Made by a program: the position numbers and the translations under genes. Below the pieces are notes generated by a model. It ran no database searches. It was not told the DNA's origin and worked only from the letters and a program-made list of their open reading frames with translations. From the NCBI GenBank assembly GCA_964511095.1, contig CAZEEF010000002.1, positions 1 to 31,148 of the forward strand: a DNA stretch of 31,148 bases, read 5' to 3'. Positions 1 through 31,148 of this stretch are shown piece after piece; within the stretch, counting starts at the first letter, position 1; each line of letters begins with the position of its first letter. The DNA is from an uncultured Coxiellaceae bacterium. Its GTDB lineage: Bacteria > Pseudomonadota > Gammaproteobacteria > DSM-16500.

Positions 1-264
1 GCAAAAATAACCAAATCCAAATGGCCTCCTTATTGTTTACAACATCCACAATTATTTAATGGCGAATCCATGACAACCTTTTTGCAAAAAATGGGGTTCA
101 ATGAAGTGGTTTGTCAGAAAAGTTATAATTATTTTCCTGTCATGTATTTAATGAAGCATGTCTTGTTTTTATTAGGTATTAAAAAGTTGCCGTTACCACG
201 GTTGGATCAGTTTCAGCTCGGGCTTAAACTCGGTAATATGATTACGACCGCAAAATTTGTTTAA
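1..264 (+). CDS. C-terminal part of a probable class I SAM-dependent methyltransferase (5' truncated by window edge)
   Basis: Frame is open from base 1 (AKITKSKWPPYCLQHPQLFNGESMTTFLQKMGF...) to TAA at 262-264. The H-x-x-x-F ... L-x-x-x-GF pattern resembles the C-terminus of Methyltransf_23-type proteins in glycan loci; the SAM motif would lie outside the window. Confidence 0.45.
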   Translation, partial: AKITKSKWPPYCLQHPQLFNGESMTTFLQKMGFNEVVCQKSYNYFPVMYLMKHVLFLLGIKKLPLPRLDQFQLGLKLGNMITTAKFV

Positions 265-330
265 TGTTAACTACGCATTGTTTTTACAAGAATTTTGTAT
301 GAATTTGTTTAAAAAAAATAAACTAAAAAC

Positions 331-359
331 TTGTATTTTATTACACGACAAATTACGCT
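331..359 (+). promoter_or_regulatory. Possible sigma70 promoter upstream of rfbF
   Basis: TTGTAT (331-336), 17 nt spacer, TACGCT (354-359), preceded by an A-rich tract in the 130 nt intergenic gap. Weak match, in AT-rich DNA. Confidence 0.25.
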
Positions 360-393
360 AACGCTTTTTGCAGCACAAATTCAGGATCCATTG

Positions 394-1158
394 ATGAAAG
401 CAGTCATACTAGCAGGTGGTTTAGGCACCCGAATCAGCGAAGAAACCGCTATTCGTCCTAAACCCATGGTTGAAATCGGAGGAAAACCCATCCTCTGGCA
501 TATCATGAAAATCTATTCTTCCTTTAATATTCATGACTTTGTAATCTGTCTTGGTTACAAAGGCTATATCATCAAAGAATATTTCGCGAATTACTTTCTA
601 CATACCTCAGACGTCACTTTTAATATAGCCCAGAATGCCATGGAAGTTCATCAAGGCAATGCTGAGCCTTGGAAGGTCACTCTGGTGGACACCGGCGAAC
701 ACACCATGACAGGCGGGCGCTTGAAAAAAGTGGCCAGGTATCTTGATGATGATTTTTGCTTAACCTACGGCGATGGTGTCGCTGACGTTAATATCGATGA
801 ATTAATCAAATTTCACCGACAACACGGTCGTTTGGCAACCATGACAGCGACACAACCTCCCGGTCGATTTGGCTCCCTCTCTTTGAAAGGTGAAACGGTT
901 TCTGGGTTTCGTGAAAAACCGGATGGAGATGGTGGTTGGATTAATGGAGGTTTTTTTGTATTATCTCCGAAAGTTATTGATTATATTAAAGATGATTCAA
1001 CACTTTGGGAGCGTGAACCCCTGGAACAATTAGCAAATGACGGTCAACTGTCTGCTCATCTACACCAAGGTTTCTGGCAACCCATGGATACCTTGCGCGA
1101 TAAAACTTTTTTAGAAGAACTTTGGATCAGTGGTAAGGCGCCATGGAAGATTTGGTAA
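394..1158 (+). CDS. rfbF: Glucose-1-phosphate cytidylyltransferase
   Basis: [44 protein letters not shown] and terminal APWKIW are typical of RfbF/DdhA. Start moved to ATG 394 (AGGA at 383-386) from the track's TTG 331. Confidence 0.95.
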
Positions 1159-2216
1159 AATTTTGGAAAGGCAAAAATGTACTTATCACTGGACATACCG
1201 GTTTTAAGGGAAGTTGGCTGACGCTTTGGCTTTCCGAACTACAAGCCAATGTGGTAGGATATGCGCAAAATCCGCCCACTGAGATCAATTTATTTGACCT
1301 CACTCAAGCGAAAACAAGATTAAAAGAAGATATTCGGCAGGACATACGTGATTTTGATGCATTGAATCTTGTCATAAAAAACCATCAACCTGAGATTATT
1401 TTTCATATGGCAGCACAACCGTTGGTTCGTTATTCCTATGAGAACCCTGTTGAAACCTATGCCACGAATGTGATGGGAACGGTTAATTTACTGGAAGCCG
1501 TTAGACAAAATAATTGTGTCAAAACAATTGTTAATGTCACAACGGATAAGTGTTACGAAAACAAAGAATGGCATTGGGGATATCGTGAAGATGAACCCAT
1601 GGGCGGGCATGATCCTTATAGTAATAGCAAAGGGTGTGCAGAATTGGTAACAAGTGCCTATAGAAAGTCTTATTTTGGTGCTAACAATAAAGTAGGTCTG
1701 GCGTCAGCTCGAGCTGGAAATGTGATCGGTGGGGGAGATTGGGCGTTAGATCGTCTTATTCCTGATCTCATTATGGCGTGTATTAGGAACGAAACGGTCA
1801 ATATCCGATATCCAAACGCCATTAGACCTTGGCAGCATGTATTGGAGCCATTATCAGGTTATTTGCATTTGGCAAAAGCTTTGCATGAACAACCTGCAGT
1901 ATTTGCTGAAGCGTGGAATTTTGGCCCAGATCCTTTGGATGCGAAACCTGTCAGATGGCTTGCGGATGAAATGATTAAATTATGGGGTGGAACAAATCGC
2001 TGGGAATGTGTGAATTCGGACGTTCATGAAGCCACTTATCTTAAGCTCGATTGTTCAAAAGCAAACGCAAAATTGAATTGGTCAGCTAAATGGGATATTC
2101 AACAAGCGCTTAAAGCCACCGTAGACTGGTATCACGCATATCACCAAAAGAAAGATATGCAACAATTTACTGTGCAGCAAATTCATGCATATATGAACTC
2201 ATCTTTTAAAGGGTAG
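1143..2216 (+). CDS. rfbG: CDP-glucose 4,6-dehydratase
   Basis: [61 protein letters not shown]; directly follows rfbF. Confidence 0.95.
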
Positions 2217-2226
2217 GAAAAAGACA

Positions 2227-3447
2227 ATGAAAGAAAATTATTTAAATGTTCCTTACGGTAAAACAGTCCACGGTGAAGAAGAAATTGAAGCGGTGGTGAA
2301 AGTATTACGCACGTCGACACAGATGGGTTTGCATGTGCGCGAAATGGAAAACAAAGTCGCTGCACAATTTGCGAAAAAACACGGTATTATGGTTAACTCC
2401 GGATCGAGCGCAAATTATTTGGCGATTGAAATTTTAGATTTACCGGCAGGTTCTGAAGTCATTACACCCGTTTTAACATTTTCAACCACCGTGGCTCCTT
2501 TAGTGAAAAATGGTCTGGTTCCTGTTTTTATCGATGTTGAACCCGGCACATTTAATATTGATGCCAATAAAGTGGAAGCGATGATTACACCCAATACGCG
2601 GTTGATGATGATTCCTAATTTATTAGGTAACTTGCCTGACTGGAAAAAATTGCGTGAAATTGCGGATCGTCACAATTTGATTGTCATAGAAGATTCCGCA
2701 GACACCCTCGGCGCAACCATTGCTGGCGAATCTGTGGGTAAAATGACAGACGTCAGTACCACCAGTTTTTATGGTTCTCATGTGATTAATTGCGCGGGTA
2801 ATGGCGGTATGCTGTGTGTCAATACCGATCAGCTTGCCAATCGCGCAAAATTATTGCGAAGCTGGGGTAGAAGTTCTTCGTTATTTGTTGAATCGGAAGC
2901 CATTGAAAATCGGTTTAACGTTCAAGTCGATGGAATGGATTATGATGCTAAATTTCTTTTTGAAGCATTAGGATATAACTGGGAACCTTCTGAAATGGGT
3001 GCGGCATTTGGTTTGGTCCAACTGAACAAATTACAAAATAATATTTCACTTCGTGAAGATGCTTTCAAAAAACATACGGAATTTTTTAGTCGATTTCAGG
3101 AATGGTTTATTTTACCAAAACAATTACCACAATCGCGAACAGGCTGGTTGGCTTTTGCATTAACCTTGAAAAACAATGCGCCGTTTACGCGTAAAGAATT
3201 ACAAATCTTTCTGGAAAAACGTAACATTCAAACCCGTACGGTATTCACAGGCAATATTTTACGTCAGCCTGGATTTAAAAATATTAAACACCGTGAAAGT
3301 CCGGAAGGATATGCCTATGCAGATCAAGTCATGCGTGGTGGAATGTTGTTAGGTTGTCATCATGGCTTAACGCCTGAAATGATGGCTCACATTCACCAAT
3401 CCTTTGAAGAATTTGCAAAATCTTATGTGGGGTTGGCTATTAGCTAA
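2227..3447 (+). CDS. PLP/PMP-dependent NDP-4-keto-6-deoxyhexose 3-dehydratase, RfbH/ColD-like (DegT/DnrJ fold)
   Basis: NSGSSAN, IEDSADTLG, SFYGSHVIN with His at the position of the usual Schiff-base Lys, LRSWGR, GYN..P.EM.AA.GL.QL; follows rfbFG. Confidence 0.8.
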   Translation: MKENYLNVPYGKTVHGEEEIEAVVKVLRTSTQMGLHVREMENKVAAQFAKKHGIMVNSGSSANYLAIEILDLPAGSEVITPVLTFSTTVAPLVKNGLVPVFIDVEPGTFNIDANKVEAMITPNTRLMMIPNLLGNLPDWKKLREIADRHNLIVIEDSADTLGATIAGESVGKMTDVSTTSFYGSHVINCAGNGGMLCVNTDQLANRAKLLRSWGRSSSLFVESEAIENRFNVQVDGMDYDAKFLFEALGYNWEPSEMGAAFGLVQLNKLQNNISLREDAFKKHTEFFSRFQEWFILPKQLPQSRTGWLAFALTLKNNAPFTRKELQIFLEKRNIQTRTVFTGNILRQPGFKNIKHRESPEGYAYADQVMRGGMLLGCHHGLTPEMMAHIHQSFEEFAKSYVGLAIS

Positions 3448-3449
3448 AT

Positions 3450-3857
3450 ATGCAGAGTACGAAACGCCAATTTTTTCTTTTTTTAATCATAGGAGCCATG
3501 AATACGCTTTTTGGGTATTCATGCTTTGCTTTTTTTATTTTTCTTGGGTTTCATTACGCCATTGCGTCATGCCTGGCTTATTGCTTCGGTATTATTTTTA
3601 ATTTTCACACGCTTGGAAAAATCGTATTTAAAAATTTTAACTTGAAGTTAATTTTTAAATTCGTCGGTGTTTATATTTTTTTATATTGTTTGAACGTGAC
3701 AATCATCAAATCGTTACAAGTTTTTTCGAGTAATTATTATTTAACGGGATTTCTTGCAGTGATGCCTGTTGCCATGGTTGCCTTTATTTTAAATAAATAT
3801 GTAGTTTTTAGAGATAAAAATGAAACGAATCAGTATAGTCACAGCCTGTTACAATGA
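3450..3857 (+). CDS. GtrA-family small membrane protein (putative polyprenol-phosphate-sugar flippase)
   Basis: 135 aa, about four hydrophobic segments, RQF..F..IG..NT..GY start and F.LNK..VF end typical of GtrA. Confidence 0.85.
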   Translation: MQSTKRQFFLFLIIGAMNTLFGYSCFAFFIFLGFHYAIASCLAYCFGIIFNFHTLGKIVFKNFNLKLIFKFVGVYIFLYCLNVTIIKSLQVFSSNYYLTGFLAVMPVAMVAFILNKYVVFRDKNETNQYSHSLLQ

Positions 3858-4758
3858 AGAAGAAAATATTGAAGATGTTTATCAGCAAGTAAAACAGGTT
3901 TTTGCTGAATTGCCGCAATATGCGTATGAACATATCTTTATTGATAATTCTTCATCAGACAATACAGTGTCTATTTTAAAAAAAATGGCAGCTACTGATA
4001 AAAATATTAAAATTATTGTCAATTCGCGCAACTTTGGTCATATCCGCTCTCCGTCGCACGCACTGTTACAGGCAAAAGGGGACGCAGTTATTTCAATAGT
4101 GGCTGACTTACAAGACCCCCCTCAAATGATTAAAACCTTTCTTGAAAAGTGGGAGCAGGGCTTCAAAATTGTCATTGGTGTTAAACCGGCGAGTGCCGAA
4201 TCGAAATGGATGTTTACCATTCGTCGTTTATACTATCATTTTATCTCTCGCATATCGGATGTGAAGCTCATCAAAAATTTTACGGGATTTGGCTTATATG
4301 ACCAGGAAATTATAAAAATCCTGCGCACTTATGATGACCCTTATCCCTATTTTCGCGGGCTGATTGCAGAAATAGGTTTTGAAATTGCAGAAATTCCCTA
4401 TTCGCAACCGGTGCGGAAAAGAGGGATTACAAAAAATAATTTTTACACTTACTATGATATGGCGATGTTAGGTATTACCAGTTATTCAAAAATACCTTTG
4501 CGTCTTGCCACGATGCTTGGTTTTATTTTATCAATCGTGAGTCTCGCCATTTCATTTAGCTATCTCGTCGCAAAACTTATTTTTTGGAATCACTTTAATG
4601 TAGGAACAGCGCCTATTCTGATTGGCTTATTTTTCTTTTCGTCCATTCAATTATTTTTTATTGGTTTGCTGGGAGAATATGTGGCGACGATTCACACGCG
4701 TGTCATCAAACGTCCTTTGGTGATTGAAAAGGAACGAATTAATTTTATTGAAAACTAA
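3820..4758 (+). CDS. GT2 polyprenol-phosphate glycosyltransferase, GtrB-like
   Basis: ISIVTACYNEEENI, IDNSSSDNT, SRNFGH, ADLQDPP, two C-terminal TM helices, GLLGEYV ... RP; adjacent to GtrA. Confidence 0.9.
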   Translation: MKRISIVTACYNEEENIEDVYQQVKQVFAELPQYAYEHIFIDNSSSDNTVSILKKMAATDKNIKIIVNSRNFGHIRSPSHALLQAKGDAVISIVADLQDPPQMIKTFLEKWEQGFKIVIGVKPASAESKWMFTIRRLYYHFISRISDVKLIKNFTGFGLYDQEIIKILRTYDDPYPYFRGLIAEIGFEIAEIPYSQPVRKRGITKNNFYTYYDMAMLGITSYSKIPLRLATMLGFILSIVSLAISFSYLVAKLIFWNHFNVGTAPILIGLFFFSSIQLFFIGLLGEYVATIHTRVIKRPLVIEKERINFIEN

Positions 4759-4760
4759 TT

Positions 4761-5804
4761 ATGCTGACCACTGATCTGGAATATATTTTAAAAGCCACAA
4801 CGCCTTTATGGGAAGGGTTGCGCAACCGGTCTATTTTCATTTCGGGCGGAACTGGATTTTTCGGTACGTGGTTGTTAGAAAGTATTGTTTGGGCTAATCG
4901 GCACTTGAATTTAAATACTTCAGCGATGGTTTTAACGCGAAATCCTGCTGCGTTTCAACAAAAATGTCCGCATCTTTTTAGAGAATCCTGTTTGGAATTT
5001 TATGAAGGTGATATTAAAAATTTTACATTTCCCGACAAAAAATTTTCTCACATCATTCATGCTGCAACGGATGCGAGTGCAGCGTTAAATAAAAATAATC
5101 CGATTGCGATGTACAAAACCATTTTAGATGGTACACAGCGAATTTTAGAATTTTCAGTCAGAGCGGATGTCTCTCATTTTTTATTTTTAAGCTCCGGTGC
5201 CGTTTATGGAAGACAGCCGCTAGAGCTCAGTCATATTTCAGAAGATTATCCCGCTTCTTTTGAATGCCATTCTTCAGCGTATGCCAGTGGAAAACAGGCC
5301 GCTGAAAACCTATGTCACTTGTATGCCAAACAACATGGAATAGCGATTAAAATCGCACGCTGTTTTGCATTTGTAGGACCGTACTTGCCTTTGGATATCC
5401 ACTTTGCGATAGGAAATTTTATTCGTGATGGTTTAAATGGCAAATCTATCCATATTGGAGGAGACGGGACGCCATTACGATCCTATTTATACGCGGCAGA
5501 TTTGATGATTTGGTTGTTGACCATATTATTTAAAGGCGAGTCGCTTCGGCCGTACAACGTCGGATCGGATGAAGCATATACTATTGCAGAGATTGCAGGC
5601 TTGGTTGCACACAATTTTGGTCCAACGGTTGAAGTTAAAATTGCGAAAGCGGCGGATCCCACAGTCCTGCCTGAACGTTATATTCCTGACATCACACGAG
5701 CGCATCGAGAATTGGGATTGTCACCACTGATCGGGTTATCTGAAGCGATTAAACGAACAAAAACATGGTATCAACAAAAGCAAGTAGAGGTTGTCAATGA
5801 TTAA
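4761..5804 (+). CDS. NAD-dependent epimerase/dehydratase (extended SDR)
   Basis: ISGGTGFFG, SSGAVYG, YASGK (YxxxK), RCFAFVGP, GDGTPLRSYLY. Confidence 0.88.
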   Translation: MLTTDLEYILKATTPLWEGLRNRSIFISGGTGFFGTWLLESIVWANRHLNLNTSAMVLTRNPAAFQQKCPHLFRESCLEFYEGDIKNFTFPDKKFSHIIHAATDASAALNKNNPIAMYKTILDGTQRILEFSVRADVSHFLFLSSGAVYGRQPLELSHISEDYPASFECHSSAYASGKQAAENLCHLYAKQHGIAIKIARCFAFVGPYLPLDIHFAIGNFIRDGLNGKSIHIGGDGTPLRSYLYAADLMIWLLTILFKGESLRPYNVGSDEAYTIAEIAGLVAHNFGPTVEVKIAKAADPTVLPERYIPDITRAHRELGLSPLIGLSEAIKRTKTWYQQKQVEVVND

Positions 5805-7605
5805 AGTCAGTGATTACATCGCGAATTTTCTTAGCGATTCCGGTATACGCCACGTTTACATGCTCACAGGCGGTGGTGCAATGCATTTAAATAATTCATT
5901 AGGAAAACATCCTCATCTAAAAGTGATTTTTAATCATCATGAACAAGCGTCAGCGATGGCAGCAGAAAGTCATGCGCGTTTAACTAACGAATTGCCTGTC
6001 ATTAATGTGACAACCGGTCCGGGTGGTATTAATACATTAAATGGCGTTTTTGGTGCCTGGACGGATTCTATTCCCATGTTTGTTTTATCAGGGCAAGTCC
6101 GTTATGACACAACTATCGCGAGCACAGGTTTTAATATCCGACAGTTAGGTGACCAGGAATGTGAAATTATTCCTTGCGTAAAACCGATTACCAAATATGC
6201 AGTGAGTGTAGAAGATCCCTTATTTATTAAATATCACTTACAAAAAGCATTGTTTCTCGCCAAACAGGGAAGACCTGGTCCTGTTTGGGTCGATGTACCG
6301 ATGAATGTGCAAGGTACTTTTATCGATGAAACCAAATTAGTTGAATTCGATCCCTCAACGTATTTCCCAAAAATCCCATTGGTTGAAACCGCTAAAATCA
6401 ATTCTATTTTAGAAAAAATAGCAGAAGCTAAACGACCTCTTATTATTGCGGGTGGCGGCGTTCGAATTTCAGGCGCGCATGCTTTATTTTTAAAATTTAT
6501 TGAAAAGTTGAATATTCCAGTCACTACCGCATGGAATGCGCATGATGTGTTACACGATGATCATCCATTATATATCGGGCGTCCAGGGACAGTGGGTGAC
6601 CGCGCTGGCAATTTCGCAGTACAAAATTGCGATCTGCTATTAATATTAGGAAGTCGTTTGAACGTTCGCCAAATTGGTTATAACTGGAAAACATTCGCAA
6701 GAGCGGCTTTTAAAATAATGGTAGATATTGATCCTCTAGAGATGATCAAACCTACGTTACAAATTGATATGCCAGTTCATGCGCATCTTGAAGATTTCAT
6801 GACAAAAATGATGACCGGACTCGATCAAAAAGTCATAAACCCAAAATCAGAATGGATAGACTGGTGTCTTGAAAGAAAAAAACGTTACCCCGTCGTATTG
6901 GATGAATATTGGAAAAATGAAACAGCCATCAATCCTTATTGCTTTATGAAAACACTCAGTGAGCATTTGCCAGAAGGGCAAGTCATTGTGACGGGTGATG
7001 GCACTGCGTGTGTGACTTCTTTTCAAGCGATGCAGCTTAAAAAGGGCCAGCGACTTTATACCAACTCAGGTTCTGCTTCGATGGGGTATGATTTACCCGC
7101 CGCGATTGGTGCCTGTGTTGCTTCAGGGTATCAACGAATTATCTGTTTTGCTGGGGATGGCAGCATCCAGCAAAATATACAAGAATTAGCAACGATTTCT
7201 TATAATCGTTATCCCATTAAACTTTTTGTATTAAATAATAATGGATATCATTCCATCCGACAGACACAGACCAATTTTTTTGGAACACCTTTAGTGGGTG
7301 TGGGTCCTGAAAGTGGGTTAGGTTTTCCGAATTTTGAAAAATTAGCACATGCGTATGATTTACCTTATGTTCGTTTAGAGCAGCATGCAGAAATGAATAA
7401 TCTGTTTGAGTCATTTCTACAAGAAGAGGGACCTGGTATCTGTGAAGTGATGCTCACTCTCGAGCAGCAATTTGCCCCGAAATCCAGTTCGAAAAGACTG
7501 GCTTGTGGACGGATGGTATCAAAACCGTTAGAAGACCTCGCGCCATTTTTAAGTCGGGAAGAGTTGACAGAAAATATGTTAATCGATTTGATACCAGAGG
7601 AATAA
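5797..7605 (+). CDS. Thiamine-diphosphate-dependent enzyme, acetolactate-synthase fold (YerE-like carboligase candidate)
   Basis: HHEQASAMAAE, TTGPG, RPGPVWVDVP, GSMG-like ASMGYDLPAAIGA and GDG...NN ThDP motif. ATG 5797 has GAGG 6 nt upstream. Confidence 0.88.
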   Translation: MIKVSDYIANFLSDSGIRHVYMLTGGGAMHLNNSLGKHPHLKVIFNHHEQASAMAAESHARLTNELPVINVTTGPGGINTLNGVFGAWTDSIPMFVLSGQVRYDTTIASTGFNIRQLGDQECEIIPCVKPITKYAVSVEDPLFIKYHLQKALFLAKQGRPGPVWVDVPMNVQGTFIDETKLVEFDPSTYFPKIPLVETAKINSILEKIAEAKRPLIIAGGGVRISGAHALFLKFIEKLNIPVTTAWNAHDVLHDDHPLYIGRPGTVGDRAGNFAVQNCDLLLILGSRLNVRQIGYNWKTFARAAFKIMVDIDPLEMIKPTLQIDMPVHAHLEDFMTKMMTGLDQKVINPKSEWIDWCLERKKRYPVVLDEYWKNETAINPYCFMKTLSEHLPEGQVIVTGDGTACVTSFQAMQLKKGQRLYTNSGSASMGYDLPAAIGACVASGYQRIICFAGDGSIQQNIQELATISYNRYPIKLFVLNNNGYHSIRQTQTNFFGTPLVGVGPESGLGFPNFEKLAHAYDLPYVRLEQHAEMNNLFESFLQEEGPGICEVMLTLEQQFAPKSSSKRLACGRMVSKPLEDLAPFLSREELTENMLIDLIPEE

Positions 7606-7607
7606 AA

Positions 7608-8285
7608 ATGCAAAAAACAGTATTTCTTACAGGTAGTACCGGTGAAATTGGTCAGGCCATTTATCAGAAATTTCTTCTGAATGGGTACCATATGATTGCA
7701 CCGACGCGATCCGAAATGGATTTAGAAAAAAGCGACGATATTGAACGTTTTTTAAATTCCATTCATCAACCGGTTGATGTTTTTATACATTGCGCCGGTT
7801 TTAATGAGCCGAAAACGATCGCAAACATTGCGAAAGAAGATATCCATAAAACAATGCAAATCAATTCGTTTTCGTTTTATGACATGAGTCATTTTTTGGT
7901 AAAAAATAAAAAAATGGCTGAGGATGGGCACATTTTAGGGGTTTCTTCTATTTATGGATTTTTAGGTCGACCGGGTCGTTTTTCCTATTGCGCCGCAAAA
8001 CATTGCGGAAACGGCATGATCAAAACCATAGCGCTTGAGTTAGGTTCGTTAAATATAAAAGTCAATACGATCGCGCCTGGTTTTGTCGACACCAAAATGA
8101 CCAGCAAAAATAATAGTCCTGAAAAAATTGCGACGTTTAAACAAAAAATTCCACTGGCTCGTTTAGCTTCTACAAGCGATATTGCTAATGTAGCCTATTT
8201 TTTATGTTCACCAGAAAATCAATATTTAACAGGCCAGGAAATTATTGTGGATGGTGGTTATTCGATTGGAGGATTTGAATCATGA
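7608..8285 (+). CDS. Short-chain dehydrogenase/reductase (FabG-like classical SDR)
   Basis: MQKTVFLTGSTGEIG, YCAAK, VNTIAPGFVDT, VDGG. Start moved to ATG 7608, just after the ThDP enzyme stop. Confidence 0.9.
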   Translation: MQKTVFLTGSTGEIGQAIYQKFLLNGYHMIAPTRSEMDLEKSDDIERFLNSIHQPVDVFIHCAGFNEPKTIANIAKEDIHKTMQINSFSFYDMSHFLVKNKKMAEDGHILGVSSIYGFLGRPGRFSYCAAKHCGNGMIKTIALELGSLNIKVNTIAPGFVDTKMTSKNNSPEKIATFKQKIPLARLASTSDIANVAYFLCSPENQYLTGQEIIVDGGYSIGGFES

Positions 8286-9373
8286 TGCCTGAGCGTATTT
8301 CTATTCAATCGGGAAGTAAAACGTATCAAGTCGATTTTTTATCAGCGCGTTCTGATATTATCGATTATTTGAAAACACTTAAAAATCCCGTTGTGATTAC
8401 GGATAGACAAATTGAAAATTTGTATCCTGATTTTATCAATGAAATAAAAACTTTCTCGCCGACTTATGCAATTATTGCGAGTGAAGAAAATAAAACACTG
8501 TCGGGCGCAGAATATATTTTGAAACAATTGCAATCCTTAAATGCGACGAAATCGACAACGATTGTGGCCATTGGTGGCGGTATCATTCAGGATATCGTTT
8601 CATTTTGTGCGCATATTTATTATCGCGGTTTGCCTTTTGTTTTTATTCCGACGACATTATTAGCGATGTGCGATAGCTGCATTGGCGGTAAAGCGGGTCT
8701 GAATTTTAATGGTTATAAAAATCAACTGGGTGCATTTCATCCCCCTGAAAAAATTCTTATTTGGTCGGGTTTTGTCAATTCACTTCCGGATGATGCTATA
8801 TATTCGGGTTATGGCGAAATCATTAAGCTCATGTTAATTGAAAGTGAAGAGGCTTATTTAAAAGTCAAAAATACAATAGAAACCGAAGGATTCAAAAATT
8901 CAAAATTATTGGATCATATTTATCAATCATTAGTGATTAAAAAACGTTTTATTGAGGAAGACGAGTTCGATAATGGTGTACGTCGTATTTTGAATTACGG
9001 CCATACACTGGGGCATGCACTTGAGCTTGCAACCCATTATGAAGTACCGCATGGTATTGCGGTGGCGCGTGGGATTGATATGGTGAATTTTATTGCCTGT
9101 GAGAAGGGGCTATTACCGAAAGCCGTTTACGATAATATCCGAACATTTATTCAAACCTATTTTCACTGCGATATGAAGCCCGCTGTTTCGGCGGATGTAT
9201 TGCTGAAAAATGCGGGAAAAGACAAGAAGGTTGTAGAAGGGAAGCTCAATATGATTCTGATGGAAAATTTTGGTCAATTAAACGTCAAACCTGTTTTACT
9301 TGACCAGGCGCTTAATGATATAGTGAGCGCCTATTTAAAAAATAGCCAGGACTTATATTCCTACAGTGTATGA
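8282..9373 (+). CDS. 3-dehydroquinate synthase-like protein (sugar phosphate cyclase superfamily)
   Basis: AIGGGIIQD, YRG, PTTLLA..DS.IGGK, KN..GAF, EIIK, R.ILNYGHTLGHALE, HG.AV, DKK: NAD- and metal-binding residues of AroB-type enzymes are present. Confidence 0.88.
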   Translation: MMPERISIQSGSKTYQVDFLSARSDIIDYLKTLKNPVVITDRQIENLYPDFINEIKTFSPTYAIIASEENKTLSGAEYILKQLQSLNATKSTTIVAIGGGIIQDIVSFCAHIYYRGLPFVFIPTTLLAMCDSCIGGKAGLNFNGYKNQLGAFHPPEKILIWSGFVNSLPDDAIYSGYGEIIKLMLIESEEAYLKVKNTIETEGFKNSKLLDHIYQSLVIKKRFIEEDEFDNGVRRILNYGHTLGHALELATHYEVPHGIAVARGIDMVNFIACEKGLLPKAVYDNIRTFIQTYFHCDMKPAVSADVLLKNAGKDKKVVEGKLNMILMENFGQLNVKPVLLDQALNDIVSAYLKNSQDLYSYSV

Positions 9374-9418
9374 ACGATAGAGATTACGTAAAAGCAATTG
9401 TGAAAAAAGGAGAGTAGA

Positions 9419-10249
9419 ATGAACAAGTTAGAACAAGAAATGACTGCATTGCTGAATGATTTAAAAGCAAACTTTCATGTTACCGGTATTAAAGCTGAAT
9501 TTGAAGCCGAAGGGACACGATTGGAAGAAGCGATGCGTCTTAAGGATGTTACGGCAGCGGCGGGCTTGGGATTAAATATCAAAATTGGTGGCTGTGAAGC
9601 GATGAAAGACATGCTGGACGCCGTCAGTTTAGGTGCTGAACGTATTATTGCACCCATGGTCGAAACGCCTTATGCCTTGAAAAAATTTATTAAAGCAGCG
9701 CAACTTATTTATCGTGATTCTCTGGATCAGGTTGATTTACTGGTTAACATTGAAACCGTGACTGCTTATGAAAATTTCAAAGAAATGTTAAAAATTCCTG
9801 AAATCAAATATTTAAATGGTATTGTGGTGGGTCGTGTTGATATGGTGGGTTCATTAGACATGGGTCGCGATACGATTAATGGTCAAAAAGTTTTAGATCT
9901 TACTTTGGATTTGGCGAAGCAAGCAAAAGATAAAGGTTTAAGCGTCGTTGTTGGTGGTGGTGTGTCTGTTGATTCCATCCCATTCTTTAAAGCATTTCCC
10001 AAAGGTCATTTAGATCGCTTTGAAACTCGAAAAGTGATTTTTAGTTGCCCTCAAGCGATTAATAATCCGGAAGAGGCGTTTATTAAAGCCGTTAAATTTG
10101 AATTGATGTGGCTGAATAATAAGCGGGCTCATTATAGTTCGATTGCGCGTGAGGATGAAGACAGGATTATAATGATGGAAAATCGCTATAAGAAGTCTCT
10201 CGAAAAAATAAAAAACAACGCCTTTGAAAATACTGAAGTAGTTGTATAA
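9419..10249 (+). CDS. HpcH/HpaI aldolase / citrate lyase beta family protein
   Basis: PMVETPYAL, NIET, GRVDM match the Mg-dependent class II pyruvate aldolase barrel; GGAG ribosome binding site upstream. Confidence 0.75.
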   Translation: MNKLEQEMTALLNDLKANFHVTGIKAEFEAEGTRLEEAMRLKDVTAAAGLGLNIKIGGCEAMKDMLDAVSLGAERIIAPMVETPYALKKFIKAAQLIYRDSLDQVDLLVNIETVTAYENFKEMLKIPEIKYLNGIVVGRVDMVGSLDMGRDTINGQKVLDLTLDLAKQAKDKGLSVVVGGGVSVDSIPFFKAFPKGHLDRFETRKVIFSCPQAINNPEEAFIKAVKFELMWLNNKRAHYSSIAREDEDRIIMMENRYKKSLEKIKNNAFENTEVVV

Positions 10250-10267
10250 GCATTGCTTAATTTGGAA

Positions 10268-10309
10268 AGAGTCCTTGAGAGGAGGTGTTAAGCGCTTCTT
10301 AAGGATTTT
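10268..10309 (+). terminator. Putative intrinsic terminator / hairpin after the first operon
   Basis: TCCTTGAGAGG (10272-10282) pairs with CTTCTTAAGGA (10295-10305) as 11 bp with two G-U pairs and a 12 nt loop, followed by TTTT. Confidence 0.4.
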
Positions 10310-10360
10310 CTGTACAAGAATTTTTTTCAACTGTTTTCAAATAATGATTATCTAATTTAT

Positions 10361-12202
10361 ATGAAACTGAGCACTTCTAATAAAAATCTTCTGAACACAT
10401 TTTATTTGTTCGTCATACTCATTATTACTTCGCTCTATGTTGTATTATTTTGGAATCTTCCTCTGAGTGAAGATGCGGGCTACTATGCTTTTCTCTCAAA
10501 AATAATGTCACAGGGCGCCGTTTTGCATAATGATATACCTGCGACGACAAATAGCTTGCTGTTATATTTGACTACTGCTGCATTCAAAATTTTTGGCGAT
10601 ACGAAATTCATTTTTAGAATGATCTATGCACTAGGCTATCTATTGCTCATAGCGGGCGTTTACAAATTAGTAAGCAAACAACGTTCCTTGCATGAAGCTT
10701 TTATTGCTAGTTTGTTATGTGCCGTACTGGTCATGATTCCACATGTGATGTTGGATTTGGGGCGGAATCAAATTATTTGGTGTCTTGCTTTCATTGTTAT
10801 TGGATTTCACTTAAAACTTAATCTTCATAAAAATTTTTTTTCAGGATTTTGTTTTGCTATTTCTGCGTTGATGCGTGAAACTTTTTTAATTGTTTTAGTT
10901 GCTTTATCGATTGTTTTATTTTTTCAAATAATGATTAATAGAAAAAATGAACAACGATCTGATTTGATAAAAGAATATATTTATTTTATTAGCGGGGCTT
11001 GTTCAGGATTATTCATTAATGTTTTGCTTCTGACATACTATCATTCTTGGGGAAGTTACTTTATTGATATGTTGCAGTCAGGGGTGTCTTTTAGATATAA
11101 AAAAGATGCTCTAATAACATCTGTATTGCAAAATCTTCATCAATTTAAATATGGGCTTCGCCATTATTACAGACCATTTATTATTTTTTCTGCATTATCA
11201 TATTATTATTTTCCAAAAAAAGGCTCGCTCATTTTTTGGGTGCAATATTTTCTTTTACCCATTTTCTTTATTGAAGCGGTTGTGATAAATCGTACCCAGA
11301 CATACAGTATTGCGCCAATGCTATTGATTTTTGCAATACTGAGTTCTTACTTCTTTGTTAAAGTGTATGAAAATATCTTGCGAGCTCGAATCAAACTATT
11401 TTGGAAATATCTATTCGGTGTATTTGTCATTTGTATAATGATTCTTATGCGTCCCTATTTTTATGACATGTATTCTAATTATCATAGTTATTATGTTTTG
11501 TTAGCATTAACCGACAAAAAACAAACGAATAACTGGGTAACAGATCGAGTTGAAAATGTAATCACTGCGCTTCCGCCAACAAAAAAAATGGCCGTTAATT
11601 CGATGTATTCTTTGTTATTCGAAATTAACGAACCGATTGAATATGGATTTCCTTATTTATACGATTTATCGGCACCCAATAATTTGGGTCGGAAAATATT
11701 AGCGGAAGCTCAAATAAAAGCGATTGCTCAACAAGATATAGACATTGTGATTCTTAAAGATGCGCAAAAGACTCCAACGAAAGATTTTAAAGAATATATT
11801 ACAATAGCAGATTTTCCAAAATCACAAGCATCGACTATTCAACCGTATAAAAATACTATTTTGTTAAGTCGTCAGTTTTTTAAGCGGTATTTTTATAAAA
11901 CTCTTTCATTTCGTCATCATGACTTGAATCATGTTATACGAATTAGTAATGATAAATCAGAGGCAATGCTTATACGAATCAAGACATCATCCATCCATTG
12001 TTTAGCAGGACTTCGAGTGAAAAGTGGATTGAGCCAGATCAGTTATGACCCTGACAGTTATAAAAATGCAGAGTTATTTTCAATCATTTTGCCACATGAT
12101 ACTGCTATCATCGATCAAGGTAAGCTGTGCCATAGAGAAAATTCTTTTATTGACGTTGATCTTTATAAAATTCGATCTGATGGAGTAGTAAAATTATCAT
12201 GA
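10361..12202 (+). CDS. Polytopic membrane protein, probable GT-C (ArnT/PMT-like) glycosyltransferase
   Basis: First TM followed by EDAGYY..L...M..G..L..D loop typical of GT-C enzymes using lipid-phosphate sugar donors; many TM segments and a soluble C-terminal domain. Confidence 0.6.
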   Translation: MKLSTSNKNLLNTFYLFVILIITSLYVVLFWNLPLSEDAGYYAFLSKIMSQGAVLHNDIPATTNSLLLYLTTAAFKIFGDTKFIFRMIYALGYLLLIAGVYKLVSKQRSLHEAFIASLLCAVLVMIPHVMLDLGRNQIIWCLAFIVIGFHLKLNLHKNFFSGFCFAISALMRETFLIVLVALSIVLFFQIMINRKNEQRSDLIKEYIYFISGACSGLFINVLLLTYYHSWGSYFIDMLQSGVSFRYKKDALITSVLQNLHQFKYGLRHYYRPFIIFSALSYYYFPKKGSLIFWVQYFLLPIFFIEAVVINRTQTYSIAPMLLIFAILSSYFFVKVYENILRARIKLFWKYLFGVFVICIMILMRPYFYDMYSNYHSYYVLLALTDKKQTNNWVTDRVENVITALPPTKKMAVNSMYSLLFEINEPIEYGFPYLYDLSAPNNLGRKILAEAQIKAIAQQDIDIVILKDAQKTPTKDFKEYITIADFPKSQASTIQPYKNTILLSRQFFKRYFYKTLSFRHHDLNHVIRISNDKSEAMLIRIKTSSIHCLAGLRVKSGLSQISYDPDSYKNAELFSIILPHDTAIIDQGKLCHRENSFIDVDLYKIRSDGVVKLS

Positions 12203-13293
12203 AACCGATACTACCCCGAATCAAAAAATATCTAATAAAATACAAGATTTTTAGGCCATATTTAAAACAATATATTCAAAAAAATGGTTATATATTCGGT
12301 TATTTAACGCTAATCAAAATTGTTATTGGAGATGGGCTTAGAAGCATTTATCGCCAATTAGTAGCGTTTGAAAATCAAACCATTCAAAATACACTAACTA
12401 TATTAAATAAAGAAGAAATTCATTCCTGTCTGTATGTGATTGTTGCTCCGGATTATATATCCAGTTCTGCTGGAATTCATTGTCTTTATAAGCTCTGCCA
12501 TGATCTAAGAAAAAAAGGGTATACTGCAGGAATTTATGGTTCCAATGTGACACCAGACACGTTAGATGCACCCTTAATTCCAGAAAAATATGCCAAAGAG
12601 ATTCGTTTAAACGATGCTGCTTGGGTTGTTTATCCAGAAACAATCCTGGGAAATCCACTTAAATTTAAAAACGTAGCAAGATGGGTCCTTAATAGACCTG
12701 GTTTGTTGGGTGGCGATGAGGTTTATCATCCCGAGGAGAAGATATTCGTATACTCTAATGTTTATGTGCCGTATGTAAAAAACACTATACAAGGTAAACT
12801 TTATATGCCATCGTTCGATGGCACGGTTTTTTATCCACCCAAAGAGGAATATTTTTCAAAAAATCATCGCCAATTAGCATGTTATTACGTGGGTAAATCA
12901 ACTTATAAGGACGGCTATTTTGATAAAAAAGAAACATTTGAAATCACCCGCTCTAGCCCTGCGAAACAAGAGTTAGGTAAATTATTTCGATCAGCAAAAA
13001 TTTTATATTCGTTTGATAACAGTACAGCTCTCATTTACGAAGCAATAGCATGTGGTTGTCCGGTACAAATTATTCCGGATGGAACCCAGACCTGGGAAGA
13101 TTATGAAAAACTGGAATGGGGGACTACGGGAATATTTTGGGATAAGCCTGTGGTTGATTTAAAATGGACTGATGCGAATCTTTTAATAGAGAAAATCAAG
13201 CTCACAAATGACCGGTATAAGTTAGAATTAGATAATTTTATTGAGAAAACAGTTGGCGGAAATTATCTAAGAAATATTATTTTAGAAAAATAG
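12199..13293 (+). CDS. Soluble glycosyltransferase-like protein (resembles WavQ-like hypothetical proteins of LPS loci)
   Basis: APDY..SSAGIHCLYKLCH.L, VYPE...GNPL....ARWVLN.PG and a GT-B-like C-terminal EA..CGCPV motif. Family recalled from memory, not searched. Confidence 0.45.
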   Translation: MKPILPRIKKYLIKYKIFRPYLKQYIQKNGYIFGYLTLIKIVIGDGLRSIYRQLVAFENQTIQNTLTILNKEEIHSCLYVIVAPDYISSSAGIHCLYKLCHDLRKKGYTAGIYGSNVTPDTLDAPLIPEKYAKEIRLNDAAWVVYPETILGNPLKFKNVARWVLNRPGLLGGDEVYHPEEKIFVYSNVYVPYVKNTIQGKLYMPSFDGTVFYPPKEEYFSKNHRQLACYYVGKSTYKDGYFDKKETFEITRSSPAKQELGKLFRSAKILYSFDNSTALIYEAIACGCPVQIIPDGTQTWEDYEKLEWGTTGIFWDKPVVDLKWTDANLLIEKIKLTNDRYKLELDNFIEKTVGGNYLRNIILEK

Positions 13294-13316
13294 CTTACAT
13301 TAAGGAATACTCACAA

Positions 13317-15062
13317 ATGGAGTTTGCTAGATTAACAAAAAATCTAAAGAATGATTTTTCAGCTTTTCAAAAAATCAAATTAGCTATTCTGAGTGACTCC
13401 ACTTTGCAGTTTCTTTCCATGGCAATCAAAGGGTATGGTTATGAAATAGGTTATGATTTTGAGATTTATGAAGCTCCGTATGGTCAAGTGGAAAGCGAAT
13501 TACTGGATTCTTCCTCAGAGCTTTATCATTTAAAACCCGATTTTATTTTGATATTTTATTCCGCACAGAAACAATTAGAAAAATTTAATTTGCTTGATAC
13601 CAATGAAAGAGAACATTTTTCCGATCATCATATTGAACGAATTCAGGAATTGTATAACGCCGTTATATCGCATAATAAAACATGTAAAATACTATATGCA
13701 AATTATGCTGAAATATCAGAATCTGTCTTTGGTAATTATTCAAATAAACTGATTTTTTCTTTCGAGTATCAATTAAGAAAATTAAATTTTGATTTAATGA
13801 ATTTGAGTCAACGATTGTCAAATTTTTATATTAACGATTTGGCAAAATTGCAAGCTTATTATGGGTCACAATTATTTTTTGATTCAAGAATGTATGTCAC
13901 TGCTGATTTGGCATATAGTATAGATATTCTCCCTGCGATTGCGAAAAATACGGCTGATATCATCAATGCTCATATGGGTAAATTTAAAAAATGCCTGATT
14001 TTGGATTTGGATAATACACTATGGGGTGGTGTGATTGGTGATGATGGACTTGAAGGAATTGAAATCGGAAATTACGGTATAGGTAAAGCTTATCTCGGAT
14101 TTCAACACTGGATTAAGCAATTAAAACAACGTGGAATTATCCTGGCCATTTGTAGTCAAAATCAGGAAGACATAGCGAAACTTCCTTTTTTAAATCATCC
14201 GGAAATGATATTAAAATTAGATGATATATCCCTATTTGTTGCTAATTGGGGAAGCAAGGCTGACAATATTAAATATATTCAAAGCATATTGAATATTGAT
14301 TTTAACTCTATGGTGTTTGTAGACGATGATTCATATCAGCGTAATTTGATAAAAAAATACTTGCCGGATGTTGTTGTGCCTGAATTACCACAGGACCCAT
14401 CAGAGTATGTTCCTTTTTTGGCGAATCTTAATTTATTTGAAGTATCCACTTATAGTGAAGAAGATAAAAATCGAAATCAATTTTATCAAGAGGAAGCTAA
14501 TCGAACTAAATTAAAAGAATCATTTTCAAACGAATCAGATTACCTGGAAAGTCTGCAAATGGATGCATCTATTTTGTCATTTAATGAATTTACTCTACCC
14601 AGGGTTTCTCAGTTAATACAAAGAACTAATCAGTTTAATCTGAGAACAATTCGCTATAGTGAAGAAGAATTGAAAAATATGCTCGATGCTAAAGAAGCTA
14701 TTCCATTTGCATTTTCTTTAAAAGATAAATATGGAAATCACGGTATTGTGAGTGTCATTATTTTGAAAGTAGATGAGGCAAAACAAGTATTAATTGATAC
14801 CTGGCTCATGAGTTGTCGTGTCTTAAAAAGAGGGCTTGAAGATCTTGTTTTGGATTGCATAGTAAACCTTGCAAAAATTCACGGTTATTCTAAACTTATC
14901 GGCGAATATATTCCGACTAAAAAAAATATATTAGTTAATAAACATTATCAGAAAATGGGATTCAATCAGGATGTCGATCAATGGTATCTTGAATTGCAAG
15001 ATTATGTACCTAAAAAACATTTTATAACGTTATCAGGATGGGATGAATATGCAATTTCTTGA
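13317..15062 (+). CDS. FkbH-like HAD-IIIC protein (glyceryl-ACP synthase) with N-terminal extension and C-terminal GNAT-like domain
   Basis: KCLILDLDNTLWGGVIGDDG (DxDxT), NWGSKADNI, FVDD, R..QL..RTNQFNL, DKYG..G, WLMSCRVL (thioester Cys). Confidence 0.9.
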   Translation: MEFARLTKNLKNDFSAFQKIKLAILSDSTLQFLSMAIKGYGYEIGYDFEIYEAPYGQVESELLDSSSELYHLKPDFILIFYSAQKQLEKFNLLDTNEREHFSDHHIERIQELYNAVISHNKTCKILYANYAEISESVFGNYSNKLIFSFEYQLRKLNFDLMNLSQRLSNFYINDLAKLQAYYGSQLFFDSRMYVTADLAYSIDILPAIAKNTADIINAHMGKFKKCLILDLDNTLWGGVIGDDGLEGIEIGNYGIGKAYLGFQHWIKQLKQRGIILAICSQNQEDIAKLPFLNHPEMILKLDDISLFVANWGSKADNIKYIQSILNIDFNSMVFVDDDSYQRNLIKKYLPDVVVPELPQDPSEYVPFLANLNLFEVSTYSEEDKNRNQFYQEEANRTKLKESFSNESDYLESLQMDASILSFNEFTLPRVSQLIQRTNQFNLRTIRYSEEELKNMLDAKEAIPFAFSLKDKYGNHGIVSVIILKVDEAKQVLIDTWLMSCRVLKRGLEDLVLDCIVNLAKIHGYSKLIGEYIPTKKNILVNKHYQKMGFNQDVDQWYLELQDYVPKKHFITLSGWDEYAIS

Positions 15063-15294
15063 TGTATTAAAAGAAATTAATGAAATTTTTATTAATGTAT
15101 TAGATGACGAAAGCATAGTGATTAAACCAGAAACCACCGCAAATGATATTGATGCGTGGGATTCATTAAATAATATACAATTGGTTGTTGCTATTGAAAA
15201 ACGTTTTAAAGTACGGTTTACCACAGGTGATATCTATTCCTGGAAAAACGTGGGTGACATGTGTAAGGCTATTACTGAAAAGTGTGTAGCATGA
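15043..15294 (+). CDS. Acyl carrier protein
   Basis: 83 aa acidic protein with WDSL phosphopantetheine motif and L...IE..F; directly after FkbH. ATG 15049 is an alternative start. Confidence 0.9.
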   Translation: MNMQFLDVLKEINEIFINVLDDESIVIKPETTANDIDAWDSLNNIQLVVAIEKRFKVRFTTGDIYSWKNVGDMCKAITEKCVA

Positions 15295-15683
15295 TGAAAC
15301 TTGATGATCAATTTCATTTAGATATGATGGTCACTCCGAAAATATATCAAGGTTTTATCAATGTTTTTGAAGACAAAAATTGTCTGCACACAGGTAAAGA
15401 ATATGCTATTTCAAAAGGATTTAAAGATGTTGTCATGCATGGTAATATTTTGAATGGATTTGTTTCCTATTTTATTGGAGAATGCCTTCCCATAAAAAAT
15501 GTAATTATTCATTCTCAGGAAATTAAATATTACAAGCCTGTGTATCTTAATAATCTTTTGAAGTTTTATGCTGTTATCACAGATGAGATTTCATCGGTCA
15601 ATGTATTTATTTTTTCTTTTTATTTTGAAAATGAAGAAAAAATAAAAGTGGCTAAAGGGAAAATACAAATAGGAGTATTGTAA
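15291..15683 (+). CDS. MaoC-like hotdog-fold dehydratase
   Basis: F...D.N.LH....YA...GF....HG hydratase-2 motif and P.Y; ATG 15291 overlaps the ACP stop (ATGA). Confidence 0.8.
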   Translation: MMKLDDQFHLDMMVTPKIYQGFINVFEDKNCLHTGKEYAISKGFKDVVMHGNILNGFVSYFIGECLPIKNVIIHSQEIKYYKPVYLNNLLKFYAVITDEISSVNVFIFSFYFENEEKIKVAKGKIQIGVL

Positions 15684-15684
15684 T

Positions 15685-16404
15685 ATTAATATTCTACTGA
15701 CAGGCGGTGCATCAGGTTTAGGGAAAGCAATTACAGATAAATTAGCTTCTTTCCAGGATAATAAAGTATTTTTTACTTATTGTAATTCTGCTGAATCAGC
15801 TAAACAAATTGAGTCTCGATTCCCTAATACGAAGTCCATTTATTGTGATTTTAAAGATTCACAATCGATCACGAGCTTGTGTCAACAAATACCCGAAATG
15901 GACTTGCATGCATTGGTCAATAATGCTTATATGCCATTTAGTAATAATTATTTTCATAAATTGGATGCTGATTATTTTAATAATAGCTTTTCTAATAATA
16001 TTGTACCCATTATTCAGGTGACTCAAAAAGCGATTGAATGTTTTCGTAAAAAAAAATCGGGCAAGATCATTAATGTAACGACTTCTTTTTTGGTGAATAA
16101 ACCGCCTTTAGGATTATCAGCATATGTGGCTGAAAAGGCCTATTTGGCTTCATTGAGTAAAGCATGGGCAAATGAAAACGCCTCTTTTAATATTACCTCA
16201 AATTGCATTGCGCCATCCATGATGTTAACACCTTTTACTCAGAGTATTGATGAACGAGTGATAGAAAATATAACGCAATCGCATCCCTTGAAGCGCTTGT
16301 TAACGACGGATGAAACATCTGATACGATATGGTTTCTTTTGCAGGCATCCCAGCATGTGAATGGTGTGACATTGGTGGTGAATGGGGGAGTGGATGTTAT
16401 TTAA
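15685..16404 (+). CDS. Short-chain dehydrogenase/reductase (ketoreductase); lacks a canonical start codon, probable ATT start
   Basis: Frame is open from 15673 and reads (I)NILLTGGASGLGKAIT...LVNNA...YVAEK...SNCIAP...VNGG. The ORF track (15877) misses the Rossmann motif. AGGAG at 15671-15675 is 9 nt before ATT 15685. Confidence 0.8.
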   Translation: MNILLTGGASGLGKAITDKLASFQDNKVFFTYCNSAESAKQIESRFPNTKSIYCDFKDSQSITSLCQQIPEMDLHALVNNAYMPFSNNYFHKLDADYFNNSFSNNIVPIIQVTQKAIECFRKKKSGKIINVTTSFLVNKPPLGLSAYVAEKAYLASLSKAWANENASFNITSNCIAPSMMLTPFTQSIDERVIENITQSHPLKRLLTTDETSDTIWFLLQASQHVNGVTLVVNGGVDVI

Positions 16405-17824
16405 TTCATGGAATTTTTTGCTTTTTTTTATTTCAGTTACAACCTTATACTTTCTTTTTTCTCATCCTTATAGATGGTTCATTCTGCTGACTGCAAGCTG
16501 TTTTTTTTATATGATGTATATCCCTTCTTATATTCTCATATTAGCTTTTTTAATTATCATAGACTATTTTATGGCTTTATTAATTGAGCGATCCGATGCA
16601 AAGACGCGTAAATTTTTTCTCATTGTAAGCATCATTAGCATGTGCAGTATTTTATTTATGTTTAAATATTTTAATTTCTTTAATGTCAATATTACGCGTT
16701 TAGCAAATTTATTTCATTGGAATTATTCTTATACTGCCTTAAAAATTCTGTTGCCGCTAGGGTTATCTTTTCATACTTTTCAAAGTTTAAGTTATGTCAT
16801 TGAAGTTTATAAAGGGCATCAAAAGGCGGAAAAAAATCTAGGAATTTATGCTTTATATGTCATGTTTTACCCCCAACTTGTTGCAGGACCCATTGAACGT
16901 CCTCAAAATATGTTGCATCAATTTCATGAAAAAAAATCATTTGATACAGAGCGCGTGATTGAAGGTTTAGTGTTGATGGGGTGGGGCTTATTTAAAAAAA
17001 TAGTCATTGCAGATAACCTTGCTATTCTTGTCAATACTGTCTATAGCCAACCTGCTCATTATGTAGGAGCAGTGTTGATCATGGCAACTTTCTTTTTTGC
17101 CATACAAATTTATTGTGATTTTTCAGGATATACTGATATTGCCCGCGGTGCTGCAAAAGTGATGGGATTCAATTTGATGTTGAATTTCAATCATCCCTAT
17201 TTCGCAACCTCATTGTCTGATTATTGGAGACGATGGCATATCTCATTATCGACCTGGCTGCGCGACTATCTTTATACGCCTATTGTTTTGAATAAACGTT
17301 ATTGGGGTGTTTGGGGTGCTGTTTTTGCTTTAATGATTACTTTTGCAGTGAGCGGTCTTTGGCATGGCGCAAGCTGGACCTTTGTAGCGTGGGGAGTGTT
17401 ACATGGGATAGGTTTATCTGTTGAATTGCTTACCGCTTCATTTAGAAAAAAATATTTTAAAATTATTCCACGCTGGATATACAGTGCCATTAGTCTATTA
17501 TTTACTTTTAGCTTCGTAACATTTACTTATATTTTTTTTAGAGCACAATACATGTCTGATGCAATATACATTGTTCAGCATCTGTTTGAGAGTAGCAGTT
17601 GGGCGAATCCTATGATTGCCTGGCCTATCTATGATAGTAATCTTGCAATAGGGTTAGTATCACTTTTATTAGTTGTGGAGATTATGCAGCGATATATTAG
17701 CATTCAACAATTTAGACAATGGCACTGGATAATCAGACGGCCAGTGTATTATAGTTTTTTTGCAATGATAATAACCTTAGGTCAATGGTGCATACCCGCA
17801 CAATTTATTTATTTTCAATTTTAA
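16394..17824 (+). CDS. MBOAT-family membrane O-acyltransferase (AlgI/DltB/PatA-like)
   Basis: MLFNS..F start, LPLGLSFHTFQSLSY, FYPQLVAGPIER, YCDFSGYTD, YWRRWHISLS.WLRDYLY, SGLWHGA (catalytic His). Confidence 0.92.
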   Translation: MLFNSWNFLLFFISVTTLYFLFSHPYRWFILLTASCFFYMMYIPSYILILAFLIIIDYFMALLIERSDAKTRKFFLIVSIISMCSILFMFKYFNFFNVNITRLANLFHWNYSYTALKILLPLGLSFHTFQSLSYVIEVYKGHQKAEKNLGIYALYVMFYPQLVAGPIERPQNMLHQFHEKKSFDTERVIEGLVLMGWGLFKKIVIADNLAILVNTVYSQPAHYVGAVLIMATFFFAIQIYCDFSGYTDIARGAAKVMGFNLMLNFNHPYFATSLSDYWRRWHISLSTWLRDYLYTPIVLNKRYWGVWGAVFALMITFAVSGLWHGASWTFVAWGVLHGIGLSVELLTASFRKKYFKIIPRWIYSAISLLFTFSFVTFTYIFFRAQYMSDAIYIVQHLFESSSWANPMIAWPIYDSNLAIGLVSLLLVVEIMQRYISIQQFRQWHWIIRRPVYYSFFAMIITLGQWCIPAQFIYFQF

Positions 17825-17846
17825 TTTAAATGGAAAAGCAACCTAA

Positions 17847-18869
17847 ATGCGCAAACGTTTAATTCAAATAATTCTCAGAGTTAAGGTGATTATTCAAGAC
17901 AAACAATTTAAACATTTTGTCGCAAAAGGGTTTTTATGTGCATTGCCAGTGATCTTGGCGATAGTGTATGCAGAACATCGCATCGCCACGACCGCAAATA
18001 GTTATAATCAAAAAAAATTCGAACTGGAAAAAAATCTCGACAAAATTCAGGTGTTAGTTTTGGGTTCTTCCAATGCGCATTTTGGCATTAATCCACATGT
18101 GTTTTCTTATAATGGGTTTAATTTGGCTGAATTAGCTCAGTGGCCTTATTATGATTTACAATTGATGAAAAAATATATTAATCGTATGCCTCATTTAAAG
18201 TTGGTGATTTTTTCAGATGCCTATTTTACTTATAGCACAAATGAAAACGTAGATAAAAATGGAGACTGGCGTTTATTTGCCTATTTTCATACCTATGGTA
18301 TCTTGCCTCATCAACGTAGCGCTTTTTTAGGATGGTATCATCCTTTCGATCCGCGTCTTCTGAGTAATATCGTGCTCTATGGCGGTCAGCTTTATACATT
18401 ATGGACACAGGGATCAAGAGATCTCACTAAAGGAGTCAAAGAAGATGATGGCTTAGGTTGGATTAATTTTGGAGCTACTCCCTGCGATGATCCTGAAAAG
18501 CGTGGTAAAGCTGCTGCAAATGAGCATTATGCATTACAAACAGATAAATTTTTAGATCCAAATCTGGAGTATCTAGGTAAGCTAGCAAAATTACTTCAAC
18601 GGCATCATATTAAAATGGTTTTAGTGGAGCTTCCCCAACTACCTTCCTATAGAAATAACTTAGATCCAAAAAAAATCGGCTTACTCTTCAGCAAATTAGA
18701 TGCATTTGCGAAGCGATATCATCTAAAAAATGGTAATTATACAAATGACCCGCGTTTTGATGCTAAAGATTTTACTGTTCTGCCGGATCATCTCAATGGT
18801 GTTGGGGCTACCAAGATTAGTAAAATCATCGATCATGACTTGATTGTTCCTGAATTAAATAAAACGTGA
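17847..18869 (+). CDS. Membrane-anchored SGNH-like acyltransferase partner of the MBOAT (AlgJ/DltD/PatB-type role)
   Basis: Single N-terminal TM, VLVLGSS.A..G.NP (candidate Ser nucleophile) and C-terminal DHLN..GA (His); immediately downstream of the MBOAT. Confidence 0.65.
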   Translation: MRKRLIQIILRVKVIIQDKQFKHFVAKGFLCALPVILAIVYAEHRIATTANSYNQKKFELEKNLDKIQVLVLGSSNAHFGINPHVFSYNGFNLAELAQWPYYDLQLMKKYINRMPHLKLVIFSDAYFTYSTNENVDKNGDWRLFAYFHTYGILPHQRSAFLGWYHPFDPRLLSNIVLYGGQLYTLWTQGSRDLTKGVKEDDGLGWINFGATPCDDPEKRGKAAANEHYALQTDKFLDPNLEYLGKLAKLLQRHHIKMVLVELPQLPSYRNNLDPKKIGLLFSKLDAFAKRYHLKNGNYTNDPRFDAKDFTVLPDHLNGVGATKISKIIDHDLIVPELNKT

Positions 18870-18891
18870 CAGAGTGGATAATGGATTAGAA

Positions 18892-18917
18892 TGGATCCCC
18901 GCTTTCGCGGAGACGAC
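18892..18917 (-). repeat. Single REP-like palindromic element
   Basis: Minus strand reads GTCGTCTCCGCGAAAGCGGGGATCCA, close to the widespread GTCATCCCCGCGAAAGCGGGGATCCA-type REP/dRS3-like hairpin; lies between convergent genes. Confidence 0.55.
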
Positions 18918-18937
18918 AGACTCTAGACATCCCTCGT

Positions 18938-20992
18938 TTAAGTCCGAACTGGATGAGTCAATTTTGTTAAGACTAATTCATTAAATTCCGTTTTATCGGC
19001 TAAGATTTTTTTAGTAACGGAAAATGCACAATCTTCTTTGCCATTTAATATTTGTTGTCCTATAACTCCGCCCCAATAAGAAGTTTGTACTGGTATTTTT
19101 TTCACGAAGTTTTTATTTTTCGAGTAGAGGTAAAAAATCACAGCATATTCATGCCATCCATTCGGTACATCAACATAAATTCGATGACAACTTTTGAGTG
19201 CAGAATCGAAACGACTGATATTCCAATCATATTGCTTTTTTCCATCCGGGAAGTAATAAGTTTCCGCAAAGGAATAGGGTAAAGGATAGTGAGGAACATG
19301 ATATGCAGCCATATCAATACGTGCCAGGCCAAAACCAAATTGACTTAATGCAGCAAGAATGAGCAAAGAATTTCTTAGCGTAAAGATTTTATTGGATAAT
19401 AACAGTGGCACAAAGAATAAAATCATTGCATAAGGAGCAAGGAAATAGAGCCCTCTCGCCATTGCATAGATTCGTGTAGTTAGAAAAAAGAATAGCAACA
19501 TTCCCACCAAAACACCTGCGACTAAAAAAATCAAACGATATTTGGTAGCTGCCTCTTTGTAAGATTTAAAATTTACCCAAAGGAAAAGAACTAATATGAT
19601 TGTTAATAAAGCTCGCCAGTATTCTTGGGTGGTGTGGGCAAGACTGGCGAGAGGAGTCAAAAAATACATACCGAAGAAGCCATAAAATCCATCTATAATG
19701 GTGTAATAAATTAATTCCAAATGGCCTGCTGAAAAAATTTGTTTAAGGATATAGAGAAGAACATAAGCTTGATTTTCTGTATGAACGGTGGCATTGGAAA
19801 AATCTACAGCATTTAAAAATAAGGGTCTGAACCAATTTGCTTGACCAAAAAGAGGTTGTAAATATTCGCCATATACGGCTTGTGTCATTAAATTTTGAGC
19901 GCTAAAAGTCGCAGCCCAAATAAAATGTCCGATAGTGCCTTGGAAATAAAATAGGGATAATGAAAGTCCTAATAGGATGGCAAGTAAAACTTTTGCTGTT
20001 GCAGCAAAAGATATTTTTGATTTTTGTATTTTTAAACCAACAAAGTGGATAGAAAGCAAAGCTGTCAGCAATGCCGGTATATGAAACATAGTATTTTCTG
20101 GGTAAATATACAATGCAAAGCCAATTAAACATCCGAGTGGCAAAAGTTCAACGAAACGCAGAGGCGATTCATTTTGAATATTGCGCGCAGCAATAATAAC
20201 ATAAGTGACAACTGCCAATAAAAGAGGCATGGCACCTGTCATTGACCATGCATCAAAATCAATAAATGACTGTCCCCAAAACCCAATAAAAATAGCGATT
20301 GAAACGGTCATTGCACGATAGATTGAACATTTGAAGACGTTTGTGATGAGAAAAGTAGCTGCCAATATGCCATTGGCAACGAGTACGGTAAGGAATAAAT
20401 ATCCAAATCGATACATTTCTTGTCGACGTATATCGGTGAGTAGACCAAAAAGGTGTTCAATAGCGGGGCGACGGTATAGTTCAACGGCACCGAATATTGA
20501 AATTGGACTTCTTAAGAAAAATTCTCCAGAGCTTTGGTTGACTTCTTTAAAAGTTTCGTGATCATAAGTTAAAGCTGTTCCGAGATAAGAAAATTGATCC
20601 CAAATCCATCCTTGAAAAACGGAAAATCGCAGTCCACCCACCCAGTAGGGAATTAGAATAATGATTAAAGCTAACAACCAAATTAAGAAAATAGAAATAT
20701 TTGTTTTTGTATGTAGGGACAAAAAATTTACAACCTCATCTTTTTTGTAAATCAATACAAAACAAATCAGTAAAGCGAATCCCCAAAGTGTATGATAAAG
20801 ATGCAGGTGGCTTACGCCAAATCTATATGTAACTGTTGTCAGGAAACTGACGAATCCATAACCCAAAATAGTTGTAATTAAATATTTATTTTTAAATCGA
20901 GTGGCAGGAACTAAATATAGAAAAGGTAGGCCCAATAAAAAAGTTAAAATAAAAGCACTGCAAATAAAAAGGCAATCCGAGCCAAATAGCAT
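18938..20992 (-). CDS. Polytopic membrane protein, probable GT-C glycosyltransferase
   Basis: 684 aa with more than 10 TM segments, an acidic WDQFSY loop after the N-terminal helices, a YPE motif and a C-terminal soluble domain; GAGG ribosome binding site; divergent from a GtrB-like gene. Confidence 0.5.
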   Translation of the reverse strand: MLFGSDCLFICSAFILTFLLGLPFLYLVPATRFKNKYLITTILGYGFVSFLTTVTYRFGVSHLHLYHTLWGFALLICFVLIYKKDEVVNFLSLHTKTNISIFLIWLLALIIILIPYWVGGLRFSVFQGWIWDQFSYLGTALTYDHETFKEVNQSSGEFFLRSPISIFGAVELYRRPAIEHLFGLLTDIRRQEMYRFGYLFLTVLVANGILAATFLITNVFKCSIYRAMTVSIAIFIGFWGQSFIDFDAWSMTGAMPLLLAVVTYVIIAARNIQNESPLRFVELLPLGCLIGFALYIYPENTMFHIPALLTALLSIHFVGLKIQKSKISFAATAKVLLAILLGLSLSLFYFQGTIGHFIWAATFSAQNLMTQAVYGEYLQPLFGQANWFRPLFLNAVDFSNATVHTENQAYVLLYILKQIFSAGHLELIYYTIIDGFYGFFGMYFLTPLASLAHTTQEYWRALLTIILVLFLWVNFKSYKEAATKYRLIFLVAGVLVGMLLFFFLTTRIYAMARGLYFLAPYAMILFFVPLLLSNKIFTLRNSLLILAALSQFGFGLARIDMAAYHVPHYPLPYSFAETYYFPDGKKQYDWNISRFDSALKSCHRIYVDVPNGWHEYAVIFYLYSKNKNFVKKIPVQTSYWGGVIGQQILNGKEDCAFSVTKKILADKTEFNELVLTKLTHPVRT

Positions 20993-21175
20993 GTTACTAC
21001 CTCATGTGAATAAAAACGGAGTTTACCAGGCGTGAAAACAATACTGAATGCAATAGCGAAATTCAAGTATTTTAAACAAAACGTTGAGTTATTAACTCTT
21101 TAATTCTCAATAGAGATGGGTTAATATGCGGCAGAATTAAAAAATGGTTGAAAAATATAACAGGGATGGCACTCA

Positions 21176-22144
21176 ATGAGCCAAGAATGTGTTATAGCAA
21201 AAAATAAGCAGTTATCGATTATTGTTCCAGTGTATAAAGAAGCTGGAAATATTAAACCCTTTCTTGACCGTATGGTTACTGTTTTAAATAAAGCCAATTT
21301 GACCTATGAAATCATTTTTTGCCTCGATCCTTCCCCCGATAACACCCAAGAAATTATTCAACAAGAAATCGAACGAAATTCCAATATTCATTTATTACTT
21401 TTTTCACGACGTTTTGGCCAGCCTGCCGCAACCATGGCAGGAATACTGTATTGTAAAGGTGATGCATGTATCGTCATTGATGTCGATTTACAAGATCCAC
21501 CCGAATTAATTGAAACCATGTATGCAAAATTAAATGAAGGTTGTGAAGTCGTTTATGCGAAACGTCGTTCACGCAAAGGGGAAACCTTAATAAAACGGTT
21601 TATTTCATACCTCGGTTATAAAATCATTAATAAACTCAGTGATGTTCAAATTCCTCGCAATACTGGTGATTTTCGCATTATGACTCGACGGGTTATTGAA
21701 GAAATTCGTCGCTTGAATGAATCACATGGTTTTTTGCGCGGTTTGGTGGCATATGTTGGTTTTAAACAGGCTTTTATTGAATATGATCGTGATGAGCGTT
21801 TTGCGGGAAAGGGAAATTACAATCGTTTTACTGGGTCACTAAAAATTGGATTGAATGGTCTCATTAGTTTTAGTAGTCGACCTTTACAAATGATGTCAGT
21901 AGTGGGCGCCGCCATTGCCGGATTTAGTTTTATCCTCGGCATTTGGTATGTTATCCAAAAATTTGTTGTTATTAATTTGACTCCTGGATTGTCAACGACT
22001 GTTCTAGTGGTATGTTTTTTTTCAGGTGTTCAATTATTATGTCTTGGATTAATGGGTGAATATGTTGGACGTATTTACGATGAAGTCAAAAAACGTCCGA
22101 TGTATATCGTTGATAAGGTCATGAATAAAACGGAGTCGTCGTGA
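21176..22144 (+). CDS. GT2 polyprenol-phosphate glycosyltransferase, GtrB-like
   Basis: LSIIVPVYKE, SRRFGQ.AA..AG, IDVDLQDPP, GDFR.M.R, two C-terminal TMs, GEYVGRIYDEVK.RP.YIV. Confidence 0.92.
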   Translation: MSQECVIAKNKQLSIIVPVYKEAGNIKPFLDRMVTVLNKANLTYEIIFCLDPSPDNTQEIIQQEIERNSNIHLLLFSRRFGQPAATMAGILYCKGDACIVIDVDLQDPPELIETMYAKLNEGCEVVYAKRRSRKGETLIKRFISYLGYKIINKLSDVQIPRNTGDFRIMTRRVIEEIRRLNESHGFLRGLVAYVGFKQAFIEYDRDERFAGKGNYNRFTGSLKIGLNGLISFSSRPLQMMSVVGAAIAGFSFILGIWYVIQKFVVINLTPGLSTTVLVVCFFSGVQLLCLGLMGEYVGRIYDEVKKRPMYIVDKVMNKTESS

Positions 22145-23028
22145 CATTACCTTTTGTATTACCACCAGTGACCGAAGGATCTGCTATTCCGTTATGGGAA
22201 GGGAATGGTTTTCGAGTCGGACATGAACTTATTAATGTGTTGCAATACAGCATTAATACGTTAGGCTGGAATGATGATTTAACCCTGTTTCATGAAGAAT
22301 CAGCAGGCGATCAACATTTTATTGATAGAGCTTCTCGTGATCATGCCATGAGTCAGTTAAAAAACAATCTTAAACACGATTCCTATCCCGTGATTCTCGA
22401 AGTGGGTTGTTCGTCTGGATTCATGCTGCAACGTATGCAAAAAGCTTTTCCAGAAGCCATCATAGTAGGTTCTGATGTGGTTGTTGAACCGTTAAAAAAA
22501 TTATCTGAAAGATTTCCTAATATTCCATTATTGCGATTTGATATGTTGCATTGTCCATTGCCTGATAATAGCGTCGATGCTGTAGTAATGCTGAATGTAT
22601 TAGAACATATCAAAGAAGATGGAAAAGCATTGCAGCAAGCGTATCGTATTTTAAAACCGGACGGTATTTTAGTCATAGAAGTACCGGCTGGTCCGAATTT
22701 GTATGATGCATATGATAAAGTTTTGATGCATTACCGACGTTATGTGTTATCACAATTATGTCAATTAGTTAAAGAACAGCATTTTGAAATACTCAAAGAA
22801 TCGCATCTGGGATTTTTTCTTTATCCCGGTTTTTGGTTGGTAAAACAACGTAATAAACGATTGTTGACAGAATCAGTAGCAATACAGCACCAACAGGTTG
22901 ATAAGGCCATCCGTCAAACAGGTAAAAGCAAACTGATGCATGCCATTATGCAAACTGAATTACGTTTGGGTCGTTACGTAAAATATCCGAGAGGAATTCG
23001 TTGTTTAGTGACAGCAAGAAAAAAATGA
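22141..23028 (+). CDS. Class I SAM-dependent methyltransferase
   Basis: ILEVGCSSG, GSD, DAVVMLNVLEHI, LKPDG, H.RRY; GTG start overlaps the GT2 stop. Confidence 0.85.
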   Translation: MTLPFVLPPVTEGSAIPLWEGNGFRVGHELINVLQYSINTLGWNDDLTLFHEESAGDQHFIDRASRDHAMSQLKNNLKHDSYPVILEVGCSSGFMLQRMQKAFPEAIIVGSDVVVEPLKKLSERFPNIPLLRFDMLHCPLPDNSVDAVVMLNVLEHIKEDGKALQQAYRILKPDGILVIEVPAGPNLYDAYDKVLMHYRRYVLSQLCQLVKEQHFEILKESHLGFFLYPGFWLVKQRNKRLLTESVAIQHQQVDKAIRQTGKSKLMHAIMQTELRLGRYVKYPRGIRCLVTARKK

Positions 23029-23053
23029 TAAATAATAAATAGGAGAAAAAAAT

Positions 23054-24010
23054 TTGCGTTATTTTATCACAGGCTGTGCGGGCTTTATTGGCAGTAGTTT
23101 GACAGACAGATTGTTACAAGCAGGTCATGAAGTCATTGGCTTTGATAATTTTTCAACTGGGTTGTTGGAGTTTTTGCAGGGAGCAAAAAAATCATCCCGT
23201 TTTACATTCATTAATGACGATTTATTAAAAAAAGAATCCGTCATTCAATCAATGAAAAATGTGGATATGGTATTCCACATGGCCGCGAATGCCGACGTTC
23301 GATTTGGCACGCATCATCCTCACAAAGATTTAGAACAGAATGCGATTGCTACTTTTAATGTGTTAGAAGCCATGCGTATCAATCATGTTAAACGCATTGC
23401 TTTTGCATCCACGGGTTCAATTTATGGTGAAGCTGAACTGATTCCAACACCTGAACATGCCCCTTTTCCAGTGCAAACTTCCCTCTATGGCGCTTCAAAA
23501 TTGGCGGCAGAAGGTTTAATTCAGGCTTATTGCGAAGGATTTAATTTTCAAGGCTATATTTTCCGCTTTGTTTCAATTTTAGGGGAACGGTATACCCATG
23601 GTCATGTGTTTGATTTTTATAAACAATTGAGAAATGATCCTACACAATTACAAATTTTGGGAAACGGTAAGCAGCGTAAATCTTATCTATATATTCAGGA
23701 TTGTTTGGATGCGATGATGTGGGCGTTGGATCATGCAAACAATAAAATCAATATTTTTAATTTGGGCTTGGATGAATATTGTGAAGTGAATCATTCTATC
23801 AGTTGGATATGTGACTTTTTAAAAGTTTCTCCTATGTTTTCCTATTCAGGTGGCGAGCGTGGTTGGATTGGTGATAATCCATTTATTTATCTGGATTGTT
23901 CACGGATTCGAAAATTAGGATGGAAACCTAAATTAAGCATTCGCGAAGGCGTTTTACGCACTATTCAATATCTGACAGAAAATTCTTGGGTATTGGAGCA
24001 GAGATCATGA
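23054..24010 (+). CDS. NAD-dependent NDP-sugar epimerase (extended SDR)
   Basis: ITGCAGFIGS, HMAANADVR, STGSIYG, YGASK, LGNGKQRKSY; TTG start with AGGAG 8 nt upstream. Confidence 0.9.
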   Translation: MRYFITGCAGFIGSSLTDRLLQAGHEVIGFDNFSTGLLEFLQGAKKSSRFTFINDDLLKKESVIQSMKNVDMVFHMAANADVRFGTHHPHKDLEQNAIATFNVLEAMRINHVKRIAFASTGSIYGEAELIPTPEHAPFPVQTSLYGASKLAAEGLIQAYCEGFNFQGYIFRFVSILGERYTHGHVFDFYKQLRNDPTQLQILGNGKQRKSYLYIQDCLDAMMWALDHANNKINIFNLGLDEYCEVNHSISWICDFLKVSPMFSYSGGERGWIGDNPFIYLDCSRIRKLGWKPKLSIREGVLRTIQYLTENSWVLEQRS

Positions 24011-25299
24011 AAGTTGCTGTAGTAGGACTTTGGCATTTGGGTTCAGTCATTGCCGCCTGTTTGGCGAAAGTTGGGCATGATGTTATCGCTTATGATTCAA
24101 CAAACGAAACGGTCACCAATTTACAAAAAGGTCAGCCGCCTATTTTTGAACCTGGCTTGGAAAACTTATTGAACGAAGGTAGAGATGCAGGACACCTTGT
24201 TTTTTCAAGTTGCCCTGAAGATTTAAAAAATGCAGAAACAATTTGGATTACATTAGATACACCGGTGGATAATAATGATATCGCCGATGTTAATTCTGTC
24301 ATGCAAGAAGTTAAAAAAATAGTTTCATATTTACAAAAGAATGCATTGCTTATTATATCTTCACAGATACCTGTTCAGACGACTCATCAATTACAAGCAG
24401 ATTGTTTTGAAAGATATCCTGAAAAAAATATTTCATTTGCCTATTTGCCGGAGAATTTACGTCTAGGTAAAGCAATCGATGTATTCATGCATCCCGATCG
24501 TATTGTGATTGGGTTGGATGATCAGACACAAAAAGAAAAAATGATACAATTATTAAAACCCCTATCAGAAAAATTCATCTGGATGTCAATTGTTTCTGCA
24601 GAAATGACAAAACATGCCATTAATGCTTTTTTAGCTGTTTCAGTGACTTTTATTAATGAATTGGCAGTGTTATGTGAAACAGTTGGCGCGAGTGGTCAGG
24701 AAGTTGAAATGGGTCTCAAAAGTGAAGAACGAATTGGGCCCAAAGCTTATTTACGGCCTGGCGATGCCATTGCAGGCGGTACATTAATGCGTGACATTCA
24801 TTATCTGACCCAATTGGGAGAGCAAAAGCAGCGTCATTCATTTTTACTATCAGCAATCATACAAAGCAATGATTATCATAAACAATGGGCATGTCGAAAA
24901 TTAGCAGATTTGTTAAAAACATTAAATGGAAAAAAAATCGCGATGCTTGGGCTGACATATAAAGCGGACACCGATACATTGCGACGTTCAACCGCAATTG
25001 AAACATGCGAATGGTTACATCAGAACGGGGTAACTGTTCAAGCTTACGATCCGTCTATTAGTACATTACCCGATGAATATGCTCAATTTATTCAAATCAA
25101 ATCAACTATCAAAGAAGCATTAAGTGATGCCGATGCAGTCGTGATTTCCACGGAATGGCCGCAATTTCGAGAAATGACAGCGGATGAATGTATGCAATAT
25201 TTGAAACAGCCTTATGTGTTGGATCCCAATGGTTTTATTGCCAGAAATCTGAAATCAGATGCACGCATCAATTATTTTACTGTCGGAGTACCCGCATGA
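24007..25299 (+). CDS. UDP-glucose/GDP-mannose dehydrogenase family protein lacking the catalytic Cys (LmbL-like candidate)
   Basis: Three-domain UGD pattern: P..EPGL, PE.LR.G.A, AEMTKHAINAFLA, GLTYK..TD..R.S. GGTLMRD replaces GGSCFPKD. ATG 24007 overlaps the previous stop. Confidence 0.85.
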   Translation: MKVAVVGLWHLGSVIAACLAKVGHDVIAYDSTNETVTNLQKGQPPIFEPGLENLLNEGRDAGHLVFSSCPEDLKNAETIWITLDTPVDNNDIADVNSVMQEVKKIVSYLQKNALLIISSQIPVQTTHQLQADCFERYPEKNISFAYLPENLRLGKAIDVFMHPDRIVIGLDDQTQKEKMIQLLKPLSEKFIWMSIVSAEMTKHAINAFLAVSVTFINELAVLCETVGASGQEVEMGLKSEERIGPKAYLRPGDAIAGGTLMRDIHYLTQLGEQKQRHSFLLSAIIQSNDYHKQWACRKLADLLKTLNGKKIAMLGLTYKADTDTLRRSTAIETCEWLHQNGVTVQAYDPSISTLPDEYAQFIQIKSTIKEALSDADAVVISTEWPQFREMTADECMQYLKQPYVLDPNGFIARNLKSDARINYFTVGVPA

Positions 25300-26168
25300 A
25301 ATTACTGGGAAAATGCGCTGTTATTACGGGTGCGAATCAAGGTTTCGGATTAGAAATTGCTAAGGAATTTATAAAGCAGGGTGCGAATGTGATGTTATGC
25401 GCACGCAATGCCGAAATGCTTTTTCAAGTGCAAAAAGAGTTAAGAATATTAGCTGCAAATAATTCAAAGGTATTGGTACAAAAAACGGATGTTTCCAAAA
25501 TAAATGAAGTAGAACAATTAATAGAAATCACAATTAAAGAATTTGGAAAAATGGATATTCTTGTTGCGAATGCGGGAGTGTATGGTACAAAAGGTGCTAT
25601 CGATGAAATTGATTGGAATGAATGGTCGGATGCAATTGATATTAATTTAAAAGGGACTGTGCTGCAGTGTCGTGCTGTACTTCCGCATTTCAAAAAAAAT
25701 AAATATGGAAAAATTATTATATTATCTGGTGGTGGCGCAACGAAACCCATGCCTTTTTTAAGTGCCTATGCTGCTTCAAAAGCAGCAGTCGTCAGATTTG
25801 CTGAAACACTGGCAGAAGAAGTAAAAGCCTTTGGCATTGATGTCAACACGGTTGCACCGGGTGCTCTCAATACCCGTTTGTTAGATGAAATATTAGCTGC
25901 AGGCCCCGAAAAAGTCGGTGCGGATTTTTATAAACAGGCAGTTAAACAAAAAGAAACAGGCGGTACACCGTTAAATGTTGGTGCTTCACTTTGCGCATTT
26001 CTTGCAGCATCTGCAAGTGATGGCGTCACGGGCAAATTAATTAGTGCTGTATGGGATCCCTGGATTAAATTTCCTGAAGTATTGGAAGAATTACGACAGT
26101 CTGATATATACACATTACGCCGTATTGTGCCAACTGATCGCGGCAAAAACTGGGAAGACGTATCGTGA
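25296..26168 (+). CDS. Short-chain dehydrogenase/reductase
   Basis: AVITGANQGFG, LVANAG, SGGG, YAASK, VNTVAPG; ATG 25296 overlaps the previous stop. Confidence 0.9.
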   Translation: MKLLGKCAVITGANQGFGLEIAKEFIKQGANVMLCARNAEMLFQVQKELRILAANNSKVLVQKTDVSKINEVEQLIEITIKEFGKMDILVANAGVYGTKGAIDEIDWNEWSDAIDINLKGTVLQCRAVLPHFKKNKYGKIIILSGGGATKPMPFLSAYAASKAAVVRFAETLAEEVKAFGIDVNTVAPGALNTRLLDEILAAGPEKVGADFYKQAVKQKETGGTPLNVGASLCAFLAASASDGVTGKLISAVWDPWIKFPEVLEELRQSDIYTLRRIVPTDRGKNWEDVS

Positions 26169-27142
26169 AAATCGCTATTATTGGCTGTGGGTCAATCGGG
26201 CAAAAAAGAGCAAAGACATTAGCAGGATGTCAGCTGGTTGCATGCGTTGATCTCGTCAAAGAAAAAGCGGATGCCCTGGCAAACGAATTTCCAGATTGTG
26301 TGGCATTGACTGAGTGGCAAGAAGTCATTAATAGAACCGATATAGATATCGTCATTATTTCTACGCTGCATGCAAACTTGGCTGAAATTGCTTTTGCCGC
26401 AGCAAATGCAGGCAAACATATGTTGATAGAAAAGCCGGGAGCCCGAAATGCAAATGAATTGGATTCTGTCATCACTGCTGCCAAAAAATCGGGTTCATTA
26501 ATTCGGGTGGGTTTTAATCATCGTTATCATCGCGCTTTTCAAAAAGCACGAGCCCTGATTGATCAAAATGAATTAGGTGAACTTATGTTTTTGCGGGGTC
26601 GCTACGGGCATGGTGGACGTGTCGGATACGACAAAGAATGGCGTGCCGATCCAGTATTATCCGGTGGTGGCGAATTAATCGATCAAGGCGTTCATCTGAT
26701 TGATTTGGCACGCTGGTTTTTAGGTGATTTTAGTGAAGTACAAGGGCATGCGCATACTTACTTTTGGAATATGCCGGTTGATGACAATGGTTTTCTCTTG
26801 TTAAAAACGCCAAAAAAACAAACCGCTTTTTTACATGCCAGTTGTACAGAATGGAAAAATACTTTTTCATTTGAAATTTATGGACGTAAGGGAAAAATTG
26901 ATATCAACGGATTAGGCGGTAGTTACGGCACGGAGCGTATTAGTTTTTACAAAATGTCAGAAAAAATGGGGCCGCCGGAAACATTTATGTGGGAATATCC
27001 TATGATGGATAATTCGTGGGAACTTGAATTGAAAGAATTTTGTGAAGATATCAAACAAAATCGTCAACCCATGCCGGGTATTCACGATGCACAGGCTGCA
27101 TTAAAGATTGTAGAGGAAGTTTACAGGATGTCAGAATTATGA
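26165..27142 (+). CDS. Gfo/Idh/MocA family oxidoreductase (LmbZ-like candidate)
   Basis: IIGCGSIG, H..IEKP, VGFNHRY, GGGELIDQGVH.ID; GTG start overlaps the previous stop. Confidence 0.88.
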   Translation: MKIAIIGCGSIGQKRAKTLAGCQLVACVDLVKEKADALANEFPDCVALTEWQEVINRTDIDIVIISTLHANLAEIAFAAANAGKHMLIEKPGARNANELDSVITAAKKSGSLIRVGFNHRYHRAFQKARALIDQNELGELMFLRGRYGHGGRVGYDKEWRADPVLSGGGELIDQGVHLIDLARWFLGDFSEVQGHAHTYFWNMPVDDNGFLLLKTPKKQTAFLHASCTEWKNTFSFEIYGRKGKIDINGLGGSYGTERISFYKMSEKMGPPETFMWEYPMMDNSWELELKEFCEDIKQNRQPMPGIHDAQAALKIVEEVYRMSEL

Positions 27143-28122
27143 TTATTGTCCGCAGTCCATTACGGATTTCATTGGGCGGAGGCGGTACGGATTTACCGTC
27201 TTATTATCAAGAACACAGTGGTTTTTTAATTGCCGCAGCAATTGATAAATATGTGTATATCACATTGCACCAAACATTTGTGGAAGAGCTGATTATTAAA
27301 TATTCCAAACTTGAGCGCGTGTGTTCCGTGGATGAAGTGGAGCATCCTATTATACGTGAAGCATTAAAACATACGAATATTGCGGCATCGCATTTAGAAA
27401 TTACGAGTATGGCAGATATTCCTGCAGGTACAGGTTTAGGTTCATCTGGCAGTTTTACAACCGCTTTGCTGAAGGCATTATATACGTTAAATAAAAATTT
27501 AGTGCATCCACGGGAATTAGCGGAAGAGGCGTGTCACATAGAGCTTGAATTATTAAAAGAACCCATCGGCAAACAAGATCAATATATCGCTGCATATGGC
27601 GGCATTACCTGTTTTAATTTTTTGCCAAATGGTCAAGTAGAAGCATGGCCTTTGAAAATTGATCAAGAAACCTTATTTAATCTGGAAGATAATTTATTAT
27701 TATTTTTTACAGGCTATTCTCGCTCGGCATCAAATATTTTAATGGAGCAAGATAAAAAAAGTAAAAATAAAGATACTAATATGATTGCCAATTTACATTT
27801 TATTAAAGAATTAGGTTTTAATAGTAAAGAGGCTTTAGAAAAGGGTGATTTGCATGAATTTGCTAATCTCATGAATGTGCATTGGCAACATAAGAAAAAA
27901 CGTTCCGGCAATATGAGTAATACACAAATTGATGAATGGTATGAATTAGCACTAAAAAATGGCGCACTGGGTGGAAAAATGATTGGCGCTGGCGGTGGTG
28001 GTTTTCTTATGTTTTATACAGATGATAAAGCAACCCTCCGTCATGCTATGCGTCAAGCTGGTTTAGAAGAAGTACGTTTTCGATTTGATTTTTTGGGTAC
28101 ACAGGTTGTTGCGCAATCATGA
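27139..28122 (+). CDS. hddA: GHMP-family anomeric sugar-phosphate kinase (HddA-like)
   Basis: PLRISLGGGGTD, P.GTGLGSSG, GKQDQY..A.GG, GGK.IGAGGGGF. Confidence 0.88.
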   Translation: MIIVRSPLRISLGGGGTDLPSYYQEHSGFLIAAAIDKYVYITLHQTFVEELIIKYSKLERVCSVDEVEHPIIREALKHTNIAASHLEITSMADIPAGTGLGSSGSFTTALLKALYTLNKNLVHPRELAEEACHIELELLKEPIGKQDQYIAAYGGITCFNFLPNGQVEAWPLKIDQETLFNLEDNLLLFFTGYSRSASNILMEQDKKSKNKDTNMIANLHFIKELGFNSKEALEKGDLHEFANLMNVHWQHKKKRSGNMSNTQIDEWYELALKNGALGGKMIGAGGGGFLMFYTDDKATLRHAMRQAGLEEVRFRFDFLGTQVVAQS

Positions 28123-28829
28123 ATAAAATAATTTTTCCAATCGTTATTTTAGCAGGTGGTTTAGCAACCCGGTTACGTCCATTGACAGAAAAAATGCCTA
28201 AAGCCTTACTCGAAATACACGGCGAACCTTTTATTACACATCAATTACGTTTATTGGCAGCGAAAGGTATTCAAGCAGTTGTCTTGTGTTTAGGCTATTT
28301 AGGCGAACAGATCATTGATGTGGTGGGGGATGGAAAAAAATTGGGTCTGCAGGTGAAATATAGTTTTGATGGAGACAAATTATTGGGAACAGCGGGTGCA
28401 ATCAAACAGGCTTTTTCACTTCTTCCTGATACTTTTTTTGTTCTATATGGTGATTCTTATTTACCCTGTGATTACTATCTTGTTCAGCAGGCATTTTTAC
28501 AGAATGATTGCCGGGGTTTGATGACGGTTTTTTATAATAAAGATCAATGGGACACCAGTAATATCGAATTTGCTAACCGACAAATTTTAGCTTATGACAA
28601 ATTGCAACGTACATCCCGCATGCAGCATATCGATTATGGACTGGGAATTTTGACAAAAAGCAGTTTTGATTCTATTCCTGAAAATCAATTTGCAGATCTG
28701 GTAACGGTTTATCAGCATTTATTAAAGCAACAACAATTAGCGGCTTATGAAGTTCGTGAGCGATTTTATGAAAATGGTTCACATCAGGGGATTTGTGAAT
28801 TAGGACACTATTTAGAAAAAATAAATTAA
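28119..28829 (+). CDS. Sugar-1-phosphate nucleotidyltransferase (HddC-like guanylyltransferase)
   Basis: ILAGGLATRLRPLT..PK, LGTAGAI, LYGDSY; lies between the kinase and the isomerase. Confidence 0.85.
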   Translation: MNKIIFPIVILAGGLATRLRPLTEKMPKALLEIHGEPFITHQLRLLAAKGIQAVVLCLGYLGEQIIDVVGDGKKLGLQVKYSFDGDKLLGTAGAIKQAFSLLPDTFFVLYGDSYLPCDYYLVQQAFLQNDCRGLMTVFYNKDQWDTSNIEFANRQILAYDKLQRTSRMQHIDYGLGILTKSSFDSIPENQFADLVTVYQHLLKQQQLAAYEVRERFYENGSHQGICELGHYLEKIN

Positions 28830-28838
28830 GGAGTTTCA

Positions 28839-29435
28839 ATGGATTTCATCAATCAATTTTTAACAGAAACAAATCATATTGTTGCAGAATTAGATAAAGA
28901 ACAAATTGCAAAATGCGTTGATTTGTTGGCAACAGTACGCGAATGTGACGGTCGTTTATTTATTTTGGGTGTAGGAGGCAGTGCGGCAAATGCTTCTCAT
29001 GCAGTGAATGATTTCAGAAAAATCGTCAATATTGAAGCGTATGCGCCGACTGATAATGTCTCTGAGTTAACAGCGCGGACGAATGATGAAGGCTGGGCAA
29101 CTACTTTTTCTCAATGGTTAGCGGGCAGTCGTTTAAAAACGAACGATATGGTTTTGGTTCTTTCAGTGGGCGGCGGAAATCTCGAAAAAAATGTGAGTCC
29201 AAATTTAGTGTCTGCACTGAAATATGCAAAAAATGTGGGTGCTAAAATCATTGGGATTATTGGCCGTGATGGTGGTTTTACCAAAACGGTTGCCGATGCC
29301 TGTGTGATTATTCCCACACCGAATCCAGAGAATACTACGCCGCATGCAGAAGCTTTTCAGAGTGTTATTTGGCATTTATTCGTATCACATCCCAAATTAA
29401 AAGCCACGCCAACCAAATGGGAATCGGTGCTATAA
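28839..29435 (+). CDS. gmhA: SIS-domain phosphosugar isomerase, divergent GmhA-like
   Basis: G.GGSAA.A.H, TA..ND.G, GRDGG, AD..I.P; active-site positions differ from E. coli GmhA (see findings). Confidence 0.75.
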   Translation: MDFINQFLTETNHIVAELDKEQIAKCVDLLATVRECDGRLFILGVGGSAANASHAVNDFRKIVNIEAYAPTDNVSELTARTNDEGWATTFSQWLAGSRLKTNDMVLVLSVGGGNLEKNVSPNLVSALKYAKNVGAKIIGIIGRDGGFTKTVADACVIIPTPNPENTTPHAEAFQSVIWHLFVSHPKLKATPTKWESVL

Positions 29436-29436
29436 C

Positions 29437-29973
29437 ATGAAAAATTGCGCAGTTTTTTTGGATAGAGACGGTGTTTTAAATGCTGCCATCATAAAAAATG
29501 GTAAACCTTATTCACCAGCATCGATTGCTGAATTAACGATTCCACCCGATGTGCCCGCCGCATTAAAAAAATTAAAATCTGCTGGCTTTTATTTAATTGG
29601 TGCAACCAATCAACCGGATGTTGCACGCGGTAAAATGCAAAAGTCCACTGTCGAAGAAATAAATAATATGTTATTGAAACAGTTACCGCTGGATGATTTG
29701 TTTGTGTGTTATCACGATGATCAGGATGACTGTGATTGTCGTAAACCAAAATCGGGTTTGTTATTACAAGCGGCAGAAAAATATCAATTATCACTGACCG
29801 ATTCTTTCATGGTGGGCGATCGTTGGCGCGATATCGAAGCAGGGCAGGCAGCGGGTTGTCAAACGATTTGGATTGATAATCACTATACTGAAATGAAACC
29901 CAAAAAACCCAGTTTTATAGCATTCAATTTTGGGGATGCTGCGAAATGGATATTAAATAAAGTGAGGGAATAA
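29437..29973 (+). CDS. gmhB: HAD-family sugar-bisphosphate phosphatase (GmhB-like)
   Basis: VFLDRDGVLN, TNQ, C.H....C.CRKP Zn motif, GDR..DI.AG. Confidence 0.9.
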   Translation: MKNCAVFLDRDGVLNAAIIKNGKPYSPASIAELTIPPDVPAALKKLKSAGFYLIGATNQPDVARGKMQKSTVEEINNMLLKQLPLDDLFVCYHDDQDDCDCRKPKSGLLLQAAEKYQLSLTDSFMVGDRWRDIEAGQAAGCQTIWIDNHYTEMKPKKPSFIAFNFGDAAKWILNKVRE

Positions 29974-29976
29974 AAA

Positions 29977-30717
29977 ATGTCAGCTGTCAATCAGTTAAAA
30001 GTTAAGATTTTTGCAGATGGTGCAGATAAACGTAGCATGCTAGAAATGTATCAAAAGCCTTATATCAAAGGATTCACGACTAATCCTACCTTGATGCGTC
30101 AAGCAGGCATTGTTGATTATTATGCATTTTCACAAGAAATTTTAGCGCTCATCAAAGATCGACCTATTTCTTTCGAAGTATTTGCAGATGATTGGAAGAC
30201 TATGCATTGGCAAGCATTAGAAATAGCAAGCTGGGGCAGAAATGTTTATGTTAAAATTCCGGTCACCAATACAGCGGGCGAGTCGAGTATTCAGTTAGTA
30301 GATAAATTAGCCAGGGCTGGTGTGCAACTTAATGTGACGGCATTGATGACATTAGATCAAGTGCGTGAAATCAGTGAAGCCATTGGTGATAAGGCGGCGG
30401 CTTGTATTTCTGTTTTTGCTGGTCGAATTGCTGATACAGGCAGAGACCCTGTTCCTTTGATGGCGGAAGCCGTGAAGATTCTGGCGAGATATCCAAATCA
30501 AGAATTGATTTGGGCAAGTCCCCGTGAATTATTGAATGTCATCCAGGCAGATGATGTGGGATGTCATATTATTACAGTGACGCCCGATGTTTTAAAAAAG
30601 TTAGATTTGATTGGTAAATGTTTAAATGAATATTCTTTGGATACCGTGAAAATGTTCAGACGTGATGCAGTGCTTGCCGGTTTTTCTTTACAATCTGAAG
30701 AAGTGGAATTGGCGTAA
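29977..30717 (+). CDS. tal: Transaldolase (small TalC/FSA-size type)
   Basis: GFTTNPTL, SFEV (Glu), VYVKIP (Schiff-base Lys), NVT, SVFAGRI (Phe rather than the Tyr of FSA). Confidence 0.88.
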   Translation: MSAVNQLKVKIFADGADKRSMLEMYQKPYIKGFTTNPTLMRQAGIVDYYAFSQEILALIKDRPISFEVFADDWKTMHWQALEIASWGRNVYVKIPVTNTAGESSIQLVDKLARAGVQLNVTALMTLDQVREISEAIGDKAAACISVFAGRIADTGRDPVPLMAEAVKILARYPNQELIWASPRELLNVIQADDVGCHIITVTPDVLKKLDLIGKCLNEYSLDTVKMFRRDAVLAGFSLQSEEVELA

Positions 30718-30748
30718 TTTTAGAATAAAGATGAAACCGGAGCTAGAA

Positions 30749-31148
30749 ATGCCCAATATAAATGCACATTCAAATGATGTTAGTCAAAACAAAAAATATA
30801 TTGTGGCATTTTACATGCTTTTTACGATCGGATTAATTTTGCTGACTTATAAAATAGGGAGTAAATTAGGAAGCACTATTGCGGATTATTTAAATGCATC
30901 GATTCAATACAGAGCATGGGCTGAAACTTGTCTGGAGATTGCAAAACCGAGCCAGTTATTAAGTTATTTGCTTCCAGCGCTTTCTCTCTGTTTTTATTAT
31001 TTTTTAGCTTCTTTGCACTATAATGGTTATATTCGGTTTAGGAATCCATTATTTACGCAAGAAAATCGTACTGGAAAAATGATTCTATATAGCGTGCTAG
31101 CGGTATTAATCAACTTCTTTTTGCTATTAAAAATGAATTACCATCTTG
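30749..31148 (+). CDS. Membrane protein of unknown function (3' truncated by window edge)
   Basis: Frame is open from ATG 30731/30749 (GGAG 6 nt before 30749) to the window end, with at least three hydrophobic segments; absent from the ORF track because it has no stop codon. Confidence 0.6.
   Translation, partial: MPNINAHSNDVSQNKKYIVAFYMLFTIGLILLTYKIGSKLGSTIADYLNASIQYRAWAETCLEIAKPSQLLSYLLPALSLCFYYFLASLHYNGYIRFRNPLFTQENRTGKMILYSVLAVLINFFLLLKMNYHL

Follow-up and report, generated by a model that had tools for sequence, protein, structure and literature searches.

The window analysed here, 31,148 nucleotides from an uncultured Coxiellaceae bacterium, carries between positions 394 and 12202 a single co-directional string of genes on the plus strand, in which most neighbours overlap (spacing between neighbours, -38 to +111 bases). 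The order is rfbF, rfbG, a His-type 3-dehydratase, gtrA, a polyprenol-phosphate GT2, an extended SDR, a YerE-like ThDP enzyme, a FabG-like SDR, a dehydroquinate synthase (DHQS)-like paralogue of AroB, an HpcH-like aldolase, and a GT-C glycosyltransferase. Promoter-like and terminator-like sites in the window are no more frequent than in shuffled sequence. The arrangement is not due to chance, because 53 of the 80 loci fetched again combine the pair formed by the SDR and DHQS-like genes with a YerE-like gene, and most of these also have rfbF, rfbG, and a 3-dehydratase gene; the loci come from many phyla, with Firmicutes, Planctomycetes, Armatimonadota, Chloroflexi, Rickettsiales, and Methylophilaceae among the groups represented. 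The eight operon genes singled out in an earlier sequence-only reading of this DNA are all present on the plus strand where it had placed them; its claim to explain every odd gene went too far, as it left out the Gtr-type delivery genes, of which gtrA and the GT2 gene lie within the string and the GT-C gene after it.

The first three genes make up the complete supply set for CDP-4-keto-3,6-dideoxyhexose that is expected of a YerE-type cluster: i) rfbF/ddhA (394..1158; TIGR02623, 469 bits against a cut-off of 300), whose ATG at 394 opens the sequence MKAVILAGG, for a glucose-1-phosphate cytidylyltransferase yielding CDP-glucose; ii) rfbG/ddhB (1143..2216; TIGR02622, 512 bits against a cut-off of 278) for a CDP-glucose 4,6-dehydratase; and iii) a DegT-family gene (2227..3447) for a PLP/PMP-type CDP-4-keto-6-deoxyglucose 3-dehydratase, whose closest solved relative is E1 (3bcx/3bb8, 4e-63). 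In the last of these, SFYGSH aligns with SFYPAH of E1 3bcx and puts a His at the position of the aminotransferase Lys; the [2Fe-2S] CxC...C motif was not found after WGR, where WGRSSSLFVESEAIENRF stands in place of WGRDCYCAPGCDNTCKKRF; and the RfbH model NF011936 gives 313 bits, below its cut-off of 423. Because the dehydratase His is present without the [2Fe-2S] cysteines, the enzyme is ColD-like and probably E3-independent. No gene for an E3 reductase was found in the operon or the window, and the Cys-bearing E1 type is the 3-dehydratase of other cassettes.

The ThDP-dependent enzyme (5797..7605) has three TPP domains and a GDG...NNN motif, and reads from its sequence as a YerE-like carboligase, not an acetolactate synthase. 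Its nearest solved relative is the YerE-like JanthE of Janthinobacterium sp. HH01 (PDB 8rph; 400 bits, 1.9e-118), which has CDG in place of GDG, followed by 5ahk (273 bits, 4e-80), and these two rank above every other acetolactate synthase; neither an AHAS small subunit gene nor ilv genes were seen near the ThDP gene. JanthE can use long 2-oxo acids as well as ketone acceptors (PMC12188165, PMC12247030). All AHAS equivalog models of NCBIfam score the window's enzyme far below their cut-offs. The adjoining extended SDR (4761..5804; PF01370, 115 bits) is of the nucleotide-sugar type, with UDP-glucuronate decarboxylase and dTDP-glucose dehydratase as its closest solved relatives, and its homologues are found with the ThDP gene whether or not a DHQS-like gene is present; it is predicted to be a YerF-like reductase.

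By family, the Gtr-type three-component delivery set is complete. A GtrA-like small membrane protein, the flippase of the Gtr route (3450..3857; PF04138, 50.9 bits), has homologues in 15 cassette loci; the GT2 polyprenol-phosphate glycosyltransferase is GtrB/ArnC/PgfS-like (3820..4758; PF00535, 86 bits), its best NCBIfam matches, PgfS at 190 bits and ArnC at 115 bits, both falling below cut-off; and a GtrC/ArnT-like GT-C membrane glycosyltransferase (10361..12202; PF13231 PMT_2, 27.1 bits against a cut-off of 26.1) follows the operon and overlaps the next gene.

A pyruvate aldolase, likewise expected of a YerE-type cluster, is also present: a divergent class II enzyme of the HpcH/HpaI fold (9419..10249), which scores 34.8 bits with PF03328, above cut-off. 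Its family profile matches YfaU, HpaI, and SwHKA at 2.5e-6 across the metal-binding strands, and its predicted structure (pLDDT 96.8) finds HpaI and SwHKA as best folds at TM 0.55-0.62. Loci with ThDP, SDR, and DHQS-like genes carry one aldolase type each, HpcH-like in 23, DmpG/BphI-like (best NCBIfam match, 4-hydroxy-2-oxovalerate aldolase) in 22, and a NeuB/PseI-like synthase in 4, and no such locus was seen with two of the three; this is non-orthologous displacement, in which the gene is replaced and never duplicated. Enzymes of all three types produce 3-deoxy-2-ulosonic acids.

The AroB paralogue (8282..9373) scores best with TIGR04425, which NCBIfam names 'AroB-related putative sugar phosphate phospholyase (cyclizing)', and lies below both curated cut-offs (TIGR04425, 355 bits against 400; aroB TIGR01357, 278 bits against 305). 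In our tree, 71 cassette-clade paralogues form one clade (support 100/98) apart from canonical AroB, the latter sampled by three sequences, from E. coli and two copies from the window's own genus. The catalytic and Zn-binding residues of AroB, and those that contact the phosphate, carboxylate, and hydroxyls of DAHP, are invariant in all 71 (R120, D136, K142, K151, N152, E184, K187, K226, R240, N244, H247, H251, H264, and K323 in E. coli numbering), and this clade alone has the change G108Q, in the glycine-rich loop. Since the residues that contact DAHP are invariant, the substrate is probably a 3-deoxy-heptulosonate 7-phosphate.

The gene for a classical FabG-like SDR (7608..8285; PF13561, 150 bits), whose solved relatives are FabG-type ketoreductases, is translationally coupled to the paralogue gene through an ATGA junction, the DHQS-like start overlapping the SDR stop, and it lies directly upstream in 46 of the 55 loci that carry both genes on one strand. 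Convincing copies of this SDR occurred in an unbiased sample only beside a DHQS-like gene (L137, L139); the same sample held a weak 27% match in L152, about 5.7 kb from the ThDP gene and with the DHQS-like gene not in view. The FabG-like SDR is therefore associated with the paralogue, and the extended SDR with the ThDP enzyme. A HAD phosphatase gene is present in 4 of 4 sister cassettes that have HpcH-like and ThDP genes without a DHQS-like gene (L138, from the window's own family, L141, L142, and L143), and in just 1 of 53 cassettes with one. The paralogue occupies the place of a phosphatase, and the phosphatase in the sister cassettes argues that the aldol product is phosphorylated.

Much of this logic has a precedent. 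In the 'unifying scheme' of Steitz 2022, aldolase-made 4-hydroxy-2-oxo acids are donors of YerE-like enzymes, in the pathways to erwiniose (ErwE/F/I/J), gastriose (MyGE/MygI/MygF), and caryophyllose, and the scheme also includes a cluster of R. palustris CGA009 (PMC9306805); the caryophyllose genes encode an aldolase (MMAR_2331), a ThDP enzyme (MMAR_2332), and a GT (MMAR_2333) (PMC9306805), and caryophyllose is lost in MMAR_2331/2332 knock-outs (PMC9306805, PMC5706390). As in these clusters, one locus of the window brings together the CDP-4-keto-3,6-dideoxyglucose genes and those for a YerE-like ThDP enzyme and a pyruvate aldolase, along with an extended SDR that is the predicted counterpart of their NAD(P)H reductase, and in both the donor would be a 4-hydroxy-2-oxo acid. 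The pathway is therefore not new as a whole, aldolase, ThDP enzyme, and reductase having been published in 2022 (PMC9306805); the part that appears new is the AroB paralogue, which together with a dedicated SDR forms a constant element of the cassette here. PMC9306805 names no DHQS-like gene and does not say where the methyl at the end of the caryophyllose branch comes from. Two further differences are that the window's aldolase matches characterised HpcH/HpaI aldolases at the profile or fold level only (homologue searches returned no mycobacterial protein among the matches, and closeness to MMAR_2331 was not found), and that delivery follows a Gtr-type lipid-carrier route rather than a cytoplasmic GT. 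The yersiniose A pathway of Yersinia pseudotuberculosis (YerE/YerF) has the same acceptor, ThDP-dependent C4 branching, and SDR ketone reduction as are predicted here; unlike the window, it has neither aldolase nor DHQS-like gene, YerE adding a C2 branch from pyruvate, and it relies on an Fe-S E1 with an E3 reductase, whereas the Fe-S motif is missing from the dehydratase found here and the window has no gene for E3.

The operon thus fits YerE-type branching logic, and its product is most likely a cell-surface sugar made by a pathway of the published type. A long 2-oxo-acid donor from the aldolase, as the sequence-only reading had suggested, gives the best reading. Three independent lines of comparison now also support the idea that this donor is a phosphorylated C7 compound of the DAHP type, from which the DHQS-like enzyme removes the phosphate. 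Because the paralogue residues are invariant, the aldolase types exchange, and the HAD phosphatase replaces the paralogue, a phosphorylated 3-deoxy-heptulosonate is the probable donor, its phosphate lost by hydrolysis or elimination. By family membership, RfbF, RfbG, and the His-type 3-dehydratase, the last by a presumed mechanism, yield CDP-4-keto-3,6-dideoxyglucose. The HpcH-like aldolase is predicted to join pyruvate to a phosphorylated aldose, for which erythrose 4-phosphate is the simplest fit, giving a 3-deoxy-heptulosonate 7-phosphate. In a novel step resembling dehydroquinate synthase, the AroB paralogue would then carry out NAD-dependent oxidation at C5, phosphate elimination, and re-reduction at C5, and the coupled FabG-like SDR would reduce the 6-ketone left behind and so leave a terminal methyl; the one undescribed part of the operon is this AroB look-alike, which probably converts the terminal phosphate of the branch to methyl. 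By analogy with ErwE and MMAR_2332, the YerE-like enzyme would decarboxylate the resulting 3,7-dideoxy-heptulosonate and add the remainder to the C4 ketone of the CDP-sugar, and the extended SDR would reduce the new C1' ketone of the branch as YerF does; the sequence of the two reductions may be swapped. The GT2 would then transfer the completed sugar from CDP to undecaprenyl phosphate, from which, with the help of GtrA, the GT-C would transfer it to a surface glycan as periplasmic acceptor.

We consider it moderately likely that the operon makes and delivers, by these steps, a CDP-activated 3,6-dideoxyhexose that is extended at C4 by a long polyhydroxyalkyl branch. In constitution, with no stereochemistry implied, it is predicted to match caryophyllose, 3,6-dideoxy-4-C-(1,3,4,5-tetrahydroxyhexyl)-hexose; the branch formula given in the sequence-only reading is correct (PMC5706390), and the sugar of Mycobacterium marinum is 3,6-dideoxy-4-C-(D-altro-1,3,4,5-tetrahydroxyhexyl)-D-xylo-hexose. 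By its published names, the caryophyllose side chain is D-ribo, and DAHP is D-arabino; a product that is caryophyllose itself would therefore rule out plain DAHP as the donor. Several points weigh against the best reading. The paralogue probably does make dehydroquinate from DAHP, as its distribution in related genomes suggests (see below). The genome encodes its own DAHP synthase, so a separate aldolase has no evident purpose unless the two products differ in stereochemistry. Moreover, the acyclic elimination product of DHQS chemistry cyclises readily, so its interception by the SDR would need channelling. Elimination without cyclisation is suggested by pathway logic and not by the protein, which keeps the full AroB active site and whose sequence bears no sign of halting before ring closure.

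This complete catalytic set would suit a true cyclase, which would form a dehydroquinate-like carbocycle whose ketone is reduced by the SDR to place a cyclitol in or on the sugar, with some other donor for the ThDP enzyme. The nearest NCBIfam model carries 'phospholyase (cyclizing)' in its name, and the clade seems to replace AroB in five related genomes; the chemistry would be like that of caryose or bradyrhizose. We nevertheless think a true cyclase unlikely, since ring closure uses up the 2-oxo group that the YerE-like enzyme needs, so that this enzyme would lack a dedicated donor, and the cyclitol a transferase; since a plain HAD phosphatase, which cannot form a ring, replaces the paralogue in sister cassettes; and since the SDR and paralogue pair also occurs without a ThDP enzyme, adjoining an HpcH aldolase and a CMP-ulosonate-type cytidylyltransferase, which fits an acyclic ulosonic-acid product.

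Alternatively, the paralogue could be a housekeeping dehydroquinate synthase that happens to sit in a glycan operon, leaving the branch shorter (yersiniose- or erwiniose-like) or a hexyl chain that keeps its terminal oxygen. The assembly has aroFGH and aroA but encodes no other AroB homologue; the closest non-cassette relatives of the paralogue come from two related genomes, in each of which they are the sole AroB; and in five genomes of the window's family (G000, G001, G008, G010, and G014) that hold other shikimate genes, among them genomes 100% and 98% complete with aroFGH and aroC, the AroB homologues are cassette-clade copies alone. For this last reason the paralogue probably still makes dehydroquinate from DAHP, and it may also be the organism's only dehydroquinate synthase. 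An exclusively housekeeping role is nonetheless improbable in our view, given that 53 loci from different phyla link the pair to the ThDP gene, that eight of those genomes retain a separate canonical aroB, which argues that the paralogue is dedicated to the cassette, and that the paralogue overlaps the SDR stop codon and has no aroK beside it. Compared with AroB (EC 4.2.3.4), it shares the fold, the Zn and NAD sites, and every DAHP-contacting residue; the opening three steps of the chemistry are probably common to both, and in some relatives it probably takes over the role of AroB. It differs in its separate clade, its score under the aroB cut-off, G108Q, its glycan operon and coupled SDR, and the HAD phosphatase found in its place elsewhere.

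A third arrangement, in which the paralogue and SDR precede the aldolase and make from a small sugar phosphate a terminal-deoxy aldehyde (for example a 4-deoxytetrose) that is then joined to pyruvate, has the chemistry against it, since the pyranose ring on which DHQS chemistry depends cannot be formed from a tetrose 4-phosphate. We regard it as very improbable, even though the published scheme joins pyruvate to a second substrate (numbered 28) of unstated source (PMC9306805) and an FGGY sugar kinase adjoins the paralogue in one locus, because K226 and R240 (E. coli numbering), which bind the DAHP carboxylate, are invariant and the HAD-type sister cassettes put dephosphorylation beside the aldolase.

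The proposed donor route with a phosphorylated 3-deoxy-heptulosonate recalls KDO and sialic-acid biosynthesis (KdsA then KdsC; NeuNAc-9-P synthase then phosphatase), in which a C3 unit and a phosphorylated aldose give a 3-deoxy-2-ulosonate phosphate that is then dephosphorylated. The window would differ in that phosphate loss is an elimination that leaves CH3 rather than a hydrolysis, and in that the product serves as a ThDP donor rather than being CMP-activated, although the ThDP-less variant of the pair does come with a CMP-transferase. Neither our search of the literature nor the published clusters offered an explanation for an AroB paralogue with its own SDR, a combination that recurs here as a unit.

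Eleven genes, all on the plus strand and separated by -38 to +111 bases, occupy positions 394 to 12202 of the window, which is the entire 31,148-base contig C2 of a 1.85 Mb assembly (89% complete, ~37% G+C). They encode RfbF (TIGR02623 above cut-off), RfbG (TIGR02622 above cut-off), a DegT-family 3-dehydratase (2227-3447), GtrA, an ArnC/PgfS-like GT2, an extended SDR (4761-5804), a three-domain ThDP enzyme (5797-7605), a FabG-like SDR (7608-8285), an AroB-like protein (8282-9373; hereafter the paralogue), an HpcH/HpaI-family protein (9419-10249), and a PMT_2 GT-C. The paralogue scores best against TIGR04425 (355 bits, cut-off 400); the aroB model scores 278 bits (cut-off 305). All of the genes named in a sequence-only reading of this DNA are present, and three delivery genes that it omitted must be added. 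Promoter- and terminator-like sites were not in excess over shuffled sequence and are uninformative as to the limits of the operon.

Mycobacteria and plant pathogens display caryophyllose and similar long-branched sugars as surface antigens. In the scheme proposed by Steitz et al., i) an aldolase joins pyruvate and an aldehyde to give a 4-hydroxy-2-oxo acid; ii) a ThDP enzyme attaches this acid to CDP-4-keto-3,6-dideoxyglucose; and iii) a YerF-like enzyme reduces the resulting ketone (PMC9306805). Caryophyllose formation requires MMAR_2331, a member of the aldolase/citrate-lyase family, together with MMAR_2332 and MMAR_2333 (PMC9306805). The formula for caryophyllose used in the sequence-only reading agrees with the published name, 3,6-dideoxy-4-C-(D-altro-1,3,4,5-tetrahydroxyhexyl)-D-xylo-hexose (PMC5706390), and its proposal of a caryophyllose-like pathway is partly supported, but the core of that proposal is a pathway type already in print (PMC9306805). 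The window is set apart by the paralogue and its partner SDR, by a 3-dehydratase without the iron-sulfur Cys motif, and by delivery of the Gtr type. The published account names neither a dehydroquinate-synthase-like gene nor a source for the methyl end of the branch (PMC9306805), and full-text searches yielded nothing relevant linking dehydroquinate synthase to CDP-glucose, O-antigen, or LOS.

The acceptor sugar can be read from the first enzymes of the operon. Aligned with E1 (3bcx), the window 3-dehydratase has His at the aminotransferase Lys position and lacks the CxC...C iron-sulfur motif of E1; since the window also contains no E3-type reductase, the enzyme is best read as ColD-like and reductase-independent. 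Most other cassettes (a YerE-like ThDP gene with the SDR and paralogue) use a Cys-bearing E1-type dehydratase, and this exchange of E1-type for Cys-less enzymes argues that CDP-4-keto-3,6-dideoxyhexose is the intermediate common to them all. The solved structures nearest to the window ThDP enzyme are JanthE (8rph, 1.9e-118) and 5ahk (4e-80), which we take to be PpYerE, both ranking above other acetolactate synthases. The enzyme carries a GDG motif, as do all cassette enzymes inspected, and membership in the CDG group of JanthE was rejected.

Searching species-representative genomes with the AroB-like protein yielded 80 loci. Of these, 53 contain a YerE-like gene, mostly along with rfbF, rfbG, and a 3-dehydratase. 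Where FabG-like SDR and paralogue lie on the same strand, the SDR is directly upstream in 46 of 55 loci. The hosts include gut Lachnospiraceae, Selenomonadaceae, Desulfosporosinus, Planctomycetes, Armatimonadota, Chloroflexi, Rickettsiales, Methylophilaceae, Bdellovibrionales, and Legionellales-like bacteria, and the cultivable carriers of the cassette include Desulfosporosinus metallidurans, Clostridium thailandense, Pectinatus haikarae, and Thermomonas beijingensis; M. marinum, R. palustris, and B. caryophylli are not represented among the 80 loci.

Each cassette has a single condensing enzyme drawn from one of three folds: an HpcH-like protein in 23 of the 53 loci; in 22 an HMGL-fold protein of ~540 residues that matches 4-hydroxy-2-oxovalerate aldolase best among NCBIfam models; and a NeuB/PseI-like synthase in 4. 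No two types occur together in any of the 53, and the loci with none of the three are L044, which is full-length, and three contigs of only 2.8-9.7 kb. The chemistry common to these folds is the joining of a C3 unit to an aldehyde to give a 3-deoxy-2-ulosonic acid. The window protein is a remote member of HpcH/HpaI: its family profile matches YfaU, HpaI, and SwHKA at 2.5e-6 over the metal-binding strands, and its AlphaFold model (pLDDT 96.8) best matches HpaI and SwHKA (TM 0.55-0.62). Its closest named homologues are from metagenome-assembled genomes of Legionellales and other Gammaproteobacteria; no mycobacterial homologue was found among 1.84 billion representatives, in the clusters of the ten most GC-rich matches, or in a homologue search started from the most GC-rich. 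In one ESM Atlas cluster of the HpcH-like family, with 289 members, the commonest known phylum is Uroviricota, and phages may therefore carry the gene. In a separate group of Pseudomonadota loci (L144-L151), a NeuB-like gene adjoins the ThDP gene in seven of eight, L146 being the exception; in the three inspected for it, the gene next to the YerE-like gene is a NeuB-SAF-cupin (lyxose-isomerase-like) fusion of 500-525 residues (L145 7428-8933, L148 7405-8982, L150 11102-12610), and tblastn detected neither a paralogue nor either of two HAD types in these three.

The paralogue belongs to a clade of its own. In a tree, 71 cassette-clade copies group together (100/98) to the exclusion of the three canonical AroBs included, one from E. 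coli and two from the window's own genus. When the 71 were aligned with 18 canonical AroBs (among them 12 of the same family and class as the window, and five from cassette-bearing genomes), the residues binding Zn, NAD, and the phosphate, hydroxyls, and carboxylate of 3-deoxy-D-arabino-heptulosonate 7-phosphate (DAHP), the AroB substrate, proved invariant in all 71 copies; the consistent differences, in E. coli numbering, are G108Q (99%), D193G, and V230I. Cyclases for carboxylate-free substrates, the EEVS and DOIS families, have altered carboxylate-binding residues. Because the paralogue keeps those of AroB, a C7-cyclitol pathway of the EEVS/DOIS type, with the window transaldolase as its supplier, was rejected. 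By the same token the substrate, judged from sequence, should be a 3-deoxy-heptulosonate 7-phosphate, which would place the aldolase before the paralogue and make the chain seven carbons long, leaving a six-carbon branch once decarboxylated. In two relatives the cassette-clade gene lies at L087 7058-8098 and L089 9190-10263.

Loci that lack the paralogue suggest what it does. Of 401 evenly sampled Pseudomonadota genomes, 24 contain a YerE-like gene, and 20 of the 23 loci other than the window were fetched; the paralogue is present in only three (L137, L139, and, at the locus edge, L156). All four loci with an HpcH-like aldolase but no paralogue carry instead a HAD phosphatase with a DxDGT motif, a small number found non-randomly via the ThDP gene. 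The phosphatase directly adjoins the aldolase in L138 and L141 and lies within the cassette in L142 and L143; L138 comes from the window's own family, with 62% identity in the aldolase and 68% in the ThDP enzyme. By comparison, only one of 52 unassigned ORFs from within the 53 paralogue-bearing cassettes is a HAD. Among the fetched loci, convincing copies of the FabG-like SDR occur only alongside the paralogue (L137, L139); L152, with no paralogue in view, has a weak 27% match ~5.7 kb from the ThDP gene. The extended SDR accompanies the ThDP gene in cassettes of both kinds. These loci are most simply read as follows: the aldol product carries a phosphate, which is either hydrolysed off, leaving CH2OH, or eliminated as in DHQS, after which reduction of the ketone leaves CH3.

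Might the paralogue simply be a dehydroquinate synthase? Eight cassette-bearing genomes keep a separate canonical aroB, and one member of the window's family (G371) has both a canonical and a cassette-clade copy. Five others of that family (G000, 89% complete; G001, 93%; G008, 98%; G010, 52%; G014, 100%) lack canonical aroB, and their only AroB homologue is a cassette-clade member. Shikimate genes are found to varying extents: aroFGH and aroA, with no aroC, in G000; aroFGH and aroC in G001, G008, and G014; and neither aroFGH nor aroC in the 52%-complete G010. In G001 and G008 the copy is sister to the window gene, has no ThDP cassette around it, and adjoins dacA and a comEA-like gene. As the source of the sole homologue in five genomes, the clade has very probably retained dehydroquinate-synthase activity, and the window paralogue may be its cell's sole dehydroquinate synthase. 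Such activity does not contradict elimination: both routes share their first three steps, and ring closure of the acyclic elimination product to dehydroquinate occurs readily. An open-chain outcome would then have to hinge on either the partner SDR or a substrate of different stereochemistry. A complex prediction for SDR and paralogue scored 0.00 and counts neither for nor against. The two published names of caryophyllose make its branch D-ribo at C3'-C5', whereas DAHP is D-arabino; if the dedicated operon aldolase makes the C4 epimer, that would account for the operon's independence of the DAHP synthase that the cell already has.

We are confident that the operon makes a long acyl-branched 3,6-dideoxyhexose by an aldolase and YerE-like route. 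We lean slightly toward the full mechanism, in which 3-deoxy-heptulosonate 7-phosphate would lose its phosphate through DHQS-type elimination to give a methyl end and a caryophyllose-like hexyl branch. More tentatively, and somewhat short of an even call, the paralogue clade with its coupled ketoreductase could act as a "terminal deoxygenase" in surface-glycan operons of many phyla, supplying a 3,7-dideoxy-heptulosonate donor for caryophyllose-type C12 sugars and serving as sole dehydroquinate synthase in some small genomes, with partner SDR or substrate stereochemistry setting ring versus open chain. If so, an enzyme family known from textbooks for ring formation would also deoxygenate without cyclising; gene content would allow prediction of how long the branch is and how it ends (HAD for CH2OH, paralogue and SDR for CH3); and YerE-like biocatalysts, including JanthE relatives lacking a known natural substrate, would gain a candidate physiological donor. 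Given the broad host range of the cassette, long-branched sugars may be far commoner than the few solved structures suggest.

Other gene arrangements deserve mention. In a Lachnospiraceae cassette, an FGGY-family sugar kinase directly downstream of the DHQS-like gene (L008 11043-12344) may supply a phosphorylated aldose to the aldolase. Two loci have the SDR/paralogue pair without a ThDP enzyme (L093 5560-12009, L095 8693-13152), beside an ordinary HpaI-like aldolase, a CMP-ulosonate-type (CTP_transf_3) cytidylyltransferase, and a PGDH-like 2-hydroxyacid dehydrogenase; GFO oxidoreductases, methyltransferases, radical SAM genes, and nonulosonic-acid genes are also present, a context that fits an acyclic ulosonic-acid product of the pair. 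Elsewhere in the window, 13317-18869 encodes in series an FkbH_N-domain protein, an acyl carrier protein, a MaoC-like dehydratase, an SDR (15877-16404, covering only Pfam profile positions 72-235, the N-terminal part being absent or out of frame), an MBOAT acyltransferase, and an unassigned 340-residue ORF; together they resemble machinery for the acylation of a surface glycan. Nine coupled genes at 23054-30717 (epimerase, UGD-like, SDR, GFO/IDH/MocA, GHMP kinase, nucleotidyltransferase, SIS isomerase, HAD phosphatase, and TAL/FSA transaldolase) resemble a heptose-type nucleotide-sugar route.

What the first reader, a model, noticed from the sequence alone, without database searches (positions are those of the whole stretch)
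2227..3447. RfbH-position enzyme has the dehydratase His but no [2Fe-2S] cysteines: possible E3-independent CDP-sugar 3-deoxygenation
Seen: SFYGSH places His (codon 2779-2781) where aminotransferases have Lys. After WGR (2863) the sequence is SSSLFVESEAIENRF, with no CxC-x7-C motif. The protein has only three scattered Cys, and no rfbI/ascD reductase lies in the window. Established: E1 (RfbH/AscC) needs that Fe-S cluster plus the E3 reductase, whereas ColD has the His, no Fe-S, and uses glutamate on a GDP-sugar. Inference: ColD-type chemistry on a CDP-glucose-derived substrate.
Basis: partly seen in the sequence, partly recalled or inferred. Interest (0 to 1): 0.6.

Follow-up and report, generated by a model that had tools for sequence, protein, structure and literature searches.

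The report
Iron-sulfur-free CDP-sugar 3-dehydratase
This gene encodes a relative of the textbook sugar-deoxygenating enzyme E1 that keeps the catalytic histidine but has lost the iron-sulfur site and has no reductase partner. It belongs to a large untested branch that probably removes a sugar's 3-hydroxyl the simpler, glutamate-driven way that ColD does.

Summary
ORF 2227-3447 encodes a 406-aa DegT-fold protein whose closest solved relative is E1 (AscC/DdhC/RfbH). His185 (codon 2779-2781) aligns with E1 His220. E1's cysteine loop WGRDCYCAPGCDNTC reads WGRSSSLFVESEAIEN here, and the first E1 ligand position is Ala158. The gene follows rfbF and rfbG and precedes a YerE-like ThDP enzyme. No E3-type reductase lies in the window or in the 89%-complete genome.

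This is not a one-off. Relatives of 59-82% identity in Legionella-like bacteria, Bacteroidota and Alphaproteobacteria keep the same cysteine-free loop, which is among the most conserved segments of the protein. On a tree the query sits in a 53-row, nearly cysteine-free clade nested among Fe-S forms. ColD-like enzymes branch outside.

Legionella micdadei makes the 3,6-dideoxy sugar yersiniose A. Its only histidine-type enzyme is this one, and it has no canonical RfbH.

Best reading: an active CDP-4-keto-6-deoxyglucose 3-dehydratase that works without Fe-S or E3, most likely by ColD-type glutamate recycling. The chemistry is inferred, not shown. I found no paper describing it. This scan has met the same variant before on other DNA.

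The parts
2227..3447 (+). E1-like PMP-dependent sugar 3-dehydratase without Fe-S ligands (406 aa, P0001)
   Evidence: Pfam DegT_DnrJ_EryC1 scores 263 bits. NCBIfam RfbH PRK15407 scores 312.7 bits, below its 423 cut-off. The best PDB sequence match is E1 3bcx at 4e-63. The AF2 model has pLDDT 95.8 and its best fold match is E1 at TM 0.88.
2779..2781 (+). Codon of His185, the catalytic base that replaces the Schiff-base Lys
   Evidence: CAT at 2779-2781. It aligns with E1 His220 and is invariant in 62 aligned family members.
2863..2916 (+). Former Fe-S loop, W213-F230 (WGRSSSLFVESEAIENRF), with no Cys
   Evidence: It aligns with E1 WGRDCYCAPGCDNTCKKRF. Its conservation is 0.94 against a protein mean of 0.78, rank 13 of 389 windows of 18 residues.
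2698..2700 (+). Codon of Ala158, at the position of the second Cys of E1's IEDCC motif; I take this to be the ligand Cys193, a number recalled from memory
   Evidence: E1 'EDCCD' aligns with 'EDSAD'. Cys at this column is common in all groups, ColD-like enzymes included, so on its own it does not indicate a cluster.
331..1158 (+). rfbF, glucose-1-phosphate cytidylyltransferase (the true start is probably near 394)
   Evidence: TIGR02623 scores 469 bits against a cut-off of 300; the match begins at residue 22.
1143..2216 (+). rfbG, CDP-glucose 4,6-dehydratase, which makes the substrate
   Evidence: TIGR02622 scores 511.6 bits against a cut-off of 278.
5791..7605 (+). ThDP enzyme (acetolactate-synthase fold, YerE-like), the likely consumer of the 4-keto-3,6-dideoxy product
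   Evidence: All three TPP_enzyme domains are present. YerE, ErwE and MMAR_2332 all use CDP-4-keto-3,6-dideoxyglucose as acceptor (PMC9306805).
3450..5804 (+). GtrA-like protein, polyprenyl-phosphate GT2 and an extended SDR, all co-conserved with the dehydratase in Legionella-like loci
   Evidence: Pfam GtrA_DPMS_TM, Glycos_transf_2 and Epimerase. The same genes lie next to the homologue in L003-L008 and L029 and in L. micdadei (L050).

Best explanation
The gene encodes an active PMP-dependent 3-dehydratase. It takes CDP-4-keto-6-deoxy-D-glucose, made by the RfbF and RfbG genes just upstream, and produces CDP-4-keto-3,6-dideoxy-D-glucose. That product is the acceptor for the ThDP-dependent branching enzyme further down the operon.

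Shown: the E1 fold, the catalytic His, the PMP-binding residues, the lack of cluster ligands, the lack of an E3, and the pathway context.

Inferred: PMP forms a ketimine with C4 of the sugar. His185 removes the C4' proton and the 3-OH leaves. With no [2Fe-2S] cluster to accept electrons, the sugar-ene adduct is released by hydrolysis as PLP plus an enamine, which tautomerises and hydrolyses to the 4-keto-3,6-dideoxy sugar and ammonia. PLP is then returned to PMP by an amino acid donor, most likely L-glutamate, as in ColD. Glutamate, not NADH passed through E3, would therefore be the reductant. The lineage arose from Fe-S-bearing E1-type ancestors by loss of the cysteines.
For: (1) Residues. 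His185 aligns with E1 His220. All loop cysteines are replaced, and the ED-x-C position is Ala.

(2) The Cys-free loop is fixed. The window protein and 27 homologues of 59-82% identity from Legionella-like Gammaproteobacteria, Bacteroidota, Sphingomonas and Rhodospirillaceae all carry it. It is as conserved as the catalytic segment.

(3) Tree of 111 sequences. ColD-like enzymes branch outside a 93-row clade (SH-aLRT 97) that holds the Fe-S forms. Nested within that clade is a 53-row clade (SH-aLRT 95), 50 rows of which have no loop Cys, and it contains the query.

(4) Context. The gene follows rfbF and rfbG here and in most related loci. A Bacteroidota locus reads GT2-rfbF-rfbG-RmlC-like-RmlD-like-dehydratase, which is an ascarylose-type set lacking only E3. 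Natural fusions join Cys-less homologues to RmlC-like, RmlD-like or 4,6-dehydratase domains, never to Fer2 or FNR domains.

(5) No E3. In the window's genome the only Fer2 domain is in NuoG, and the only FNR-type protein is a 257-aa Fre-like reductase without Fer2. The complete Legionella sp. D16C41 genome has Fer2 only in NuoG. Of 45 genomes carrying the enzyme that I scanned for Fer2, 37 have no E3-sized Fer2 ORF. tblastn of E3 against the window and all fetched loci, including about 30 homologue loci with up to 10 kb of flank, finds nothing beside the dehydratase.

(6) Organism chemistry. L. micdadei LPS contains yersiniose A, a 3,6-dideoxy-4-C-branched hexose (Sonesson and Jantzen 1992, cited in PMC7867332). 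Its genome (G674) has rfbF, this enzyme and a YerE-like ThDP enzyme in one cluster, with rfbG 18 kb away. It has no canonical RfbH, and its other DegT proteins are Lys-type.

(7) Precedent. ColD and the C. jejuni HS:5 C3-dehydratase perform this chemistry with PLP and L-glutamate, without Fe-S (PMC8987622; PMC10680097).
Against: No biochemical data exist for any member of this clade.

The enzyme is genealogically E1-like, not ColD-like. According to the 2022 review, E1 itself showed no aminotransferase activity when given PLP and glutamate. Regeneration of PMP by glutamate would therefore have had to be gained or regained.

I could not identify a glutamate-binding signature. The Ser184-His185 pair is shared with ColD-like enzymes (41/52 and 12/14, against Ala in 31/35 Fe-S forms), but this is a clade-level pattern and is not significant in an independent-pairs test.

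The window's genome is 89% complete. L. micdadei and 7 other carriers do have an unlinked 320-355-aa Fer2-FNR protein.

The cluster-ligand numbering C193/C251/C253/C261 is recalled from memory. The E1 structure paper was not available.
Confidence: 0.6

Rival explanations
1. It is a 3-dehydratase that still needs external reducing equivalents but receives them by another route. Candidates are reduced flavin from the Fre-like NAD(P)H-flavin reductase, a housekeeping Fer2-FNR protein, or hydride transfer from a neighbouring SDR. Any of these would reduce the PMP-glucoseen adduct directly, without an enzyme-bound cluster.
For: The window's genome encodes a Fre-like reductase of 257 aa, and related genomes have 240-260-aa equivalents. 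L. micdadei and 7 other carriers have an unlinked Fer2-FAD-NAD protein. SpnQ shows that non-dedicated reductases can serve this family. E1 was reported not to use PLP and glutamate.
Against: SpnQ still needs its own [2Fe-2S] cluster as the electron entry point, and this protein has no ligands for one. No reductase is co-conserved. Neighbours differ between lineages: an extended SDR in Legionella-like loci, RmlC/RmlD-like genes in Bacteroidota, and only a small membrane protein in the orphan loci. 37 of 45 carriers lack any E3-sized Fer2 protein. None of the ten fusion proteins I scanned joins the dehydratase to a flavin or Fer2 domain.
Confidence: 0.17
2. It does not deoxygenate C3. Instead it performs another PMP/PLP reaction on the CDP-4-keto sugar, such as transamination to a 4-amino sugar or an epimerisation or isomerisation. 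The branched sugar made by the operon would then keep its 3-OH.
For: E1 variants and SpnQ can be diverted to transamination. [quoted passage not shown] The final sugar made by the window's operon is unknown.
Against: The Schiff-base Lys is His in every member, which is the hallmark of the dehydratases. L. micdadei, which makes a 3,6-dideoxy sugar, has no other candidate 3-dehydratase. The ThDP branching enzymes characterised so far use the 3,6-dideoxy-4-keto acceptor. The ascarylose-type gene sets and fusions fit 3-deoxygenation.
Confidence: 0.1
3. It is a non-catalytic or regulatory DegT-family protein, as some database names suggest ('cell wall biosynthesis regulatory PLP-dependent protein', 'NarL family transcriptional regulator').
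For: These names are attached to close homologues in public records.
Against: The cofactor and catalytic positions are invariant across 62 family members: S58, G59, D156, S180, H185, N251, R276 and R337. The model is a full, high-confidence fold-type-I enzyme. Identity of 70-82% across phyla and operon coupling to sugar-nucleotide enzymes indicate selection on catalysis. The protein contains no DNA-binding domain.
Confidence: 0.02

Closest known systems
E1 (AscC / DdhC / RfbH), CDP-6-deoxy-L-threo-D-glycero-4-hexulose 3-dehydrase of Yersinia pseudotuberculosis and Salmonella (PDB 3BCX)
   Same: It is the closest sequence match (4e-63) and fold match (TM 0.88, 33% identity). Both have a catalytic His in place of Lys and the same extra loop after WGR. 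Both sit in a CDP-glucose context after rfbF and rfbG, with the same predicted substrate and product.
   Different: All loop cysteines are replaced, and the ED-x-C position is Ala. The protein scores 312.7 bits against the 423-bit equivalog cut-off. No E3 partner is present. Ser184 replaces the Ala that precedes the His in most Fe-S forms. Electron transfer from NADH through E3 is therefore not possible as described for E1.
ColD (WbdK), GDP-4-keto-6-deoxy-D-mannose 3-dehydratase of E. coli O55/O111 and others; also the C. jejuni HS:5 C3-dehydratase
   Same: Catalytic His preceded by Ser. No Fe-S cluster and no reductase partner. This is the only established reductase-free mechanism for C3 deoxygenation: PLP is released and PMP is regenerated from L-glutamate.
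   Different: ColD acts on GDP-linked manno sugars in GDP-mannose pathways. It matches the query more weakly (1e-42, 26% identity) and ColD-like enzymes form a separate clade outside the E1-like group. It lacks the WGR...RF loop; ColD-like sequences read HGW there.
SpnQ, TDP-4-keto-2,6-dideoxy-D-glucose 3-dehydratase (spinosyn forosamine pathway)
   Same: A His-type PMP enzyme with no dedicated E3 gene in its cluster.
   Different: SpnQ keeps a [2Fe-2S] cluster and depends on general ferredoxin or flavodoxin reductase pairs. It acts on TDP-2,6-dideoxy sugars.
Yersiniose A pathway of Y. pseudotuberculosis O:6 and Pseudomonas WCS417 (DdhA-DdhD, YerE, YerF)
   Same: The same logic: cytidylyltransferase, 4,6-dehydratase, 3-dehydratase, then a ThDP enzyme and a reductase.
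   Different: Those clusters include ddhD (E3) and a canonical DdhC. The Legionella-type clusters have neither, and they add GtrA, a polyprenyl-phosphate GT2 and a GT-C-like membrane protein.

Membership tests
E1 / RfbH / AscC / DdhC (Fe-S-dependent CDP-sugar 3-dehydrase) | Fold-type-I DegT/aspartate-aminotransferase fold with PMP-binding residues | tested here: met
   Pfam PF01041 scores 263 bits. The AF2 model has pLDDT 95.8 and matches 3bcx at TM 0.88. D156, S180 and R337 are invariant.
E1 / RfbH / AscC / DdhC (Fe-S-dependent CDP-sugar 3-dehydrase) | His in place of the Schiff-base Lys (E1 His220) | tested here: met
   His185 aligns with His220. The codon is CAT at 2779-2781.
E1 / RfbH / AscC / DdhC (Fe-S-dependent CDP-sugar 3-dehydrase) | Four Cys ligands of the [2Fe-2S] cluster (one in ED-x-C, three in the WGR-D-C-x-C...C loop) | tested here: not met
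   The sequence reads EDSAD and WGRSSSLFVESEAIENRF, with no Cys in the loop. The same holds in all 27 close homologues.
E1 / RfbH / AscC / DdhC (Fe-S-dependent CDP-sugar 3-dehydrase) | Dedicated E3 reductase (AscD/DdhD/RfbI; Fer2 + FAD + NAD domains) | tested here: not met
   None is found in the window or in the 89%-complete genome. None is present in the complete Legionella sp. D16C41 genome. 37 of 45 carrier genomes lack an E3-sized Fer2 ORF.
E1 / RfbH / AscC / DdhC (Fe-S-dependent CDP-sugar 3-dehydrase) | Score above the curated NCBIfam equivalog cut-off (PRK15407, 423 bits) | tested here: not met
   The score is 312.7 bits. In a sample of 400 class genomes, canonical RfbH proteins score 442-754 bits while this clade scores about 300-333.
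E1 / RfbH / AscC / DdhC (Fe-S-dependent CDP-sugar 3-dehydrase) | CDP-glucose pathway context (rfbF, rfbG) | tested here: met
   TIGR02623 (469 bits) and TIGR02622 (511 bits) match the genes directly upstream. The same holds in most related loci.
ColD-type Fe-S-free 3-dehydratase | Catalytic His, with no Fe-S ligands and no reductase partner | tested here: met
ColD-type Fe-S-free 3-dehydratase | Phylogenetic membership of the ColD clade and a GDP-mannose pathway context | tested here: not met
   ColD-like sequences form separate clades outside the 93-row E1-like group. The context here is CDP-glucose, and no GDP-mannose 4,6-dehydratase equivalog lies next to the gene.
ColD-type Fe-S-free 3-dehydratase | PMP regenerated from PLP by L-glutamate, with ammonia and 2-oxoglutarate released | not testable with these tools
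   This needs an enzyme assay. The only indirect hint is the Ser-His pair shared with ColD-like enzymes, and that pattern is not statistically independent.
SpnQ-type 3-dehydratase | [2Fe-2S] cluster served by general ferredoxin or flavodoxin reductases; TDP-2,6-dideoxy substrate | tested here: not met
   There are no cluster ligands, and the context is CDP-glucose rather than TDP.
DegT/DnrJ/EryC1 sugar aminotransferases | Schiff-base Lys | tested here: not met
   The residue is His185. Lys-type paralogues of L. micdadei and the outgroup sequences read S-K or G-K at this position and lack the loop.

The most novel reading that the evidence does not exclude
A third mechanistic class of nucleotide-sugar 3-dehydratase: enzymes that descend from Fe-S-dependent E1 but have lost the cluster. 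The former cluster loop, now strictly conserved, acidic and serine-rich, would have been repurposed, for example to admit water or an amino donor, or to hold a different cofactor together with the clade-typical Cys377-His378. If so, CDP-3,6-dideoxyhexoses (yersiniose, ascarylose-type and longer-branched sugars) are made in many phyla without any radical or electron-transfer step. The chemistry might be neither strictly ColD-like nor E1-like.
Probability: 0.15. Interest if true: 0.8.

Novelty: new variant of a known kind. Interest (0 to 1): 0.55.

Why it matters
E1/E3 is the textbook case of a PMP-dependent, iron-sulfur-mediated radical deoxygenation, and it is presented as the route to CDP-3,6-dideoxyhexoses. 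This finding indicates that a large and widespread branch of E1 homologues has dispensed with both the cluster and the reductase. The branch includes Legionella micdadei, whose LPS contains a 3,6-dideoxy sugar.

If these enzymes run on glutamate as ColD does, three things follow. Annotation of 'RfbH' genes and pathway predictions that require ddhD/rfbI need revising. The evolutionary relation between one-electron and two-electron solutions to the same reaction becomes testable within one protein lineage, because the tree forces at least eight gains or losses of the cysteines. A simpler, oxygen-insensitive catalyst for making CDP-4-keto-3,6-dideoxyglucose, the shared acceptor for branched-sugar ThDP enzymes, would also become available.

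Tried and rejected
I therefore obtained gene contexts of the more distant representatives (P0122-P0270) only from domain fusions, not from neighbourhoods.
- The E1 structure paper (PMC2782820) is not held. The cluster-ligand numbering therefore rests on memory plus the alignment.
- NCBIfam has no dedicated E3/RfbI model. An rfb-linked E3 from G321 (L046:4931-6004) scored only against BenC, AntC and Fre models. I used that protein and Pfam Fer2 as probes instead.
- I tested whether Ser184, His378 or non-Pro183 track the lack of Fe-S independently of phylogeny. With only 5 independent contrasts the tests were not significant, so I dropped these as evidence.
- I checked whether PDB 9wvy ('putative NDP-4-keto-6-deoxyglucose-3-dehydratase') belongs to the clade. 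It stays at about 1e-40 to 1e-44 against the query and against two other representatives, so it is not a close relative.
- I looked for a conserved redox partner next to 'orphan' Bacteroidota copies. The only conserved neighbour is a roughly 125-aa membrane protein.
- Model coordinates are not exposed, so I could not measure the distance from the loop to the cofactor.
- Five literature searches found no description of a Cys-less CDP-type E1.
Full report
**The observation**

ORF 2227-3447 (+) encodes a 406-aa protein, P0001. It has the DegT/DnrJ/EryC1 fold (Pfam, 263 bits). Its best NCBIfam model is RfbH (PRK15407), but at 312.7 bits it falls well below the 423-bit equivalog cut-off. Against PDB sequences the best match is E1, the CDP-6-deoxy-L-threo-D-glycero-4-hexulose 3-dehydrase of Yersinia (3bcx, 4e-63). 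ColD follows at 1e-42.

The residue alignment puts His185 (CAT at 2779-2781) on E1 His220, the residue changed in the 3bb8 H220K mutant. E1 'IEDCCDALG' aligns with 'IEDSADTLG'. E1 'WGRDCYCAPGCDNTCKKRF' aligns with 'WGRSSSLFVES-EAIENRF'. The protein has three Cys (189, 197, 377) and none of them lies in the loop. An AlphaFold2 model built on a 62-sequence alignment is very confident (pLDDT 95.8). Its best structural match is again E1, with TM 0.88 and 33% identity.

**Surroundings**

The gene lies 10 bases after rfbG and 2 bases before a GtrA-like gene. Upstream are rfbF (TIGR02623, 469 bits) and rfbG (TIGR02622, 511 bits). Downstream come these genes:
- GtrA
- an ArnC/PgfS-like GT2
- an extended SDR
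- an acetolactate-synthase-fold ThDP enzyme
- an SDR
- an AroB-related enzyme
- an HpcH-family aldolase
- a PMT_2-type membrane glycosyltransferase

The combination of a ThDP enzyme, a reductase and an aldolase matches the published 'unifying scheme' for acyl-branched sugars (yersiniose, erwiniose, caryophyllose, gastriose). In that scheme every ThDP enzyme uses CDP-4-keto-3,6-dideoxy-D-glucose as acceptor (PMC9306805). The product expected of a 3-dehydratase at this position is therefore exactly what the next enzymes need.

**No E3**

No window ORF carries Fer2, FAD_binding_6 or NAD_binding_1 domains. In the whole assembly (1.85 Mb, 89% complete) the only NAD_binding_1 hit is a 257-aa Fre-like flavin reductase without a ferredoxin domain. 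The only Fer2 hit is NuoG.

As a probe I took an E3-architecture protein (Fer2 plus FNR, 357 aa) that lies directly upstream of rfbF in a genome with a canonical RfbH scoring 740 bits. Genomes with canonical RfbH mostly gave full-length hits to it. Genomes with the query's type gave only hits to the C-terminal part, in Fre-sized frames, with two exceptions: G114 and G214.

A Pfam Fer2 census of 45 genomes that carry the enzyme, drawn from two Legionella-like families, gave this result:
- 37 have only a NuoG-sized frame or nothing.
- 8 have an additional 320-355-aa Fer2 ORF. In the seven draft assemblies it is on a different contig from the dehydratase, and in the single-contig L. micdadei genome it lies 256 kb away.

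The complete genome of Legionella sp. D16C41 has Fer2 only in NuoG. tblastn of E3 against the window and all fetched loci, including about 30 homologue loci with up to 10 kb of flank, found nothing beside the dehydratase.

**The variant is a clade, not an accident**

The word-indexed search of the 5.8-billion-protein set was capped at 8,000 scored candidates, all of which matched at E <= 0.001. The 120 best are 75-95% identical, and the few that carry names are from Legionella or Tatlockia. A scan of species-representative genomes returned about 30 loci at 59-82% identity from Legionella-like Gammaproteobacteria, Flavobacteriales, Chitinophagaceae, Sphingomonas and Rhodospirillaceae. All 27 full-length homologues keep SFY[GA]SH and the Cys-free loop.

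The loop's mean conservation is 0.94 against 0.78 for the whole protein, rank 13 of 389 windows. That is on a par with the catalytic-His segment, so the loop is under strong constraint. The enzyme is also more conserved than its neighbours: 68-82% against 42-76% for rfbF and rfbG. It is present in 20 of 86 genomes of the window's own order and in 27 of 204 genomes of the Legionella family.

**Position in the family**

An exhaustive HMMER search of 1.84 billion cluster representatives gave 989 proteins at E <= 1e-30. I classified the top representatives by catalytic residue and loop cysteines and built a tree of 111 sequences rooted on Lys-type aminotransferases.
- ColD-like enzymes (HGW in place of WGR) branch outside.
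- A 93-row clade (SH-aLRT 97) contains the Fe-S forms as a grade.
- Nested within it, a 53-row clade (SH-aLRT 95) holds the query. It comprises 50 rows with no loop Cys and 3 rows with one or two.

Cys-less forms also occur elsewhere in the grade. Well-supported branches force at least 8 changes of this trait. On this rooting the query's lineage derives from Fe-S-bearing ancestors and is not a ColD relative.

Column statistics show that Cys at the ED-x-C position is common in all three groups, ColD-like included. It is therefore not diagnostic. What distinguishes the Fe-S forms is the loop Cys: 31 of 35 have it at the first loop position. The Cys-less clade shares Ser before the catalytic His with ColD-like enzymes (41/52 and 12/14, against Ala in 31/35 Fe-S forms). 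With only five independent contrasts this is not statistically independent of phylogeny, so I treat it only as a hint.

**Evidence that these proteins really deoxygenate C3**

1. A Bacteroidota locus reads GT2, rfbF, rfbG, RmlC-like epimerase, RmlD-like reductase, dehydratase. This is the ascarylose gene set minus E3.

2. Natural fusions join Cys-less homologues to RmlC-like plus RmlD-like domains (868 aa), to an RmlC-like domain, or to 4,6-dehydratase-like SDR domains. None of the ten fusion proteins I scanned has a Fer2 or FNR domain.

3. Legionella micdadei provides the strongest link. The title of Sonesson and Jantzen 1992 (cited in PMC7867332) states that yersiniose A is an LPS constituent of L. 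micdadei and L. maceachernii. Yersiniose A is 3,6-dideoxy-4-C-(1-hydroxyethyl)-D-xylo-hexose. Its genome shows the following:
   - One cluster holds rfbF, the Cys-less enzyme, GT2, an extended SDR, GtrA, a YerE-like ThDP enzyme and a 613-aa protein without a Pfam match (the window has a PMT_2-type GT-C of the same length at this position).
   - rfbG lies 18 kb away.
   - No protein reaches the RfbH cut-off; the best, at 332 bits, is this enzyme.
   - The two other DegT-family hits that reach E <= 1e-30 are Lys-type and lack the loop.

   The only candidate for the C3 deoxygenation that this organism demonstrably performs is therefore the Cys-less enzyme. L. micdadei does have one Fer2-FAD-NAD protein of 318 aa. 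It lies 256 kb away, after hemY and tehB genes and next to a cation-efflux gene, is only 29% identical to the rfb-linked E3, and is missing from its close relative G672 and from most other carriers.

**Mechanism**

According to the 2022 review of nucleotide-sugar dehydratases (PMC8987622), all three characterised 3-dehydratases start the same way. PMP forms a ketimine with the sugar, the His abstracts a proton, and the 3-OH is lost. They differ afterwards:
- E1 and SpnQ reduce the sugar-ene adduct through their [2Fe-2S] cluster, fed by E3 or by general reductases.
- ColD hydrolyses the adduct to PLP and an enamine, which becomes the 4-keto-3,6-dideoxy sugar plus ammonia. It then regenerates PMP from L-glutamate.

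The C. jejuni HS:5 enzyme works the same way as ColD (PMC10680097). Both established Fe-S-free enzymes act on GDP-sugars.

The protein here has no cluster ligands and no conserved redox partner, so the ColD route is the only established chemistry that fits. I give this about 0.6. The main reservation is that E1 itself was reported not to use PLP and glutamate. The capacity would therefore have had to be acquired along with the loss of the cluster, perhaps with the help of the remodelled and strongly conserved loop.

The rivals are:
- reduction by a non-cluster route, such as free reduced flavin from the Fre-like reductase or hydride from an SDR (0.17)
- a reaction other than deoxygenation (0.10)
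- a non-catalytic role (0.02)

**Novelty**

The review lists only E1, ColD and SpnQ as characterised. Yersiniose clusters described in Yersinia and Pseudomonas include ddhD. Five full-text searches found no description of a Cys-less, E3-less CDP-type enzyme, and no solved structure belongs to the clade. I rate it a new variant of a known kind.

This scan has noted the same variant before on other DNA (e1-2671643, e1-5083074, e1-4193327, e1-1121849). Those notes agree with what I found independently. The L. micdadei argument and the rooted tree are the parts tested here.

**Limits**

- No biochemistry exists for any member of the clade.
- The window's genome is incomplete.
- The representative set was drawn outward from the query, so clade sizes are not unbiased.

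Noticed in passing
P0128, P0178, P0233, P0237 (homologues found): Several homologues of 658-669 aa appear to carry an intein inserted at the conserved ED-x-C-D motif. The sequence there reads 'VHNCD', and in P0128 (the only one I scanned) Pfam finds Hint/Intein_splicing domains. The conserved Cys that serves as the first Fe-S ligand in E1 would be the +1 extein residue.
   Followed up: partly
L013:4245-9864 (Bacteroidetes MAG): A compact GT2-rfbF-rfbG-RmlC-like-RmlD-like-dehydratase run. This is an ascarylose-type CDP-3,6-dideoxy-L-hexose gene set with no E3.
   Followed up: partly
P0168, P0153, P0132, P0122, P0123, P0143: Natural fusions join Cys-less dehydratases to RmlC-like epimerase, RmlD-like reductase or 4,6-dehydratase-like SDR domains, reaching 868 aa with three domains. 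These are candidate single-polypeptide dideoxysugar synthases.
   Followed up: partly
window 5791-10249 compared with L050:13016-14752 (L. micdadei): There are two cluster types. The window, L008 and L029 share a divergent ThDP enzyme (63% identical among them, about 33% to the Tatlockia YerE-like one) plus an SDR and an AroB-related enzyme; an HpcH-aldolase match is seen only in L029. The L. micdadei type has only the YerE-like enzyme. The window probably makes a branch longer than yersiniose's C2.
   Followed up: partly
L015, L016, L019, L022, L024-L028 (Chitinophagaceae and other Bacteroidota): The dehydratase occurs as an 'orphan' at 68-71% identity with no rfbF or rfbG within 10 kb. Its only conserved neighbour is a small membrane protein of about 125 aa directly downstream. 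What substrate it sees there is unknown.
   Followed up: partly
Public records of close homologues: L. micdadei and other Legionella orthologues are annotated as 'NarL family transcriptional regulator' or 'cell wall biosynthesis regulatory PLP-dependent protein'. These are legacy misannotations of an enzyme.
   Followed up: no
window 2227-3447 compared with 331-2216, across loci L003-L031: The dehydratase is far more conserved across phyla (68-82%) than the adjacent rfbF (53-76%) and rfbG (42-58%). This suggests unusually strong constraint or separate horizontal transfer of this one gene.
   Followed up: no
L047 (G345:C1:4413000-4430000): Some genomes with a canonical, Cys-bearing RfbH have no E3 gene beside the rfb genes. 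Their best Fer2-FNR proteins lie elsewhere at 29-43% identity. E3 adjacency is therefore not universal even for Fe-S forms.
   Followed up: partly

What the first reader, a model, noticed from the sequence alone, without database searches (positions are those of the whole stretch)
23054..30717. Lincosamide-type GDP-octose pathway apparently repurposed for a surface glycan
Seen: nine coupled genes (epimerase, UGD-like, SDR, Gfo/Idh/MocA, GHMP kinase, nucleotidyltransferase, SIS isomerase, HAD phosphatase, transaldolase). Established: lincomycin's C8 sugar is built by LmbR (transaldolase), LmbN (isomerase), LmbP (kinase), LmbK (phosphatase), LmbO (guanylyltransferase), LmbM (epimerase), LmbL + LmbZ (UGD-family + Gfo/Idh/MocA, 6,8-dehydration) and LmbS (aminotransferase). 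Eight of the nine families are present here and an SDR stands where LmbS would be. Plain GDP-heptose synthesis (GmhA, HddA, GmhB, HddC) needs none of the extra five genes. Inference: the product is a GDP-8-deoxy-octose with C6 hydroxyl instead of amine, transferred via the adjacent GT2/GT-C. A modified heptose is the main alternative. Similar cassettes may be widespread and misannotated as heptose pathways.
Basis: partly seen in the sequence, partly recalled or inferred. Interest (0 to 1): 0.9.

Follow-up and report, generated by a model that had tools for sequence, protein, structure and literature searches.

The report
Transaldolase-primed higher-sugar (octose-type) cassette
Nine tightly coupled genes in a soil bacterium's surface-sugar locus form a cassette, conserved in hundreds of species, that most likely builds an activated eight-carbon sugar using the enzyme set known only from lincomycin synthesis. 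The sugar's chain length is still unproven.

Summary
Nine co-directional, mostly overlapping genes at 23054-30717 encode an extended-SDR epimerase, a Cys-less UGD-like protein, a classical SDR, a Gfo/Idh/MocA oxidoreductase, a GHMP kinase, a nucleotidyltransferase, a SIS isomerase, a HAD-IIIA phosphatase and a transaldolase. Two starts need correcting: the UGD-like gene starts at 24007 and the SDR at 25296.

The cassette is not peculiar to this genome. At least 500 species hold the UGD-like gene with its odd GLWH(L/Q)G motif. Of 50 loci long enough to judge, 33 carry all nine genes and 28 keep the same order. They span 12 or more phyla and include an archaeon. HAD-transaldolase and transaldolase-SIS fusions exist.

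None of the four "heptose" enzymes reaches its NCBIfam equivalog cut-off. The genome has a separate canonical GmhA, a canonical UGD and a transketolase. Three of five other carriers checked also keep housekeeping transaldolases.

The octose reading is therefore the most economical, at about 0.5, but it is not shown. The one Lmb protein I could compare, LmbN, is the best structural match to the SIS protein. It is only 28% identical, no closer than the GmhAs. GDP as the nucleotide and the 8-deoxy product are inference.

This scan has flagged the same cassette before on other DNA (41 notes), with the same open question.

The parts
21176..22144 (+). GT2 glycosyltransferase of the polyprenyl-phosphate type (PgfS/ArnC/GtrB-like), the likely first user of the activated sugar
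   Evidence: Pfam PF00535. NCBIfam full-length matches to PgfS (253 bits) and ArnC (159 bits), both below equivalog cut-offs. Homologues of 63-83% identity lie next to the cassette in about 25 other loci; 46-57% matches elsewhere may be unrelated GT2s.
22141..23028 (+). Class I SAM-dependent methyltransferase, overlapping the GT2 stop by 4 nt; target unknown (possibly O-methylation of the sugar)
   Evidence: Pfam Methyltransf_11/25/12. Homologues of 47-62% identity lie beside the cassette in about 10 loci.
23054..24010 (+). Extended-SDR NDP-sugar epimerase (GalE-like; in the LmbM position)
   Evidence: PF01370 1e-47; best NCBIfam match GalE, 129 bits, below cut-off. The sequence reads STGSIYG and YGASK, without the TDE/SE acid-base pair of 4,6-dehydratases. 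This motif reading rests on my own knowledge of those families.
24007..25299 (+). UGD-family protein with Thr in place of the catalytic Cys and GLWHLG in place of GxGxxG (in the LmbL position)
   Evidence: TIGR03026 320 bits. Alignment to UDP-glucose dehydrogenase 4A7P shows AGGTLMRD against GGSCFPKD and GLWHLG against GTGYVG. W9, H10 and G257-G258-T259 are invariant in 44 cassette homologues. AF2 model pLDDT 94.
25296..26168 (+). Classical SDR, candidate ketoreductase (in the position where Lmb has the aminotransferase LmbS)
   Evidence: adh_short 1e-53. TGxxxGxG and YxxxK motifs are present. Present in nearly all cassette loci; replaced by an extended SDR in the Isosphaeraceae loci L008/L009.
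26165..27142 (+). Gfo/Idh/MocA NAD(P) oxidoreductase (in the LmbZ position)
   Evidence: PF01408, PF22725 and PF02894. An intact GxGxxG and the EKP motif are invariant in 32 homologues.
27139..28122 (+). GHMP sugar-phosphate anomeric kinase (HddA/WcbL-like; in the LmbP position)
   Evidence: GHMP N and C domains. HddA equivalog 177 bits against a cut-off of 600. PDB best hits are HddA 3K85 (9e-49) and WcbL 4USK. It is the most conserved cassette gene, 58-87% identity across loci.
28119..28829 (+). Sugar-1-phosphate nucleotidyltransferase, nucleotide unknown (in the LmbO position)
   Evidence: PF00483. MurU 114 bits against 250; HddC 77 bits against 300. PDB best hits are MurU 4Y7T and Yersinia HddC 6JQ8.
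28839..29435 (+). SIS-fold ketose/aldose phosphate isomerase, remote from GmhA (in the LmbN position)
   Evidence: SIS_2. GmhA TIGR00441 56 bits against a cut-off of 209. Asp aligns with GmhA's catalytic Glu, and the phosphate loop carries a 6-residue insertion. The AF2 model (pLDDT 94) is best matched by LmbN: TM 0.86, rmsd 1.7, 28% identity.
29437..29973 (+). HAD-IIIA sugar-bisphosphate phosphatase (GmhB-like; in the LmbK position)
   Evidence: TIGR01656 122 bits and TIGR01662 93 bits, both above cut-off. GmhB PRK08942 115 bits against 178. The DRDGVLN nucleophile motif and the C-x-H-x7-C-x-C loop are present.
29977..30717 (+). Short transaldolase of the TIGR02134 type (in the LmbR position); the only transaldolase in this genome
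   Evidence: TIGR02134 338 bits against a cut-off of 282. It is the single PF00923 hit in the assembly. Homologues of 58-78% identity lie in cassettes in other phyla. HAD-TAL and TAL-SIS fusions exist.
18938..20992 (-). 684-aa polytopic membrane protein, a candidate periplasmic glycosyltransferase or polymerase for the lipid-linked sugar (weak assignment)
   Evidence: No Pfam or NCBIfam hit. About 10 hydrophobic segments. Homologues of 55-62% identity lie near the cassette in L002 and L017.

Best explanation
The block is one copy of a horizontally mobile, strongly conserved cassette that makes a nucleotide-activated higher-carbon sugar for a surface glycan, starting from its own transaldolase.

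Proposed route (inferred by analogy with LmbR/N/P/K/O/M/L/Z):
1. The transaldolase joins a C3 unit from fructose 6-phosphate to ribose 5-phosphate, giving octulose 8-phosphate.
2. The SIS enzyme isomerises this to octose 8-phosphate.
3. The GHMP kinase phosphorylates C1.
4. The HAD phosphatase removes the 8-phosphate.
5. The nucleotidyltransferase makes NDP-octose.
6. The GalE-like epimerase inverts C4 and/or C6.
7. The Cys-less UGD-like protein and the Gfo/Idh/MocA oxidoreductase oxidise the secondary C6 alcohol and remove the C8 hydroxyl.
8. The SDR reduces the 6-keto group.

The PgfS/ArnC-like GT2 upstream then loads the sugar on a polyprenyl phosphate for transfer outside the cytoplasm.

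Shown here: gene families, intact motifs, coupling, conservation, and separateness from canonical heptose enzymes.

Inferred: every substrate, the chain length, the nucleotide and the final sugar.
For: 1. All nine families are present, with catalytic motifs intact.
2. The transaldolase is an integral part of the cassette. All five sampled close homologues of the transaldolase lie in the cassette. 33 of 50 sufficiently long loci found with the UGD-like gene have all nine genes, and 28 are colinear. HAD-TAL (P0122, P0124, P0134, P0145) and TAL-SIS (P0127) fusions exist, and P0127 sits in a cassette variant.
3. A private supply of sedoheptulose 7-phosphate seems unnecessary. This genome has a transketolase. 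Mycolicibacterium, a Bacillota MAG and a Phototrophicaceae MAG keep housekeeping transaldolases beside the cassette copy.
4. The four 'heptose' enzymes fail their equivalog cut-offs: GmhA 56/209, HddA 177/600, HddC 77/300, GmhB 115/178. The same genome has a canonical GmhA (303 bits against 276) that is only 28% identical to the cassette SIS. Three other carriers show the same split.
5. The SIS protein has Asp for the catalytic Glu and a 6-residue insertion in the loop that binds the terminal phosphate in GmhA. Its model matches LmbN better than any of the 29 GmhAs among the 30 hits listed (TM 0.86 against 0.80 or less).
6. The UGD-like protein cannot make a uronic acid because it lacks the Cys. 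That fits single oxidation of a secondary alcohol.
7. Under the octose route each of the nine genes has a precedent in the Lmb pathway. Under a heptose route four genes have none.
Against: - No direct evidence of chain length exists.
- Ordinary transaldolases make sedoheptulose 7-phosphate, and they can also make octulose 8-phosphate as a side reaction (PMC5854111). The enzyme family therefore does not discriminate.
- The cassette SIS is no closer in sequence to LmbN (28%) than to GmhAs (24-29%).
- LmbL did not appear among Swiss-Prot fold matches, probably because it is not in that library, and no other Lmb sequence could be fetched. Whether LmbL shares the GLWHxG and GGT motifs is unknown.
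- The kinase's nearest solved relatives are heptose kinases.
- One cassette variant (L106) shows no UGD-like gene within the 12.5-kb stretch fetched, which runs to the contig's end on one side.
- In this genome and two others the cassette transaldolase is the only one, so a housekeeping role cannot be excluded there.
Confidence: 0.5

Rival explanations
1. The cassette makes a modified NDP-heptose. The transaldolase only boosts sedoheptulose 7-phosphate from fructose 6-phosphate and erythrose 4-phosphate. The SIS, kinase, phosphatase and nucleotidyltransferase are divergent GmhA/HddA/GmhB/HddC analogues. The four redox enzymes then epimerise or oxidise the heptose side chain, for example by C6 oxidation and re-reduction or by C4 epimerisation.
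For: The nearest named families and solved structures of the four activation enzymes are heptose enzymes. Sedoheptulose 7-phosphate is the normal transaldolase product. In G000, a Bdellovibrio MAG and a Methanospirillum MAG the cassette transaldolase is the only one found. The SIS protein is as similar to GmhAs as to LmbN in sequence.
Against: All four enzymes fall far below the heptose equivalog cut-offs, while a canonical GmhA coexists in the same genomes. Known GDP- and ADP-heptose clusters need no transaldolase (established knowledge). Carriers with a housekeeping transaldolase and transketolase still keep the cassette copy. No known heptose-tailoring route uses a Cys-less UGD-like protein with a Gfo oxidoreductase. 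The cassette has no GMD-like 4,6-dehydratase or cupin epimerase.
Confidence: 0.3
2. The cassette makes some other activated sugar. One option is a nonose, if the transaldolase accepts a hexose phosphate. Another is a product that serves as a soluble metabolite or lipid head group and not a glycan residue.
For: Transaldolase acceptor range is broad (PMC5854111). Related transaldolase-SIS pairs sit in quite different contexts. One is L011, with a CMP-transferase, a 2-hydroxyacid dehydrogenase, a fatty-acid hydroxylase and an LPG-synthase-type membrane protein. Lawsonia has an LPG-synthase-type membrane protein inside its cassette.
Against: The co-conserved GT2 is of the polyprenyl-phosphate type. 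The surrounding genes here and elsewhere are Wzy, Wzz, ABC-transporter or GtrA glycan genes. The HddA-like kinase and GmhB-like phosphatase point to an aldose 1,omega-bisphosphate route as in the heptose and octose pathways.
Confidence: 0.12
3. The UGD-like and Gfo pair works like WbpA/WbpB of Pseudomonas aeruginosa, giving a uronic acid followed by 3-oxidation. The cassette would then make an amino-uronic acid.
For: A UGD-family gene near a Gfo/Idh/MocA gene also occurs in the WbpA/WbpB pathway (established knowledge).
Against: The catalytic Cys needed for acid formation is replaced by Thr in all 44 homologues. The cassette holds no aminotransferase or acetyltransferase, and it carries its own sugar-phosphate activation module.
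Confidence: 0.03

Closest known systems
Lincosamide sugar pathway of Streptomyces lincolnensis / S. caelestis (LmbR, N, P, K, O to GDP-octose; LmbM, LmbL + LmbZ/CcbZ, LmbS/CcbS to GDP-lincosamide)
   Same: The enzyme-family list and logic are the same: transaldolase, SIS isomerase, kinase, phosphatase, nucleotidyltransferase, epimerase, dehydrogenase-family protein plus NAD(P) oxidoreductase. LmbN is the best structural match of the SIS protein.
   Different: An SDR replaces the aminotransferase. The gene order differs (lmbVTQRSOPZNML). There is no carrier-protein fusion. The context is a surface glycan, not an antibiotic cluster. Identity to LmbN is only 28%, so this is a distant lineage. The substrates are untested. 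That LmbL and LmbZ belong to the UGD and Gfo/Idh/MocA families rests on my own knowledge; the papers held say only 'dehydrogenase' and 'NAD(P)-dependent oxidoreductase'.
GDP-D-glycero-alpha-D-manno-heptose pathway (GmhA, HddA, GmhB, HddC), as in Aneurinibacillus, Campylobacter and Burkholderia WcbL/M/N
   Same: The same four folds appear, with the same order of chemistry: isomerase, anomeric kinase, terminal phosphatase, nucleotidyltransferase. The nearest solved structures are HddA, WcbL and GmhA.
   Different: All four proteins are below the equivalog cut-offs. The SIS protein has a remodelled phosphate loop and Asp in place of Glu. A dedicated transaldolase and four extra redox genes are fixed parts of the unit.
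ArnC/ArnT, GtrABC and PgfS-type lipid-carrier glycosylation
   Same: The co-conserved GT2 matches PgfS and ArnC over its full length. GtrA-like genes and large polytopic membrane proteins lie beside the cassette in L002 and L010, and in this window.
   Different: The donor sugar is unknown. The acceptor-side transferase is not identified: the 684-aa protein has no family match.
UDP-glucose / GDP-mannose 6-dehydrogenases
   Same: Same three-domain fold (TM 0.90 to Swiss-Prot UGDs). The catalytic Lys/Asn helix is kept.
   Different: Thr replaces the catalytic Cys and Trp replaces the second Gly of GxGxxG. Both changes are invariant in the subfamily, so it cannot be a two-step 6-dehydrogenase.

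Membership tests
Lincosamide octose pathway (Lmb/Ccb) | Enzyme set: transaldolase, isomerase, kinase, phosphatase, nucleotidyltransferase, epimerase, dehydrogenase-family protein, NAD(P) oxidoreductase | tested here: met
   Pfam and NCBIfam assignments agree with the Lmb function tables in PMC4351081 and PMC12945683. The match is at the level of family or function only.
Lincosamide octose pathway (Lmb/Ccb) | C6 aminotransferase (LmbS/CcbS) | tested here: not met
   No aminotransferase lies in 21176-30717. A classical SDR sits between the UGD-like and Gfo genes.
Lincosamide octose pathway (Lmb/Ccb) | Proteins closer to Lmb proteins than to heptose-pathway proteins | tested here: inconclusive
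   Only LmbN could be compared. It is the best structural match (TM 0.86, rmsd 1.7), but at 28% identity against 24-29% for GmhAs. LmbR, P, K, O, M, L and Z could not be fetched.
Lincosamide octose pathway (Lmb/Ccb) | Transaldolase takes ribose 5-phosphate as acceptor and gives octulose 8-phosphate | not testable with these tools
   Needs an enzyme assay.
Lincosamide octose pathway (Lmb/Ccb) | GDP as the activating nucleotide | tested here: inconclusive
   The nucleotidyltransferase is remote from all equivalogs: MurU 114/250, mannose-1-P guanylyltransferase 80/440, HddC 77/300.
GDP-D-glycero-alpha-D-manno-heptose pathway | GmhA equivalog | tested here: not met
   TIGR00441 56 bits against 209; NF010546 47 bits against 276. 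The genome's other SIS gene scores 303 against 276.
GDP-D-glycero-alpha-D-manno-heptose pathway | HddA equivalog | tested here: not met
   NF049969 177 bits against 600.
GDP-D-glycero-alpha-D-manno-heptose pathway | HddC equivalog | tested here: not met
   NF049965 77 bits against 300.
GDP-D-glycero-alpha-D-manno-heptose pathway | GmhB equivalog | tested here: not met
   NF006506 115 bits against 178; NF050049 75 bits against 250. Only the broad HAD-IIIA domain models pass.
UDP-glucose/GDP-mannose 6-dehydrogenase (functional) | Catalytic Cys in GGxCxxKD | tested here: not met
   Thr259 takes its place and is invariant in 44 homologues.
UDP-glucose/GDP-mannose 6-dehydrogenase (functional) | GxGxxG dinucleotide motif | tested here: not met
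   The motif reads GLWHLG. W9 and H10 are invariant.
TIGR02134 short transaldolase | Score above the curated cut-off | tested here: met
   338 bits against 282.
Polyprenyl-phosphate GT2 (ArnC/GtrB/PgfS type) | Full-length match to the equivalog models | tested here: inconclusive
   PgfS 253 bits against 500 and ArnC 159 bits against 529. Both alignments are full length, but both scores are below cut-off.

The most novel reading that the evidence does not exclude
An eight-carbon sugar (probably an 8-deoxy-octose) made by lincomycin-type chemistry is a common, so far unrecognised constituent of surface glycans. It would occur in hundreds of bacterial species and some archaea. Public databases hide it because its genes are labelled heptose, galactokinase and UDP-glucose dehydrogenase genes. 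The antibiotic pathway would then be a specialised relative of this primary surface-sugar pathway.
Probability: 0.45. Interest if true: 0.85.

Novelty: new variant of a known kind. Interest (0 to 1): 0.7.

Why it matters
If the product is an octose, a sugar class known only from one antibiotic family would become a widespread building block of cell envelopes. Carriers include Legionellales, Rhizobium, Lawsonia intracellularis, mycobacteria, Chloroflexota, Acidobacteriota, Planctomycetota and methanogens.

That would add a new monosaccharide to bacterial glycobiology. It would correct hundreds of annotations. It would give enzymes for making C8 sugar nucleotides. It would also suggest where the lincosamide sugar genes came from.

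Even if the product is a heptose, the Cys-less, Trp-bearing UGD-like protein paired with a Gfo oxidoreductase is an uncharacterised enzyme type conserved in at least 500 species.

Tried and rejected
1. Fetching Lmb/Ccb sequences for reciprocal searches and trees failed by every allowed route.
- The representative search with the transaldolase, followed by picking high-GC-looking hits, led to a different cluster (L011).
- Cluster names were empty.
- The plasmid search found a Streptomyces sp. 3211 transaldolase in an unrelated context.
- An even sample of 401 genomes of the class Actinomycetes gave 4 cassette-type transaldolases and no lmb-like locus.
- A homologue search seeded with the Mycolicibacterium UGD-like protein listed only cassette members.
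- The key papers PMC3486926, PMC7547251 and PMC3932030 are not held.
- Only LmbN surfaced, through the Swiss-Prot fold search.

2. Complex prediction of the UGD-like protein with the Gfo protein gave no support (score 0.00). This is not evidence either way.

3. Promoter and terminator scans over 18800-31148 found fewer sites than the shuffles. They gave no information on operon limits, apart from a weak promoter-like site at 23008-23036.

4. Beare et al. 2018 describe there a GmhA-like gene, two epimerases and a reversed HldE-like kinase/adenylyltransferase (CBU0674-0678). That is a different activation module, so I did not use it.

5. I tested the idea that the cell lacks a source of erythrose 4-phosphate or sedoheptulose 7-phosphate. 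This genome has a transketolase, and so do the five other carriers tested. The argument cannot be applied here.

6. Literature searches for a characterised octose or 8-deoxy-octose in a polysaccharide linked to such genes found nothing.

Full report
**What is there**

The window is contig C2 of a 1.85-Mb, 89%-complete assembly. It was recovered from soil metagenomes. The closest cassette relatives are in Gammaproteobacteria and Legionellales MAGs. The whole window is a one-strand surface-glycan locus.

At 23054-30717 there are nine + strand genes with clear family assignments:
- extended-SDR epimerase
- UGD-family protein
- classical SDR
- Gfo/Idh/MocA oxidoreductase
- GHMP kinase
- nucleotidyltransferase
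- SIS_2 isomerase
- HAD-IIIA phosphatase
- TIGR02134-type transaldolase

Reading the junctions moves the UGD-like start to ATG 24007 and the SDR start to ATG 25296. Five junctions are then 4-nt start/stop overlaps, and the other three gaps are 1-9 nt. A GT2 (21176-22144) and a methyltransferase (22141-23028) overlap each other and end 25 nt before the epimerase. The transcription unit is therefore probably eleven genes.

Catalytic motifs are intact in all nine proteins:
- SDR proteins: YxxxK
- Gfo protein: EKP and GxGxxG
- kinase: GHMP motif II
- nucleotidyltransferase: GGxxTRL
- phosphatase: DxDG and the C-x-H-x7-C-x-C loop
- transaldolase: the Schiff-base Lys context

**The cassette is a conserved, mobile unit**

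The transaldolase has homologues of 67-76% identity in many phyla. Every one of the five I looked up lies beside the same kinase-NT-SIS-HAD genes and the epimerase-UGD-like-(SDR)-Gfo block.

Among the best 80 loci, 50 have room for the whole cassette. Of these, 33 hold all nine genes and 28 keep them colinear within 9 kb.

Carriers include:
- Pseudomonadota, Chloroflexota, Acidobacteriota, Planctomycetota, Nitrospirota and Cyanobacteriota
- Myxococcota, Desulfobacterota and Bdellovibrionota
- Bacillota
- Actinomycetota (Mycolicibacterium sp. P1-18, an isolate)
- a Methanospirillum MAG

Further cultured carriers are Rhizobium jaguaris CCGE525, Rhizobium sp. CB3060 and Lawsonia intracellularis plasmid 3.

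Among this genome's own relatives the cassette is patchy. It is present in 5 of 18 genomes of the same family and in none of 4 of the same genus. That pattern is expected for an exchangeable glycan module.

Gene fusions tie the transaldolase to its neighbours. There are HAD-transaldolase proteins (P0122, with several 430-aa members from different sources, plus P0124, P0134 and P0145) and a transaldolase-SIS protein (P0127) that sits in a cassette variant.

**It is not an ordinary heptose pathway**

The four activation enzymes match the heptose equivalog models only weakly:
- GmhA 56 bits against a cut-off of 209
- HddA 177 against 600
- HddC 77 against 300
- GmhB 115 against 178

The same genome holds a canonical GmhA in the usual yraN/dolP neighbourhood (303 bits against 276). 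It is only 28% identical to the cassette SIS over 116 residues. Mycolicibacterium and Bdellovibrio carriers show the same split: their canonical copies score 164-208 bits and their cassette copies 41-50 bits. All five carriers' cassette copies score 41-66 bits.

Profile alignment to solved GmhAs shows two family-wide changes in the cassette SIS. Asp stands where GmhA has the catalytic Glu. Six residues are inserted in the Ser-rich loop (SVGGGNLEKNVSPN against STSG-KSPN). That this loop holds the terminal phosphate in GmhA rests on my own knowledge.

The genome also has a transketolase, so sedoheptulose 7-phosphate is available without a transaldolase. Three of five other carriers keep housekeeping transaldolases in addition to the cassette copy. 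In Mycolicibacterium the housekeeping gene lies next to tkt. A gene kept only to top up a common metabolite would be expected to be lost more often.

**The tailoring block**

The UGD-like protein folds confidently as a UGD (pLDDT 94; TM 0.90 to Swiss-Prot UGDs at about 31% identity). It has Thr for the catalytic Cys and GLWHLG for GxGxxG. Both changes are invariant in 44 homologues. The genome has a separate canonical UGD at 33% identity.

Without the Cys the protein cannot carry an aldehyde on to an acid. Oxidation of a secondary alcohol to a ketone, or a non-redox role beside the Gfo enzyme, fits better. The Gfo protein has an intact Rossmann motif.

The epimerase lacks the acid-base pair of 4,6-dehydratases. 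The cassette holds no GMD-like dehydratase or cupin epimerase, which are the usual heptose-tailoring enzymes.

**Comparison with the lincosamide pathway**

Published tables list the Lmb sugar enzymes as follows:
- LmbR transaldolase
- LmbN isomerase
- LmbP kinase
- LmbK phosphatase
- LmbO nucleotidyltransferase
- LmbM epimerase
- LmbL dehydrogenase
- LmbZ NAD(P)-dependent oxidoreductase
- LmbS aminotransferase

LmbM, LmbL, CcbZ and CcbS convert GDP-octose to GDP-lincosamide. The cassette reproduces eight of these nine functions and has an SDR where LmbS would act. Under the octose route every gene has a precedent. Under a heptose route four genes have none.

Direct comparison was possible for one protein only. 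LmbN (Swiss-Prot Q54367) is the best structural match of the SIS model, with TM 0.86 and rmsd 1.7 Å. The listed GmhAs reach TM 0.76-0.80. Identity is 28% for LmbN and 24-29% for the GmhAs. The list is ranked by E-value, so a GmhA further down could have a higher TM.

The cassette is thus analogous to the Lmb pathway in composition but is a distant, old lineage. 'Repurposed from lincosamide synthesis' is not supported as history. If anything, the direction could be the reverse.

**Delivery**

The GT2 matches PgfS and ArnC over its full length. Homologues of 63-83% identity lie next to the cassette in about 25 loci. This points to loading on a polyprenyl phosphate.

GtrA-like genes and large polytopic proteins without family matches accompany the cassette in L002 and L010 and in this window, where the protein is the 684-aa one at 18938-20992. 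The acceptor is unknown.

**Verdict**

- I put about 0.5 on an NDP-octose route, with the 8-deoxy, 6-hydroxy product a further inference.
- I put about 0.3 on a modified heptose with a private precursor supply.
- The rest goes to other products.
- GDP is not established.
- In the papers held, nothing describes this cassette or a matching sugar.
- The scan has met the same cassette repeatedly on other genomes (41 notes), always stopping at the same unanswered question. A bench assay of the transaldolase and the five-enzyme cascade, or sugar analysis of a cultured carrier, would answer it.

Noticed in passing
L011:5214-10714: A 43%-identical transaldolase and a 48%-identical SIS protein sit with a CMP-transferase (CTP_transf_3), a 2-hydroxyacid dehydrogenase, two SDRs, a Gfo protein, a fatty-acid hydroxylase and an LPG-synthase-type membrane protein. 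This may be a second kind of transaldolase-primed pathway, perhaps to a CMP-activated sugar acid.
   Followed up: no
L104:10974-11957 (Lawsonia intracellularis plasmid 3): In Lawsonia the cassette is split. An LPG-synthase transmembrane-domain protein lies between the transaldolase and the UGD-like gene, and two hypothetical proteins of about 1,090 aa flank the blocks. The same membrane-protein family appears in L011. It could be the flippase or transferase for the lipid-linked sugar.
   Followed up: no
P0122, P0124, P0134, P0145, P0127; L106:8001-9350: Natural fusions exist: HAD phosphatase with transaldolase, and transaldolase with SIS isomerase. In the 12.5-kb stretch fetched around the TAL-SIS fusion (L106) no UGD-like gene is seen, though SDR and Gfo genes are kept.
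   Followed up: partly
L008:1716-7089 (Isosphaeraceae MAG): This cassette variant lacks the classical SDR. An extended SDR follows the Gfo gene and there are extra epimerase-family genes. The locus uses an ABC-transporter (Wzm/Wzt-like) export route.
   Followed up: no
L095:16685-19436 (Streptomyces sp. 3211 plasmid p3211-1): A TIGR02134-type transaldolase (51% identical) lies between an arabinono-1,4-lactone oxidase and an HxpB-like phosphatase, among many transposases. This context is unrelated to the cassette.
   Followed up: no
window 30662-31147: A 162-aa open frame overlaps the transaldolase's 3' end and runs off the contig. It has no family hit and no similarity to the ATPase gene that follows the cassette in L003. 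It may not be a gene.
   Followed up: partly
G402 contig C22:95-2506 (Methanospirillum MAG): A second weak SIS/GmhA-like gene lies 1.2 kb from a 292-aa transketolase-N-like frame that holds one TGA. This may be another sugar-extension pair or a split archaeal transketolase.
   Followed up: no
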